From contig JAWMAR010001015.1 of NCBI GenBank assembly GCA_036785375.1, positions 310,001 to 374,000 on the forward strand: DNA of 64,000 bases. The letters are read 5' to 3'. Below, in pieces: positions 1-64,000 of the stretch. Numbering within the stretch: the first letter of the stretch is position 1; the number at the start of each line of letters is the position of its first letter. Made by a program: the position numbers and the translations under genes. The stretch is from Leucoraja ocellata. Lineage: Eukaryota. Below the pieces are notes generated by a model, which had not been told where the DNA came from, ran no database searches, and saw nothing but the letters and a program-made list of their open reading frames with translations.

Positions 1-3000
1 AACCAGACAGCAGTACCTCTACGCGTCCACCAGGGGCGTCTACCTCATGGTACTGGTGAAAGCTCGGGGCCTGCATGCCAATCCCGTAAGCCTTTTAGGC
101 CAGGGCCCACAGCAGGCCCCATGGAAAATGCTCCACCCCCCAACAAACATCGTCCCTACAAGAACAAGGAACCAGAAACTGAAGAAAACAACAATGAAGG
201 CAGATAGGTTTGGTTCCTACTATGACATAAAGGTGAAGGGTTTGTACTAACAAGGGGTGGGTGAATCACGCCTGGTTAGGAAGCTATCACTCTTGGTAGT
301 TATATACCAAAATATATATTCAAGGGGAATAGAATTAATATCTTGCCACCAAATCAGCAAGCACCCCAAGGAGTCTACCCTCCCACGATGGTGAATGTCG
401 CACCATCATTGATTAACCACTTGAGTTAGGTATGTTACAAAACCTACCTGAATCGTCATTGGGAATCTGCCCACAGCCAGGTCCGCGATTTTGGCGCTGT
501 TTGGAGGGGGCGGGTTTAAAACGCGATTTTTACTAGGCTGTACTAATCGCAGATGTTCAGCCTAGTAAATCATTAACCAAAAATCGCTGCAAGACCCGGT
601 CGCAAAAGGTATTATTAGTTTTATAGGCCTCGATAATATAGTTCTAATAGTTTTTAAATTACTCTCTGATTCCGCAACCTCTCGCAGCCCCAGGGTTTTA
701 TAAAGCAAACAATTAAAGGTATGTACCTTATTTTTACATTAAATGGGGCATATATATAACCCTGTATATCAAGTTATCTATAGCGAGTAGTTCATTTTGG
801 GCTTTTTATATCCCGCAGTATTTTTCTCGGCATTTGAGGGCACTAATCCAGCGCGATGTCAACATTCTAAACCAGTGCGTTCACAGAAACCCACTAGAAA
901 GCCGATTTAAATGGGCATTTATTTACAGCAATTGAACACTAAATTCCTTCCATTTGGCCTATAAATTAATGTAAAAGATATAAAAATCATGTTATATTGT
1001 GAATTATTTGTGAATAATCTTTGGACACTTAGGCTATTTAAAAATGTTAATCTTTCCTTAAGAAATGGGCTTTTGACAATCCAAGATCACAGCTTTTTTG
1101 TAATGTCCATTGAAAATCAATAGGGAACAAGATGCTAATTTCCGAGTATGAAAATGGCCATAACTTTTTTAATACTTGAGATATGAAAGTGAATTTGGTG
1201 TCAAATTAAACTTATTGTTATGCTTTATCTGATGGGATAAATTGCAGACTTGATTTTTAAAATCTCAAAATTTTGTAACATTGCTACTTCAGTATTTCAC
1301 CAGGTATACCCACATGGGATTTGTAACTCCTACCATGGATCCAAGGACACTTTATGGTAGACATCGACTTTGAAGATGCATACTATTCAGTACCTTTTCA
1401 TATAAGTTTTTTGGATATACCACAATTACCTGGATGGGGTAACCATGCGAGCATTGCCATTTTCATTCGCTGCACATCTCGCGTGTGTATGTGACAAATA
1501 AACTTGATTTGAGTATTGAATTGGCATATAAGCCGAAGCTATTCCAGAATCAACCAGCCCTGACACTTAAGGAACATTCCGTCATGGCATGTCTATATAT
1601 TAATGACAGACTATCCTTGGATAAAGCTTTATTAGCTGCATTAGCTACTAACTTATTTAGCTGGCTCTGTCATATATCCAGATATTACGTTGACCATCCA
1701 CAACATTGTCTATCTGGTATTCATTAATGCTATCAGTTATGGTAACATTTAACCACCATTCAACTACGTGGCAAAGTAATTGGGATAGTAGCAGCATTAC
1801 CAGCTACTGAACATTGTCCCTTTCCTATGAGCTGAGATACTTGTGTTCAAACTATATTCCATACCTATAATATGGTGGCAAATGGACTAATCTGGAGTGT
1901 CATCATGGAATTCATCTGCATAGGAAGGATTATGGTTGTACACTTCCACCTGGTTTCAGTAACATCTTATGTGTTCTGATGTGTTACTGAGCTTGTAATA
2001 CTTAGTGCCAATACGAGTTGACTTAAACGTGTTATATATCAAATTTTACTTACTTCTAGTGAAACATTGCTCAGTAATGCACCATTCTGCATGTTCGTTT
2101 ATAAATTAACAAGTGGTGGCATATACCAAACCACTTGGGCGGAGAACATCGATATTAGGTGACAATTTATTAACAATTGGTAACGGTATGTCGTCAAACA
2201 TGTTTGACCATCAGTAACTTACCTATTCAGGTGAGCTAAATACTGTAAACAAACATTTAAACCAAAAATATTTGCTGAAAGTAATAAGCAATATGGACAC
2301 CAGATATCGATTTCCTTATATTCAATTAAATCGCCACGTACTAACGTACGTCGCATGAAACCAATCTCAAGCCAGCGGCGATGGATTCATCCCCGCGTAT
2401 TGGGGGGGAATCTAATCTCTATGTTCTCCCTTCCTTCTACCTCTTCAATAGGTACTACGGCTTCATCAGTCGGGTACTACGCAAATTACAGTGGACTAAG
2501 TCCACAGGCATGGTTCCCAGCGATCCTCGACATGGTCATTAAAAGAATTGCAGAATTGGGAAGACCACTGCTTTGTTTGGATCAGACAGCACTATCAACA
2601 TGATGACAGCACTCCGTCGCATATCCACTAGGGAACATACCTGACGAACATCAAGAAATGGGAAACTGTTCAAAAACAGAAACTACACATTCAACTACAA
2701 CAAAAACCTGTACTGGAGTTCCTGGCAGGTCTCCACCACAATGAAGGAAATGTTCTGTCAGCCTGCTCAAGTTGGGCACCACGACAACAGGGCAAAGGGT
2801 ACCGCTCACTGGTGATCAGATACAGGAGAGGTATATACATACATTCCCCTGAAATAGGTACACCCAAATTGGGATGTCAGTGAAGTCCTGACATACCTTA
2901 GGGGATGATCACCAGCCAGGTCCCTCACCCTGGAACAGCCTACCCTGAAGATGGACATGCTGGAGGCCTTACATCAACACAAAGAGCCAGTTCTTCCATC

Positions 3001-3952
3001 TACTGCGATTGGACAACATGGTTATAACACCAGATAGTGTTACGTTTCCCATTCAAGGGCTGGCCAAACAGAACAGACTAGGAACATCAGGTCCAGACAT
3101 GGAATTCCGGGCATACCCACCTGAACCACGTTTTATGTGTCATGACCCACTTAGAGATCTACATCGACACAATAAGCAATACCGAGGGAGAGGAAAAAGC
3201 CTTATGGGTCAGCCACAATAAACCTCATGGTCAGGTGATGAGCTAAACTATCTCTAGTGGCTCAAGCAGGTACTGGGAGTTGCTGGAGTAAATACTAACG
3301 TGTATAAATCTTATTCTACCAGGACAGCTTCCACGTCAGTGACTAAGAGGATGGACGAGCCTATGGACCACATCCTGGCTACAGCGGGGTGGTCTAGGGA
3401 GTATACGTTCCAAACTTTTAATACAAACCACTGACAGAACCTGTGTCGGTTGCAGAAAAGAATCTGCAAAACATATGTAATTTAAGCCAGGGGAGCATTT
3501 GGTCTTGTTATTGTTAATAACACCATTATTATTTTTACAAACAGATTCATCATTGATTACGATAACATACTTCCTCCCTCGAATGACTTCGGCAGCGAGT
3601 GAAGTATGAAATGTTACATGGTTTGATATCACAGAGCTTTAAAATCTTCACGCAGTCACTCACGTGACTCCGAAGTAAAATAGTAAGATTAAACGAGAAC
3701 TTACGATGAGTTACGATGAGGGATTACGTGCCCTCCGCTCTCACCCTCAAATAATATGGGTCAAACTGATAACTGAGGTCTTTTCTTTACTATGTTCATT
3801 TCTATAACTGGGTCTTTCTGTGATTCCACACCGCTGCTTTGAAGTATGCCGCGCATGCGTGCTGAGCGGGTTCTTCACGTAATCCCTCATCGTAACTCCT
3901 CATAAAATACAGATCAAACTTCAAACTGGTAAGTTCTCGTTTAATCTTACTA
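1..3952 (+). mobile_element. Degenerate DIRS1-type tyrosine-recombinase retrotransposon (left end outside window)
   Basis: ORF 3009-3221 (GLAKQNRLG...EFRAYPPEPR) and downstream KSYSTRTAST resemble DIRS YR motifs. Inverted segments 3681-3704/3929-3952 and about 3705-3730/3876-3903 fit a DIRS ICR and right ITR. Confidence 0.8.
427..1286. mobile_element. Non-autonomous TIR DNA transposon inserted in the DIRS element
   Basis: 16-bp TIRs TAGGTATGTTACAAAA (427-442) and TTTTGTAACATTGCTA (1271-1286), 2 mismatches; flanking CTTGAGT / CTTCAGT near-duplication; AT-rich non-coding interior. Confidence 0.65.
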
Positions 3953-4221
3953 TTATTTGTTATTTGCACGATTTGTTATTTATTGAAGTGTTTTTTCACT
4001 TCCCCCGTTATGCACTATGTTTACATATTCACATATTCTGTTGTGCTGCAGCAAGTAAGAATTTCCTTGTCCCGTGTGGTACATATGACAATAAAACACT
4101 CTTGACTCTTCTTGACTCACTCACACACTGCAACACTTGTCCTTCAGTGCTAAACTTGCCTGGTCCTTATTTTGTGATGGGGTAAAAGATGTGATGATTA
4201 GAGTGAATCCCAGCACCGTAC

Positions 4222-4539
4222 CTTGAAAGCTTTTCACTTCCCGGCTGATACTGGTGTTCGAGGGGGGATGAGACACTGTACAGCCGAAGACTGAGCCTTT
4301 CTTCCAATCCTCTGAACTCACATTCAGGAAGTGGCTGGCACTGAAAGTCCCCCCCTGCTCCAGAGCAGTCGGTGTAGCGCTGGTAGTGGAGGAGATTGGG
4401 GCTCCGTCTTTCTCCCAAGTGACGTTAATGAGGTCCGGGTAGAAACCAGAGAGCACACACTCGAGGATGGCTGTGTGGCTGCGCTTGGTCTCTTGGTGAG
4501 CTGGAGGCAGCAGTCTGACCTTGGGTCTTTTTGTTTCAA
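4222..4539 (-). CDS. IgW: IgW CH4-like constant exon, downstream copy B (intact)
   Basis: 318-nt phase-1/phase-1 exon, ttccag acceptor and G|GTACGG donor; C1-set domain VETKRPKVRLLPP...LECVLSGFYPDLINVTW...FGCTVSHPPSNT; paralogous to 23689-24006. Confidence 0.9.
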
Positions 4540-4581
4540 CTGGAACAGAGGAGCAAAGTAGATGTGAGTCCCTCTTCCTCA

Positions 4582-4926
4582 AGGGCCTGCCCACTTACAC
4601 AACTTTTTTGGCGACTGCCGGCACCCGTCATAGGTCGTTACAGGTCGCCGAAAATTTGAAACAGGTCATGTTGAAAATCCAGCGGTGACCAGCACAAGGT
4701 ACGACTCTTTGGGCGACTACACACGACGATGCAGGCTTCACACCACGACATATCGCCAGGGTGTCACTTGTATGGTCGTGAGTAGTCTCCTCAGTCGCCC
4801 AAAGAGTCGTAGCATCTTTCTGGTCACCACTGGATTTTCAACATGTTGAAACTTTTTGGCGACCTACAACGACCTACGACGGGTGTCGGCCGTCACCGAA
4901 AAAGTTGCGTAAGTGGGAAAGGCCCT
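4582..4926. mobile_element. PIF/Harbinger-type MITE in CH3-CH4 intron of copy B
   Basis: TIRs AGGGCCTG(T)CCCACTTA / TAAGTGGGAAAGGCCCT, 3-bp TSD TCA, largely palindromic interior. Confidence 0.8.
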
Positions 4927-4972
4927 TCATGGTAACTAATGTTGGCCGTATCATTGTCGATCTCTCGCCCAC

Positions 4973-5275
4973 CTTTGGCACTTTCTGTCCGTGCTGACAC
5001 TGGTGAGGATGATGGAGATCGTTGGGCAGAGCACACAACCTCCACCCCGCTGGTCCACTCCTCCACACTGCTCCGGAGTTTACTGCTCACTCTGTCTTGG
5101 GTACTTTCCCCTCTCGGTTGGTGGGTCACAGCCCCTGTAGTTCTCTCCCTTCCGCTCACTTGCCAGTAGACTTGGACCTGGCTCAGATCAGCGCCCATTA
5201 CCACGCACACCACAGTAGCGGTCTTGTTGATCCAAATCTCTTCAGTAGAGGGGTTTTGGATAAAGACAGACAATT
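4973..5275 (-). CDS. IgW: IgW CH3-like constant exon, downstream copy B (intact)
   Basis: 303-nt phase-1/phase-1 exon, ctgcag acceptor and G|GTGGGC donor; LSVFIQNPSTEEIWINKTATVVC...W...EEWTSGVEVVC; paralogous to 24551-24853. Confidence 0.9.
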
Positions 5276-5399
5276 CTGCAGATGAGAAATAGGAAGCTTA
5301 CAAACCGGACAAGGTCTGGTGTTGTCGTCACCGATCAACTGGACTCTGACAACTTGCATTCATTTTCCAGACTCACTTTATTGACGTGTGCATAAGGAA

Positions 5400-6150
5400 C
5401 AACCTCTCTCTCAATGTCTGCTAAACTAAAGAGCTGATCATGGACTACAGGAGACAGCAGGGGAGTGGACACCTCCCCATCCATATCGGTGATGTTGACA
5501 TTGAAAGGGTCAGCAGTTTCAAGTTCCTCAGTGTGTACATCAGTGAGGACCTCTCTTGGACACTGCACACGGACACAATAACTAAGAAAGCCCGCCAGCG
5601 GCTCTTTCTCCTGAGAATACTGAGGTAGTTTGGCATGAATGCCAGCATCCTCACAAACTTCCACAGATGCACCATCGAGAGCCTGCTGACGGGTTGCATC
5701 ACAGTCTGGTACGGGAACTGTTCTGCCCACAGCCGCAAATCACTACAGAGAGTGGAGAAGGCGGCACAGTACATCACTGGCAACTGTCTCCTGGCCATTC
5801 AGGACATTTTCCACTGGAGAGTGGTGCCTGCTGCACAGCATCGTCAAGGACCACAGCCACCCAGCACACAGACTGTTCTCCTTGTTACCGTCAGGCAGAT
5901 GATACAGGGGCATGGCTGCAAGTACCACCTGACTTAAGAGCAGATTTTACAAACAGGCCATCAGGCTAAATACTATATTATTATTTGGTATTTACACTAT
6001 GTTTGTTATTTATTGAAATGTTTCTTTTTTTCCCTTCCCCCGTTATGCACTATGTTTATATATTCACATATTCTGTTGTGCTGCAGCAAGTAAGAATTTT
6101 ATTGTCCCGTCCGGGATATATGACAATAAAACACTTTTGATTCTTCTTGA
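5400..6150 (+). mobile_element. Rex1/Babar-type LINE 3' fragment
   Basis: IERVSSFKFL..ISEDLSWT.HTD.ITKKARQRLFLLR and FHRCTIESLLTGCITVWYG match the C-terminus of ORF 39727-42057; 3' tail with CTTGA repeats. The same tail recurs at about 3953-4118. Confidence 0.85.
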
Positions 6151-6282
6151 CCCTAGTCTAGGCTTTGTGGTCATCCCTCACTCACACACTGCAACACTTG
6201 TCCTTCAGTGCTAAACTTGTCTGGACCCTATTTTGTGACGGGGTAAAAGATCTGATGATTAGAGTGAATCCCAGCACCGTAC

Positions 6283-6601
6283 CTTGAAAGCTTTTCACTT
6301 CCCGGCTGATACTGGTGTTCGAGGGGGGATGAGACACTATACAGCCGAAGACTGAGCCTTTCTTCCAATCATCTGAACTCACATTCAGGAAGTGGCTGGC
6401 ACTGAAAGTCCCCCCCCTGCTCCAGAGCAGTCGGTGTAGCACTGGTGGTGGAGGAGACTGGGGCTCCGTCTTTCTCCCAAGTGACGTTTATGAGGTCCGG
6501 GTAGAAACCAGAGAGCACACACTCGAGGATGGCTGTGTGGCTGCGCTTGGTCTCTTGGTGAGCTGGAGGCAGCAGTCTGACCTTGGGTCTTTTTGTTTCA
6601 A
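6283..6601 (-). pseudogene. IgW: IgW CH4-like exon, downstream copy A, +1 frameshift
   Basis: 319 nt versus 318 in copy B; G8 run (C8 at 6410-6417) instead of G7; ORF track splits the domain across two frames. Confidence 0.85.
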
Positions 6602-6643
6602 CTGGAACAGAGGAGCAAAGTAGATGTGAAACCCTCTTCCTCA

Positions 6644-6992
6644 AGGGCCTGTCCCACTTACACAACTTTTTTGGCGACTGCCGGCACCCGTGATAGCTCG
6701 TTACAGGTCGCCGAAAAATGTAAACATGTTGAAAATCCAGCGGTGACCAGCACAAGGTATGACTATTTGACTCAAGGTATGACTACTCACGACCATACTG
6801 GCTTCACCCCGCGACATGTCACCAGGTTGTCGCCTGCATGGGCGTGAGTAGCCTCCTCAGTCGCCCAAAGAGTCGTAAAGTCTTTCAGGTTGCCACTGAA
6901 TTTTCAAAATGTTGAAACTTTTTGGCGACCTACAATGACCTATGACGGGTGCCGGCCGTCACCGAAAAAGTTGCGTAAGTGGGAAAGGCCCT
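6644..6992. mobile_element. PIF/Harbinger-type MITE in CH3-CH4 intron of copy A
   Basis: Same TIRs, same TCA TSD and same insertion site as 4582-4926. Confidence 0.8.
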
Positions 6993-7038
6993 TCATGGTA
7001 ACTAATGTTGGCCGTATCATTGCCGATATCTCGCCCAA

Positions 7039-7341
7039 CTTTGGCACTTTCTGTCCGTGCTGACACTGGTGAGGATGATGGAGATCGTTGGGCAGAGCAC
7101 ACAACCTCCACCCCGCTGGTCCACTCCTCCACACTGCTCCGGAGTTTACTGCTCACTCTGTCTTGGGTCCTTTCCACTCTCGGTTGGTGGGTCACAGCCC
7201 CTGTAGTTCTCTCCCTTCCGCTCACTTGCCAGTAGACTTGGACCTGGCTCAGATCAGCGCCCATTACCACGCACACCACAGTAGCGGTCTTGTTGATCCA
7301 AATCTCTTCAGTGGAGGGGTTTTGGATAAAGACAGACAATT
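7039..7341 (-). pseudogene. IgW: IgW CH3-like exon, downstream copy A, splice donor mutated
   Basis: Open 303-nt exon about 99% identical to 4973-5275, but the donor reads G|TTGGGC instead of G|GTGGGC. Confidence 0.85.
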
Positions 7342-7613
7342 CTGCAGATGAGAAATAGGAAGCTTACAAACCGGACAAGGTCTGGTGTTGTCGTCACCGA
7401 TCAACTGGACTCTGACGACTTGCATTCATTTTCCAGACTCACTTTATTGACGTGTGCATAAGGAGAGCAGCACAGTCCCACTTACCTGCTGCTCTGAAAT
7501 TCCATTCAGCATTTATACATAGTTTGACCCTTGAAATTATGCGCACACTCTAATTTCTTATAATTGAACACAATACATTTTCCACAACACTTATACAAAT
7601 ACATTAACACTAA

Positions 7614-10366
7614 TGGCCCTGTCTCACGGTGTGAGTCCACCTACGAGTGATCCCGAGTGAAAGAAAAAATCAAACTCGTGGTTGTCTACGAGATTCCAAG
7701 TTTATTTTCACGAGTTTAAACGCGTTCCCACGTGTATGTCTAAGTTTGCCATTTACTTCTCATTTCTGCGATGTACCAAGTTACTTTCCTGAGTTACCAA
7801 GCTCCTCTCCAGAGTTACTCTTGAGCCAACAACGACTACCGACATGTGGAAAAATCATCACATGGTAAAAATGATGTCATGCAGTTTTTTTTCACTATAA
7901 AAAGACCCAGCCTGAAGAACGATCTCGACCCGAAACATCACCTATTTCTTTTCTCCACAGATGCTGCCTGACCAGTTGAGTTAGTCCATCATTTTGTGTC
8001 TATCTTTGGTTTAAACTGGTATCTGCAATTCCTTCCTTCAAACTTTTAGAGCAGTTTGTTTCAAGAAACAATCCTTCCAAAATTGCTTTCAAAAGTCCAC
8101 TTGAACAGCATTTGTCATTGAAAGGCAGAGGCTGTTTTGTGTCGGGAGGAACTGCAGATGCTGGTTTACACTGAAGATAGATACAAAAAGCTGGAGTAAC
8201 TCAGCGGGACATGCAGCATTTCTGGAGAGAAGGAATGGGTGACGTTTCTGGTCGAGTCCCTTCTTCAGACTGAAAAAACCTTTCGATCCTTCTCTCCACA
8301 GATGCTGCCGGCTTGGCTGAGTTACTGCAGATTTTTGTGTCTAGTAAGATTATTTTATTCCCTTAATTTATCTCTCATCAAAACGTTGGTAAACTTCTAA
8401 CAAAAAGAGTAGGTAAATTGAACTTTAACGTTATTTTTTCTCCCAACAGCAAGGTCCGTAGACCAGACGGATAGCAGTGTGTGTCTCTCTACTCACCCAG
8501 TATGTCCGTCAGAACAGGGATCCCACCATTGTGACTTAAACTGTATAAAAAGCAGCGGCTCACAACATTGCTGATTGGGCAGATCTGCTCAGAAACCACC
8601 CCTTTCACACTCACCCCAGCCCTGGGAAGTAACATTTTCAGAGCTCTACAGTCACCCAAGCCCGCCAGCGAACCGCTGAATGAAACACAAAGCTCAGATG
8701 TGCTCTTCAGCAGTGGCATCCCAGAGTTTCCCAGCGCCTGGCCCAAGTTGCAATTTACACTCAGGTAAACTGATTTTTTATTTAAAACCCAAATACAATT
8801 GGACCTTAATTGTAAATATGAGAATGTTTTCCTATATTGTACGGTAGACTATCATCCAGTGTAGACACCATCATTTATTGGAAAAATATGAATATACAAA
8901 AACAGGGGTTAGTTAAAAATTCGAGTCATATCCCATCTACAGCTCACGTTCTCTTGCTGTGTTTCTAAGAAAGGTCATTAAGGACTTATGTTATGTGTTT
9001 TTGTTGGACTGAAACCACCCCATTTACAACATAAAGCTGTGGGTAACTTTTTAGTAGAATACTTGTGATGTAAAGAACCAGAAATTAATTTATTTTACAT
9101 AACACACAAAAATAACTCTGGTCTTAATTACCAATGCAGCTTGTGAACTTATTTGCGGGTGCGGCAGCATCTATGGAGCGAAGGAAATAGGCAACGTTTC
9201 AGGCCAAATCCCTTTTTCAGACTGAAGAAGTGTTTCAGCCCGAAACGTTGCCTATTTCCTTCACTCCATAGATGCTGCTGCACCCACTGAGTTTCTCCAG
9301 CGCTTTTGTCTACCTTTGATTTTCCATCATCTGCAGTTCCTACTTGAACTTATTTTGTGAACTTCCCCACTGAATGCTTCCTATCTTTTGCAAGCATATT
9401 GCACGGGTTAGTACAAATACAGTTAAAACTCTGAATAACAACATGCCATGAAGGAGCTTCCAAAGATTCATTTATCAAGAAGCTAGAGTAACTAAGCACG
9501 ACAGACGGCATCTCTGGAGAGAAGGAATAGGTGATGTTTCGGGTCGAGACCCTTCTTCGATTTTAAACCTGCATCTGCAGTTCCTCCCCATTTATAATTT
9601 TGACATTTATAAAATTCCCATTTATAAAATTATAAAATAAAATCCCATTTACAACATTGTTTTGAGCAATTGTTCCCTAACGTGGACAGACTGGGTGGAA
9701 AGTGATGCCTGACAAAAATCCCCTGTATAACGCATCAGTCTTCAATAACTGATGTTAAAGTGTCGGATATAAATCCTGAGATCGGACACCTGTCCCATAT
9801 ATCTGCTTCTCCATAAAAAGTGCATTAACCCAACAGGGATTCATGGCACCGTTTCAATGTGAAAAGGTAAAGTTCTGAAGGGAACTAATTCACTCTCACA
9901 ATGCAGCTTTCCCAACACTGTGTGGTTCATTCTTTTTACCACTGTTTCTCAGATCACCGGTGAGTGCTTTTTGCTCCTTAACAGTGAATTATTAGATCAC
10001 TGTAAAATGTTCCATTAAGATCTGACTAATCTTCAACATTTCACTTTTGGCACTCAGGCCAAACCCACGAGTTACTCACGAGTCACTACAGTAAACTCAC
10101 GGGCTACTACGGTATTACAAGGAGTTTAAAAGTTTCACATTTTTCCTTCAAGAGTAAATTTGACTCATGGAAATCTTTCAAAATGTTGAACATTTTTCAC
10201 GAGTTAACAAGTTTCCCGAGTACCTGCCGTTAGCGTTACGAGTCGCTAAGTTACGTCCACGAGTTCCCACGTTCCCGCTACATTAATTCTACGTGATTAC
10301 CACGAGTTTGATTTGTTTTTAACTCGGGATCACTCGTGGGTGGACTCGCACCATGGGACAGGGGTT
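7614..10366. mobile_element. Non-autonomous PIF/Harbinger-type element (about 2.75 kb) with secondary insertions
   Basis: Long imperfect TIRs (TGGCCCTGTCTCACGGTGTGAGTCCACCTACGAGTGATCCCGAGT at 7614 and its complement ending 10366), TAA TSD on both sides. Confidence 0.75.
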
Positions 10367-10409
10367 TAACACAAATAAAAATACATGCTGTTCAATTCTT
10401 TATTGGTAT

Positions 10410-10950
10410 TTAATTTTAGTGCACCATAGAAAGCATTTTATCAGGATGCATCACAGCATGGTTTGGAAACAGCTCCATCCATGAAATGGCAGCGAATTGT
10501 GGTTGCAGCCCAGATCATCACACAAACCAACCTCCCTTCCACTGACTCCATTTACATCTCATGCTGCCTCGGCAAGGCCAGCAGCATAATCAAGGACCTG
10601 TTGCACCCTGGCCACTCTCTCTTCTCCCCTCTCCCATCAGGAAAATAGGTATTGAAGTGTGAAAACACACACCTCCAGATTCAGGGACAGTTTCTTCCCA
10701 GCTGCTATCAAACAACTGAACCATCCCCTCACCAACTAGATCGCAATCCTGAGATATCATCTACCGCACTGGAGACCCTCGCACTATGTTTAATCGGACA
10801 TTACCTTGCACAAAACATTCTTCCATTTATCATGTATCTGTAGACTGTGGATGGCTTGATTGTAATTATATAGTCTTTCTGTGACTGGTTAGCACGCAAC
10901 AAAAAGCATTTTCACTGTACCTCAGTCTACGTGACAATAAACTAAACCAA
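10410..10950 (+). mobile_element. Rex1-related LINE 3' fragment
   Basis: TIESILSGCITAWFG...ASSIIKDLLHPGHSLFSPLPSGK remnant; CTAAA-type tail. Confidence 0.7.
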
Positions 10951-11841
10951 ACCAAACATCCCTCAGCCCACACATTAGGCATTGCATCCCCCACCATAGA
11001 CCTTCCACCATCGACACTTCACGCTGCCTCAGGAAAGCAGCCAACATCATCAAGGAACCTTCACATCCCAGTCATTGTCTCTACTCCCCTCTCCAGAAGA
11101 TACAAGAAGCTTGAAAGCACATAGCAGCAAATTCAAGGACAGATTTACTTTAAGCACCGACAGGCAGATGCTTAATTGTAACATTGGAATAGAAGAGTTA
11201 CCAATGATGAGTTGTCTCTTTTATTCAACATCATCCGTGCACACCCACTGAGGACAGAGACTCCTCAAACAACCATCCCCCTTGTTGGACACAGATGTCA
11301 TGTGTGGCTCAGTGGTGAGCAATGTCACCTCATGAAAGCTGCTGTCTTTGGGATGAGGCTTTAAGGAGGTGCTTCTCAGGTATATGTCAGCAATGCCACA
11401 ACATGACCACAAGAGTTCTGCTCAGAGTCCTTTTATTTTTATTTTTTTTATTTATTTTTTTTTTATTAGAAGTACGGTAAATTACAATCCTACACAACAC
11501 ATATATCTTAATACATTTTTTGTACCGCTTCATTTTTTTTTTGAGCTTTAAGAAAAAGGTAGAAGTAAGGAAAGTAAAGAAAGTGCAAGAGATTCGTGAA
11601 GTGCAAGAGTGTTGGGAAAAGAAAGCTCCTTAGGAAAGAAGTTAGAGAAGGAAGTAAATTGAGAAAATAGACCCTAGAAAAGAAAGAAAGAGTAAATAGA
11701 AACAATCGCTCTATTATAACATTAAACTCCGCAGAAAGGGGACTACCAACCAAGTCTGTTTTTGTTGTTTTACCTCCCGTTACCAGGTCCTGATACCACT
11801 TATTTATATATTTGTTTTTTTTTTTAAATTACTATTGCACC

Positions 11842-14800
11842 TCATACTTGTAATAGGTCCAGAAACATAGACCACGTCTTTTGGAATTGGTCTGCTTTAC
11901 CTGCTAGGAGGAATCTCATCTCTTCCAGATGTAATGTTTCAAACATATTTGATATCCACATTTTTATTGTTGGTGTCGACGCATTTTTCCAGAATTTAAG
12001 TATAAGCTTTTTTCCCATTATTAGCCCGTAATTAAATAAATTCTTCTGAAACACGTTTAATTCAGGGTTACCTTCCGATATTCCGAAGATAATCCATTCT
12101 GGTTTTGGTACCAGTTTTATTTTGATCAATTTTGAAAAAATATCAAATATTTCATACCAGAATTTTTGGATTTTTGTACAAAAAACAAAAGAGTGCGCTA
12201 TGGTAGCTTCTTGACACAGGCATTTATCACAGATTGGTGAAACATTAGGGAAGATTTTATTTAATTTAGTTTTTGAATAATATAATCTATATAATGTTTT
12301 AAATTGGATGAGCGTATGTCGTACGTTGATCGAACATTTATGCACCTATATAACCATATAACCATATAACAATTACAGCACGGAAACAGGCCATCTCGGC
12401 CCTACAAGTCCATGCCGAACAAATTTTTTTCCCCTTAGTCCCACCTGCCTGCACTCGTACCATAACGCTCCATTCCCTTCTCATCCATATGCCTATCCAA
12501 TTTATTTTTAAATGATACCAATGAACCTGCCTCCACCACTTCCACTGGGAGCTCATTCCACACCGCCACCACTCTCTGCGTAAAGAAGTTCCCCCTCATA
12601 TTACCCCTAAACCTCTGTCCCTTAATTCTGAAGTCATGTCCTCTTGTTTGAATCTTCCCTATTCTCAAAGGGAAAAGCTTGTCCACATCAACTCTGTCTA
12701 TCCCTCTCATCATTTTAAAGACCTCTATCAGGTCCCCCCTTAACCTTCTGCGCTCCAGAGAATAAAGACCTAACTTATTCAACCTATCTCTGTAACTTAG
12801 TTGTTGAAACCCAGGCAATATTCTAGTAAATCTCCTCTGTACTCTCTCTATTTTGTTGACATCCTTCCTATAATTTGGCGACCAAAATTGTACCCCATAC
12901 TCCAGATTTGGTCTCACCAATGCCTTGTACAATTTTAACATTACATCCCAGCTTCTATACTCAATGCTCTGATTTATAAAGGCTAGCATACCAAAAGCTT
13001 TCTTTACCACCCTATCTATATGAGATTCCACCTTCAAGGAACTATGCACGGTTATACCCAGATCCCTCTGTTCAACTGTATTCTTCAATTCCCTACCATT
13101 TACCATGTACCTGTAGTAAATGATTATCCCAGGTCTCTTTTGAGATTTTTATAGCTAATTCTTGTTCCCAATCTTTTCTAATTCCATCTGTTGTGGGTAT
13201 TTCTATGTTTAAAATGATATTATATAGGTACGATATTAAATTAGCTGATTCCGCCTTGGTCTTCATTGCTTCATCCAATAAGTCGGAAGGCATATTATGA
13301 TAGTCTTTTGTGTGTTTTTTCAGATAATCACAAATTTGAAGATATTTAAAATATTGGTTATTTTTCAAATTATATTTCAGTTGTAGTTGTTGAAATGATA
13401 GTAAATTCCCCAATTCATACAGATCTTCGAGCGTTTTGATTCCCATTCTTTCCCATTGTATAAATGATTTGTCTATGATTGATGGTTTAAACAATGGATT
13501 ATTGACTATTGGTATTAAAAGAGATAGGTTTCTTAATTTTAAATTCTGTTTTATTTGTTTCCATGTTCTTATTGTGTTATGTATAATTGGATTTTTATTA
13601 TAATTTTTATTATTCAAATTTATTGGTGAGAGGATGGTCGCTCCTATATTACTCGGGGAGCAGTCCCCTTTTTCCATTACCATCCAGTCCGCCTGCTGTG
13701 CAGAATTGTCCAGCAGGTGAATCATATTTTTAATATTTACTGCCCAATTATAATACATAAAATTAGGGAGCGCTAGACCCCCCAGCTCTTTTCGTTTATT
13801 AAGGTGTGCTATTTGTATTCTATGGGATTTATAATCCCATATAAAATTTGTAATGTCTGAGTCCAATTTTTTGAAAAACTTTTTTGGGAGATATATAGGT
13901 ATTGATTGAAATAGGTATAGAATTTGTGGTAAGAAAATCATTTTAATAGCATTTATTCTGCCTATTAAGGACATCGGAAGTGTTTTCCAGAATTTAATCA
14001 GATTATTCAATTTCTTGAGTAAGGGATTATAATTGGCTTTAAACATATCCTGGTAATTTCTAATAATTTCAATTCCCAAATATTTGAATTTTTCTGTAGC
14101 TATTTTAAAGGGAAATTTCCGAAGATGTGTTGAGTCTTTTGGTTTTATCGACATAATTTCACTTTTGTTCCAATTTATTCTATATCCCGAAAAGGATCCA
14201 AAGTCTTCAATTAAATTTAATATGTTTGGTATACTAATTTGTGGTTTTGTGATGTACAGTAGTACATCATCGGCATATAGGGATATTTTATTCTTTGAGT
14301 ATTTTGTATTATAACCATAAATATCCGGATGTGTTCTTATTTTTTCAGCAAGGGGTTCAATTACCAAAGCAAATAACAGCGGTGATAATGAGCATCCTTG
14401 TCTATTGCCCCTTGATAGTTCAAATTTCGAGGATAAAATATTATTAGTTAATATTCTAGCCGTAGGTTTGTTATATAATAGTTTTATCCATGCGATAAAG
14501 TTTTCTCCCAATTGGAATTTTTGCAATACTTTAATCATATAATCCCATTCTACTTGATCAAACGCTTTTTCTGCGTCCAGTGAGATAATAGATGACTCTT
14601 GGTCGTGAGATTTTTGTGAGTGCATTATGTTAAGCAAACGTCTCAAATTATTGAATGAGTGTCTCTTAGGTATAAATCCTGTTTGATCTCCATTTATTAA
14701 TCTACTAACGTACCTGCTTAGTCTACTGGCTAGTGTTTTCGCTATTATTTTTTGATCCGTATTTAACAAAGCAATAGCTCTATATGAGCCTGGTTCTTCT

Positions 14801-16406
14801 ATGTTTTTATCTTTTTTAAGTATTAATGTGATCGTTGATTCTGCTAAAGTTTCGGGTAAGCTTTGCTCTTTAAAAGCGTATGTATACATTTTCTGTAATC
14901 GTGGGTAACTATATCGTAAAAGGCTTTATAGAATTCACTACTGAATCCGTCTGGTCCTGGTGTTTTGCCGTTCTTTAGTGTTTTTATTGTGTCTTCTATC
15001 TCCTTAGAAGTAATTGTTGCTCCCAGTTCCTCTTGTTCCCTCAATTCTAATTTTGGGAGGTTACAATTTTCCAGAAATTCTGAAACTTTATTATTATCTA
15101 TTGACGTTTTAGATGTATATAGATTTTCGTAAAATTGAGCAAATCTTTTATTGATATCCTTGGGTAATGTTAATAATTCCCCACTATCTGATTTAATCTT
15201 TAGTATTGCATTCTCTTTTTCCCGTTTTTTCAATTGGCGTGCTAAAAGTTTGTGTGGTTTGTCCCCGAATTCAAAGTGTTCTTGTTTTGTAACTTGGAAT
15301 AATGTTATAACTTTCTCTGACAATAATTTATTCAGCTTGAATTTCAATAATAGGATTTTATTATGTTTATCCATAGTTGGATCTTTAGCATTATCTGTAT
15401 CTAATTGTTTTATTTGTTCTTCTAAATGTCTTTGTTCTTTCTTATTCTTTTTATTTTGATAAGCTTGAAATGAAATAATGACTCCTCTAATAAATGCTTT
15501 AAAGGATTCCCATAATAGCGTGGGGGATATATCTGGTGTATCATTTATCTCAAAGAATAAGTCCATCTGTTTTTTTAGATATATACTCCCTTGTGGGTCT
15601 TTTAAAAGTTGCGAATTAAACCTCCAGAACGATTTATTCATAGACATTCCTTCTAATTTTAAAACAAAGGTTAAAGGAGAGTGATCTGAAATCGCATTAA
15701 TGTGGTATTTAGGATTCATAGTGTGTGTAATTAATTTTGTATCCACAAGAAAATAGTCTATCCGTGAATATGTTTTATGCACCGTTGAATAGAACGAGTA
15801 GTCCCTTCCCGTCGGATTTGCAATCCTCCCTACATCTGCTATATTTGTGTTTTCCATATATGTATGTAAGAGTTCACTGGTTTTAGATTTCATATTACCT
15901 TTTTGTTTTTGCATCGATTTATCTAAATAAGGGTCTAAAACACAGTTGAAGTCTCCTCCAATTATAACATTTTGATAATTAAATTCTGCAATTATATTCA
16001 GAATTTTATTAAAAAATTGAGGGTTATCAAAGTTGGGCGCATATATATTTACCAGCGTAATTGGCGTATTATTGATCTCTCCTGCTACTATAAGATATCT
16101 CCCTTCCTTATCTGAAATAGTATTCTTTGATTTAAATGGAATTCCTTTACGAATAATAATTGCAGTACCTCTGGATTTAGAAGTGAATGAAGAGTGAAAT
16201 GTTTGGCCTATCCAGTTAGCCCTCAGTCTCGTCTGATCTTGATGTTTAAGATGCGTTTCCTGTAGGAACGAAATGTCCGTGTTGTATGCTTTCAACTGAG
16301 CTAGTATCTTGCCCCTTTTAATAGGTTCATTAATACCCCTTATATTCCAACTACATAGTGTGACTCCTCCCATTTTCCTTTGATTGTCGTCATACATTTT
16401 TACCAA
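11842..16406 (-). pseudogene. L1 ORF2 (APE endonuclease, reverse transcriptase, C-terminal CCHC), disrupted
   Basis: SWNIRG, LQETH, GGDFN and SDH endonuclease motifs; RQGCSLSP and LYADD RT motifs; CDKC...H...C. Frameshift near 14900 and CR1 insertion at 12348-13104. Confidence 0.95.
12348..13104 (-). mobile_element. 5'-truncated CR1 LINE nested in L1 ORF2
   Basis: ORF 12435-13106 has CR1 C-terminal motifs (LYKALVRPNLEY, RRRLRGDLIEVFK, RVVAVWNELP); (ATATGGTT)n tail; 8-bp TSD ATGCACCT / ATGTACCT. Confidence 0.92.
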
Positions 16407-17333
16407 TTTTAATGACCTTACTTACTATGGTGCATCCATACCTCAGGACTCTGGTTATTTTGGGAGCATTTATATTATAGACTTTCTTGGTAGTTCCCCT
16501 CCGCGATTGTCCTTGAAAAAAAAACACATAAATGTGACATATTGTGATTAAAACAAAAAGTATATAGAATAAATGTACGGTGTCTGGGTTTCCGACACCG
16601 TAGTGAGTGGCCCACTCGTCTGTGGGATACGACATCAATATTGCTTCCGGCGTAGCTGTTATGAGGTTAGCCCCACTGACTTTATTACTCATAACCTAGG
16701 GGGTAGGTACCGTTTCCAAATCAGTTCTATTTCACCCCATTGCAGTATATATATATATATATGTTTCATTCCGACTTATCAAATCTAATCAAGTATTCAG
16801 TTACATATATTCCTCTCTCTTTATCTCTTAACTATTTGTAATTGGTTTTAGTATTGTTAAAAGTGAGCTGTTCGTTGAAAGGGTTAAACAGAGTCAGGCT
16901 CCTGGAATTAAGCCAGGTGCCTGAGTCTCTTCCCCTCCCCACTCGAGCTGCGGAACCTGTGAGATTACCATGTTGTCTGCGTTATAACACATTTTTATCA
17001 ATATCAGTTTATGTATTAGTATTGTTAGTTATTAATTACTAATAATTCTCTATACTTTGTAAGAGTCTGTAAGAGTATGTAAGCCATGTGATGTTTTTCA
17101 GTCTCTCTCAGCTTCAGCAGAACTGCATTCTTCTGTTATCAATGTTTCCTGGTTTGAGCATCGCATGTCCTTGAATTAAATTCGAGAGAAGATTATAATG
17201 TCTAGACATGTCTCGTGGAAAATCTGTTGCGAATAATCATTTTTAAAGCTTGGTGTTATTCACTTTTTTCAATTTTCTACTAATATTCTTGTTGGGGGAA
17301 TAAGCACATTAATTAGTTCATGACGTCTGGTGA

Positions 17334-18365
17334 TCAATCTTCTTTTGTTGCTGCCTTAGCCACGATTTCTTGAGCGTATTTAAGGGATTCTACCGGGTTA
17401 GTGAATGTTTTTGAGATTCCCTTGAAAGTGATACGCATCCTAGCCGGATAAAACACTCCACATATGACGCCCTTGACACCGTAGAGAGCTTCTCTGGTCT
17501 GTGAGAACTTTCTTCTCTTTTGCACAATCTCATAAGGGTAGTCCCGTAGAAGTTTAATAGAATCATTTCCATACATCATCTTCTCTCCGTGTTTAATTTT
17601 TTTCATCAGCGCTTCCACTGTTGGGATATCCCGAAGTTTGACTATGATCTGTCGTGGGTAGGCTTGTTCTCCTTGAAATCTTGGTTTAAATCTAGGTAGT
17701 CGATGTGCTTCTTCAATTACTGGTGCCTCAGGTAAATTGAGTACATGTTTGATTAAATTGGCAGTGAACTCACGAGCGTTTTCCCCCTCAGCTCCCTCTT
17801 TCACTCCACGTATTCGTATATTTTGACGTCTTGAGCGAGCTTCTAGTTCAACACATTTATCAGATACTTTTGTAAATTGGCTCTTGAGGCTGTCTAATTC
17901 TAACTTCATTGCCTCCATTTCTCCAGCCATCTCTTCCACAACAGCTTCCAAATCTTTCACTGCAATTGCATTTGCCGAAATAGTTTCATGCACAGCCTCA
18001 AACATCTTTGTGGACTCTTCTGCCACCTTAGTAATTTTCCCCGTTAGCTCTTCTTGCACATCATCAACTCTTTTTTGCAGAGCACCAATGCCAGCGAGTA
18101 TTTTTTCATTACCAGCATTAATGGATTGTATGTTTTCCATCAAGTTTAAATTTCCAGCTTTCACATCATTTTTCAAATCTCTTACCGAGTTCTTTAATTC
18201 CTCCATTTCAGTTTTCTCTTTTGTGATCAACTCAGTCTTAGATCGTGTAGCCATTCCAGAATCCACTCCAGAGGTTAGTTTTGCAGTTTCTTTATGTTCC
18301 TGAGTCTTCAGCAGGTGTTTTGTCACTTTCCTCTGTGGGCTCTGACCTGGAGATGTATTTTTCAT
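17334..18365 (-). CDS. L1 ORF1 protein (coiled coil plus RRM/CTD), 343 aa, intact
   Basis: LEARSRRQNIRIRGVKEG, AHRL, PRQIIVKL, RDYP and YPARMRI motifs typical of L1 ORF1p. Confidence 0.93.
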   Translation of the reverse strand: MKNTSPGQSPQRKVTKHLLKTQEHKETAKLTSGVDSGMATRSKTELITKEKTEMEELKNSVRDLKNDVKAGNLNLMENIQSINAGNEKILAGIGALQKRVDDVQEELTGKITKVAEESTKMFEAVHETISANAIAVKDLEAVVEEMAGEMEAMKLELDSLKSQFTKVSDKCVELEARSRRQNIRIRGVKEGAEGENAREFTANLIKHVLNLPEAPVIEEAHRLPRFKPRFQGEQAYPRQIIVKLRDIPTVEALMKKIKHGEKMMYGNDSIKLLRDYPYEIVQKRRKFSQTREALYGVKGVICGVFYPARMRITFKGISKTFTNPVESLKYAQEIVAKAATKED

Positions 18366-19020
18366 TTAAAATGCCTTTCCCTCCGTTAAATCCACGGCGC
18401 TTACTGATGACGTCATCAGCACCGCGACATGAAATTCCGGTAAGTCTTTAAAATCGGTCCCGACCTCCAGACCCGATTTTAACGCGAAAAATCGCGATTT
18501 TTTTCAGCGGAGCTAAAAGATTTGCGACTGCTAGCAAAGCATGCCGCCACCGGAAGCCCTGCTCAGAGTCCTGAGCTAATATTTATCCTGAAACCAAACA
18601 GCTAAACACAGGTGGGCTGTGGGAGAGCTGGGAAGGGGAGGGGAAAGAGGGAGAAAGCAAGCACTACCCGACGCAGGAGATCTGCCCAGATTTGGTTTGC
18701 CGTGTGTGAGCTGGCATCAGGTACATTGTCACAGCTGGGCAAGGAAAGACCACGGACCAATCAGTTCACCTTGTGTCACCCTGACGGTCACACGGCACAG
18801 TGATAATGGAGTTAACGACCACAATCAATCTCTGTCTTCAACTGGTCCAGGCGTGGGTGTGAGAACACCCAATGGTGGAAGGTTTTGGACACATTGATCC
18901 AACAACAACTATTTCTCCCAGAATGTGCTTCTCCTAGAATGTGCACACATCACATCCCAAGCTACCCATGTACTGCCACCCAAAACACAGACACGCACAC
19001 AAAACCTTTTTCACATCACA

Positions 19021-19026
19021 TTTATT
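19021..19026 (-). terminator. Polyadenylation signal of long secreted IgW form
   Basis: AATAAA about 295 nt downstream of the CH6 tailpiece stop, followed by GT/T-rich sequence. Confidence 0.6.
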
Positions 19027-19318
19027 GATCTTGTATTGATACATTGACACATACATAGATTTAATACCTCGTGTGATCCCATACAGGGTTAAAATCTGTT
19101 CAAGCACGGCAGAAATAGCTCTGTAAATGTATCCAGACGCTCAGACATTTGTGGTGAATCATGGCTGTGGCTTCATTTATATCTCGTGTGGCATTATGTT
19201 TTTAATGATTTACAAAGGTTCACATTTTGATGATGTATTAGGGAACTAACCCATCATCCTCTGGGTCAGTTAATACATCCAGAAATGAACAAAACAAGTG
19301 TTTGAGAAATGAATCATG

Positions 19319-19704
19319 TTACACACAAGATTTAAAGCTGTCAGTCAGAACAAGTGAGACATTGACCAGGGTGGGTTTGCTGTGAGATTTATTGATGCTT
19401 CTGAATAGACTGGTTGTGATGGATCCATGTCCCACAACACAGGAGAAGGTGGTGCCACAGTTCCAGTCCTCTGGAGAAACCTTCAACTGACTGGTCATGG
19501 TGTTCCACCCATTCCTGGTGTCCTTGGTCACGGGCTGGTTCACGATCCCTGTCTTCAGAAGGGTGTCGTTGGCCATCCAGGCCACATAGATGTCTGCAGG
19601 AGAGAATTTGGTGACCAGGCACGTCAAGGTGGCCGTCTTATCCGTCTCCACCTCATCCAATGAAGGGGGGAGGAGGTAGACTTGAGGACGTCTCTCAACT
19701 CCAT
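19319..19704 (-). CDS. IgW: IgW terminal constant exon (CH6) with secretory tailpiece
   Basis: ttcccag acceptor; GVERRPQVYLLPPSLDEV...TLTCLVTKFSPADIYVAW...FSCVVGH; tailpiece KPTLVNVSLVLTDSFKSCV* with NVS sequon and penultimate Cys. Confidence 0.95.
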
Positions 19705-19899
19705 CTGGGAACAGAGAGAACCTGAGTTAGACTGAATCTGTCGATAATTCTGTACTTACACAATACATTCCAATCTTATACTGACATGGACCCCGTTTAC
19801 ATCCTGAGGGACCTCAGTTCACCTGGAACTAAAGGCTTTTCCTTTCTGTTCATTGTAGGGATGTATGGAATAGAAATCATGCCTCTGGTGCATTTTACA

Positions 19900-20650
19900 G
19901 GGCAGCATGGTGGCGCAGCGGTAGAATTGCTGCCTACAATGCAAGAGACATGGGGTTTGATCCCAACTATGGCTGGTGCCTGCATGGAGTTTGTACGTGA
20001 CCATGTGGGTTTTCTCCGGGTGCTCAGGTTTCCTCCCACACTACAAAAATGTACATGTTCTCTGTATGGCGGGACTGTCATATGCTGAGAAAATGGAGTG
20101 GCTGGGCTTGTATACTCTGGAATTTAGATGGATGAGAGGGAATCTGATCGAAACATAAGATTATTAAGGGTGTGGACACGTTAGAGGCAGGAAACATGTT
20201 CCCGACGTTCAGGGAGTCCAGAACCAGGGGCCACAGTTTAAGAATAAGGGGTAAACCATTTTGAACAGAGATGAGGAAACACTTTTTCACAGAGAGTTGT
20301 GAATCTGTGGAATTCTCTGCCTCAGAGGGCGGCGGAGGCCGATTTTCTGGATACTTTCAAGAGAGAGCTAGATAGGGCTCTTAAAGATAGTGGAGTCAGG
20401 GGATGTGGGGAGAAGGCGGGATCGGGGTACTGATTGGGGATGATCAGCCACGATCACATTGAATGGAGGTGCTGGCTCGAAGGGCCAAATGGCCTACTCC
20501 TGCACCTATTGTCTATTGTTTGTAGGCTAATTGACTTGGTTTAATTGTAAATTGTCCTTGGTATGTGCTGGGTAATGTTAGTGTGCGGGGATCGCTGGTT
20601 GGCGTGGACTTGATGGGCCGAAGGGCGCTGTATCTCTAAACTAAACTGAA
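19900..20650 (+). mobile_element. HE1/V-SINE-type tRNA-derived SINE interrupted by a CR1 3' fragment (about 20065-20518)
   Basis: A-box-like GGTGGCGCAGCGGTAG, CTCCGGGTGCTCAGGTTTCCTCCCACA core, CTAAA tail; CR1 LYTLEFR/RTRGH segment in the middle. Confidence 0.75.
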
Positions 20651-21084
20651 CTATAGCTTCCAGTGAGTTTAAATTGGTTAGTTAATCAACAGGAGCCACT
20701 GAATGCTGAGACTCTACTGAAAATGGAACTCAGTCCTTGGACCAGCCTGTTTCTGCGCTGTCTGTTCCATCTCCCCTTCTGCTTAAATGATTGGCTGGTG
20801 TTTGCCTCAAGCTCCCTGCCCTTCCAGTCCTGACTCAGTCTGTATCTCGGCTTGTGAAAGTTGCAATTCCCTCTCCCTCGATTCTATCTAAGCAACTCAC
20901 GCTGAGGGAATAAGTGTGGTAATGGGCGAGGCTGTCGTGGTGACTTGGGATATTAATGATGTGGTTATTCAGCTGAGTTTAATCTTATTTTCACACTCTC
21001 TGACCATCTGTAAGTCCACCCAATATCCATTAGATATCCACTGGAGATCAGAAAAATCTAAAGGAATCTGAGAAAAACTATGAA

Positions 21085-21970
21085 ATTCTTAATCGGATTG
21101 ATGAAGGAGAGCCAGTATATGTATTGTATCTAGACTTTCAGATGCGTGGCAGATGCAGTATAATATAGATAAATGTGAGGTTATCCACTTTGGTGGCAAA
21201 AACAAGGGGACAGATTATTATCTCAATGGGGTTAGGTAAGGGGGATGAACAACGAGACCTGGGTGTCCTTGTACAATGGTCACTGAAAGTTAGCGTGCAG
21301 ATACAGCAGGCAGTGAAGAAAGCTAATGGAATGTTGGCCTTCATAAGAAGAGGGTTTCAGTATAGGAGTAGAGAGGTTCTTCTGCAGTTGTATAGGGCTC
21401 TGGTGAGACCACATCTAGAGTATTGAGTACAGTTTTGTCTCCTAATTTGTGGAAGGACATCCTTGTGATTGAGGCAGTGCAGTGTTGGTTCACGAGATTG
21501 ATCCCTGGGATGGCGGGACTGTCATATGAGGAAAGATTGAAAAGACTAGGCTTGTATTCACTGGAGTTTAGAAGAATGAGGTGGGATCTTATAGAAACAT
21601 ATAAAATTATAAAAGGACTGGACAAGCTAGAAGCAGGATAAATGTTCCCAATGTTGGGCAAGTCCAGAACTAGGGCTCAGTCTTAGAATCAAGGGGAGGC
21701 CATTTAAGACTGAGGTGAGAAAAAACTTTTTCATCCAGAGAGTTGTGAACTTGTGGAATTCCCTGCCACAGAGGGCAGTGGAGGCCAAATCACTGGATGG
21801 ATTTAAGATGCAGTTAGATGGAGCTCTAGGGGCTAGTGGAATCAAGGGATATTGGGAGAAGGCAGGCATGGGTTATTGATTGGGGACGATCAGCCATGAT
21901 CTCAATGAATGGTGGTGCTGGGTCGTAGGGCCGAATGGCCTCCTCCTGCACCTATTTTCTATGTTTCTAT
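21085..21970 (+). mobile_element. CR1 LINE 3' fragment
   Basis: QQAVKKANGMLAFI, LYRALVRPHLEY, GLYSLEFRRMR; TTTCTATG tail. Confidence 0.88.
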
Positions 21971-22369
21971 GAACAGGTGAGGCAGAGGAAGAATGTTTCA
22001 GATATTGGTGAATCCAAGCAAGGAGATGACAGTCTGAGGTGAAGGTGTGTAGGTGTGAGAGGGGGAGAAATGTCTTCACACAGACAGTGGTGAACCTGGA
22101 CATTCTCTGCCACAGACAGCATTGAAGCCCAATTATTACATATATGCAAGAATGAGTTGGATCCAGTTCTTAGGGTAAAGGGATCAAGGGATATGGAGAG
22201 AATGCAGGAAGAGAGTACTGAATATGGATGATCAGCCGTGCTCATATTGAATGTCTGTGCAGGATTGAAGGGCTGAATGGCCTGCTCCTGCAATTATTTT
22301 CTATGCTGGATGTGATAAGTGTGTCCATTTGCTCAGATCAGACTCGCACCAACCTCTGTCAACACGTAC

Positions 22370-22690
22370 CTGTCAGCTTCTTCAAAGATCTGCTCTCCGG
22401 TGTTGGCAAACTCTTGTCCTCCACAACACAGGTGTACAGAGCCCCACTCTCCCACTCTGCAGCGGGGACCGTCAGTCCGCTGGTGATGGTGTCTGTACCT
22501 CCGATCCTCTCTACACCACGAGTTGTCACCCCGTCTTCTCTCTTCATTTCATTCACTTGCCAGGTGACCCTGAATCCCTCTAAATCACCGTGAACCACCT
22601 TACACAGAATGGTGGCTGTCTTGTTGATCCAGATCTCTTCGAAGGAAGGTTTGCTTAAAGTGACCGAGGGGCGGGTATCTGAACATTCAT
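22370..22690 (-). CDS. IgW: IgW CH5 exon
   Basis: 321-nt phase-1/phase-1 exon, tcccag acceptor and G|GTACGT donor; ECSDTRPSVTLSKPSFEEIWINKTATILC...VTW...EWESGALYTCVV. Confidence 0.93.
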
Positions 22691-23688
22691 CTGGGAGAAA
22701 TCACATTTATTATGTCATCGTTCCCTGATGGAGCAGCTTGCCACTGAAGTATTTTGTGCACATCTCCACTGAATGATATGCTGGTCCCATCAACATCAGG
22801 GAGATTTATCTACATTGGTGTAGGAATGAAGCTTCCTATTGATCCCACAAGGAAACCGTGCTAAACAATGTGAATTAACAAGTTGACATTTACATTACTT
22901 GACAGTTTTGTGATCACTGAACCTGCTACCAGCTATTTACTGAATCAAATGTATAAAATTCCCTCTGAGGAGAGGCAAATCGAGCTAATGTTTGAGGTCA
23001 AAATGTTCAGTTCAGTTTAGTTTATTGTCACGTGTACCGAGGTACAGTGAAAAGCTTTTGTAGCGTGCTAACCAGTCAGCGGAACGTTCTTCACTTTATA
23101 TTATAAAATAGAAGCAGCGGCATTATTTTATTTAGTCGCGAGTGGACCGGAGTAGGATGAAGAAAGGTCTCGACTCAAAGCCTCACCTCCCCATGTCCTC
23201 CAGGGATGCTGCCTGACCTGCTGAGTTACTCCAGCATATTGTGTCCTTTCATTTAGTCACAACTGTTTAAATGCATTTTGTATCCATGAGGTGTAACTAA
23301 ACTCTCCTGCTGCTTTGTCAGAATGTAGTGTGTTGCAGCCGGCCTGTTCCAGAGGCTGCTACACATTGCCCAGGCTGACTGTAGCCACTCTGGGGCAGGG
23401 AGAGAGCTGCTCTGCTGGACACCCTGTCACAGCTGAGGCACCCACTGGCATCAAGTACAAAGGCAGAGGGAAAGACCGTTTTGAAGAAGAGTATTGTGGA
23501 TTCCCACCGTGTCTGGCCTGTCGACTGGCTTGGATTGCCCTCAAGTTACTAAAGCAATGTCAAAGATACAATTATTTCTGTGGCCAGATTCACTTACAAG
23601 CCCACAACAGGACTGCACCATGTTACAATGCTGCCCATGTGTGGCACAGTTTACAATGTGGAGAATGGAGTGAATCCCAGGAGCCTAC

Positions 23689-24006
23689 CTTGGATGTTCT
23701 TCACATCCTTCGTGATGATGGTGTTGGAGGCGCGATGATACACTGTACAATTGAAACGTGAGCCTGACTTCCAATCCTCTGTACTCATGGTCAGGAAGTG
23801 GCTGGCACTGAAAGTGCCCCCCTGCTCCAGAGCAGTTGGTGCAGCGCTGGTGTTGTTGGAGATCAGGGCATCGTCTTTACTCCAAGTGACGTTGATGAGG
23901 TCTGGGTAGAATCCAGAGACCACACACTCGAGGGTGACCTTGTGGCTATGCTTGGTCTCTTCGTGTGTTTGAAGCAGCAGTCTGACTTCAGGTTTATTTG
24001 GCTCAA
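23689..24006 (-). CDS. IgW: IgW CH4 exon
   Basis: 318-nt phase-1/phase-1 exon, ttccag acceptor and G|GTAGGC donor; TLECVVSGFYPDLINVTW...DWKSGSRFNCTVYH. Confidence 0.93.
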
Positions 24007-24040
24007 CTGGAACAGAGCAAAATAAATGTTGAACTCTCTC

Positions 24041-24510
24041 ATAGAGACATAGAGTGATACAGTGTAGAAACAGGCCCTTCAGCCCAACTTGCCCACCCCG
24101 GCCAACATGTCCCAGCTACATTAGTCTCTCCCGCCGTGTTTGGTCAATGTCCCTCAAAACCTGTCCCTGTCTGTTTTTTTAATGTTAGGATAGTCCCTGC
24201 CTCAACTACCTCCTCTGGCAGCTTGTTTCATACATCCACAACCCTTTGCGTGAAGAAGTTACCCCTCAGATTCCTATTAAATCTTTCCCCCTTCACCTTA
24301 AACCTATGTCCTCTGGTACTCAATTCACCTACTCTGGGCAAGAGACTCTGTGCATCTATCCAATCTATTTCTCTCATGATTTTATACACCTCAATAAGAT
24401 ATTCCCTCATCCTCCGACACTCTAAGGAATAGAGTCCCAGCCCACTCAACCTCTCCCTATAGCTCTCTAGCCCTGGCAACATCCTTGTAAATCCTCTCTG
24501 TACCCTCTCT
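24041..24510 (-). mobile_element. CR1 LINE 3' fragment in CH3-CH4 intron
   Basis: ORF 24228-24521 GLYSLECRRMR...TRGHRFKV...FFTQRVV. Confidence 0.85.
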
Positions 24511-24550
24511 CTCTCTGTCACACCGATTTAATCACTGATCTGTTGCCCAC

Positions 24551-24853
24551 CTTTGTTATGGTTGGTCCGCGCTGACACTGGTGAGGATGATGAAGAATGT
24601 TGGGCGAAGCACACAAACTCCACCCCGCTGGTCCACTCCTCGACGCTGGTCCGGAGTTCACTGGTCACAGGGTTTTGGGTGCCTTCATGGCTCGGTGTAC
24701 GGGTCACAACTCCTTCACTTCTCTCCTTTCCTCCCACCTTCCAGGTGAGATGGACCTGGCTCGGATCACTACAGATCACTGAACACACCAGCGTAGCGGT
24801 CTTGTTGATCCAAATCTCTTTCATGCCAGGATTTTGAATGAAGACGGCCAATG
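24551..24853 (-). CDS. IgW: IgW CH3 exon
   Basis: 303-nt phase-1/phase-1 exon, ccacag acceptor and G|GTGGGC donor; LAVFIQNPGMKEIWINKTATLVC...LTW...EEWTSGVEFVC. Confidence 0.93.
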
Positions 24854-24909
24854 CTGTGGATCAGAAATGGAAAAGTTCAGAATTTTAGTTGAGACTCATC
24901 TGTTACTAA

Positions 24910-25241
24910 AGGGCCTGTCCCACTTACGCAACTTTTTCAGCGACTGCCGGCCACCGTCATAGGTCGTTGCAGGTTGCCCAAAATTGTCAACATGTTGAAA
25001 ATCCAGCGGCGACCAGAACAAGGTACGAACCATTGGGCGACTACGCATGACCATACAGGCTTCACCTATGTCGGCAGGGTGTCACCTGTATGGTCGTGAG
25101 TATTCTCCTCAGTTGCCCAAAGAGCCGTAGCACCGTTCTGGTCGTAGCTGAATTTTCAACGTTAACATTTTTCAGTGACCTGCTGCGACTATGACAGGTG
25201 CTGGCAATCGCAGAATAAATTGCGTAAGTGGCTCAGGCTCT
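24910..25241. mobile_element. PIF/Harbinger-type MITE
   Basis: TIR AGGGCCTGTCCCACTTACG, flanked by TAA / TTA; same family as 4582-4926. Confidence 0.78.
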
Positions 25242-27203
25242 TTATGGAAAGGCAGGGCAGAAATCCAAACAGGTGTCTCATAAAAGAACTTTAAGATGTT
25301 TATGTCATCACATAAAAGACTGATCAATGGCTGATCAAACTATACACTGGCTAGATTTATTGCAAACAGAATAGTAGAAAAACTCGTGTTAAATAGCAGG
25401 TTGAGTGTTTTGACTGAAAAAAACAGAACAAAGGATCCGTCAACTGGGATTTGACTCACTTTCCCATCACCATGATCAGCTGGTACATTACAGGGGCACA
25501 ATTTGATATGTGCTTTACTTGGAACTCCTGCTGCATCGATTAGTAATACTAAGCAACATGAATGAGAAAAGCAACTTTTTTCCCTGTAGGCCAAGCCTGG
25601 GATTCCCTCAGTTTAAGAATGTCACATGCTGATATCACAGCCTTACTCTGACCATGTGTCTCACCATCTCTGAAACCTTCACCACAAACACAACCTTCAT
25701 TCTTCCAACTCAGGGCACTCGTAAGCCTGCACTCCTTTCACCTTTGTACCACTTGCTGTGTCATGTTGCAGTGTTGCCCACAAACACCAAAACTCACTCA
25801 GCCATAGACTAGTGTCAGTTTAGTGTGACTGTGCTCCAGTGAAGACTTTGAGGCGTTTCAGTAATTGATAGAAATGATCAGAAATAAATTAGTGGCTGAC
25901 TCTCCAGCGACAGCAGAGCAAATCATAAATGGTTAGAAGTATCAAGGTCCCTCTCCTGCTGCAGATTGGGATGAAATTCTGCATTAGATGTATTTTCCCA
26001 TTTCACATCAGAATCATTGGGCGAGGAAGAGAATGATTTATTCATTCATTGCCCCTGACTGACCTGCACTGCCACTTGTCTTCTGAAGAGCATCATGAGT
26101 CTAATTGCACTCAGCTCACTCTTGTGTGTGCACTGTTTACACACTTAGTCACTTGGACCACATGAGCTGATTTTGCTCTCAAACACTTATTGTGGAGTGT
26201 GATTAGGTTTGTGTCAGAATTGAAACTTTCAATGAGCCTGGAGATCAAAGCCTTCAGCTGCGTAGAAAGCAGAGTCTGTCTGACAGGAGACATAACATTT
26301 GTCAATGTAAGATGTTGTCTATTTCACAACCCCTCCTTCTTTAAGCAAAATGGTGAGCAAATTCCTTTCAAAAATAGTTATGTGCATGGTATTAGTGTGG
26401 ATGACAATTGTTGCAGTGTCATCAGAAATTTATAAGTCTAGTTTAACAGTGTGCAATGTTTTTGCTCTGTGAATCTTGTTTTAATCAGCAATGTGATATT
26501 GTTAAACATGTGTGTTTGCAAGATGCTCAATCCCGTCCCATATCAGTGACAGTCGTGTAGTTCCACCATCGTGGTGTCGGGGGGAAACCGCCTCCTATGA
26601 AACCTGGCAGAGTATGGATACTCTCCATCCTGTCAAATGCTGGTATCTTCCACAAGAGACATTTTGTCTTGCTCAACCTTAGATGATTATAACCAAACAC
26701 GTCCATTCCTTGCAACATTCCTTGCATTCCCTGAGTTTCTCCTTTGGACTGAGGTCTGTGTCCGGGAGGTGGGTTAATAAATCTGTGGCAATTTGTGCTA
26801 ACTACGGTTTTCACCCAAAGCCAGTATAGGACAGGAGACCGGTTAGAGCCCTAGATCTTGCCTCACCAGTTTGCATTTATTATAGGGTCATCCTATTTTT
26901 TACTGAGCCACTTTGACATTTCACACCGTTTACCTTAAACATCTCCTGCCTTTCGATCTCTGGGTGGTCCTTGCTGACTAGAGCCTGAGCATGAATAAAT
27001 CTGGCCAGTGGCACTGGGATGTGAAGCAACAATGTCTGCAAATGAATGAATATACAGGCAACTAGTGGAAGGGAGAGGGAGACAGCTTGAATTGGGTATT
27101 TTCCCCACTCTGGTACACTTTGATCCCAGTAGATACCAGGGGTTGGATTTGAATCTTATAAATGGGTAGTAATAATAGAATGACAAATTCCATACGCAGC
27201 CAA

Positions 27204-27331
27204 CTACTTTATTTCACACTTTCCTGCCCAACAATGATACTGCTGGGTAGAACCATCTGAGAACGACACATTGAGATTAGTCTGGTAGATGAACTTCGGC
27301 AGACACTTCGAACAGCCGGGACATTTTCGAC
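27204..27331 (-). CDS. IgW: IgW short-form Cys-rich secretory tail exon
   Basis: Not in the ORF track. tttccag acceptor, phase 1; (G)RKCPGCSKCLPKFIYQTNLNVSFSDGSTQQYHCWAGKCEIK*, which I recognise from memory as the skate IgX short-form tail. AATAAA at 27213-27208 and 26881-26876. Confidence 0.92.
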
Positions 27332-27565
27332 CTGGAAATGGAAGATTAATTGATTTAAATGTTAAGAGATTTTTACCTCCCGTGTTGAGGAAAGAGGAGA
27401 TTCACATATTCCCAGTCTGTGTCCTCAGTATTTATCAGCATAAGATTATGCCGACCACGATAAACTGCTTCACTTTGTCCAGGATCAAACAACACTTTAA
27501 AGAGTGTGGAGATGAGTTCAAAAATAATCCAGGCACTGACATTTCAATGAAAGGGAAAGGGCAAT

Positions 27566-28079
27566 CTACAGGTGAGTTGGACAGTTTGGGTGAGTGGGCA
27601 GATGCATGGCAGATACAGTTTAATGTGGATAAATGTGAGGTAGCAAAAATAGGAAGGCAGATTACTATCCTAATTGGGTCAAATTGGGAAATGGGGAAGT
27701 ACAATGGGATCTCGGGGTCCTTGTTCATCAGTCAATGAAAATAAGCATGCAGATACTGCAGGGAGTGAAGAAAGCGAATGGCATGTTGGCCTTTTAACAA
27801 GAGGAGTTGAGTATAGGAGCAAAGAAGTCCTTCTGCAGTTGTACAGGGCCCTAGTAGAGACCACACCTGGAGTATTGTGTGCAGTTTTGGTCCCCTAATG
27901 CGTGGAAGGACATTCTTGCTATTGAGGGAGTGCAGCGTAGGTTCATCAGGTTAATTCCCTGATTGGCGGGACTGTCATGAGCTGAGAGAATGGAGCGGCT
28001 GGGCTTGTATACCCTGGAGTTTAGAAGGATGAGAGGATATCTTATTGAAACATATAAGATTATTAAGGGTTTGGACACT
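27566..28079 (+). mobile_element. CR1 fragment truncated at both ends, at the position expected for CH2
   Basis: CR1 RT C-terminal remnant ending abruptly at KIIKGLDTL with no 3' UTR or tail. Confidence 0.88.
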
Positions 28080-28126
28080 TTAGTTCTATCATCAGCTTTA
28101 AATGGACAACAAAATCTCACACTAAC

Positions 28127-28432
28127 CTTGAGGCTTCGGGAACGCCGTTATTATCATATTGTCCGGCTTGGATCCTGCCATGCAGTAGTAGGTTTTCCTG
28201 TTCCAATCTGCTACAGAGACTCGCAGCAAGCTGCTCATTGTGTACTTGTTGTTTTGTCCCAACACTGGTGGGTACTTTGTTATTCCATTGTTGATGACCC
28301 CACTGCTGGTGGACCATGTCTGACTGATGACCTCAGGCAGGTAGTCCTTGACCAGACAGAGGATGCTGATCTCTTGGCCAGATTCCGTGTTGCACGAAGA
28401 GGTGATGTGGACTGAAGGCAAAACCACATCCT
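28127..28432 (-). CDS. IgW: IgW CH1 exon
   Basis: 306-nt phase-1/phase-1 exon, tttcag acceptor and G|GTTAGT donor; EDVVLPSVHITSSCNTESGQEISILCLVKDYLPEVISQTW...DWNRKTYYC, matching skate IgX CH1 as I recall it. Confidence 0.95.
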
Positions 28433-29479
28433 CTGAAATGGAAATAAATTAACAGTTGGTCCTATAGTAAATGGATTATTACCAGCGCATGCAACAGGTT
28501 CATGCTGATTGCTGAGTGAATGCAGGTGATTCAGGCTGAGAGAAGGCCAGGCAGAGCAGACAAATAGTTCCTTTCCCAGTCCCTTTCACACCGTGCATGA
28601 CCAAGCAGTGAAATGCTGATCTCTCACTGGCGAAGCAACATCTGCCAACCAGAGGGACAAACCGGCCTGTGCTCTGGGTGATGTGTCCCAGGTCAGGAAC
28701 CACATGGTATGGTGCCAGATGGACCATATCTACAACCACCGGGCCAAATGGTGCTGGATCTGGCCTGTTGTGGAACTCCTTCAATGCTGGGCCTCGGGGA
28801 GTGTTGTACAACTAAGGGATCTTGGAGAACAGCTACACAGATCCCAGGAAGCGTTGTCACAGGTAAATAGGTTGGTAAACAAAGCTATTCATGAATCAGG
28901 GAATTGATATACAGTAACCCCTCGTTTTAATGGACCACTTTATAACAGATTTTGGATGTAGCGGACGGACCTGCCGACACCACCCTTGCACGCATGGTCC
29001 TTGGAGTCACCAACATACTGCACCTTGGAAGCAGCAGCTGGTGGGAGGAGAGGGTGCCCCATGGTGAGCATGCACCTTGTCAGTGGCCTGAAGAAAGCAC
29101 TGCCAGTCAGAAGCTACATTGTGAGCCACAACCACAGCCGTGTCACCGGACCGTGCGGTGGATGAAGAAGGACTCGCTGGTGCAGAGCAGAGACAATGGC
29201 GCCTGGTTTTAAGGTGAAATAACACAAAGTACTTCAGTAACCCAGCAGACTGAATCAGTCTGAAGAAGATTCCCCACCTCACCTATTGATGTCCTCCAGA
29301 GATGATCCCTGACCAGTTGAATTACTCCAGCACTTTGTGTCTTTTTGTGTATTAACCAGTATCTGCATTCTTTGTTTCAACTACATACACGGGTAATACC
29401 TTTCTTGTTTAAAGCTAACATTCGGCAATAATGGATACTATCCCCCCCACACCATGGTCCGTTATAATGAGGGTTTACT

Positions 29480-30060
29480 GTTCAGAAGTTGGATGTTATA
29501 CTAGAATGTTACAAGAAATCGGTGAGGCTGAATTTGGAATACAATGTTGAGTTTTCATCAAGCTACTCTCGGAAAGATATCATTAGGCTAGAAGAGTGCT
29601 GAGAAGATTCACAAGTATGTTGCCAGGACTCAAGGGCCTGAGCTGGAGGGAAAAGTAGGGCAGGCTCGGACTTTACTCCTTTATACCTCTAGAAGGCAGA
29701 AGAGTGATCCTATAAAGGTGTATAAAATCATGAAGGGAATAGATAGGGTGAATGCACAGTCTATTACACAGGATAGGGGAATCAAGATATAGGTGAAAAG
29801 ATGTGAGGAACAAGATTTAATGGGAATGTGTGGGGAACTTTCTCATACACAGGGTGGTGGATATATGGAACAGGCTGCCAGAGGAAACAGTTGAGGCAGG
29901 TACGATAACAGCATTTAAAAGACACTTGGACAGATACATGGATAGGAAAATTAGAGGACATGAGGTAAACATGGGCAAGTGGGACTAGCATACATGGAAC
30001 ATCAGGCTGCCTTGCACAAGCTGAGCTGAAAGGCCTGTTTCCATGCTGTATGACTCTATG
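29480..30060 (+). mobile_element. Degenerate CR1 3' fragment
   Basis: Decayed RRFTSMLPGL, VYKIMKGIDRV and WNRLPEETV segments. Confidence 0.7.
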
Positions 30061-30417
30061 TCTCTGAGTTATTAATGGGCTGGGAAATGCTTTGAGATGT
30101 CCTGGGGTTGTGGAAACCTTCAACAAAATAAAAAAACATCAAATAAAAGTGGAAATAGTGGTTGTCAGATACTGTACTGAAAGAGTTTGATGATAGAGCA
30201 CTGAAGTGAAAGGGTGATTCTGCTTCTCTCCCCACAGATGCTGCCTGAGCTGTCGAGTGTTTCGTGCAGGAGGATCAATGATGTCAGGCGGCGAGACTTG
30301 TAGCTCACAGTGTTTTCCATCCCGGGATCAGCAGGTGGTGAGTGCAGTTTAATTTGGATCAATGTTCCTAATGTGGTCAGGAGGTGGGTCAGAGACAGGA
30401 AAACACATCATACTAGC

Positions 30418-30648
30418 AGCTGGGGTGAGGAGCTGGGTGCTGGGGTGAGGAGCTGGGTGCTGGGGGGAGGAGCTGGGTGCTGGGGGGAGGAGCTGGGTGC
30501 TGGGGGGAGGAGCTGGGTGCTGGGGGGAGGAGCTGGGGGGAGGAGCTGGGTGCTGGGGGGAGGAGCTGGGTGCTGGGGGGAGGAGCTGGGTGCTGGGGGG
30601 AGGAGCTGGGTGCTGGGGGGAGGAGCTGGGTGCTGGGGGGAGGAGCTG
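30418..30648 (+). repeat. G-rich 20-bp tandem array (TGGGGGGAGGAGCTGGGTGC)n, about 11.5 units, in J-CH1 intron
   Basis: Read directly; 13 AGCT motifs; one shortened unit at about 30531-30543. Confidence 0.95.
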
Positions 30649-31544
30649 CAATAAACTTCCCGTCTGGGTTGCCATCCTGGGGGCATTTAGTGCCAATTGC
30701 GTTGCTGGGTCAGGGGTCAGAAATAGGCTCGACTGGGTAAGGACAATAGATCTCCTCCTCTGAGGGACAGCGGGGAAACTGAGAGGTCATCATTACTGTG
30801 GATTTGTGCACAAAATCCAGGTTACTAACAAAAGAAAATCTGACACTGGTCCAATCTGTCCCAGATTACGAACAAAGTTTAAATTCCACAGTTGTTACGG
30901 AATTAAACTGGGGTCTGATTGTAGCCTGATGCCCGTCCATTGGATCACTGTAACTGTGGTGTCTCGGACAACATTTTCCCCTCACCAGCGGTATGCCGAT
31001 TCTGCTGTGTGCAGAGTGGATCCACAGTCCCTCCTTTACAACACGGCTCTATTGTGAACATGCCTCACTGCCTGTGAAGCGCTCGGGAACACCATGAAAG
31101 GTGCTCTGTCAATCACTGAGATTCACTGAGACACCAGCAGCCCTGGTTAATGGAACAAAGCACGTGTTGGACAAACCCAGTCAGTCGGCTGGCGGAGGAG
31201 GGCAGCAAATTAGAGCCGTGCCTCCATCTGTGAACTGGGAAAAAGCAGCTCTTTTGTGCAGCAAAACCCACGTCAAAAACACCAAGCAACTTGACTCAGA
31301 ATCTAAACTATGCGCATCAGTGAATTCACAATGAAGAATAAAAGGTATTGACTTACTAAGGATCTCTAAATGTTGAAATTCAATACAAGACGCCACGAAA
31401 ACCAGGTGTACTAAACCCCACATCTACAGTAGAACCATGTACAACATTCTCTCATTACTTTCAAATCATTCATTATTGTGAACCTTTGTTTTTGAACCAG
31501 CATCAATGTGTTTTACAATCTAGGGAATGTTCTGTGTTCTGAAG

Positions 31545-31870
31545 CATTTACACAAGGAGTGTTTGACAGAGCAATGTAGAGGGAGCTCGACTCTCTGTCA
31601 AACACACTGTCCCTGCACTGGGAGAGAGTGTAGAGGGAACTTCACTCAGTGACTAACCCGTACCCTGGGTGTGTGTGGAGACAGGTTGGATGGAGCCTCA
31701 CTCCTTGTCTAACCTGTGCTGTCCCTTCCCTGGGAGTGTTGGGACAGGAAGATGGAACTTTGTATCTAATCTGTAGCTGACAGCACAGTGACACGGGGAG
31801 ATTTATTCTGCATTTGACTCATGCTCTGTCTGACCTGGATGTGTTTGATGGGATCGCTTTGCGGGAGCAG
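31545..31870 (+). repeat. Degenerate about 60-65 bp tandem/satellite-like repeat
   Basis: Recurring GGGAGTGTTTG...GTAGAGGGA(G/A)CT...ACTC...CTAAC...CTGTCCCT units. Confidence 0.6.
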
Positions 31871-31939
31871 GTACTGGAGTCATAGCGTCATAGATTAATA
31901 GTGTGGAAACAGGCAGATTAATCTCCAAAAGACTGGAGG

Positions 31940-33200
31940 GTGGCTGATACTGACGCGTAATTGAAGAAGGACATTAGGGCCAAGCCAGGGATCTACACCA
32001 GTGAGCCTGACGTCATTGGTGGGAATGTCCTTAGGGATAGGAACTACCCATATTTGGATAGACACGGACTGATTTGGGATAGTCCTAAATTTACAAGATC
32101 TAGATCATTTGGGAGGGTGGGCCAAGGATTAGGGACAGCATGGCTTGTGTTGGGGAAATTGTGCCTCATGGACCTGATAAGGTTCAATAAGGTCTGGCAT
32201 GGTGGGCTGGCGTGGAAGGTTAGATCTCATGAAACCCAACATGAACTAAATTAGCTTGGAGGAAGTGGACTACTGCAGGGGTCAGTGCAGAGACCACTGT
32301 TGTTGGTTATCTACATTAACAGTTTGCCATACAATATAGTGGACATTGATAGTAAGTTTGCAGATGACACCAAAATCAGAGCATGAGTGGACAGTGAGAG
32401 GGATAAGTTTACAATAAGATCAAGATCAGTTGGGAAAGTGAGCCAAGGAATGCCAAATGGAATTTAACTCTGACAAGTGAGGGAGTGTTGAACTGTGGTA
32501 GATCAAACCAGGGCTGGACTTACACAGTAAATGGTAGCGCCTGAAGAGTGTTGTAGAACAGACAGATGTGGAAATGCAGAGGCATGGTTCGCTGAGAGTG
32601 GCGAGTTAGGTGGACAGGGAGCTGAGGTGGCTTTTGGCAGACTGCCTTCGATGGGAAGGGTACTGCGTATAAAAGTTGGGACATGATGATGCAGCTGTAT
32701 AAGTCATTGGTGAGACCACGCTTGGAGTAAGTACTGTGTGTAGTTCTGCTCACCCAACTACAGGATGTCATTATATTGGAAAGGACTTGGAAAAGATTCA
32801 CCAAGATATTGTCTGGACATGTGAGGTTCTGTTTTAGGGAGAGGGAGGATAAGGTGGGTTTTTTCCCCTTTGGGGCAAAGGACACTGCGCAGTAACCTTA
32901 TTGAGGTGAACAAGATCATGAGGGGCATGGATAAGGTGCACGCTCACAGGCTTTGTCCCAGGATAGAGGTTTCTAAAACAAGAGGGCACAGGCGTAAGGT
33001 GAGTGGGGAGAGATTTAAAAGGGGACTTCAAGGGCATTTTTATTCACATTGGGTAGGCAGTATCTGGAATGAGTTGCCAGAGAAAACTATAAAAGCAGAT
33101 AGAATTACGAAAAATCCGGTATATGGATGAGAAGGGTATGTGGCCAATGGGCCGAGCCCAGAAAGCCAGCTTGGTCGGCATGCACAAGATGGACTGAAGG
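31940..33200 (+). mobile_element. Old degenerate CR1 LINE
   Basis: SKFADDTKI, LYKSLVRPRLE and TRGHRRKV remnants with many stops. Confidence 0.75.
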
Positions 33201-33420
33201 CAGATGATGGCGAGACTCAGGGAAAGAACAGCCTGTGGGGCAGTTCAACGTGGTGGGAAATGTACTGTTGCTGGGTAGATTCTAACTCTGGAGAAACCCG
33301 CCCGTGTCCGGGAAATCCGTTCCAAATATCACACCGAGTTCAGGTCAATTACAGAATTGGCAAAGACCATACATTAATAAAACACAACTGGGTAAAATGG
33401 AATTGAGGAATTGGTCTTAC

Positions 33421-33468
33421 CTGAAGTCACTGTCAGCGAGGTTCCTGCACCCCAGTAGTCAAGATAAT
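33421..33468 (-). CDS. IgW: IgW JH gene segment
   Basis: YLDYWGAGTSLTVTS with WGXG motif, followed by G|GTAAG donor at 33420. Confidence 0.95.
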
Positions 33469-33507
33469 CACACTGATTCATTTTCCCACTCAGTCAGTAC
33501 AATAACT
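33469..33507 (+). other. 23-RSS of JH
   Basis: CACACTG, 23-nt spacer, ACAATAACT. Confidence 0.92.
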
Positions 33508-33833
33508 CCACTCGCCCTCCACATCCAATAATCTCAGCAAAGTGTCAACGTGAACTCTGCCCGGACCAGGAGCAGCCGTTTCCTGCATTTCCATCCCAAT
33601 CTCCGTCCTTGTTCAACCTCTGGTGTGAATAAAAGAGGCATTTTTGCCGTCTGCTGCCACCGGCTCTGGCCGTCTCTCACAAACACAATCGCTTCCTTTC
33701 GGGCTTTTAACCGGCCAGAAATGGACATTTCTTCCCTGCAGTGCGAGCCAGGCTTCAGGGATTTGACTTTGGCAAGCAGCAATGCTCAATGGATGGAGAC
33801 AGACTGCGCTGCGGACGCTCATATGTCGGGGGC

Positions 33834-33899
33834 AGTTTTTGTTCAGCTCTCCACCGCCGTGGGCCAGTATACACGGTGATTCACCGCCGCTCACAAACT
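33834..33899 (-). other. IgW: D2 segment (33862-33871, TATACTGGCC) flanked by two 12-RSS
   Basis: 5' side CACGGTG-12-TCACAAACT (33872-33899); 3' side CACGGCG-12-ACAAAAACT (33861-33834). Confidence 0.87.
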
Positions 33900-34226
33900 G
33901 CGCTACCACATCCAGCCCGAAATCCAACACTGGCCAGAGTGGGCAACGGTTTAATTAAAGCCCCGTCCATGTGTGTCCATGTGTCCCACACAGCAGTGTC
34001 CAGTCTCGGCCATTGCAGCCCTGTAGTGGACAGGAGATAACCCACCGCGACTGTCACCGTGACTCGACCCACAGCGGCTCCTCGCTGTTTGTGTTCCCAC
34101 ATCTCCAGTGGAACTTGTTCCCTGTGCCAGATGATGCACTCTGGATCTGGTTTATATACACGGGTCCCGAGGAAAGGCGGCGGCGGCAGCGCCCAGAGAC
34201 GTGATTTAAAGCGTTTGGCTGCGGCA

Positions 34227-34305
34227 GGTTTTTGTATTGAGGAAGTCCCATCTCTCACACTGTGCCACCCATATAGTCACAGTGATTCACCGCCGTACAA
34301 TAACC
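34227..34305 (-). other. IgW: D1 segment (34265-34277, ACTATATGGGTGG) with 5' 12-RSS and 3' 22-RSS
   Basis: CACAGTG-12-ACAATAACC (34278-34305); CACAGTG-22-ACAAAAACC (34264-34227). Confidence 0.93.
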
Positions 34306-34513
34306 CACATCCTCTCTCACTGTCTCCGAGCCCAGTTACTCCGCACGTCCGACTGTCAACTTGGAGCCCAAGGTCTCTCTCTGTTCATCGATGTTCCTTC
34401 TCGCCCAACCATTGACCGTGTGTCAGAGACGGACACCGGTTCTGATCGACCCGTGACTCCAGATCCACCCACGGCGCTTGGCTCCGAGCTGACGGCAGGT
34501 TCTCTCTCCCCTG

Positions 34514-34552
34514 GGTTGTTGTACCGGCCCGGCCCCGCTTCCTCTCACTGTG
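34514..34552 (-). other. 23-RSS of VH
   Basis: CACAGTG, 23-nt spacer, ACAACAACC. Confidence 0.93.
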
Positions 34553-34850
34553 TCTCTCGCACAGTAATAGGTGGCCGTGTCGGCCAGACTCAGGCGGGTC
34601 ATTTGGAGATAGACATTGCTGTTGTCCTTGGAAACCTCGAATCGGCCGCTGAAGGCAGGCGCGTATAGTTTGTTACCATTATTCTGCATCACCGCCACCC
34701 ACTCCAGCCCTTTCCCGGGGACTTGTTTCACCCAGCTCACGTGGTAGCTGCTGAGGCTGAACCCGCTGGTTACACAGGTCAGTTTGAGGGACTCTCCGGG
34801 CTTTGCCGCCTCGGTCGGTTTCTGATTCAGCACGACCGCGGATCGAACGC
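34553..34850 (-). CDS. IgW: IgW VH exon (germline, unrearranged)
   Basis: ttgacag acceptor; VVLNQ...[32 protein letters not shown]...DTATYYCAR, open frame, abuts RSS. Confidence 0.97.
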
Positions 34851-34980
34851 CTGTCAATAAAAGAGAAACAAAGTTGAATAAACAGTTGAAGAGGCAGAGG
34901 GTCAAAGAGTGTCCGAGAAGCAGCCCGGCCCCGAGTGGGGGTGACGCCCGCCCGCCCGCCCGCCGCGGGGGGGCACCCAC

Positions 34981-35026
34981 CTGGCAGACAGGACAGAAGG
35001 AGACAGAGATAAGCAGCGACCCCCAT
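34981..35026 (-). CDS. IgW: IgW leader exon
   Basis: 46-nt ATG exon [15 protein letters not shown](G), phase-1 donor G|GTGGGT, 130-nt intron to V exon. Confidence 0.93.
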
Positions 35027-35115
35027 CACTCTGAGCACTGACACACACTTGGACACTCCAGGAATGGGCGGCTTCAGCTCAAGGCCGGCTTTGTCGGGAG
35101 CAGCAGTCAGCGCTG

Positions 35116-35123
35116 TTTAAATA
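35116..35123 (-). promoter_or_regulatory. TATA-like box of VH promoter
   Basis: TATTTAAA 90 nt upstream of the leader ATG; no perfect ATGCAAAT octamer seen nearby. Confidence 0.55.
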
Positions 35124-35916
35124 GGAAAGTGAGCTGTGAGTGAGAGACAGAGAGAGAGGTAGCCGCGGTTTCCCCACCCACTGAAACCAGAGGCGCGGCT
35201 TCCTGTCCCTGCCCCCAGCACCCAGTTCAATTCCCCAAAAGGTGTTTGTCTCCACAACAGGTGGAGGGGCAATGATGAGATCCGGATTAAAGATTGATCC
35301 CACTCTGCTCCATCCACTCATTACAATGATGAACACTTTGTGGAGCAAGAGGTCACTCAGATCCCCAGTGAGGGGCTGAGTTAAAAGTCGGTGTACAGAT
35401 ATCCCCCTGAGAGAGAGGGACATCTGTCAATGTAGATATCCCCTGCCTTGGGAGAGAGGGGCTAAATTTCACCGGTCAGTGTACAGATATCGTGGTGAGA
35501 GAGAGGGACTGAGAGAGACCAGTTAGTGTACAGATATCGTGGTGAGAGAGAGGGACTGAGAGAGACCAGTTAGTGCAGATATCCACATCAATGAGAGGAC
35601 TGAGAGACACCAGTCAGTTTGAGTTGAGTTTATTGTCACATGTACCGAGGTACAGTGAAAAGCTTTAGTTGCATGTTAACCAGACAACAGACGGACAATA
35701 CATGATTACATTTGAGCACAGTGAGCAGAAACATGATGAAGGGAATAACATGAATAAAGTTCAGTGCAAGATAAAACCAGTAAATTCTGATCAAAGATAG
35801 TGCGAGGATCTCCAATGAGGTAGATAGAGCACAGAAGTCAAGCTACAACAGCCAGTCGTGATGCTATGAATGAAGTCCATCTACGCCTATATCGGTGACA
35901 ATCTACAACAATGTAT

Positions 35917-36202
35917 GACCATACCGGTGACATGCTACGACCATACCAGCGACATGCTACGACCATACCAGCGACATGCTACGACCATACCAGCAACATG
36001 CTATGACCATACCAACGACATGCTATGACCATACCGGCAACATGCTATGACCATACCAACAACATGCTATGACCATACCAGCGACATGCTATGACCATAC
36101 CAACGACATGCTACGATCGTACCGGCGACATGCTACGACCATACCGGCGACATGCTATGACCATACCAGCAACATGCTATGACCAAACCGGCGACATGCT
36201 AC
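35917..36202 (+). repeat. 22-bp tandem repeat (GACCATACCAGCGACATGCTAY) x13
   Basis: Read directly. Confidence 0.93.
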
Positions 36203-36483
36203 GACAGCTGGCGACCATCGGCAACAGTTGACGTGACTAGCTACACCAGGCTACAACAGTGGCTCCTCCATGAGTCCCCTTTTTCTCCAGGAGACGGCCC
36301 ACCCAGTGTCTTCGGCTCCTGAAACAGCTCAGGGGGAAGCCTGGTGAAGTTTCTGAAGGCAGCCTCATCTTCTTGCTGGAGCTCAGTCATCAGGTTGTCA
36401 TATTGGCCCAACCTGGGTCTCTACAGGGACAAGGGCATCAACCACACACACACCTCTTCTTGGACTTCCTCTTACCCATTCTT

Positions 36484-38107
36484 CTTAGAAACATAGAAAC
36501 ATAGAAAATGGGTGCAGGAGTAGGCCATTCGGCCCTTCGAGCCTGCACCGACATTCAATATGATCATGGTTGATCATCCAACTCAGTATCCTGTACCTGC
36601 CTTCTCTCCATACCCCCTGATCCCTTTAGCCACAAGGGTCACATCTAACTCCGTATTAAATATAGCCAACGAACTGGCCTCAACTACCTTCTGCGGCAGA
36701 GAATTCCAGAGATTCACCACTCTCTGTGTGAAAAATGTTTTCCTCCTTTTGGTCCTAAAAGATTTCCCCCTTATCCTTAAACTGTGACCCCTTGTTCTGG
36801 ACTTCCCCAACATCAGGAACAATCTTCCTGCATCTAGCCTGTCCAACCCCTTAAGAATTTTGTAAGTTTCTATAAGATATAGATATAGATATGCCATTTA
36901 TTGTCACTATACATGTACAGTGAAACTGAAAGCTGCTCGTACTCAGTGCATACATACAATTTAGCACAAAAAAACAAGAGACAGAAAACAAAAAACAGAA
37001 GGGATTTGGGGGGGGAGGGGGAATAGGTGCACAAATTCTGCGGCGCTACATTCATATATACATATATACAGATGGTAGTCCGTGTTGGGCGGTGTAGTCA
37101 GTGCTTGTGTGAATTTGAATTTATAGTAGATATAATTCTCGGAAAGCAACTATTCCTGAGTCTGTTTGTCCTGGATTTGATGCACCTATAGCGCCTTCCA
37201 GAGGGCAGCAGGTCGAACAGTCCAAACGCAGGATGGGAGCTGTCTTTGATGATCTTCTTTGCCCTGCTAAGGCAGCGGGAGGTGTAGATGTCCATCAGGG
37301 AGGGGAGAGGGCAGCCAATGATCCTCTGCGCTGTCCTGGTTACCCTCTGAAGCCTCTCCCTGTCTGCCATGGTGCAGCTGCCATACCATGCTGTAATGCA
37401 GTATGTCAGCAGGCTCTCGATGGACGAGCGGTAGAAGGTCAGCAGCAGGTTAGAGTCCAGGTTGTGCTTCCTGAGGACCCTCATGAAGTGCAGCCGCTGC
37501 TGAGCCTTCTTGATGACCGCTGTCGTGTTGTCCGTCCAGGAGATGTCAGCAGCGATATGGACACCGAGAAACCGGAAGGTGTTGACCCTCTCCACACACT
37601 CGCCGTTGATGTGTAGGGGGGCTAAGTCGGTGCTGTGCCTCCTGAAGTCGACAATGAGCTCTTTTGTTTTCCTGGTGTTCAGAGCCAGATTGTTTTCTGA
37701 GCACCAGGTTGTCAACTTCAGGACTTCCTCTCTGTAGGCTGCTGCCTCGAAGATCCCCCCTCAATCTTCTAAATTCTAGCAAGTACAAACCAAGTCTATC
37801 CAGTCTTTCTTCATATGAAAGTCCTGACATCCCAGGAATCAGTCTGGTGAACCTTCTCTATACTCCCTCTATGGCAAGAATGTCTTTCCTCAGATTAGGA
37901 GACCAAAACTGTGCGCAATACTCCAGGTGTGGTCTCACCAAGACCCTTTACAACTGTAGTAGAACCTCCCTGCTCCTATACTCAAATCCTTTTGCTATGA
38001 ATGCTAACATACCATTCACTGCCTGCTGCACCTGCATGCCTACTTTTAATAACTTGTGTACCATGACACCCAGGTCTCGTTGCATCTCCCCCTTTCCTAA
38101 TCGGCCA
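36484..38107 (-). mobile_element. CR1 insertion, itself interrupted by Rex1
   Basis: 8-bp TSD CCATTCTT (36476-36483 and 38108-38115); (TTTCTATG)n tail; CR1 coding remnant at 36583-36880 and 37748-38107. Confidence 0.85.
36880..37745 (-). mobile_element. 5'-truncated Rex1-type LINE nested in CR1
   Basis: ORF 37098-37715 (NNLALNTRKTKELIVDFR...LPSGRRYR), intact; (ATATCT)n tail. Confidence 0.88.
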
Positions 38108-38888
38108 CCATTCTTGTCCTTCTGTCTTGCTGATCTTTAAGCATGAGGGCTGCTGCAAGCAGCAGGGCTTCTTCATGTGAGAGCAATGTCCTCAGATGTT
38201 GGAAACAATACATCCCCTCTTATAATTCCATTGTTTTGGAGGCCAAAATGACATGAATTGTCTTCGGTTGTCTCCGACAGTCGTAACTTGTCGTGGCTTG
38301 TTGCGGGTGGATGCAAGTTGACCGGTTGTCGCCTGTGTGGTCGTAGATTGTCGTAGGTCTCGTCGTAGGTTGTCGTAGGTGGACGTCCCAAGTCACGACG
38401 ATTGGGTCGCCGGTTGTCGGTAGCTTGCGTTAGCTTGACTTCGACTCGGTGGTATGTTGTTGGAGTTTGTCGTACACATTGTTGTGGGGGGGTCAAGTCG
38501 CTGGTTTTTCGGCTGCATTCTACTACTATGACAGTTGCAGGCAGTCGCCTAAGTGGGGCAGGCCCTTAAATGGCTTAATTGTAATCATGCATTGTCCTTC
38601 TGCTGACAGATTAACACACAACAAAGGCTTTTCACAATGCCACTGTGCACATGAGAATAAACTAAACTGAACTGAACTGAAGTCAATGATGCAGCTGCAG
38701 AGGTGAGTACTGACTCCAAGTCCCTCGAGTTTGGTGATGAGCTTGGCTGGTATAATGGTCTTAAATGAGCTTGGCTGGTATAATGGTATCAGACTGTAGA
38801 TATCCCATGTATGAGTGTACAGATATACCCCTGACAGTGGAACAATGTCCCAAGAGAGAGGTAATGAGGGAGACCGATCCGTTTACAG

Positions 38889-39070
38889 NNNNNNNNNNNN
38901 NNNNNNNNNNNNNNNNNNNNNNNNNNNNNNNNNNNNNNNNNNNNNNNNNNNNNNNNNNNNNNNNNNNNNNNNNNNNNNNNNNNNNNNNNNNNNNNNNNNN
39001 NNNNNNNNNNNNNNNNNNNNNNNNNNNNNNNNNNNNNNNNNNNNNNNNNNNNNNNNNNNNNNNNNNNNNN
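38889..39070. other. Assembly gap (182 N)
   Basis: Run of N inside a degenerate GTGTACAGATATCCC...GAGAGAG repeat. Confidence 1.
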
Positions 39071-39434
39071 AAACATGCCAAGAGAGAGGCATTGAGAGAC
39101 ACTGGTCAGCGTACAGATATCCCCATGAGAGAGAGGGATTGGGAGACACCAGTCAGTGTAGAACAGAAACATAGATAAATAGGTGCAGGAGTAGGCCATT
39201 TGACCCTTATGATCATGGCTGATCATCTAAAATCAGTACCACGTTCCTGCTTTTTCCCCATATTCCTTGATTCATTTAGCACCAAGAGCTCAATATAACT
39301 CTCTCATGAAAACATCCAGTGAATTGGCCTCCACTGTTGTCTGTGGCAGAGAATTCCACAGATTCACAACACAGTGTACAGATATCAAGCCGAGAGAGAA
39401 GGGAGTGAGGTTCACCGGTCAGTTTACAGATAAC

Positions 39435-39481
<47 letters not shown>

Positions 39482-39574
39482 AAGCTGCAGAGAAACTGTA
39501 AGCAGTGTAAAGTTAGCCCCCTGAGAGAGGTTGACAGGGAGAACCCATGCAGTGAGAGAAAGTGACTGAATTGA

Positions 39575-42230
39575 TTCAGATTCAATTTAATTGTCATTGT
39601 CAGTGTACAGTACAGAGACAACGAAATGCATTTAGCATCTCCCTTGAAGAGCGACATAGCAAACGATTTGAATACATAATAATAAGTGTCCGGGGGGGGG
39701 GGGGGGGGGGGGGTGGCGATTGGCAGTCACCGAGGTACGTTGTTTAGTAGAGTGACAGCCGCCGGAAAGAAGCTGTTCCTCGACCTGCTGGTTCGGCAAC
39801 GGAGAGACCTGTAGCGCCTCCCGGATGGTAGGAGGGTAAACAGTCCATGGTTGGGGTGAGAGCAGTCCTTGGCGATGCTGAGCGCCCTCCGCAGACAGCG
39901 CTTGCTTTGGACAGACTCAATGGAGGGGAGCGAGGAACCGGTGATGCGTTGGGCAATTTTCACCACCCTCTGCAATGCCTTCCGGTCGGAGATAGAGCAG
40001 TTGCCATACCATACTGTGATGCAGTTGGTAAGGATGCTCTCGATGGTGCAGCGGTAGAAGTTCACCAGGATCTGAGGAGACAGATGGACCTTCTTCAGTC
40101 TCCTCAGGAAGAAGAGACGCTGATGAGCCTTCTTGATCAGAGTAGAGGTATTGTGGGTCCAAGAGAGGTCATCGGAGATGTTGACTCCCAGGAACCTGAA
40201 GCTAGAAACACGTTCCACCTCCGTCCCGTTAATGTGGATGGGGGTGTGCGTGCCGCCTCTGGACTTCCTGAAGTCTACAATGAGCTCCTTGGTCTTCTTG
40301 GAGTTAAGGGCCAGGTTGTTGTCAGCGCACCATGCTGCTAAGTGCTGGACCTCCTCCCTGTAGGCCAGCTCATCGTTGTTGCTGATGAGGCCAATCACCG
40401 TTGTATCATCTGCATACTTGATGATGGTGTTAGTACCATGTACAGGTGTGCAGTCATAGGTGAAGAGGGAGTAGAGGAGGGGGCTCAGCACACAGCCCTG
40501 AGGAACGCCGGTGTTCAGGGTGAGGGTTGAAGAGGTGTGCTTGTCTAACCTCACAGACTGGGGTCTGTTGGTTAGAAAGTCCAGTATCCAGTTGCAGAGG
40601 GAGGGGTCGATGCCCAGGTTACCGAGTTTGGTGATCAGTTTTGATGGAATAATGGTGTTGAATGCTGAGCTGTAATCGATGAACAGCATTCTTACATAAG
40701 TGTCTCTGTTGTCGAGGTGGGAGAGGGCGGAGTGAAGTGCCGTTGAGATGGCATCCTCCGTACTCCTGTTCTTGCGGTAGGCAAACTGATAGGGATCCAG
40801 TGTGGGGGGTAGGCAGCTTTTGAGGTGTGCCAGGACCAGCCTCTCGAAGCACTTGGTGATAATGGGGGTAAGTGCAACTGGGCGGAAGTCGTTGAGGCTT
40901 GCCGCAGTGGAGTGTTTTGGCACGTGCACGATGGAGGTGGCTTTAAGGCAAGTGGGGACAACTGCTTGGGCAAGTGACAGGTTGAAGATGTCAGTCCAGA
41001 CGTCTGTCAGCTGCGCAGCACAGGCCCTGAGCACGCGCCCGGGGATGCCGTCAGGGCCAGCAGCTTTACGTGCATTAGTCCTACTCAGTGCCACGTACAC
41101 GTCGTAGGGGGTGAGTGTGAGGGGTTGGTGATCGGCAGGTAGCACAGCCTTGATGGCTGTCTCTAGATTGTCCCTGTCGAAGCGGCCATAGAAGTGATTA
41201 AGCTCCTCAAGGAAGGAGGCGTCGCTGGATGTGGGGGTGATGTTGGAGGGTCTGTAGTCCGTGATGGCCTGGATGCCTTGCCACATGCGTCGGGGGTCGG
41301 AGTTGTTGTTGAAGTGCTCCTCAATCCAGAGCTTATGGCAGTGCTTGGCCTTCCTGATGCCCCTCTTCAGGTTAGCCCTGGATGAACTGTAGGCTCGAGC
41401 ATCGCCTGACCTGAAAGCGGTGTCCCGTGCTTTCAGCAGTAGCCTGACCTCGCTGTTCATCCATGGCTTCTGATTCGGGTATATGGTCACCTGTTTGAGG
41501 GAGGTGACACTATTGATGGTGGAGTTTATAAAGTCCAGAACAGAGGATGTGTAGGAATCAATGTCCGTGTGAGAGCCAAGGGTGGCCTGGGCTGCAAACG
41601 CCTTCCAGTCAGTGTTTCCAAAACACTGCTGAAGTGTGAAGTCCGCTTCCTCTGACCAGACTTTAACTGTCCTCACAGTTGGTTTAACCCGTCTGATGAG
41701 TGGGGAGTACTTAGGGAGCAGGAACAATGAGACGTGATCAGACTGACCAAGGTGGGGGAGGGGGATGGCTTTGTAAGCTTCAGCCATGTTGGTGTAGACT
41801 TTGTCCAGTGTCTTGTCTACTCTAGTGGGGAAGGATACATGTTGGTGGAATTTGGGGAGTACAGTCTTCAGGTTGCAGTGATTGAAGTCACCCGCAACAA
41901 TGAAGGCTGCCTCGGGGTTGTGCGTCTGTTGTTTGCTAATGGCAGTATGCAGCTCTTTCATTGCAAGCTTGGCATTAGCATCAGGGGGGATATAGGCTGC
42001 AGTCACAACAGTGGAGGTGAACTCTCTGGGCAGATAGAACGGTCTGCATCTAACCAAGAGGAACTCAAGGTTAGCTGAGCAGTGACTCTCGATGATGATG
42101 GAGTCCGTGCACCATGCTTTGTTTACATAAATGCACAGACCCCCCCCTCTGGTCTTACCAGAGTCTGATGTCCTGTCCGCTCGGAGTAAATGACGCCCCG
42201 ATAGCTGGATGGCGCTGTCAGGAACGTCAG
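39575..42230 (-). mobile_element. Rex1/Babar-type LINE with long intact pol ORF (39727-42057), 5'-truncated
   Basis: RPFYLPREF, AGDFNH, SDH endonuclease motifs; GVPQGCVLSP and KYADD RT motifs; 776 aa without stops. Confidence 0.93.
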
Positions 42231-44029
42231 ATAAAACTTATTAGCAGAATCTTCTGCCTCCACTAACCTTGGAAGAATCAATGTGAACCAGAATATCTTG
42301 GGTGGAAGGAGGATTATATATTGGTGAGGAATTTTCTCTCGCAGAGATTAAAACTGAGTTTCACTCCTGGACAGGTGTCCCCTCACTGCTGTTAGAAAAC
42401 CCTTTGATCTGTGTCAGCTATGGGTCTTTTGATCCATGTTTTCAAGAACAGGAAGTGCAACACTAAGAGAAGCAGTCACACTGAGAAACAGGAGGCTGCC
42501 CAGTCAAGGGAGCAGCCAAGTGCTCAATGGCAGGAAATCACAGGGAGAGACGTTCTGTGGAGGATCTGTTCCTACTTCAGAATGGTCTCACAACAGTTCT
42601 AAATCATGCAGCTCCAACAGACATAGAGCAACAAACACAGCTCAATCCAACTCCCATGGCAGCTAAACAGATGTCCTGTTACCCTTTCAACCTCACTTTT
42701 ACCATTGCCATTTGCCCTTTTACAGGAACTTGGGACAGTTAATGGAGATGTCTTGAGGACAGTGTGTATTATGGACATGGAGGTGGTCGATGTCCTCAGG
42801 CGTATGACAGTAGATATGAAGATTGTACAAAACATTGATGTTTGGAATGCATTACCAGGGGACGTTGTGGAAGCAGATACGACAGCAATGATTAAAAGGC
42901 ATTTAGAGATAGATTAGACATTCAGTATTTTCTTTCTCTCGGGGTATGAATGTTTTGGTTCCACTTGTATTCCAAAGTATGTTTTGCCTCACATCAGTGG
43001 TAGGAATGTAATTGGAGAGGATTCTTTGGGATAGGATTTACTACCATTTGGAAGCCAATGAGCTAGTAAGGGACCATCAGCATGGCTTTGTACGCCACAG
43101 ATCATGTCTTACTAACTTGATTGATTTTGTTGAGGAGGTGACAAAGGTGATCGATGAAGGTAGGGCAGTGGATGTTGTCCATATGGACCATAGTAAGGCA
43201 TTTGAGAAAGTTCTCCATGGTTGGTTGTCCAAGAAGGTCAAAATGCACAGCCTTCAGAGTGATTTTGTCGTCTGGGTCAATACCTGTTTACTGATAGAAG
43301 ACAGAGGCTTGTGGTGAAGGGCATTATTCAGAGTGGAAGTCTGTGACCAGCTGAGCTCTGCAGTGATCTGCGGACAGTGAGCAAGGATGTTAAAGTATAG
43401 ATCTGCGAGGAGGATGCTATGAGGCTGCAGGGTGACTTGGATTGGTTGGGTGAGTGGGCAGATGCACTCTAAAGTAAAGACGATATAGATCAGCTCAGAA
43501 ATGGGCAAAGAAATGGAAAATGAGGTTTAATCCGACTAAATGCTGTTGTTTTACTAAAAATGACCGATATTCTCCACACTTGCATGAAGCACATCTCTGT
43601 CTTCAGACTCAGTCCTATTGGTCAGTTATCTTTTCAGTAACGTAAGAATTGTTTATAGGTGTTGGTCTTTAAGTCAGGGACATATTTCCATATGTCAAGC
43701 AGCCTGCTTGTTCTTTTTAGCAAGTCTGTTCCCTGTGGGATTCCCCCTGTTCAGATTAAGACAATCTGCCATCTCCAACAGGAAATCTGAGGTGAAGGAA
43801 ATAGTGCCCACATCACTGTCCAGTTTCACACACCCATCAACAGTCAAAATATGAAACATGTTTCTGGTAAATCAACAGCTGCATGCAGAGATTGTGTTCA
43901 AATTTGTCCCATGCATAGAGGATCAGTAAAAAGGTTCTTCAGCCCTACAGCCCATTCCCACTCTCTGCTGATCTGTGTTTGAACTCCATTTATCCACCTT
44001 GTATAAATGGAGTCCTTTAATCACCAAAG

Positions 44030-46078
44030 AAGGTGGCTCAACTGTGGCTAACAAGGAAAATGAAGGATAGTGTTAAATCCAAGGAAGAGGCATATAAATT
44101 GGCTGGAGGAAGCAGCAAACCACAGGATTGGGGGAAATTTAGAATTCAGCAGAGGAGGACAAAAGGGATTAATAAAGAGGGGAAAAATAGTATGAAAGAA
44201 AGCTTGCGGGGGATATCAAAACTGACCGTTAAAACATTTTTTGATACTGTACTGTATGTGAAGAGGAAAAGATTAGTGAAGACAAATGTAGGTTCCTCAA
44301 AGTCAGAAACAGATGAATTTATAATGGGAAACAAGGAAATGGTAGACCAGTTAAACAAGTACTTTGGTTCTGTCTTCACTAAGGAAGACACAAACAATAT
44401 CCCAGAAATACTAGGGGACTGAGGATCTGGCGTGATGGAGGAACTGAAGGAAAATGATATTAGTCATGAAATGGTGTTGGGTAAACAGTTGGGACTGAAG
44501 GCCGATAAATCCAAAGGGCCTGATGGTCTGCATCCCAGAGTACCCAAGGAGGTGGCCATAGAAATTGTGAATGCATTCGTGATCATTTTCCAATGTTCTA
44601 TAGGCTCTGGATCAGTTCCTGAGGACTGGAGGGTAGCTAATGTAACCCCACTTTTTAAGAAAGGAGGGAGAGAGAAAACAGGGAATTATAGACCAGTTAG
44701 CCTTCCATTGATAGTGGGGAAGATGCTTGAGTCGATTATTAAATATGTACTAGCAGCGCATTTTTAAAGCAGTGACAGGATCAGTCAGTCAGCATGGATT
44801 TATGAAGGGGAAATCATGCTTGACTAATCTTCTGGAAATTTTTGAGGATGTAACATCTAGAATGGATAAGGGAGAGCCAATGCATGTTGTGTATCTGGAC
44901 ATTCAAAAAGCCTTTGACAAGGCCCACACAAGAGATTTGTGTGCATAATGAGAGCACACAGTATTGGGGGTAGGGTACTGACATGGATAGAAAACTGGTT
45001 GACAGACAGGAAGCAAAGAGTAGGAATTAACATGGCCTTTTCAGAATGGCAGGCAATGACAAGTGGCGCAAGGTTTGGTGCTGGGACCCCAATTATTTAC
45101 AATATAGATTAACAATTTAGACAAGGGAATCAAATGTAACATCTCCACGTTTGCAGATGATACAAAGCTGGGTGGCAGTGTGAGCTGAGGAGGATGCTAA
45201 GAGGCTGCAGGATGACTTGGATAGGTTGGGTCAGTGGGCAGTTGCATTGCAGATGCAGTATAATGTGGATACATGTGAGGTTATCTACTTTGGTGGTAAG
45301 AACAGGAAGGTGGATTATTATCTGAATGGTGTCAGATGAGGAAAAGAGGAAGTGCAGCGAGACCTGGGTTTCCCTGTACATCATTCACTGACAGTAAGCA
45401 TGCAGGAACAGCAGGCAGTGAAGAAAGCTAAAGGCATTTAAGCCTTCCTACCGAGATGATTTGAGTAAATGAGCAAGGAGGTCCTACTGCAGTTGTGCAG
45501 GGCCCTGGTGAGACCGCACCTGGAGTATTATTGTGTGCAGTTTTGGTCTTCTAATTTGTAGAAGGACATTCTTGCTATTGAGGGAGTGCAGAGTAGGTTC
45601 ACCAGGTTAATTCCCAGGACGGCGCGACTGACATATGATGAAAGAATGTGTCGACTGGGCTTGTATTCACTGGAATTTAGAAAGATGAGAGGGGATCTTA
45701 TAGAAACATATAAAATTCTTTAGGGATTGGACAGGCTAGATGCAGGAAAAATGCTCCCGATGTTGGGGGAGTCCAGAACCAGAGTTTCAGAAAAAGGGGT
45801 AGGCCATTTAGGACTGAGATGAGGAAAAACTTTTTCACCCATCAAGTTGTGAATCTGTGGAATTCTCTGCCACAGAAGGCAATGGAGCCCAAATCGCTAG
45901 ATGTTTTCAAGATAGTTAGATATAGCTCTTTGGGCTAACGGAATCAAGGGCTATGGGGAAAAACAGGAACAGGTTACTGATTTTGGATGATCAGCCATGA
46001 TCATATTGAATGGCAGTGCTGGCACAAAGGGCTGAATGGCCTACTCCTGCACCTGTTTTCTATGTTTCTATGTTTCTA
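44030..46078 (+). mobile_element. CR1 LINE, about 2 kb, degenerate
   Basis: [51 protein letters not shown]; TTTCTATG tail. Confidence 0.9.
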
Positions 46079-46949
46079 ACATTCTGTCCATATGGAAACT
46101 TTCAACTGAACCCCAGTCTTGACAGCTTCCAGGGGCAGTTCTGGGTTACCAATATCCTGGATGCCATGTTTATGTTTTTGTCCTTGTTTGGATCCACGGC
46201 AGAGGAAGCAGATTCTTCGTCTGCTCCAGTGCATCCAGTGATTATTTTAATCTCCCCAATTACACCTTCAATTCTCCTCACCTCAGGGAGCATAGAACCA
46301 GACCTGATATTCCAACCACTTCTCTCCCACTGCCACTGTCCCTGGAGGGGATGCACCCGCTGCACCACCACCAAGGACACACATCCGTCTTCACTAAGGA
46401 GGACACAAACAATCTTCCTGATGTACTAGTGGCCAGAGGATCTGGGGTGACGGAGGATCAGAAGGAAATCCACATTAGGCTGTAAATGGTGTTGGGTAGA
46501 CTGCTAGGACTGAAGGTTGATAAATCCCCAGGGCCTGATGGTCTGCATCCCAGGGCATTTAAGGACGTGGCTCTAGAAATCATGGATGCAATGGTGTTCA
46601 TTTTCCAATGTTCTATAGATTCAGGATCAGTTCCTGTGGATTGGAGGGTAGCTAATGTTATTCCACTTTTTAAGAAAGGCGGGAGAGAGAAAAAAGGAGT
46701 TTAGTTTCTCCCGTGCAGATGAGGTGAGAAACGACGGTGGTCCCAGCACCAACCCCCTTCCCTCTTCTCCCCCAAGGCACGGCACACACCTCCCACCCTC
46801 ACCACCGGTGGCTCTATGTCCATCGGCCGTTCTGTCCACACCCCATGGAGTTTTAACCCCGGCCTGTAGCCAGGAACGGACCGGGTGAGTGGGGGCGTCG
46901 GTGCCTCATCCGGGGATGAATCTCGGGCTAAGGGTCCGCTTTGATGCCC

Positions 46950-47082
46950 GACACCCGGGTCACTGACCCTCAACTCCCCCGGACACCCGGGTCACTGACC
47001 CTCAACTCCCCCGGACCCCCGGGTCACTGACCCTCACCTCCCCCGGACCCCCGGGTCACTGACCCTCACCTCCCCCGGACCC
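46950..47082 (+). repeat. About 33-bp GC-rich tandem repeat (CCCGGGTCACTGACCCTCA..TCCCCCGGAC) x4
   Basis: Read directly. Confidence 0.88.
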
Positions 47083-48509
47083 CAGCTGGACAAGGAGCAC
47101 CTGGGCCAGCCCGCATTCCCGAGAGGGAAATGCTCCTCAGGCATCGCCAAGTCTCATCTCACTCCGGATGTTTTTGCCACTTCACTGACACACACACACA
47201 CACACACACACACTGGCACACACACTGGCACACACAAGGTTTAAAGGGATGTAGGCCAAATGCGGATAAATGGGACTAGTTTAGATGGGGCATCTTGTCT
47301 GCATTAACAAGTTGGGATGAAGGGCCTGTTTCCATGCTGTAAGACTATGACACATTGTAGAAAGGGTGTAATTGCTCTGGAGAGTATCCAGGGGTGATTT
47401 ATGAATATGTTGGCAGGGCTGGAATTTTTTGTTTCATTTTGGAGAAAGATTTGATAACTGGGATTGTATTCTCTGCAGTATCGGAGATGAAGGAAAAACT
47501 TAGTTGAGGTGAAAAATATTATGAGAATCGGACCTATTTTGCTTAACAAACAGTGTAGGAAGGAACTGCAGATGCTGGTTTAAACTGAAGATAGACACTA
47601 AAAACTAGTAAATCTCAGCAGGACAGGCAGCATCTCTGGAGCGATAGAATGGGTGATATATCGGGTCGAGACCTTCAGACTGAAGAGGTTGAAACGTATG
47701 ATTTGAGATGTGTGTTATCCAGCTAAGGGCAGAAATCAGAATCACATGTTCATCTTTATTGACGTGACACCATAATAAATATATTACAGAAAAAATAATT
47801 TAATGGTGTGGCACGGTGGCGCAGCAGTAGAGTTGCTGCCTTACTATTACATGGGTTTTCTCTGGATATTCCGGTTTCTCCCATATCTGAAAGAAGTGCT
47901 GGTTTGTAGGTTAATTGGCTTCTGTAAATTGTCCCTGGCGTGATGGACGTAACTGGTATATGATAGATTGCTGGTCAGTGTGGCCTTGGTGGGCTGAAGT
48001 GCCTGTTTCCATTTATATATTTTACATATATATCTTAATTTCATTGAACCATATATGATTGAATATGCGGCATTATTTTCAACTTGTTTCTAAATTCAAA
48101 AGGTAAGGATGATTGATTTATTTGTACAGACTGTGGTGGAAGTCCGACTCTTGCCTTAGTTATCTGTGTTTTCCTCTATATATATATATATGCATAACAG
48201 CATGAATATAATCTGATTTCCATACATGAATATAGCCATTCATGTGCTGCACCATGTGCTGTTGATCAAAGCCTGGCTCTATTGTGGAATGTAATCAGGA
48301 ATGCAATTTAGCCTAACTTTATTCATACCTAATCCAATTTAAAGCATAAATGTTGCATTCAAGTGTAAGTTAAAAGACTCACTACAGTATGCACCAGATT
48401 GCACAATTTAAAGCAGAAAATGTGAAAGCTACCTACCGTGGGAGGGGGGGGGGGGGGGGGGGGGACAATTTCTCACTCTCAACTCTCACCCAATGTTGGC
48501 AGCCCTATT

Positions 48510-49305
48510 AAATGTGAGGTTATTACCTTGGTGGCAAAAACAGAAAGGCAGAGTATTATTTGAATGGTGTCAAGTTGGGAAAAGGGAAAGTACAATGGGA
48601 TCTGGGGGTCCTTGTACATCAGTCAATGAAAGTAAGCATTCAGGTACAGCAGGCAGTGAAGAAAGCGAATGGCATGTTGACCTTCATAACCAAAGGAGTT
48701 GAGTATTGGAGCAAAGAGGTCCTTCTACAGTTGTACAGGGCCCGAGTGAGACCACACCTGGTGTATTTTGTGCAGTTTTGGTCCCCTAAATTGAGGAAGG
48801 ACATTCTTGCTATTAAGCGAGTGCAGCGTAGGTTTACAAGGTTAATTCCCAGGATGGTGGGATGTCATATGCTGAGAGAATGGAACGGCTTGGCTTGTAT
48901 AATCTGGAATTTAGAAGGATGAGAAAGGATCTTATTGAAACATACAAGATTATTAAGGGTTTGGACACACTAGAGTCAGGATATATGTACCTGGTGTTGG
49001 AGGAGTCCAGAACCAGGGGCCACAGTTTAAGAATAAGGGGTAAGGGATTTATAAAGGGATGAGGGAACACTTTTTAACCCAGAGAGTTTGAGTCTGGGGA
49101 ATTCTCTGCCTCAGAGGGTGATGGAGGCCGGTTCTCTGGATACTTTCAAGAGAGAGCTAGATAGGGCTCTTAAAGATAATGGATTCAGGGAATATGGGGA
49201 GAAGGCAGAAACGGGGTACTGATTGTGGACGATCAGCCATGATCACAGTGAATGGCGGTGCTGGCTCAAAGGGCCGAATGGCCTACTCCTGCACCTATTG
49301 TCTAT
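48510..49305 (+). mobile_element. CR1 3' fragment
   Basis: ORFs 48560-48922 and 48862-49062 carry CR1 C-terminal motifs; CTATTGT tail. Confidence 0.88.
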
Positions 49306-49887
49306 TCTTCCTGAGCGGCGCTGGCCGGAATCACACCCAGAGCTCCAGATGTGGTCTAATTCTATTAAACAGCTGCATAAAACCCTTTGTATCCCAGCGT
49401 TTCCCATCAACTAAGGCACGTTAAGAGCATTGGTTTAAATTCAAGCTCAGGATTAAACCAAACCTAGCAGTGGTCCCTCAACACAAAGCAAACCTTCCTG
49501 CTTTGCTCTTGTGCCCAATGCAATTGGTCATTTCCTTATGGAATCACTGTCTGTCAGCTGGCGTGCATATTTCCGAAGGTCTTTCCTGGTCCCAGCACAC
49601 TGATGCAATCATAACGAAGGCACATCAGTGCCTCTACTTCCTGAGAAGATTACGGAGAGTCGGTATGTCAAGGAGGTATGTCAAGAGCCGATGATGGACT
49701 GGGCAGTGGTCACAACTTTCTGCATTCTTTTCCGCTCCTGGACTTTCAACTTGCCGAACCAGGCCACGATGCAACCAGTCAGTATGCTCTCTACTGTGCA
49801 CCTGTAGAAGTTCGAGAGAGTCCTCCTTGACATCCCGACTCTCCGTAATCATCTCAGGAAGTAGAGGCGTTAATGTGCCTTCTTTAT

Positions 49888-50935
49888 AGAAACATAGAAA
49901 ATAGGTGCAGGAGGATGCCATTTGGCCCTTCGAGCCAGCAACGCCATTCATTGCGATCATGGCTGATCGTCCCCAATCAATAACCCGTGCCTGCATTCTC
50001 CCCATATCCCTTGACTCCACTAGCCCCTAGAGCTCTATCTAACTCTCTCTTAAATGCATTCAGTGATTTTACCTCCATTGCCCTCTGTGGCAAGGAATTC
50101 CACAAATTCACAACTCTCTGGGTGAAAAAGTTTTTTCTCACCTCAGTCTTAAATGGCCTCGCCTTTATTCTAAGACTGTGGCCCCTGGTTCTGGACTCGC
50201 CCAACATTGGGAATATTTTTCCTGCATCTAGCTTGTCCAGTCTTTTTTATAATTTTATATGTTTCTATAAGATCCCATTTCATCCTTCTAAACTCCAGCG
50301 AATACAAGCCTAATCTTTGCAATCTTTCCTCATATGACAGTCCCGCAATCCCAGGGATCAATCTCGTGAACCTACGCTGCATTGCCTCAATCACAACGAT
50401 GTCCTTCCTCAAATTAGGAGACCAAAACTGTAAGCAATAGTCCAGATGTGGTCTTACCAGAGCCCTATACAACTGCAGAAGAACCTCTTAATTCCTATAC
50501 TGAAATCCTCTTGTTATGAAGGCCAACATTCCATTAGCTTTCTTCACTGCCTGTTGTACCTGTAAGCCGACTTTCAGTGACCGGTGTACAAGGATACCCT
50601 GGTTTTGCTGCACCTCCCCCTTACCTAACCTAACCCCATTGAGATAATAATCTGCCCCCTTGTTTTTGCCACCAAAGTGGATAACTTCACATTTATCTTT
50701 ATTATACTGCATCTGCCATGCATCTGCCCACTCACTCAACCTGCCCAGGTCACCCTGCAACCTCCCAACATCCTCTTCACAGTTCACACTGCCACCCAGC
50801 TTTGTGTCATCCGCAAATTTGCCAGTGTTGCTCCTAATTTCCTCTTCCAAATCATTAATATATATGGTAAACAGTTGCGGCCCCAACACCGAGCCTTGCG
50901 GCACTCCACTCGCCACTGCCTGCCATTCTGAAAAA
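49888..50935 (-). mobile_element. CR1 3' fragment
   Basis: SGVPQGSVLGP, FADDTKL, LVRPHLDY, RTRGHSLR. Confidence 0.9.
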
Positions 50936-53900
50936 GGACCTATAATTGCATCAGTGTGCTGGGACCAGGAAAGATCTTGTTATAATATGGCAGAAACTCT
51001 CCTCTGTACTGATCTGTGCTGCATCTGCTATGGAGTGCTGATGGGAAAGTGTTCAGGACCCATTACAAATAATCTGCTCCAATGTGATAATTGTGTTCTG
51101 AAGAAGCTTCATGTTGTACAAAATCACTTTGTAAAGACAATGATACCAATGGGGGAAAGGAGGCTTCGGGGCTAAAGTGTTTCAGATTCGCAATAAGAAA
51201 GTTACTTTTCCCACAGGATTTTAAAAATAAAGGTATTTTCAATATCTATAATATCTTTCTTTTGTTACCTCAAACTAAAAATACTAAAGGCAGCGCTACA
51301 AAATAACGTGCTGGAGTAACAATGGGTCAGGCAGCATCTCTGGAGAACATGGTTGTGATGTTTCAGGTTGGGATTCTTCTTCATTGATTGTGGTGGTGGT
51401 GGGGTGTGTGTGGGGGTGGGGTGGTGGGGGGTAGGACAAAACCTGGCAAGTGATAGGTGGATAGAGGTGAGGGAGATTATCGATAGGAATTGCAGATGCT
51501 AGTTTACACCGAAATAGGCCCAAAATGCTGGAGTAACACAGCGGGTCAGAGAGCATCTCTGGAGAAATTTCGGGTCAAGACCGTTCTTCAGACTGAGTCA
51601 GGGGAAAGGGAAACTAGAGATATGAAAAGGTACAAAATAAATGAGAGCCATCATCGATAACTCAGGAAAGGTAGAGCCCACAATGGTCTATTGTTGGCTG
51701 TGGATGAAGTGATAATAAAGGGATACGAACCATGAAACTAGCAAGTTGTCTCGGGTGGTGGAGGGAGGGAGAGATAGGGATTGCAAGGGAACCCGACAGT
51801 CCTCTTAGGTGAGGCAGAGGTTCACGCACCTCCTCCAACCTCCAATGTATCAGCGAGATTAAGCACAGACTGGGCGATCATTTTGCTGACACACCTAGGC
51901 TCAGTCCACCTTGGCCTACGAGACCTACCAGTTGCCAAAGATGTTAACTCCTCTTCCCATTCCCACATTGACCTTTCCGTCCTGTGCCTCCTCCACTGTC
52001 AGACTGAGGCCACATGCAAATTGCAGAACTAGCACCTCATATTATGCTTGGGCAGCTTACAACCCAGCGGTATGAATATTGATTTCTCCAACTTCAAGTA
52101 ACCCTTGCAATCCCTCTCTCTCTTCTCTCCTCAGACTGAAGAAGGGTCCCAAGCTGACACTTCCCCTACTCATTTTCTCCAGAGATGCTGCCTGACCTGT
52201 TGAGCTACTCCAGCATTTTGTGTCGATCTTTGGTACAAAGCAGCATCTGCAGATCATTTTTATTATATTCTGTAATACAATATCATGACTGCTAATGGCA
52301 GACAAATTGAACCTGCAGAAATTAAATAAACACATTGAACAAATCAACACCTCACAATACCATCCATGGGCCACAGACTGCCACATGTTTATCTGGGCTT
52401 TAAGAGGAGGGAGATCCACTTCATTAAATTTAATTACATTATCATTTGCATTAACGTGGATGAAAACTTCATGAGGTATCAAAGACAGCCATTGATTTAC
52501 TTGAATCGCAGCAACCATTTGTTATTAATAACTGCCAGATGTCTGAAACTCTGATAACATTTCGACCCAGTCCTTCTCCTTACACTTCCTCATAGGTTGC
52601 ACAGGCAGGTTTAATTTGAGCAGGGGGCCCTCCCAGCAGAGCTGTTACTACAAAGAATAAGCATACTGCTTTACATATGAAAAAAATAATTCTGATGCTG
52701 TGTTTTTCACTAACAGGTTCATGTTTACCCCACGAAATGGGGCTGAATGAATTAAAACCAATGGGCAATGAAGACCCTCTCCGCATTTCAGTAAATTTGC
52801 CACGTTTAGAAATGGGCTCAAAGTGCTGGTGATTTTCATTGATCATGATTACACTGATTAATGGGAACGAGCTGTCCAGATGTACGTACACCTGCATTTT
52901 AGGTTCTGATGGAGCTGAGAGACTCCCACCAGCAACTTATTCTGTGTTTACTCGAGCTGATCATAGAGATCCACCCTGATGACTGTAGTTAAAGTGATCG
53001 GGTAGATGGGAATTGGCAGCATCAAAGCAATAAACTAAGGACAAACTAAAAAGTTGTGACAAGCTGCCTTTACAGCATTACAAAATGCCGTGGGCAGAAT
53101 CCCTGCAGAATGTGTTTCAGCTGATGTTTACTGATGAGAACCAAGGCTGCTCAGTGAATCAGGTTTAAGACTGAAGCAGCAGCCAGGGCCACAATCAATA
53201 GACATAGACAATAGACAATAGACAATAGGTGCAGGAGTAGGCCATTCGGCCCTTCGAGTCAGCACCACCATTCAATGTGATCATGGCTGATCATCCCAAA
53301 TCAGTACCCTAGTCCTGCCTTCTCCCCATATCCCCTGACTCCACTATCTTTAAGAGCCCTATCTTGCTCTCTCTTGAAAGTATACAGAGAACCGGCCCCC
53401 ACCGCCCACTAGCAGAGAATTCCGCACTCACAACTATCTGTGTGATAAAGTGTTTCATCATCTCCGTTCTAAATATCTTACCCCTTATTCTTAAACTGTT
53501 GCCCCTAGTTCTGGCCCCAACATTGGGAACATGTTTCCTGCCTCTATCGCGTCCAAACCCTTAATAATCTTATGTTTCAATAAGACACCCTCTCATCCAT
53601 CGGAACTCCAGAGTATACAAGCCCAGCCTCTCCATTCTCTCAGCGGAGGTGCTGGGGGAGAACATGAAGTAGTGAGTGGGGGCGGGAGAGGGAGAGGGGG
53701 AGGGTCGGAGCCGCGTCTGGGTTGTCAATGTGATCGGGACAGAAAGGTCAGTGTGGGAATGGGAGGGCTAGTTAAAGCGTTTCGCAACCAGGAGGGTCTG
53801 ATACAGTGCTGCATCTATAAACTAAACTAAAAAAGGTTTTGACTGTCTGGTTAAGAGATGAGCCCATGGGCTCACTGGTCTGAGGGCTATAGAAAGAATC

Positions 53901-54925
53901 TTGCATTTTGCTGACTTTCATAAGCAATGTTAAACTGAGACCAACGAGGTAACGACAATAGTTTGTTTTAGAGAGATGGCATGAAAACAGGCCCTTCAGC
54001 CCACCGAGTCCACACCAACCAATGATCACCCATACACTAGTCCTATATCCTTATAGGGCAGTGGAGGCCAAATTACTGGATGGATTTAAGACAGAGTTAG
54101 ATAGAGCTCTAGGGACTAGTGGAATCAAGGGTTATGGGGAGAAGGCAAGCACAGATATTTGGCTTAAAACCAGAGATGGGATGAGGCTGGAAATGTTCAA
54201 GTGAGCAGATGGGGCAATTTATGGCAAAAATCTTTCCTGTTACCTGATGTTGCTCAATGTATTGCGGGTTTCTTATTTTAGTTCCTGATCTATCGAGGAG
54301 CAATAAAGTGCAGTCTGGTCCTAGTCTCTTCCACTAGTGGAAACATCCTCTCCACATCCACTCTATCCAGGCCTTTCACTATCCGGCAAGTTTCTATGAG
54401 GAGCCCCCCTCATTCCTCGAGGCAAGCAAGGTCCTTTACGGGCTGAGGTCCTTTACAGTTTGTAGAAAGGGAACATAAGTCCTATTTTCCCATATAGTGT
54501 CTTAAACTGATCATTGCCTGCTGCCTCTGCAAATGGTATGTGCTTATTAGTATCATGAGGGAATGTGGTTCACATACATTGACAGTTGTGCAGGAAAGAA
54601 CTGCAGATGCTGGTTTACACCAAAGATAGACACAAAATGCTAGAGTAACTCCGCAGGTAAGGCAGCAACTCTCGAGAGAAGGAATGGGTGATGTTTTGGG
54701 GTGAGACCTTTCTTCAGACTGGGAGAGGGTGTAGAGATATGGAGGGGAAAGTTGTGAAAAGGATAGATCAAAGCAGATTGTGATAAGGAAATGTAGAAAG
54801 GTTCATCGTTAGCTATGGGGAAGGTGACAACGAGGCACACAATCAGTAATATTTAATCAGGAGGACAGTGAAACTGGTCAGAGAACTAGGGTGGGGGAGG
54901 GATGGAGAGAGAGGGAAAGCAAGGG

Positions 54926-55330
54926 TTACTTGAAGTTAGAGAAGTCAATAGTGATACCGCTGGGGTGTAAGCTGCCCAAGCAAAATATGAGATGCTGTTC
55001 CTCCAATTTGCGCTGGGCCTCACTCTGACAGTGGAGGAGGCCCAGGGCAGACGGGTCAGTGTGGGAATGGGAGGGGTAGTTAAAGCGTTTAGCAACCAGG
55101 AGATCGTGTAGGCTTAGGCGGACTGGGCGGTGGTGTTCAGCAAAGCGACCATCAAGCCTGTGCTTGGTCTCGCTGATATAAAGGAGTTCAAACCTGGAAC
55201 AGCGGATACAGTAGATGAGGTTGGAGTAGATGCAAGTGAACCTCTGCCTCACCTGAAAGGACTGGCCTGGTCCTTGGACGGAGTCGAGGGAGGAGGTGTA
55301 GGGACAGATGTTGCATCTCTTGTGGTTGTA
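54926..55330 (-). mobile_element. Penelope-like element fragment (GIY-YIG endonuclease)
   Basis: QRFTCIYSNLIYCIRCSRFELLYISETKHRLDGRFAEH. Confidence 0.85.
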
Positions 55331-55919
55331 GGGGAAATTGTGTGATGTGCTTGCTTAGATCCAAGAGTTATGCTCAAGCCAAGGGTCTTGTGCTGTGAGC
55401 CAAGGTTCAGTGAAAATCCCCAAGTAGTTACACTCAAAGTTTCTGTGTAAGTGACAGATGTTTTTAAGAAGACAAAACTCCCAAGTGTTGTATGCAGCCA
55501 TTAGTGAATAATACAGGATTAATCCTAGTTCAGATTTATAGTTTTCCACTTAAACCACCCACATTGAAGAATGCAGGCTTGTTTTAAAATCTAGCTGGGT
55601 GAGACATTTAGACAAGTAAAATACCTTCTGGTTTTTGCTTTGTAGATTAATTGGCTTGGTATAAATGTAAATTGTCCCTAGTGTGTGCAGGGTAGTTAAT
55701 GTGTGGGTATCGCTGGTTGACGTGGACTCAGTGGGCTGAAGGGCCTGATACAGTGCTGTATCTATAAACTAAACTACAAAAGGTTTTGACTGTCTGGTTA
55801 AGAGATGAGCCCATGGGCTCACTGGTCTGAGGGCTATTGAAAGAATCTTGCACTTTGCTGACTTTCACAAGCAATGTTAAACTGAGACCAACGAGGTGAA
55901 GGCAATAGTTTGTTTTAGA

Positions 55920-56200
55920 GAGATGGCATGAAAACAGGCCCTTCAGCCCACCGTGTCCACGCTAACCAACGATCACCCGTACACTAGTCATATATCCTAC
56001 ACAATAGGGGAAATTTACAGAAGTCAATTTACCTACAAACCGGCATATCTCTGGAATGTGGGCGGAAACCAGAGCATCCAAATTAAACCCATGAAGGACA
56101 CAGGGAGAACATACAAACTCCGTCCAGATAGCAGGCATAGTCAGGATCGAACCCGGGTCTCTGGCACTGTAAGGCAGCAACTCTACCACAGTGCCACCGT
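55920..56200 (-). mobile_element. HE1/V-SINE-type SINE
   Basis: CACGGTGGCACTGTGGTAGAG A-box and GGTTCGATCC B-box on the minus strand. Confidence 0.75.
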
Positions 56201-56632
56201 GCTGATCAATTCACTTGATGCTAAGGGAGTTGTATGTTAGCCCTCTGCAAACTTTGAAACCCAATGATTGTTCCTTCTCCTTTTGGCACATCAAGTCCTC
56301 TCCGTCATTCAATCATATCTGGATTGGCATGGCTTAGAACATCAGAACAACCATCTGCCACTGCCACTGATTTCTCAGGGACTACAAATGGAAAATGCAC
56401 TCCAATAATCCCTCTGTGTGCTTTATATCTGTCTGTTACCGTGTTCAGATTTGTCAAATATTGAATTGCATTTCAACAGTGGAGTCTTTAGGTTTAGAGT
56501 TAAGCGTGAAACTGTTAAAGCGGAAGTATTTTCGTGCCAGGAACTAGCTACACATGCTTTGACTGTAGACAACTCTCATTTGGTAAATGTCAATAATATC
56601 CTGCTGCTTTTTAAGTATCTTTCCCCAACAAG

Positions 56633-56915
56633 GTAGGGTGGTGCAGCGGTAGAGTTGCTGCCTCACAGCGTCGGAGACCCGGGTTCAATCCTGACTATGG
56701 GTGCTGTCTGTACAGAGTTTGTACGTTCTCCCCGTAACCCGCATGGGTTTTCTCCAGGTGCTCTGGTTTCCTCCTACACTCCAAAGACGTACAGGATTTT
56801 AGGTTAATTGGCTTTGGTAAAAAGTCCCCAGTGTATAGGATAGTGCTGGCATACAAGTGAATGCTGGTCGGCATGGACACAGTGGGCCAAAGGGCCCGTT
56901 GCCACACTGTATGTC
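56633..56915 (+). mobile_element. HE1/V-SINE-type SINE
   Basis: GGTGGTGCAGCGGTAG A-box, GGTTCAATCC B-box, GGTTTCCTCCTACACTCCAAAGAC core. Confidence 0.8.
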
Positions 56916-57427
56916 AAAATGAAAATACTTGAGATTGAATAGTGTTTCACGTTTATTCCTTGACAGATCAAAGTATGATTAAGCCAACCCCTTATCCCTT
57001 GTGTTGATCAAATGAAGGGGTGCCTAAGACCCTCCCCCACCTTCCCTTCACTTCTGGAGTAATAGAATCAAGCTCATAACTTTTGGAAACATCTTCCTTC
57101 AGTTCAGTTTCTACATGTGGGGTTTAATTCAATGCAGTTTTAACTTTCTCCTGTGAAGCATTATCTTGTCCATCACTCGGGTTTCATCAACGTATTTCAT
57201 TTATTGAACTGTCAACAGTTTCATGTTGACAACAAAGTTGGAGCTTGTGTGCGTTGGCAATGTAGTTCTTTCATATAAGCAAAACACCAGCCAGACTATG
57301 AAAGAACAGAGTGCTGGAGTAACTCAGCGGGTCAAGCAGCATCTCTGGAGAACATGGGTGGGTGACATTTTGGTACGGTACCCTTCTTCAGGACCAGACA
57401 TCAACGAGTGCTGGACTCACCACGACG

Positions 57428-57950
57428 TAGAAACATAGAAAATAGATGCAGGAGTTGGCCATACACCCTTCGAGCCAGCACCGCCTTTCAATATGATCAT
57501 GGCTGATCATCCAAAATCAATACCCCATTCCTGCTATCTCACCATATCCCTTGATTACGTTTATCCATAAAAGCCACATTCAACTCTCTCTTGAAAACAT
57601 CCAGTGAATTGGCCTCCACTGCCTTCTGTGGCAGAGGATTCCACAGATGTTCTGCGTGAAAAATGTTCCCTCACCTCAGTCCTAAATGGCCTAACCCTTA
57701 TTCTTAAACTGTGACCCCTGGTTCTGGATTCCCCCAACATCGGGAACATTGTTCCTGCATCTAGACTGTTCAATCCTTTAAGAATTGTATGTGTTTCTAT
57801 AAGATTGCCTCTCATCCTTCTCAATTCCAGCGAATACAAGCCCAGTCGACCCATTCTTTCATCATATGTTATTCCCGCCATCCCGGGAATTAACCTGGTG
57901 AATTTATGCTACAATCCCTCAATAACAAAAATGTCCTTCCTCAAATTAGG
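57428..57950 (-). mobile_element. CR1 3' fragment
   Basis: ORF 57561-57881 GLYSLELRRMRGNLIE...RTRGHSLR. Confidence 0.85.
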
Positions 57951-58004
57951 AAAGGTGCAGAAGTTTGAAAACGCACACCTCCAGATTCAGGAACAGTTTC
58001 CTCC

Positions 58005-58910
58005 TTGTGTCTCTTCCATACCCCGCAACACTGCTCCCTCTCCCCATCCCCGCACTCGCAACAAGGGCAGAGTCCCCCTAGTGTTCACCTTTCACCCCAC
58101 CAGCCGGCAATACAACAAATCATCCTCCGCCATTTTCGCCACCTCCAACGTGACCCCACCACTCGCCACATCTTCCCATCTCCCCCCATATCTGCCTTCC
58201 GCAAAGACCGCTCCCTCCGCAACTCCCTTGTCAATTCTTCCCTTCCGTGCCGTACCACCCCCTCCCCGGGCACTTTCCGTCGCAACTGCAAGAAATGCAA
58301 CACCCGTCCCTTTACCTCCCCCCTCAACTCCATTCAAGGAGCCAAGCAGTCGTTCCAGGTGCGACAAAGGTTCACCTGTATCTCCTCCAACCTCATCTAC
58401 TGCATCCGCTGCTCTAGATGTCAGCTGATTTACATCGGTGAGACTAAGCGGAGGTTGGGCGATCGTTTCGCCGAACACCTCCGCTCAGTCCGCAAGAACC
58501 TACCTGAACTACCGATGGCTGAGCACTTCAACTCCCCCTCCGATTCCCAATCCGACCTCTCTGTCCTGGGTTTCCTCCATAGCAACACCAGAAATTAGAG
58601 GAACAGCACCTCATATTCCGCCTGGGTAGCCTGCGTCCGTCGGGCATGAACATTGAATTCTCCCAATTTTGCTAGCCCTTGCTGTCTCCTCCCCTTCCTT
58701 AACCCTTGAGCTGTCTCCTCCCACCCCCCCGCCCTCGGGCTCCTCCTCCTCCCTTTTTCCTTCCTTCTCCCCCTATCGGTCTGAAGAAGGGTTTCGGCCC
58801 GAAACGTCACCTATTTCCTTCGCTCCATAGATGCTGCTGCACCCGCTGAATTTCTCCAGCATTTTTGTGTACCTTCGATTTTCCAGCATCTGCAGTTTCT
58901 TCTTGAACAC
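58005..58910 (+). mobile_element. Penelope-like element 3' part (GIY-YIG endonuclease plus terminal repeat)
   Basis: CKKCNT...FTCISSNLIYCIRCSRCQLIYIGETKRRLGDRFAEHLRSV. Confidence 0.9.
58778..58811 (+). ncRNA. Minimal hammerhead ribozyme motif in Penelope terminal repeat
   Basis: GGT-CTGAAGA-AGGGTTTCGGCCC-GAAAC-GTC-ACC: CUGANGA and GAAA core, helix II, palindromic ACGT in place of helix III, GUC cleavage triplet, short helix I GGT/ACC. Confidence 0.7.
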
Positions 58911-60398
58911 AGTTTCTTCCCTGCTGTTATCAGGCAAATGAATCATCCTACCACAACCAGAGAGCAGTGCTGAACTACTATTGACTTCATTGGTGACTCT
59001 CAGACTATCCTTGATCGGACTTTGCTGGCTTTATCTTGCATTAAACGTTATTCTCTTACCATGTATCTATACACTGTAAATGACTCGATTGTAATCATGC
59101 ATTGTCTTTCTGCTGACATGCGAGAAAAAGCTTTTCTCTGTACACGTGACCATAATCTCAACTGAACTGAGTTCCTTCTATCTAACACTTGAGTCCAGTT
59201 GCTTTTTAGCACTGTGATGGTCATATGGTGAAGTGGTTTATTCCCTTCTGGGCCTGCCTTCCATTCGTAAGATCGCAAGTTTGTAAACCATCATATTCAG
59301 AGGTGACCTCATAATGTGCCTGGCCGGTGACCTCACAGTGAACTGCATCCGTAACCATGAGAGACGGGCTCCATTTCATCTGTCAACTTGGCAAACTGGC
59401 TCCATTTCATCTGTCAACTTGAAGTGGGTACGCAATAACCCTATTGCCAGGCATAGAAACAACCAGCAGCTACTAGAGGTGGAAACTCTAACCTTCGCGG
59501 AGTTGATCAATAACCCAAGCAAGGAGTTTCGAGAATGCCGGAGACAAAGGACAGAGCCACGCAGACTTACAAGAGGAGATCTAAGGTAGATCTGAATCTG
59601 TTAATAGACCTAGATAAAAGGTGGAGTGACTCAGCGGGTCTTATTCTTAAACTGTGACCCCTGGTTCTGGACTCCCCCTACATGGGGAACATAGGGACAT
59701 AGGGGTCTTCTGCCACCTCTAAGCTTTTTTTTATGGGAGAGAATCCTATCCATCCAGTGACAACCCTGTCTCCTGTCTCCAACATTCCCCTACCTCTTCC
59801 CGCCCCACATCTTCCCCCCCACCCCCCTCCCCCCAGTCCCTACCCAGCCTTCTACCCTCTCTGGACCTTTTTATATCCACTGTGGGTGCAACAACTGTCT
59901 TGGCTTCTTTCCTCCACTGTCCCACTCAAACCGGAAGGGTCCCGACCTGAAACAACAAATGTCAAGGAGCATCTCTGGAGAACATGGATAGGTGACATTT
60001 CACAAAGTACTGGAGTAACTCAGCGGGCCAGGCAGCATCTCTGTCAAACTTGGATAGGTGACGTTTCACAGGACAATGAAGCTAGTTGGAGGACTGGGTG
60101 GGGGGGGGGGGGGGGGGGGGGGGGGGGAGGGTTGGAGAGAGAGGGAAAGCAAGAGTTACTTGAAGTTGGAGAAATCAATATTCATATCGCTGAGTTGTAA
60201 CCTGCCTGTCCCGCTGAGTTTTTCCAGCAGTTTGTGTCTATCTTTAGTGTAAACCAGCATCTGCTGTTCCTTCACATTTTGTCTTGCCCACATTTACAAG
60301 ATGCTCCATCAACACCAGTCCCACCTCCCTTCACTTGCTCCATATCTATCCATACCCATCCTATCCATGTCAAGAGTCAAGAGTGTTTTATTGTCATA

Positions 60399-60480
60399 CT
60401 AGACTAAGTGGAACCCGTTGGGTCCCAGTCACACGGGAGGCCTGGTCCCCCAATGCAATACTCCACCACTCACCTGTTCC
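60399..60480 (-). mobile_element. Probable Helitron 3' terminus
   Basis: Minus strand GGGACCC-AAC-GGGTTCC hairpin, 7 nt, CTAG, then T. Confidence 0.5.
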
Positions 60481-60569
60481 CCCATCGCAACGGCGGGAGC
60501 GTTCTGTAGCGGGGGGCAGGGACGACCTCAGGCGGGGAGCGCCCTGCAGCCAGGGAGGGTGACGGCTTC

Positions 60570-60898
60570 AGGCGGGGCCGGTCGGGGGTGTATGGGTGGG
60601 GGGGAGAGGAGGTGGGAGGGGGGAGAGGGGTTTGGGAGGAAGAGCGTGGTTGTAGGATGTGGGTGGGGGTAGGGGGGTTGTGGGGGTGGGAGGATGGTGG
60701 GGGGAAAGTGGGGGCAGGAGGGATGTGGGGCAGGGGGATTGTGGGTGTAGGAGGAGGGGTGTGTGGTCGGGGGGAGTGTGGGGTAGTGTGGGGGAGGGGG
60801 TGTGGGTGAGGGCAGGGAGGGGGTGTAGGGGAGGGGGGATGCAGGGGAGGGGAGTTGTAGGGGAGTGGGGGGTGGAGGGGAGGGAGGGTTGTGGGGTG
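60570..60898 (+). repeat. Low-complexity G-rich tract
   Basis: About 330 nt of irregular G3-G6 runs. Confidence 0.85.
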
Positions 60899-62872
60899 AA
60901 TTTATTATGAGGAATAAGGAAATGGTAGATGAGTTGAATAGGTACTTTGGATCTGTCTTCACTAAGGAGGACACAAACAATCTTCCTGATATAGTAGCAG
61001 CCAGAGGATCTGGGGTGACGGAGGTACTGAAGGAAATCCACATTGGACAGGAAATGGTGTTGGGTGGACTGATGGGACTGAAGGCTGATAAATCCCCAAA
61101 TGGGCAAGGGAGAGCCAGTGGGGAGGATCTGCATCTAAAAGTAGAGCAGACAAAATGTAACCAAGGCAGGAACGGGACCCAGACGTAGTGTACCTGGACT
61201 TTCAGAAAGCATTTGATAAGGTCCCACATAGGACAGAATTAGGGCACATGGTATCGGGGGTAGAGTGCTGACATGGATAGAAAATTGGTTGGCAGATAGG
61301 AAACAAAGAATAGGGATTAACGGGTCCCTTTCAGAATGGCAGGCAGTGACTAGTGGGGCACCACAAGGCTCGGTGCTGGGACTGCAGCAATTTACAAAAT
61401 ACATTAATGATTTAGATGAAGGGATTCAAAGTAACATGAGCAAATTTGCAGAGGTCACAAAGCTGGGTGACAGTATGAACTGTGAGGAGGATGCTATGAG
61501 AATGCAGGGTGACTTGGACAGGTTGGGTGAGTGGGCAGATGCATGGCACATGCAGTTGAATGTGGATAAATGTGTGGTTATCCACTTTGGTTGCAAAAAC
61601 AGGGAGGCAGATTATTATTGACTAAATGGTGTCAAGTTGGGAAAAGAGGAAGTACAACGGGATCGGGGGGTCCTTGTTCATCAATCAATGAAAGTAAGCA
61701 TGCAAGTACAGCAGGCAGTGAAGAAAGCGAATGGCATGTTGGCCTTCACAACAAGAGGATTTGAGTTTAGGAACAAATAGATCCTTCTGCAGTTGTACAG
61801 ATCCCGAGTGAGACCACATCTGGAGTATTGTGTGCAGTTTTGATCCCCTAATTTGAGGAAGGACATGCTGGCTATTGAGGGAGTGCAGCGTAGGTTTACA
61901 AGTTTAATTCCCGGGATGGCGGGACTGTCATATGCTGAGAGAATGGAGCGGCTGGGCTTGTATACGCTGGAGTTAAGAAGGATGAGAGGATATTCTTGAA
62001 ACATATAAGATTATTAAGGGTTTGGACATGCTAGAGGCAGGAAACATGTTCCCGATGTTGGGGGGAGTCCAAAATCAGAGGCCACAGTTTAAGAATAAGG
62101 GGTAATCATTTAGAACGGAGACGAGGAAACACTTCTTCACACAGAGTTGTGAGTCTGTGGAATTCTCTGCCTTAGAGGGCAGTGGAGGTCGGTTCTCTGG
62201 ATACTTTCAAGAGAGAGCTAGATAGGGCTCTTAAAGATAGCGGAGCCAGGGGATATGGGGAGAAGGCAGGAACGGGACCCGGACATGGCGTCGAAGGACA
62301 AGAAGCCAAAGCAATGAAGTGTAACCTAAATTACCGAACAGAAACAAAGCTGAAACGCCAACTAACCGTAAGGGTTGGACGCCTAAAAGCAAACTAACCG
62401 AACGGACATGATGCTGCCGGGGGGGCGGAACGGGACTGTACAACTTGGAGCTCGGGATCAGAGTGCTTAGTCACCTATGGCTTGTGTGGGAACATGATCC
62501 CCACCCTCCCGTCTCCATCGGCCAGTGATATGATGGACACGTGGGTCTGGACCAATCGCTGACATGTCCCGCGCCCCCCCGGCCGTTATTTGACTTTTCG
62601 GCAAAGCAGCCATTCAGTGAGTTGGCGTTTCGACAGAGCGACCTTTCGGTGAGTTTGCTTTTAGGCATCCTACCCTTTCGGTTAGTTGGTGTTTCGGCTT
62701 TGTACCCTTTTGGTTCTTTTGCTTCAGCTTCTCGTCCTTCGATGCCACGTCCACACACAGGCAGGAACAGGGTACTGGTAGGGGATGATCAGCCATGATC
62801 ACATTGAATGGCGGTGCTGGGTCGAAGGGTCAAAAGTCCTACTCCTGCACCTATTGTCTATTGTCTATTGGC
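60899..62872 (+). mobile_element. Rearranged CR1 fragments with internal insertions
   Basis: LNRYFGSVFTKED, SGAPQGSVLG, KKANGMLAF and CTATTGT tail; internal deletion near 61100-61190. Confidence 0.8.
62281..62751. mobile_element. Foldback element with long imperfect inverted arms inside CR1 3' UTR
   Basis: GGACATGGCGTCGAAGGACAAGAAGC...AAAAGCAAACTAACCGAA (62281-62405) pairs with about 62640-62751. Confidence 0.6.
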
Positions 62873-63177
62873 TCATCCCTGGATTGTGAATGGGGTCTCT
62901 TCCCGGGAGCTCTTTGTAACCCGAACGGTTTGCAAATGAGAAATGCAGGTACGGGTCGTTTTCCCACTTGGTAAAAGATGCCTTCAGTCCCATAGCAATC
63001 GCCAAGTCCACCCTCTGGTGTCCCAAACACTCTACTGGATGGATGGGCTGTAAGTAAAGAGGGTGACTGTGCAGTGGGGAGTATCTGCATCTAAATATAG
63101 TGCAGACAAAATGTAAAGTAAGAAACTGCAGATGCTGATTTACACCAAAGATAAACACAAAACGCTAGACTAACTTA

Positions 63178-63528
63178 AGGGCCTGTCCCACTTTCCCAAT
63201 TTATTCACAAATTTTCCTGAATTATTCACGATTTCTCCCGAGTTTTCAAACTCGCAGAATGTCCGTAGCGAGTCCGTTGGAGGCCGTAGGAGTCTGTGGA
63301 TATATCGTAGCGGCTCGTTATGCCAGCCATAGGTACTCGGGACATCATGTAAGTTTTTTCAGCATGATGAAAAATGTTCACGAGTGAGAAGTTAGCCCCG
63401 AGTACCTAAGGCTGGCATAACGAGCCACTACAATATATCATGGCCTCCTACGGACTTGTTACGAATATTCTGCGAGTTTGAAAACTTGGGAGAATTCTTG
63501 AATAGCTTGGGAAAGTGGAACAGGCCCT
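63178..63528. mobile_element. PIF/Harbinger-type MITE
   Basis: TIRs AGGGCCTGTCCCACTTTCCCAA / TTGGGAAAGTGGAACAGGCCCT, palindromic interior. Confidence 0.78.
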
Positions 63529-64000
63529 ATAGTGGGACAGGCGGCATCTTTGAATAGAAGGAATGGGTGACGTTTCGGGCTTATCTTTGGTGTAAACCAG
63601 CATCTGCAGCTCTTATATCACCCTCTCTATTTCTCGTTTGCCTCACCCCTGACTCTCAGTCTGAAGAAGGGCCTTGACCCAAAACATCACCTACTCCAGC
63701 ATTTTGTGACTATCTTAAATGTAGAACAAGATGGGGGCAAATAGGCTGGAAGAGGGACCAGAATAAGACGCAATATATCAAATTCCCATCTACAGTGGAT
63801 CAGTTCTTCTCATTATGGTGGTGTTTAGTTTGTACACAGTCTGTATTGGAGAACTTTATGCTTATGCTTATTATTGTCATGTGTACTCAGATACAGTGAA
63901 AAGCTTTGTTTTCAGATACTTTTATTCTCTTTTATTGTCACCTGTACCAATTAAGGTACAGTGATATTCGAATTACCCATCCGCTGTACTAAAAAAGTAA

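What the first reader, a model, noticed from the sequence alone, without database searches (positions are those of the whole stretch)
27332..28126. CH2 exon is missing: an in-frame CH2-less IgW cluster
Seen: only 795 nt separate CH1 from the Cys-rich tail exon, mostly a CR1 fragment that stops dead 47 nt from the CH1 donor with no 3' end. I found no CH2-like frame anywhere between CH1 and CH3. Known: short IgW is V-CH1-CH2-tail, long IgW has six C domains, and LINEs truncate at the 5' end, so a lost 3' end implies later deletion. All exons are phase 1, so splicing predicts V-CH1-tail (a Fab-like chain with a 5-Cys tail that could multimerise) and V-CH1-CH3-CH4-CH5-CH6. V, D, J, RSS and other exons are intact, so the cluster may be functional.
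Basis: partly seen in the sequence, partly recalled or inferred. Interest (0 to 1): 0.8.

Follow-up and report, generated by a model that had tools for sequence, protein, structure and literature searches.

The report
Skate IgW antibody gene lacking CH2
A skate antibody gene of the IgW class lacks its second constant-domain exon in this sequence, and one public run most likely shows domain 1 spliced straight onto domain 3, so the gene likely makes a shortened five-domain antibody chain that we did not find described for this class.

Summary
Observation confirmed. The minus strand holds a skate IgW cluster: L, V, two D, J, CH1, a 795-nt intron, Cys tail, CH3-CH6 and two further domain pairs. 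No CH2 lies anywhere in the window (best tblastn hits of skate CH2 31-34%; neighbouring exons 91-99% to little-skate proteins), while 22 of 22 homologues carry CH2 after CH1. A CR1 fragment stops 48 nt from the CH1 donor, 248 nt short of its usual 3' end, which fits a deletion; no paralogue DNA was available to map it. In one RNA-like public run (X4, 1 of 4 laid) a contig joins CH1 to CH3 at the exact GT-AG sites, carries this cluster's distinctive CH1 end and is the only contig there. The tool marks letters between as 'not known', but two checks point to a direct splice. No CH1-tail joint was shown, so the Fab-like chain is unsupported. No listed DNA piece spans the breakpoint; rearrangement and protein are untested. 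Verdict: most likely a real, transcribed CH2-less IgW giving V-CH1-CH3-CH4-CH5-CH6, parallel to nurse shark IgM1gj. New variant of a known kind.

The parts
34981..35026 (-). Leader exon
   Evidence: ATG start, GT donor; 16 of 16 residues match P0009/P0011 leader
34553..34850 (-). VH exon, open, germline (unrearranged)
   Evidence: Pfam V-set E 1.4e-14; open translation; 90% to P0002 V
34514..34552 (-). V 23-RSS
   Evidence: perfect heptamer, nonamer 1 mismatch
34227..34305 (-). D1 (34265-34277) with 12-RSS and 22-RSS
33834..33899 (-). D2 (33862-33871) with two 12-RSS, the 5' one degenerate
   Evidence: 3' RSS; 5' RSS read
33421..33507 (-). J (33421-33468) with 23-RSS
   Evidence: J letters spliced to CH1 as a loose end in X4
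28127..28432 (-). CH1 exon (306 nt, 3 Cys incl. the N-terminal one expected to bind light chain); distinctive C-terminal end shared with the thorny-skate model P0009
   Evidence: Pfam C1-set; 93-94 of 102 residues to P0002/P0008/P0009; end comparison
27332..28126 (-). 795-nt intron where CH2 should lie; putative deletion breakpoint near 28079-28083
27566..28078 (+). CR1 LINE fragment truncated at both ends; lacks the last 248 nt
   Evidence: its 5' junction is spanned by an X4 contig 27458-27606 with 0 differences
27204..27331 (-). Cys-rich secretory tail exon of short IgW (42 aa, 5 Cys)
   Evidence: 40 of 42 residues to P0008; AATAAA at 26881
24551..24853 (-). CH3 exon
   Evidence: 98 of 101 to P0002; joined to CH1 in X4; best solved relative IgNAR chain 4Q9B, then IgM Fc chains
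23689..24006 (-). CH4 exon
   Evidence: 105 of 106 to P0002
22370..22690 (-). CH5 exon
   Evidence: 104 of 107 to P0002
19319..19704 (-). CH6 exon with secretory tailpiece and stop
   Evidence: 127 of 128 to P0002
6283..7341 (-). First downstream domain pair (CH3-like, CH4-like); the second exon has a +1 frameshift in a G run
4220..5276 (-). Second downstream domain pair, open frames; in P0017 such a pair precedes the transmembrane segment
   Evidence: 92% and 87% to P0017; domain order

Best explanation
This is a skate IgW cluster with no CH2 exon in its sequence, likely lost by a deletion that also took the 3' end of an intronic CR1, and it is most likely transcribed with CH1 spliced directly to CH3, which would give a light-chain-paired secreted chain V-CH1-CH3-CH4-CH5-CH6 with five constant domains. 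Steps: (1) shown: CH2 absent, phase-1 exons keep the frame; (2) shown in one run, directness inferred: CH1-CH3 joint with this cluster's CH1 end; (3) inferred: deletion as the cause, recent, since the thorny-skate model with the same CH1 end keeps CH2; (4) inferred: RAG rearrangement of the intact V-D-D-J and translation; (5) inferred by homology: IgW CH2 resembles IgNAR C1, which dimerises and sets the angle of the arms, so without it the Fab arms would sit on CH3 through a short proline-rich linker, with pairing left to CH4 and the Cys at the start of CH5, an IgG/IgM1gj-like shortening at the hinge position.
For: No CH2 in the window against 22 of 22 homologues with CH1 then CH2. Open 544-aa frame with AG/GT ends. 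Run X4: joint 24853/28127 with CT..AC ends, depth 519.6, 1 contig; exon contigs about 1,500-3,900 against about 37-57 on intron contigs; J letters spliced at the CH1 acceptor. At 28139 and 28154 X4's total depth is exactly 519.6 with window letters, so this CH1 end has no second continuation in that graph. The 'both' column is read-based: 3 of 3 other rows where reference microhomology exceeds the listed value show both=0, one with a listed inserted letter, while our row shows both=2, equal to the reference; a 31-mer simulation of a direct splice gives 28 CH3-side letters, equal to side=28. The window-type CH1 end is present in DNA-like runs X1 and X2. IgNAR C1/C3 dimerisation, C3-C4 disulfide linker and C1 likeness to IgW CH2: PMC4622739, passages.
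Against: The tool labels the joint 'between: not known'. One run of 4 laid shows it; X4's kind is not on record and all four are contigs, whose depth the tool says is a poor measure of expression. No listed piece spans 28078-28083 (table cut, 93,506 hidden), so the DNA breakpoint is unconfirmed. J is shared with paralogues, so the J-CH1 splice cannot be assigned to this cluster. Exons are 91-99% identical to a CH2-bearing paralogue, so open frames may reflect recent origin rather than selection. No protein with CH1 followed by CH3 came up in three searches. No transmembrane exon in the window. 5 of 16 CR1 fragments are 3'-truncated anyway.
Confidence: 0.62

Rival explanations
1. The CH2 loss is real but the cluster is a recent, neutral duplicate: it is transcribed (sterile J-C or germline transcripts, or message that yields unstable protein) without giving a working antibody.
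For: Near identity to the paralogue means there was little time for decay; a downstream duplicate exon is frameshifted; D2 5' signal degenerate; no V-D-J joint assignable to this cluster; no matching protein on record.
Against: V, RSS heptamer CAC starts, J and all six main constant-region exons are open; the joint contig's depth is about ten times that of intron contigs in the same run (rough).
Confidence: 0.22
2. Assembly artefact: CH2 was dropped by a misjoin at the CR1 repeat, and the X4 joint is exon skipping from, or a CH2-containing contig of, a normal cluster.
For: The break sits in a very high-copy repeat inside a family of near-identical clusters; no listed DNA piece spans it; joint marked 'between: not known'.
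Against: The CH1 end of this type has only the CH3 continuation in X4; both=2 and side=28 fit a direct splice. An artefact would need an assembly error and a dominant skip of the same exon on the same allele. A repeat-mediated misjoin would join CR1 to CR1, whereas here CR1 meets unique intron sequence.
Confidence: 0.08
3. The main product is the first reader's Fab-like V-CH1-tail chain, which multimerises through its five tail cysteines.
For: In-frame CH1-tail with 5 Cys and a polyA signal; short IgW with this tail is a known form (P0008; PMC4279169 passages).
Against: No CH1-tail joint among 15 shown; the only X4 contig on this CH1 end goes to CH3; X4's tail contig has the paralogue-type letter at 27280. 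A minor or tissue-specific form is not excluded.
Confidence: 0.08

Closest known systems
Skate IgW/IgX, short (P0008, little skate cDNA AAA49546.1) and long (P0002, XP_055522228.1; P0006)
   Same: Cluster layout V-D-D-J-C, CH1, Cys tail and CH3-CH6 at 91-99% identity
   Different: All carry CH2; P0002 also has a duplicated CH3-CH4 pair before CH5; CH1 end differs from P0002/P0008
Thorny skate IgW model P0009 (XP_032883787.1)
   Same: Same type of CH1 C-terminal end
   Different: Keeps CH2, so the loss is likely younger than the split of these skates (inference)
Nurse shark IgM1gj
   Same: An elasmobranch heavy-chain cluster that lost CH2, described as convergent with IgG (PMC4279169, PMC5192425, passages)
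   Different: IgM, three C domains, V-D-J joined in the germline; this one is IgW, five C domains, unrearranged with RSS
IgNAR
   Same: Five C domains, the last four homologous to IgW's (PMC4622739 passages; CH3's best solved relative is 4Q9B)
   Different: IgNAR is thought to have lost IgW's CH1 and has no light chain; this cluster keeps CH1 and a VH and lost CH2, the mirror loss

Membership tests
IgW (IgX/IgD orthologue) cluster | One V, D segments, one J and C exons in a minilocus with 12/23 signals | tested here: met
IgW (IgX/IgD orthologue) cluster | Constant domains orthologous to IgW CH1 and CH3-CH6 | tested here: met
   91-99% to P0002/P0008
IgW (IgX/IgD orthologue) cluster | Cys-rich tail exon of the short secreted form | tested here: met
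   40 of 42 to P0008
Canonical IgW isoforms (2, 4, 6 or 8 C domains) | CH2 follows CH1 | tested here: not met
   absent; present in 22 of 22 homologues. Hence a variant, not a canonical member
IgW (IgX/IgD orthologue) cluster | Transmembrane exons for the B-cell receptor form | tested here: inconclusive
   none in the window; expected beyond position 1; no genome held
IgW (IgX/IgD orthologue) cluster | Somatic V(D)J rearrangement of this cluster | tested here: inconclusive
   J-CH1 splice seen but J is shared with paralogues
IgW (IgX/IgD orthologue) cluster | Secreted protein paired with light chain | not testable with these tools
   CH1 keeps its third Cys; no protein data
IgM1gj | mu constant region and germline-joined VDJ | tested here: not met
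   IgW domains; V, D, D, J separate with RSS
IgNAR | No CH1, single-domain V, no light chain | tested here: not met
   CH1 present; VH 90% to IgW VH of P0002

The most novel reading that the evidence does not exclude
A skate has evolved a distinct, rearranging five-domain IgW subclass by losing the CH2 exon: a light-chain-bearing mirror image of IgNAR and a second independent IgG-like CH2 loss in cartilaginous fish, supplying a sizeable share of long IgW message in at least one tissue (about a third of CH3-entry depth in X4, a rough figure) and possibly also a Fab-plus-cysteine-tail mini-antibody.
Probability: 0.45. Interest if true: 0.72.

Novelty: new variant of a known kind. Interest (0 to 1): 0.56.

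Why it matters
IgW/IgD is one of the two oldest antibody classes and its function is unknown. The isoforms listed in the reviews read here have 2, 4, 6 or 8 constant domains. A natural CH2-less cluster beside near-identical CH2-bearing clusters in one species is a ready-made comparison for what that domain does (arm geometry, proteolysis, effector binding), and shows the hinge-position domain being lost again, as in IgM1gj and IgG. The surprise is tempered by the known plasticity of IgW domain number and by the lack of protein evidence.

Tried and rejected
No whole genome is held, so paralogues and transmembrane exons could not be read. Metagenome scan with P0008 found no related locus. Protein search of CH1 at 55-177 aa found nothing; the longer searches found no CH1-CH3 protein; these are weak negatives (90% clusters, few candidates). 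No RNA holder listed on record; X4's RNA nature is read from its pattern. X15 (RNA by guess) has no cover at 28139/28154 and no CH1-CH3 joint shown: no inference. No CH1-tail joint among 15 of 84 joints shown: no proof of absence. Loose ends at 28078 come from other CR1 copies and say nothing on the breakpoint. A displaced or inverted CH2 elsewhere in the window was rejected (both strands). An insertion splitting the CR1 was considered: no matching 3' piece lies on the + strand between 28083 and the V exon. The identity counts printed as 0/16 are a register slip and were not used. Three look-ups in earlier scan notes returned nothing. No structure or complex was predicted. Harding 1990 and Zhang 2013 are not held.

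Full report
Anatomy. Six-frame translation, Pfam and an RSS scan show an IgW heavy-chain cluster on the minus strand: leader 35026-34981, V 34850-34553, D1, D2, J 33468-33421, CH1 28432-28127, tail 27331-27204, CH3 24853-24551, CH4 24006-23689, CH5 22690-22370, CH6 with tailpiece 19704-19319, and two further CH3-like/CH4-like pairs at 7341-6283 and 5276-4220. Signals follow V23-12D22-12D12-23J; the 5' signal of D2 is degenerate. The closest named proteins are from little skate (P0002, P0008): 93-94 of 102 residues in CH1, 40 of 42 in the tail, 98 of 101, 105 of 106, 104 of 107 and 127 of 128 in CH3-CH6.

CH2 is absent. CH2 domains cut from 11 of the 16 homologues (the other 5 missed the cutting motif) were run by tblastn on both strands: best hits for the skate CH2s were 31-34% on other constant exons, and nothing significant was visible between J and CH3 (output partly cut). 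All 22 homologues held have CH1 followed by CH2; most are automatic gene models. The CH1-tail intron is 795 nt, about two thirds of it a CR1 fragment that ends at 28078, 248 nt before the 3' end reached by 11 of 16 CR1 fragments in the window; 5 of 16 are 3'-truncated, one of them split by an insertion. A deletion taking the CR1 3' end, CH2 and most of the CH1-CH2 intron is the simplest reading, but it is inference: no paralogue DNA could be had. The window's CH1 end resembles that of the thorny-skate model P0009, which keeps CH2, and differs from P0002 and P0008, so it marks this cluster and suggests a recent loss.

Public runs. One search listed 24 runs; 4 were laid on 24450-28650, all as contigs. 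X1 and X2 have flat depth over exons and introns (DNA-like). X4, whose kind is not on record, has exon contigs of about 1,500-3,900 against 37-57 on intron contigs and J letters attached at the CH1 acceptor (matching window 33426 onward), the pattern of spliced RNA. X4 holds a joint 24853/28127 with CT..AC ends, exactly the CH1 donor and CH3 acceptor, at depth 519.6. At 28139 and 28154 X4's total depth is also 519.6 with the window's letters, so the joint contig is the only cover of this CH1 end. The tool says letters between are 'not known', so a contig with CH2 inside had to be excluded. Two checks favour a direct splice: the 'both' value is read-based (of 14 same-strand joints, 3 have reference microhomology of 1-2 but both=0, one with a listed inserted letter; ours has 2 and 2), and a 31-mer simulation of the direct splice gives 28 CH3-side letters, the side value listed. 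Against: it is one run of four; X15 does not cover this CH1 end; no listed piece spans the CR1/intron break (only 32 pieces shown), though an X4 contig spans the CR1 5' junction with no difference. X2 carries a second CH1-end allele (I to V, P to S; 50.5 of 124.4) whose CH2 status is unknown. No CH1-tail joint is among the 15 of 84 shown, and X4's tail contig has the P0008-type letter at 27280, so the Fab-like product has no support here.

How it would work. All constant exons are phase 1, so loss of CH2 leaves an open 544-residue region CH1-CH3-CH4-CH5-CH6 (59.9 kDa). CH1 keeps the extra N-terminal Cys expected to bind light chain (own knowledge). CH3's best solved relatives are IgNAR chains 4Q9B and 2MKL, then IgM Fc chains; skate CH2 has no specific solved relative. 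A review states that IgNAR's last four C domains are homologous to IgW's, that its C1 is somewhat similar to IgW CH2, and that C1 and C3 dimerise with a disulfide-bridged C3-C4 linker (PMC4622739, passages). By that homology the lost domain is the upper pairing module that sets arm angle; the arms would now sit on CH3 through a short Pro-rich linker, with pairing kept by CH4 and the Cys at the start of CH5. This is inference; nothing was folded. The membrane form cannot be judged: no transmembrane exon is in the window, and in P0017 it follows the downstream pair.

Comparison with what is known. Reviews list IgW forms with 2, 4, 6 or 8 C domains and a V-less form (PMC4279169, PMC5192425, PMC6795676; passages), and note that truncated nurse shark isoforms end in CH2 and that W-lineage genes vary in domain number (bioRxiv 2022.06.22.497154, passages). 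Loss of CH2 is known for IgM1gj. PMC12227049 (passages) gave context only. Nine searches (listings and abstract starts) showed no paper on a CH2-less IgW. The primary skate and nurse shark papers were not seen (Harding 1990 and Zhang 2013 not held; Anderson 1999, Rumfelt 2004 and Smith 2012 seen only as references), nor any supplements, so prior description cannot be excluded.

Verdict. Genomic CH2 loss about 0.9; direct CH1-CH3 transcript about 0.85; working five-domain antibody about 0.6. Exons are too close to the paralogue for open frames to prove selection. New variant of a known kind; interest 0.56.

Noticed in passing
window 3948-5398 and 5976-7464: Tandem duplication (92% over 1.5 kb) of the downstream CH3-like/CH4-like pair; the upstream copy's second exon has 8 G against 7 G, a frameshift that may be a homopolymer error or decay.
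   Followed up: partly
P0001, P0003, P0004 (sawfish and ray gene models): Batoid IgW models carry up to seven tandem CH3/CH4-type pairs (1,200-1,800 aa), some auto-named 'titin-like'.
   Followed up: no
window 24900-25250, 6634-7001, 4572-4935: A palindromic, MITE-like repeat lies within about 50 nt of a CH3-type exon in all three places, upstream of CH3 but downstream of the two CH3-like copies.
   Followed up: no
window 11845-18365: Near full-length L1-type LINE on the minus strand (ORF1 343 aa; ORF2 in pieces) between CH6 and the downstream pairs.
   Followed up: no
window 39730-42237: 836-aa open frame with endonuclease and reverse-transcriptase motifs, a young LINE by appearance.
   Followed up: no
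window 30419-30648: 20-nt G-rich tandem repeat (about 12 copies) in the J-CH1 intron, superficially switch-region-like.
   Followed up: no
window 25696: All three of X1, X2 and X4 show a 12-nt insertion against the window here, and several fixed-looking differences in the tail-CH3 intron: collapsed paralogues or another haplotype.
   Followed up: no
window 38889-39070: Assembly gap of 182 N, 4 kb upstream of the leader; none inside the cluster.
   Followed up: yes

Follow-up and report, generated by a model that had tools for sequence, protein, structure and literature searches.

Organization of the IgW cluster

The window (the whole 64,000-nt stretch of Leucoraja ocellata DNA that was analysed) carries on its minus strand what is, judged by sequence similarity, a skate IgW (IgX) heavy-chain cluster. 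The assignment follows from Cw1, which is 93% and 91% identical to IgX proteins of L. erinacea and 89% identical to that of Amblyraja radiata, compared with 61–69% for stingrays, electric rays and sawfish. The locus also has the composition of an IgW cluster, with L-V-D-D-J segments and their RSS, Cw1, a cysteine-rich short tail and a long form with further C exons. The following features were identified (the basis is given in parentheses).

34981..35026, minus strand: IgW leader exon (homology, splice sites)
34553..34850, minus strand: VH exon in open frame; a 23-RSS follows at 34552 (RSS scan, homology)
34265..34277, minus strand: D1, flanked by a 12-RSS and a 22-RSS (RSS scan)
33862..33871, minus strand: D2; two mismatches in the heptamer of its 3' 12-RSS (RSS scan)
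33421..33468, minus strand: JH (WGAGTSLTV) with a 23-RSS and a GT donor (RSS scan, splice sites)
28433..33420, minus strand: J-Cw1 intron, about 5.0 kb (splice sites, homology)
28127..28432, minus strand: Cw1 exon (homology, splice sites)
27204..27331, minus strand: short-form cysteine-rich secretory exon (homology, splice sites)
24853-24551, minus strand: Cw3 (homology, splice sites)
24006-23689, minus strand: Cw4 (homology, splice sites)
22690-22370, minus strand: Cw5 (homology, splice sites)
19704-19319, minus strand: Cw6 with a long secretory tail (homology, splice sites)

Canonical splice sites are present at L, V, J, Cw1, the short tail and Cw3-Cw6, and the RSS and motif scans gave spacers of 23 (V), 12/22 (D1), 12 (D2) and 23 (J). 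The 5' RSS of D2 fell below the scan threshold; because both of its RSS (33849-33890, minus strand) deviate from the consensus, D2 may rearrange poorly. No transmembrane exon was found by motif search within the 64-kb window. A Cw2 exon normally stands before the short tail and is carried by 15 of 16 homologous proteins at E < 1e-20, but no match to it was obtained in the interval from Cw1 to Cw3, the best E being 2.5; either this is a naturally shorter IgW or the exon was lost in assembly. An in-frame splice from Cw1 to the short cysteine-rich tail is possible, and most of the 795 nt separating the two (27332-28126) is occupied by a CR1-like LINE piece (27559-28082). The end of Cw1 (28127-28165, minus strand) is closer to Amblyraja protein P0009 than to Leucoraja proteins P0002 and P0008, the remainder being Leucoraja-like, which may reflect gene conversion or a retained paralogue type.

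Two tandem pairs of Cw3-like/Cw4-like exons, about 60–70% identical to Cw3/Cw4, lie downstream of Cw6 (4220-7345, minus strand); the first pair is apparently broken (no GT donor near 7038, a frameshift near 6410) and the second looks intact. Between Cw6 and these pairs an L1-like element was located at about 11840-18365 (minus strand), its family being judged by eye from the translations (a 343-aa ORF1-like frame and endonuclease and reverse-transcriptase frames of 525 and 610 aa); a CR1-like piece (12435-13148) splits it. A LINE frame at 39727-42237 (minus strand), on the upstream side of the V exon, encodes an 836-aa open endonuclease/reverse transcriptase and appears to be young. The assembly around the cluster is not gapless, since a 182-nt run of N fills a gap at 38889-39070.

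Structure and word content of the array

A tandem array is located within the J-Cw1 intron, which also contains CR1-like LINE pieces near 29492-29985 and 31925-33097.

30419..30648, plus strand: G-rich minisatellite made of about 11.5 copies of the 20-nt unit GCTGGGGGGAGGAGCTGGGT (TRF, unit decomposition)
30519..30531, plus strand: 13-nt unit without the 7-mer GCTGGGT, a slippage signature (unit decomposition)

TRF returned a period of 20, 11.9 copies, 93% matches and a score of 397 for 30419-30648, and unit decomposition gave ten full 20-nt units, the 13-nt unit at 30519 and a final partial unit; the first-pass annotation, which had placed about 11.5 copies at 30418..30648, is confirmed by both. 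Of the ten full units, eight are identical and each of the first two is one base off; the mean difference between units is 0.36 of 20 nt. Head-to-tail units in the 10–60-nt range that are homogeneous inside the array are those of a minisatellite. The hexamer GCTGGG occurs twice per unit, and a 15-nt unit motif has 23 matches in the window (3.4 expected), 12 of them inside the array. Protein coding was rejected, the open frames of the array being low-complexity translations within an intron.

The segment 30418-30650 (233 nt) contains 13 AGCT (12 of these GAGCT), ten TGCT and 24 sites of WGCW, the word favoured by AID (10.3 WGCW per 100 nt); 25 WGCW sites at 3- to 13-nt spacing lie within 30415-30650. 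Per 230 nt, AGCT occurs 0.82 times on average over the window and six times in the best stretch outside the array, compared with 13 times in the array. It had been annotated that every copy holds GAGCT, TGCT and G-runs and that GAGCT and GGGGT are the words of which mammalian S-mu is made. The dense GAGCT (12 sites) was borne out, but TGCT is present in ten of the 12 units and GGGGT occurs only twice in the array. Two further points of that annotation hold: the array lies between JH and CH1, 2,773 nt from the J donor (33421) and about 1,990 nt from Cw1 (acceptor at 28433), and, once VDJ joining has taken place, the ATG would be about 3.3 kb away; and its G-rich strand is the template strand, the plus strand being G-rich and the gene lying on the minus strand.

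The GC content of the array is 74%. Its sense strand is C-rich (64% C, 10% G), so that the array has the reverse orientation of mammalian S regions; G is scarce on the sense strand of the whole intron (15–26% G per 500 nt). Four G-quadruplex patterns were found on the plus (template) strand, with a mean G4Hunter-type score of 1.77 for the array, and the sense strand has a weak predicted fold (−13.6 kcal/mol, three-pair stems, z −2.9). AGCT enrichment is limited to the repeat and the remaining intron is at background: with the array excluded, the intron has 3.8 AGCT per kb (window 3.6) and 18.8 WGCW per kb (window 18.6). A motif scan reaching up to 600 nt from the array detected no TATA box, octamer or CpG island (CpG o/e 0.17–0.53).

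Five tandem arrays of at least 70 nt, this one included, are present in the 64-kb window. Several are strongly G/C-skewed, and AGCT is found in the J-Cw1 intron array only. A 22-mer repeated 13 times at 35914-36205, about 0.9 kb upstream of the leader, has 5.2 WGCW per 100 nt and no AGCT; the further arrays are a 47-mer at 35452-35618, a 32-mer rich in C at 46950-47083 and, at 60660-60890, a G-rich tract of irregular structure. The highest G4Hunter-type score of the window belongs to the G-rich tract at 60673 (2.2 versus 1.89 for the intron array).

Among the 63,779 20-mers of the window, 7.1% hold AGCT, 2.4% hold AGCT plus a G3/C3 run and 0.7% hold both of these plus a second WGCW; on shuffling of the array unit, AGCT appeared in 2.7% and the stricter AGCT-plus pattern in 0.1%. 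The chance of any array per 5-kb intron was put at about 1 in 3 (a hand estimate from five arrays in one 64-kb window), and the joint chance of an AGCT-plus-G-run array in such an intron is about 0.2–2% per cluster. The coincidence of AGCT and G-runs is unusual, though the pattern was chosen post hoc and Ig clusters are numerous.

Homologous introns in other skates

Part of 29950-31550 was found in 20 of 24 listed sequencing runs; no RNA run is among those listed, which has no bearing on expression. Contigs of four of the 24 runs, with species labels A, B, D and E (one each), were aligned to 29990-31550 at 80% likeness; lack of cover at 30639-30700 (run X4) or at the array centre (run X16) was not counted as absence. 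The left flank is continued into the first units by a contig of A (30284-30445, no differences) and a contig of D (30347-30436). In B the array is entered from the same side by 30309-30456 (one difference) and by 30309-30444 (eight differences, diverged type), so that array-edge units occur in two diverged intron types; in E one contig carries the shared left-edge variants and, among the contigs listed, three cover 30639-30647. Array-edge units are retained in the homologous introns of all four aligned runs. Since one and the same flank runs into these units in contigs of four species labels, the array appears to have been inherited with the intron; the flanks are shared as well as the array, which speaks for descent and is not evidence of selection.

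Unit sequence and structure have turned over between lineages at this one locus, as in VNTRs. B, D and E have in common both a G>T at 30639 and a pair of changes by which the last AGCT is abolished. In D, GCTGGGT, the same 7-mer that is missing from the 13-nt unit 30519..30531, is inserted behind 30418, and the contig returns to 30419 with 12–14 extra letters, which imply a longer unit in D; the spacers carry WGCW.

The flank contigs of A and D have depths of about 90–170, compared with 20–40 for scattered contigs, which suggests, as a rough guide since depth is not copy number, a few near-identical clusters in A and D. The maximum depth in array bins was 235 in A, 63 in B, 1165 in D and 39 in E, values that G-rich dropout may lower, and the arrays of D may be longer, with more copies. 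The LINE end at 29990-30095 reached a depth of more than 139,000; a dispersed satellite or repeat family was rejected on comparing the array bins (at most 1165) with this adjoining element. The array length of 230 nt holds for the assembly, in which collapse is possible, as no contig listed spans the array.

One contig of A (309 nt; run X4, record 17, depth 39.4) joins 30158 to 30918 and skips the array entirely.

30159..30917 (759 nt), no strand assigned: segment skipped by a diverged homologous contig, with the whole array inside (contig alignment)

This contig has four differences in 86 nt and 19 in 196 nt, i.e. its flanks are about 90–95% identical; the skipped segment extends about 260 and 270 nt past the two edges of the array, and 14 filler letters are present at the joint. 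From the homology of its flanks we infer that the contig belongs to another IgW cluster. The question raised at annotation, whether the array belongs to such clusters or is scattered through the genome, is thus answered partly in favour of the former by the edges in homologous introns of four labels, but not for every copy. Searches of a metagenome collection, ill-suited to skate DNA and given no evidential weight, yielded no match to the repeat motif and 17 pattern matches to the IgX protein, none of which was confirmed.

Comparison with switch regions and minisatellites

Like an S region, the array is an AGCT/WGCW-rich tandem repeat 2.0 kb upstream of a CH exon (Cw1), and it shares with mammalian S-mu and S-gamma tandem GAGCT with G-runs in the J-C intron at high WGCW density. 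Mammalian S regions differ in their length of 1–10 kb (mouse), compared with 230 nt here in the assembly (PMC2442634, PMC5904731, PMC9149575), and in their non-template strand, which is rich in G and suited to R-loops, whereas in the skate array the template strand is G-rich; the latter has, in addition, no visible I-promoter, no known downstream partner S region and little GGGGT. With one feature of S regions present and two (length and strand) failing, the label was withheld, although the array could act like a weak S region.

When a 2-kb synthetic S-gamma1 was inverted, switching, expressed relative to wild type, fell from 31% to 9% (PMC2442634, Table I), and S-region inversion impairs R-loops in mice (PMC5904731). 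Switching in a mouse line can be sustained by a synthetic S-alpha that has nine repeats, each 80 nt long and holding four AGCT (PMC4245955), so that a few dozen sites can suffice given the right G-richness and a nearby promoter. Xenopus S-mu is AGCT-rich like the skate array, but it is AT-rich and located in a translocon, whereas the skate array is short and GC-rich. It acts through AGCT and sense-strand R-loops are not required (PMC2442634, PMC4279169); orientation would therefore matter less for an AGCT-rich array. Shark Ig clusters are described as switching without S regions, with targeting unresolved (PMC4279169, PMC5192425, PMC8201067, PMC6795676), and IgM, IgW and IgNAR clusters as lying near one another (PMC12227049). 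Inter-cluster switching in the nurse shark (PMC4279169, PMC5192425, PMC8201067) resembles the present case in the IgW cluster and in the intron where joins would occur; it differs in being reported without S regions.

A literature search, which covered few subscription papers, found neither a description of this array nor any report of J-C intron repeats in the IgW of skates or sharks. Zhu et al. in 2012 and Zhang et al. in 2013 reportedly located nurse shark switch junctions in the intron flanking JH. G-rich vertebrate minisatellites (VNTRs) have units of 10–60 nt, G/C strand asymmetry and G4 potential. The skate array shares these traits with them, as it does copies that are nearly identical, variation that is polar, with the variant units at one end, and unit turnover between species, and its unit contains an octamer that departs from the Chi-like core at one position; it differs in its location in an Ig J-C intron and in its two WGCW per unit.

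Origin and possible role of the array

The array is a real, old and locus-specific minisatellite, for which a switch function is unproven and unlikely. Because it is short, runs opposite to mammalian S regions and is missing from one related copy, it is probably an ordinary ancestral minisatellite that was inherited with the intron and turned over by slippage between GCTGGG repeats, with no switch function. It would have originated once in an ancestral skate IgW intron and then have been handed down through speciation and the duplication of clusters. Slippage or unequal exchange between paired GCTGGG, to which the 7-nt loss here, the 7-nt gain in D and the species-specific units point, would lead to gain and loss of units and to the spread of new variants, and the AGCT density would derive from one seed unit that chanced to hold AGCT and was copied about 12 times. 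The confinement of the AGCT excess to the repeat, with the intron remainder near the window background, argues for this origin, as do units that are homogenised here yet different in B, D and E and the homologue without the array. Further points in its favour are the five tandem arrays of the window, one of which scores higher for G4, the C-rich sense strand, and the reviews according to which shark Ig loci switch without S regions (PMC4279169, PMC8201067). Set against it are the low joint chance, the standing of the array as the sole AGCT-bearing one of five, the edges kept in all four runs, the WGCW in the variant spacers of D, the partial activity of inverted S regions and the R-loop independence of Xenopus S-mu.

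The first-pass annotation had proposed a candidate AID target for switching, a proposal with which the motifs and location agree and that the shortness, the inversion, the distance of 2.8 kb from J and the homologue without the array weaken. It might still be that an array of neutral origin serves as an incidental AID hotspot in which some inter-cluster junctions fall, but we consider this unlikely. A template-strand G-quadruplex would stall Pol II in IgW-expressing B cells and the close WGCW palindromes would lead to staggered nicks, as the 25 closely spaced sites and the four template-strand G4 patterns would allow. The array is, however, only 230 nt long, its exposed sense strand folds weakly and, with J 2.8 kb and the ATG about 3.3 kb away, it is likely to lie past the usual hypermutation zone as known for mammals. 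In keeping with such a hotspot, switching in sharks is considered to be driven by AID and to occur alongside hypermutation (PMC4279169), and inverted S regions show residual switching activity (9%; PMC2442634). A selected proto-switch element of skate IgW clusters, directing constant-region exchange between clusters through its AGCT density as in Xenopus S-mu or through antisense transcription, is distinctly less probable. The array is in the right intron, has S-like words that are improbable by chance, keeps its edges in four species labels and retains WGCW in variant units; but one homologous copy is without it, the flanks are conserved equally, it is short and inverted, and the motif scan up to 600 nt away turned up neither an octamer nor a TATA box nor a CpG island as a mark of a germline or antisense promoter. 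There is also no known partner array in IgM, and the reviews report no S regions in sharks (PMC4279169, PMC8201067). Equally small is the chance we allow that most skate IgW clusters hold a short inverted AGCT-dense array which is kept from species to species while its unit evolves and which focuses AID breaks, thereby steering the exchange of constant regions among clusters.

Least probable of all would be a germline site prone to recombination, which would promote deletion and gene conversion among IgW clusters and play no part in B cells. The 759 nt lost across the array in one homologue are consistent with such a site, as is a host cluster that is itself without Cw2 and has duplicated downstream exons, but the deletion has its ends about 260 and 270 nt beyond the array, where 14 filler letters stand at the joint, and the loss of Cw2 lies 2.3 kb off, beside a LINE piece.

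As a plain minisatellite the array is of little importance. The targeting of isotype switching between shark or skate Ig clusters, if any, is an open question in the field (PMC4279169). Homologous introns with and without a WGCW-dense array apparently coexist in one animal and constitute a natural test of AID preference, in that mapping of junctions and mutations in the two kinds of copy can ask whether the AID of cartilaginous fish favours such sequence. A preference for the array, if true, would date S-like targeting before tetrapods. A proto-switch element, if that reading were true, would be the first S-like element in cartilaginous fish and would offer a cluster without Cw2 a route by which to pass its VDJ to a complete constant region.
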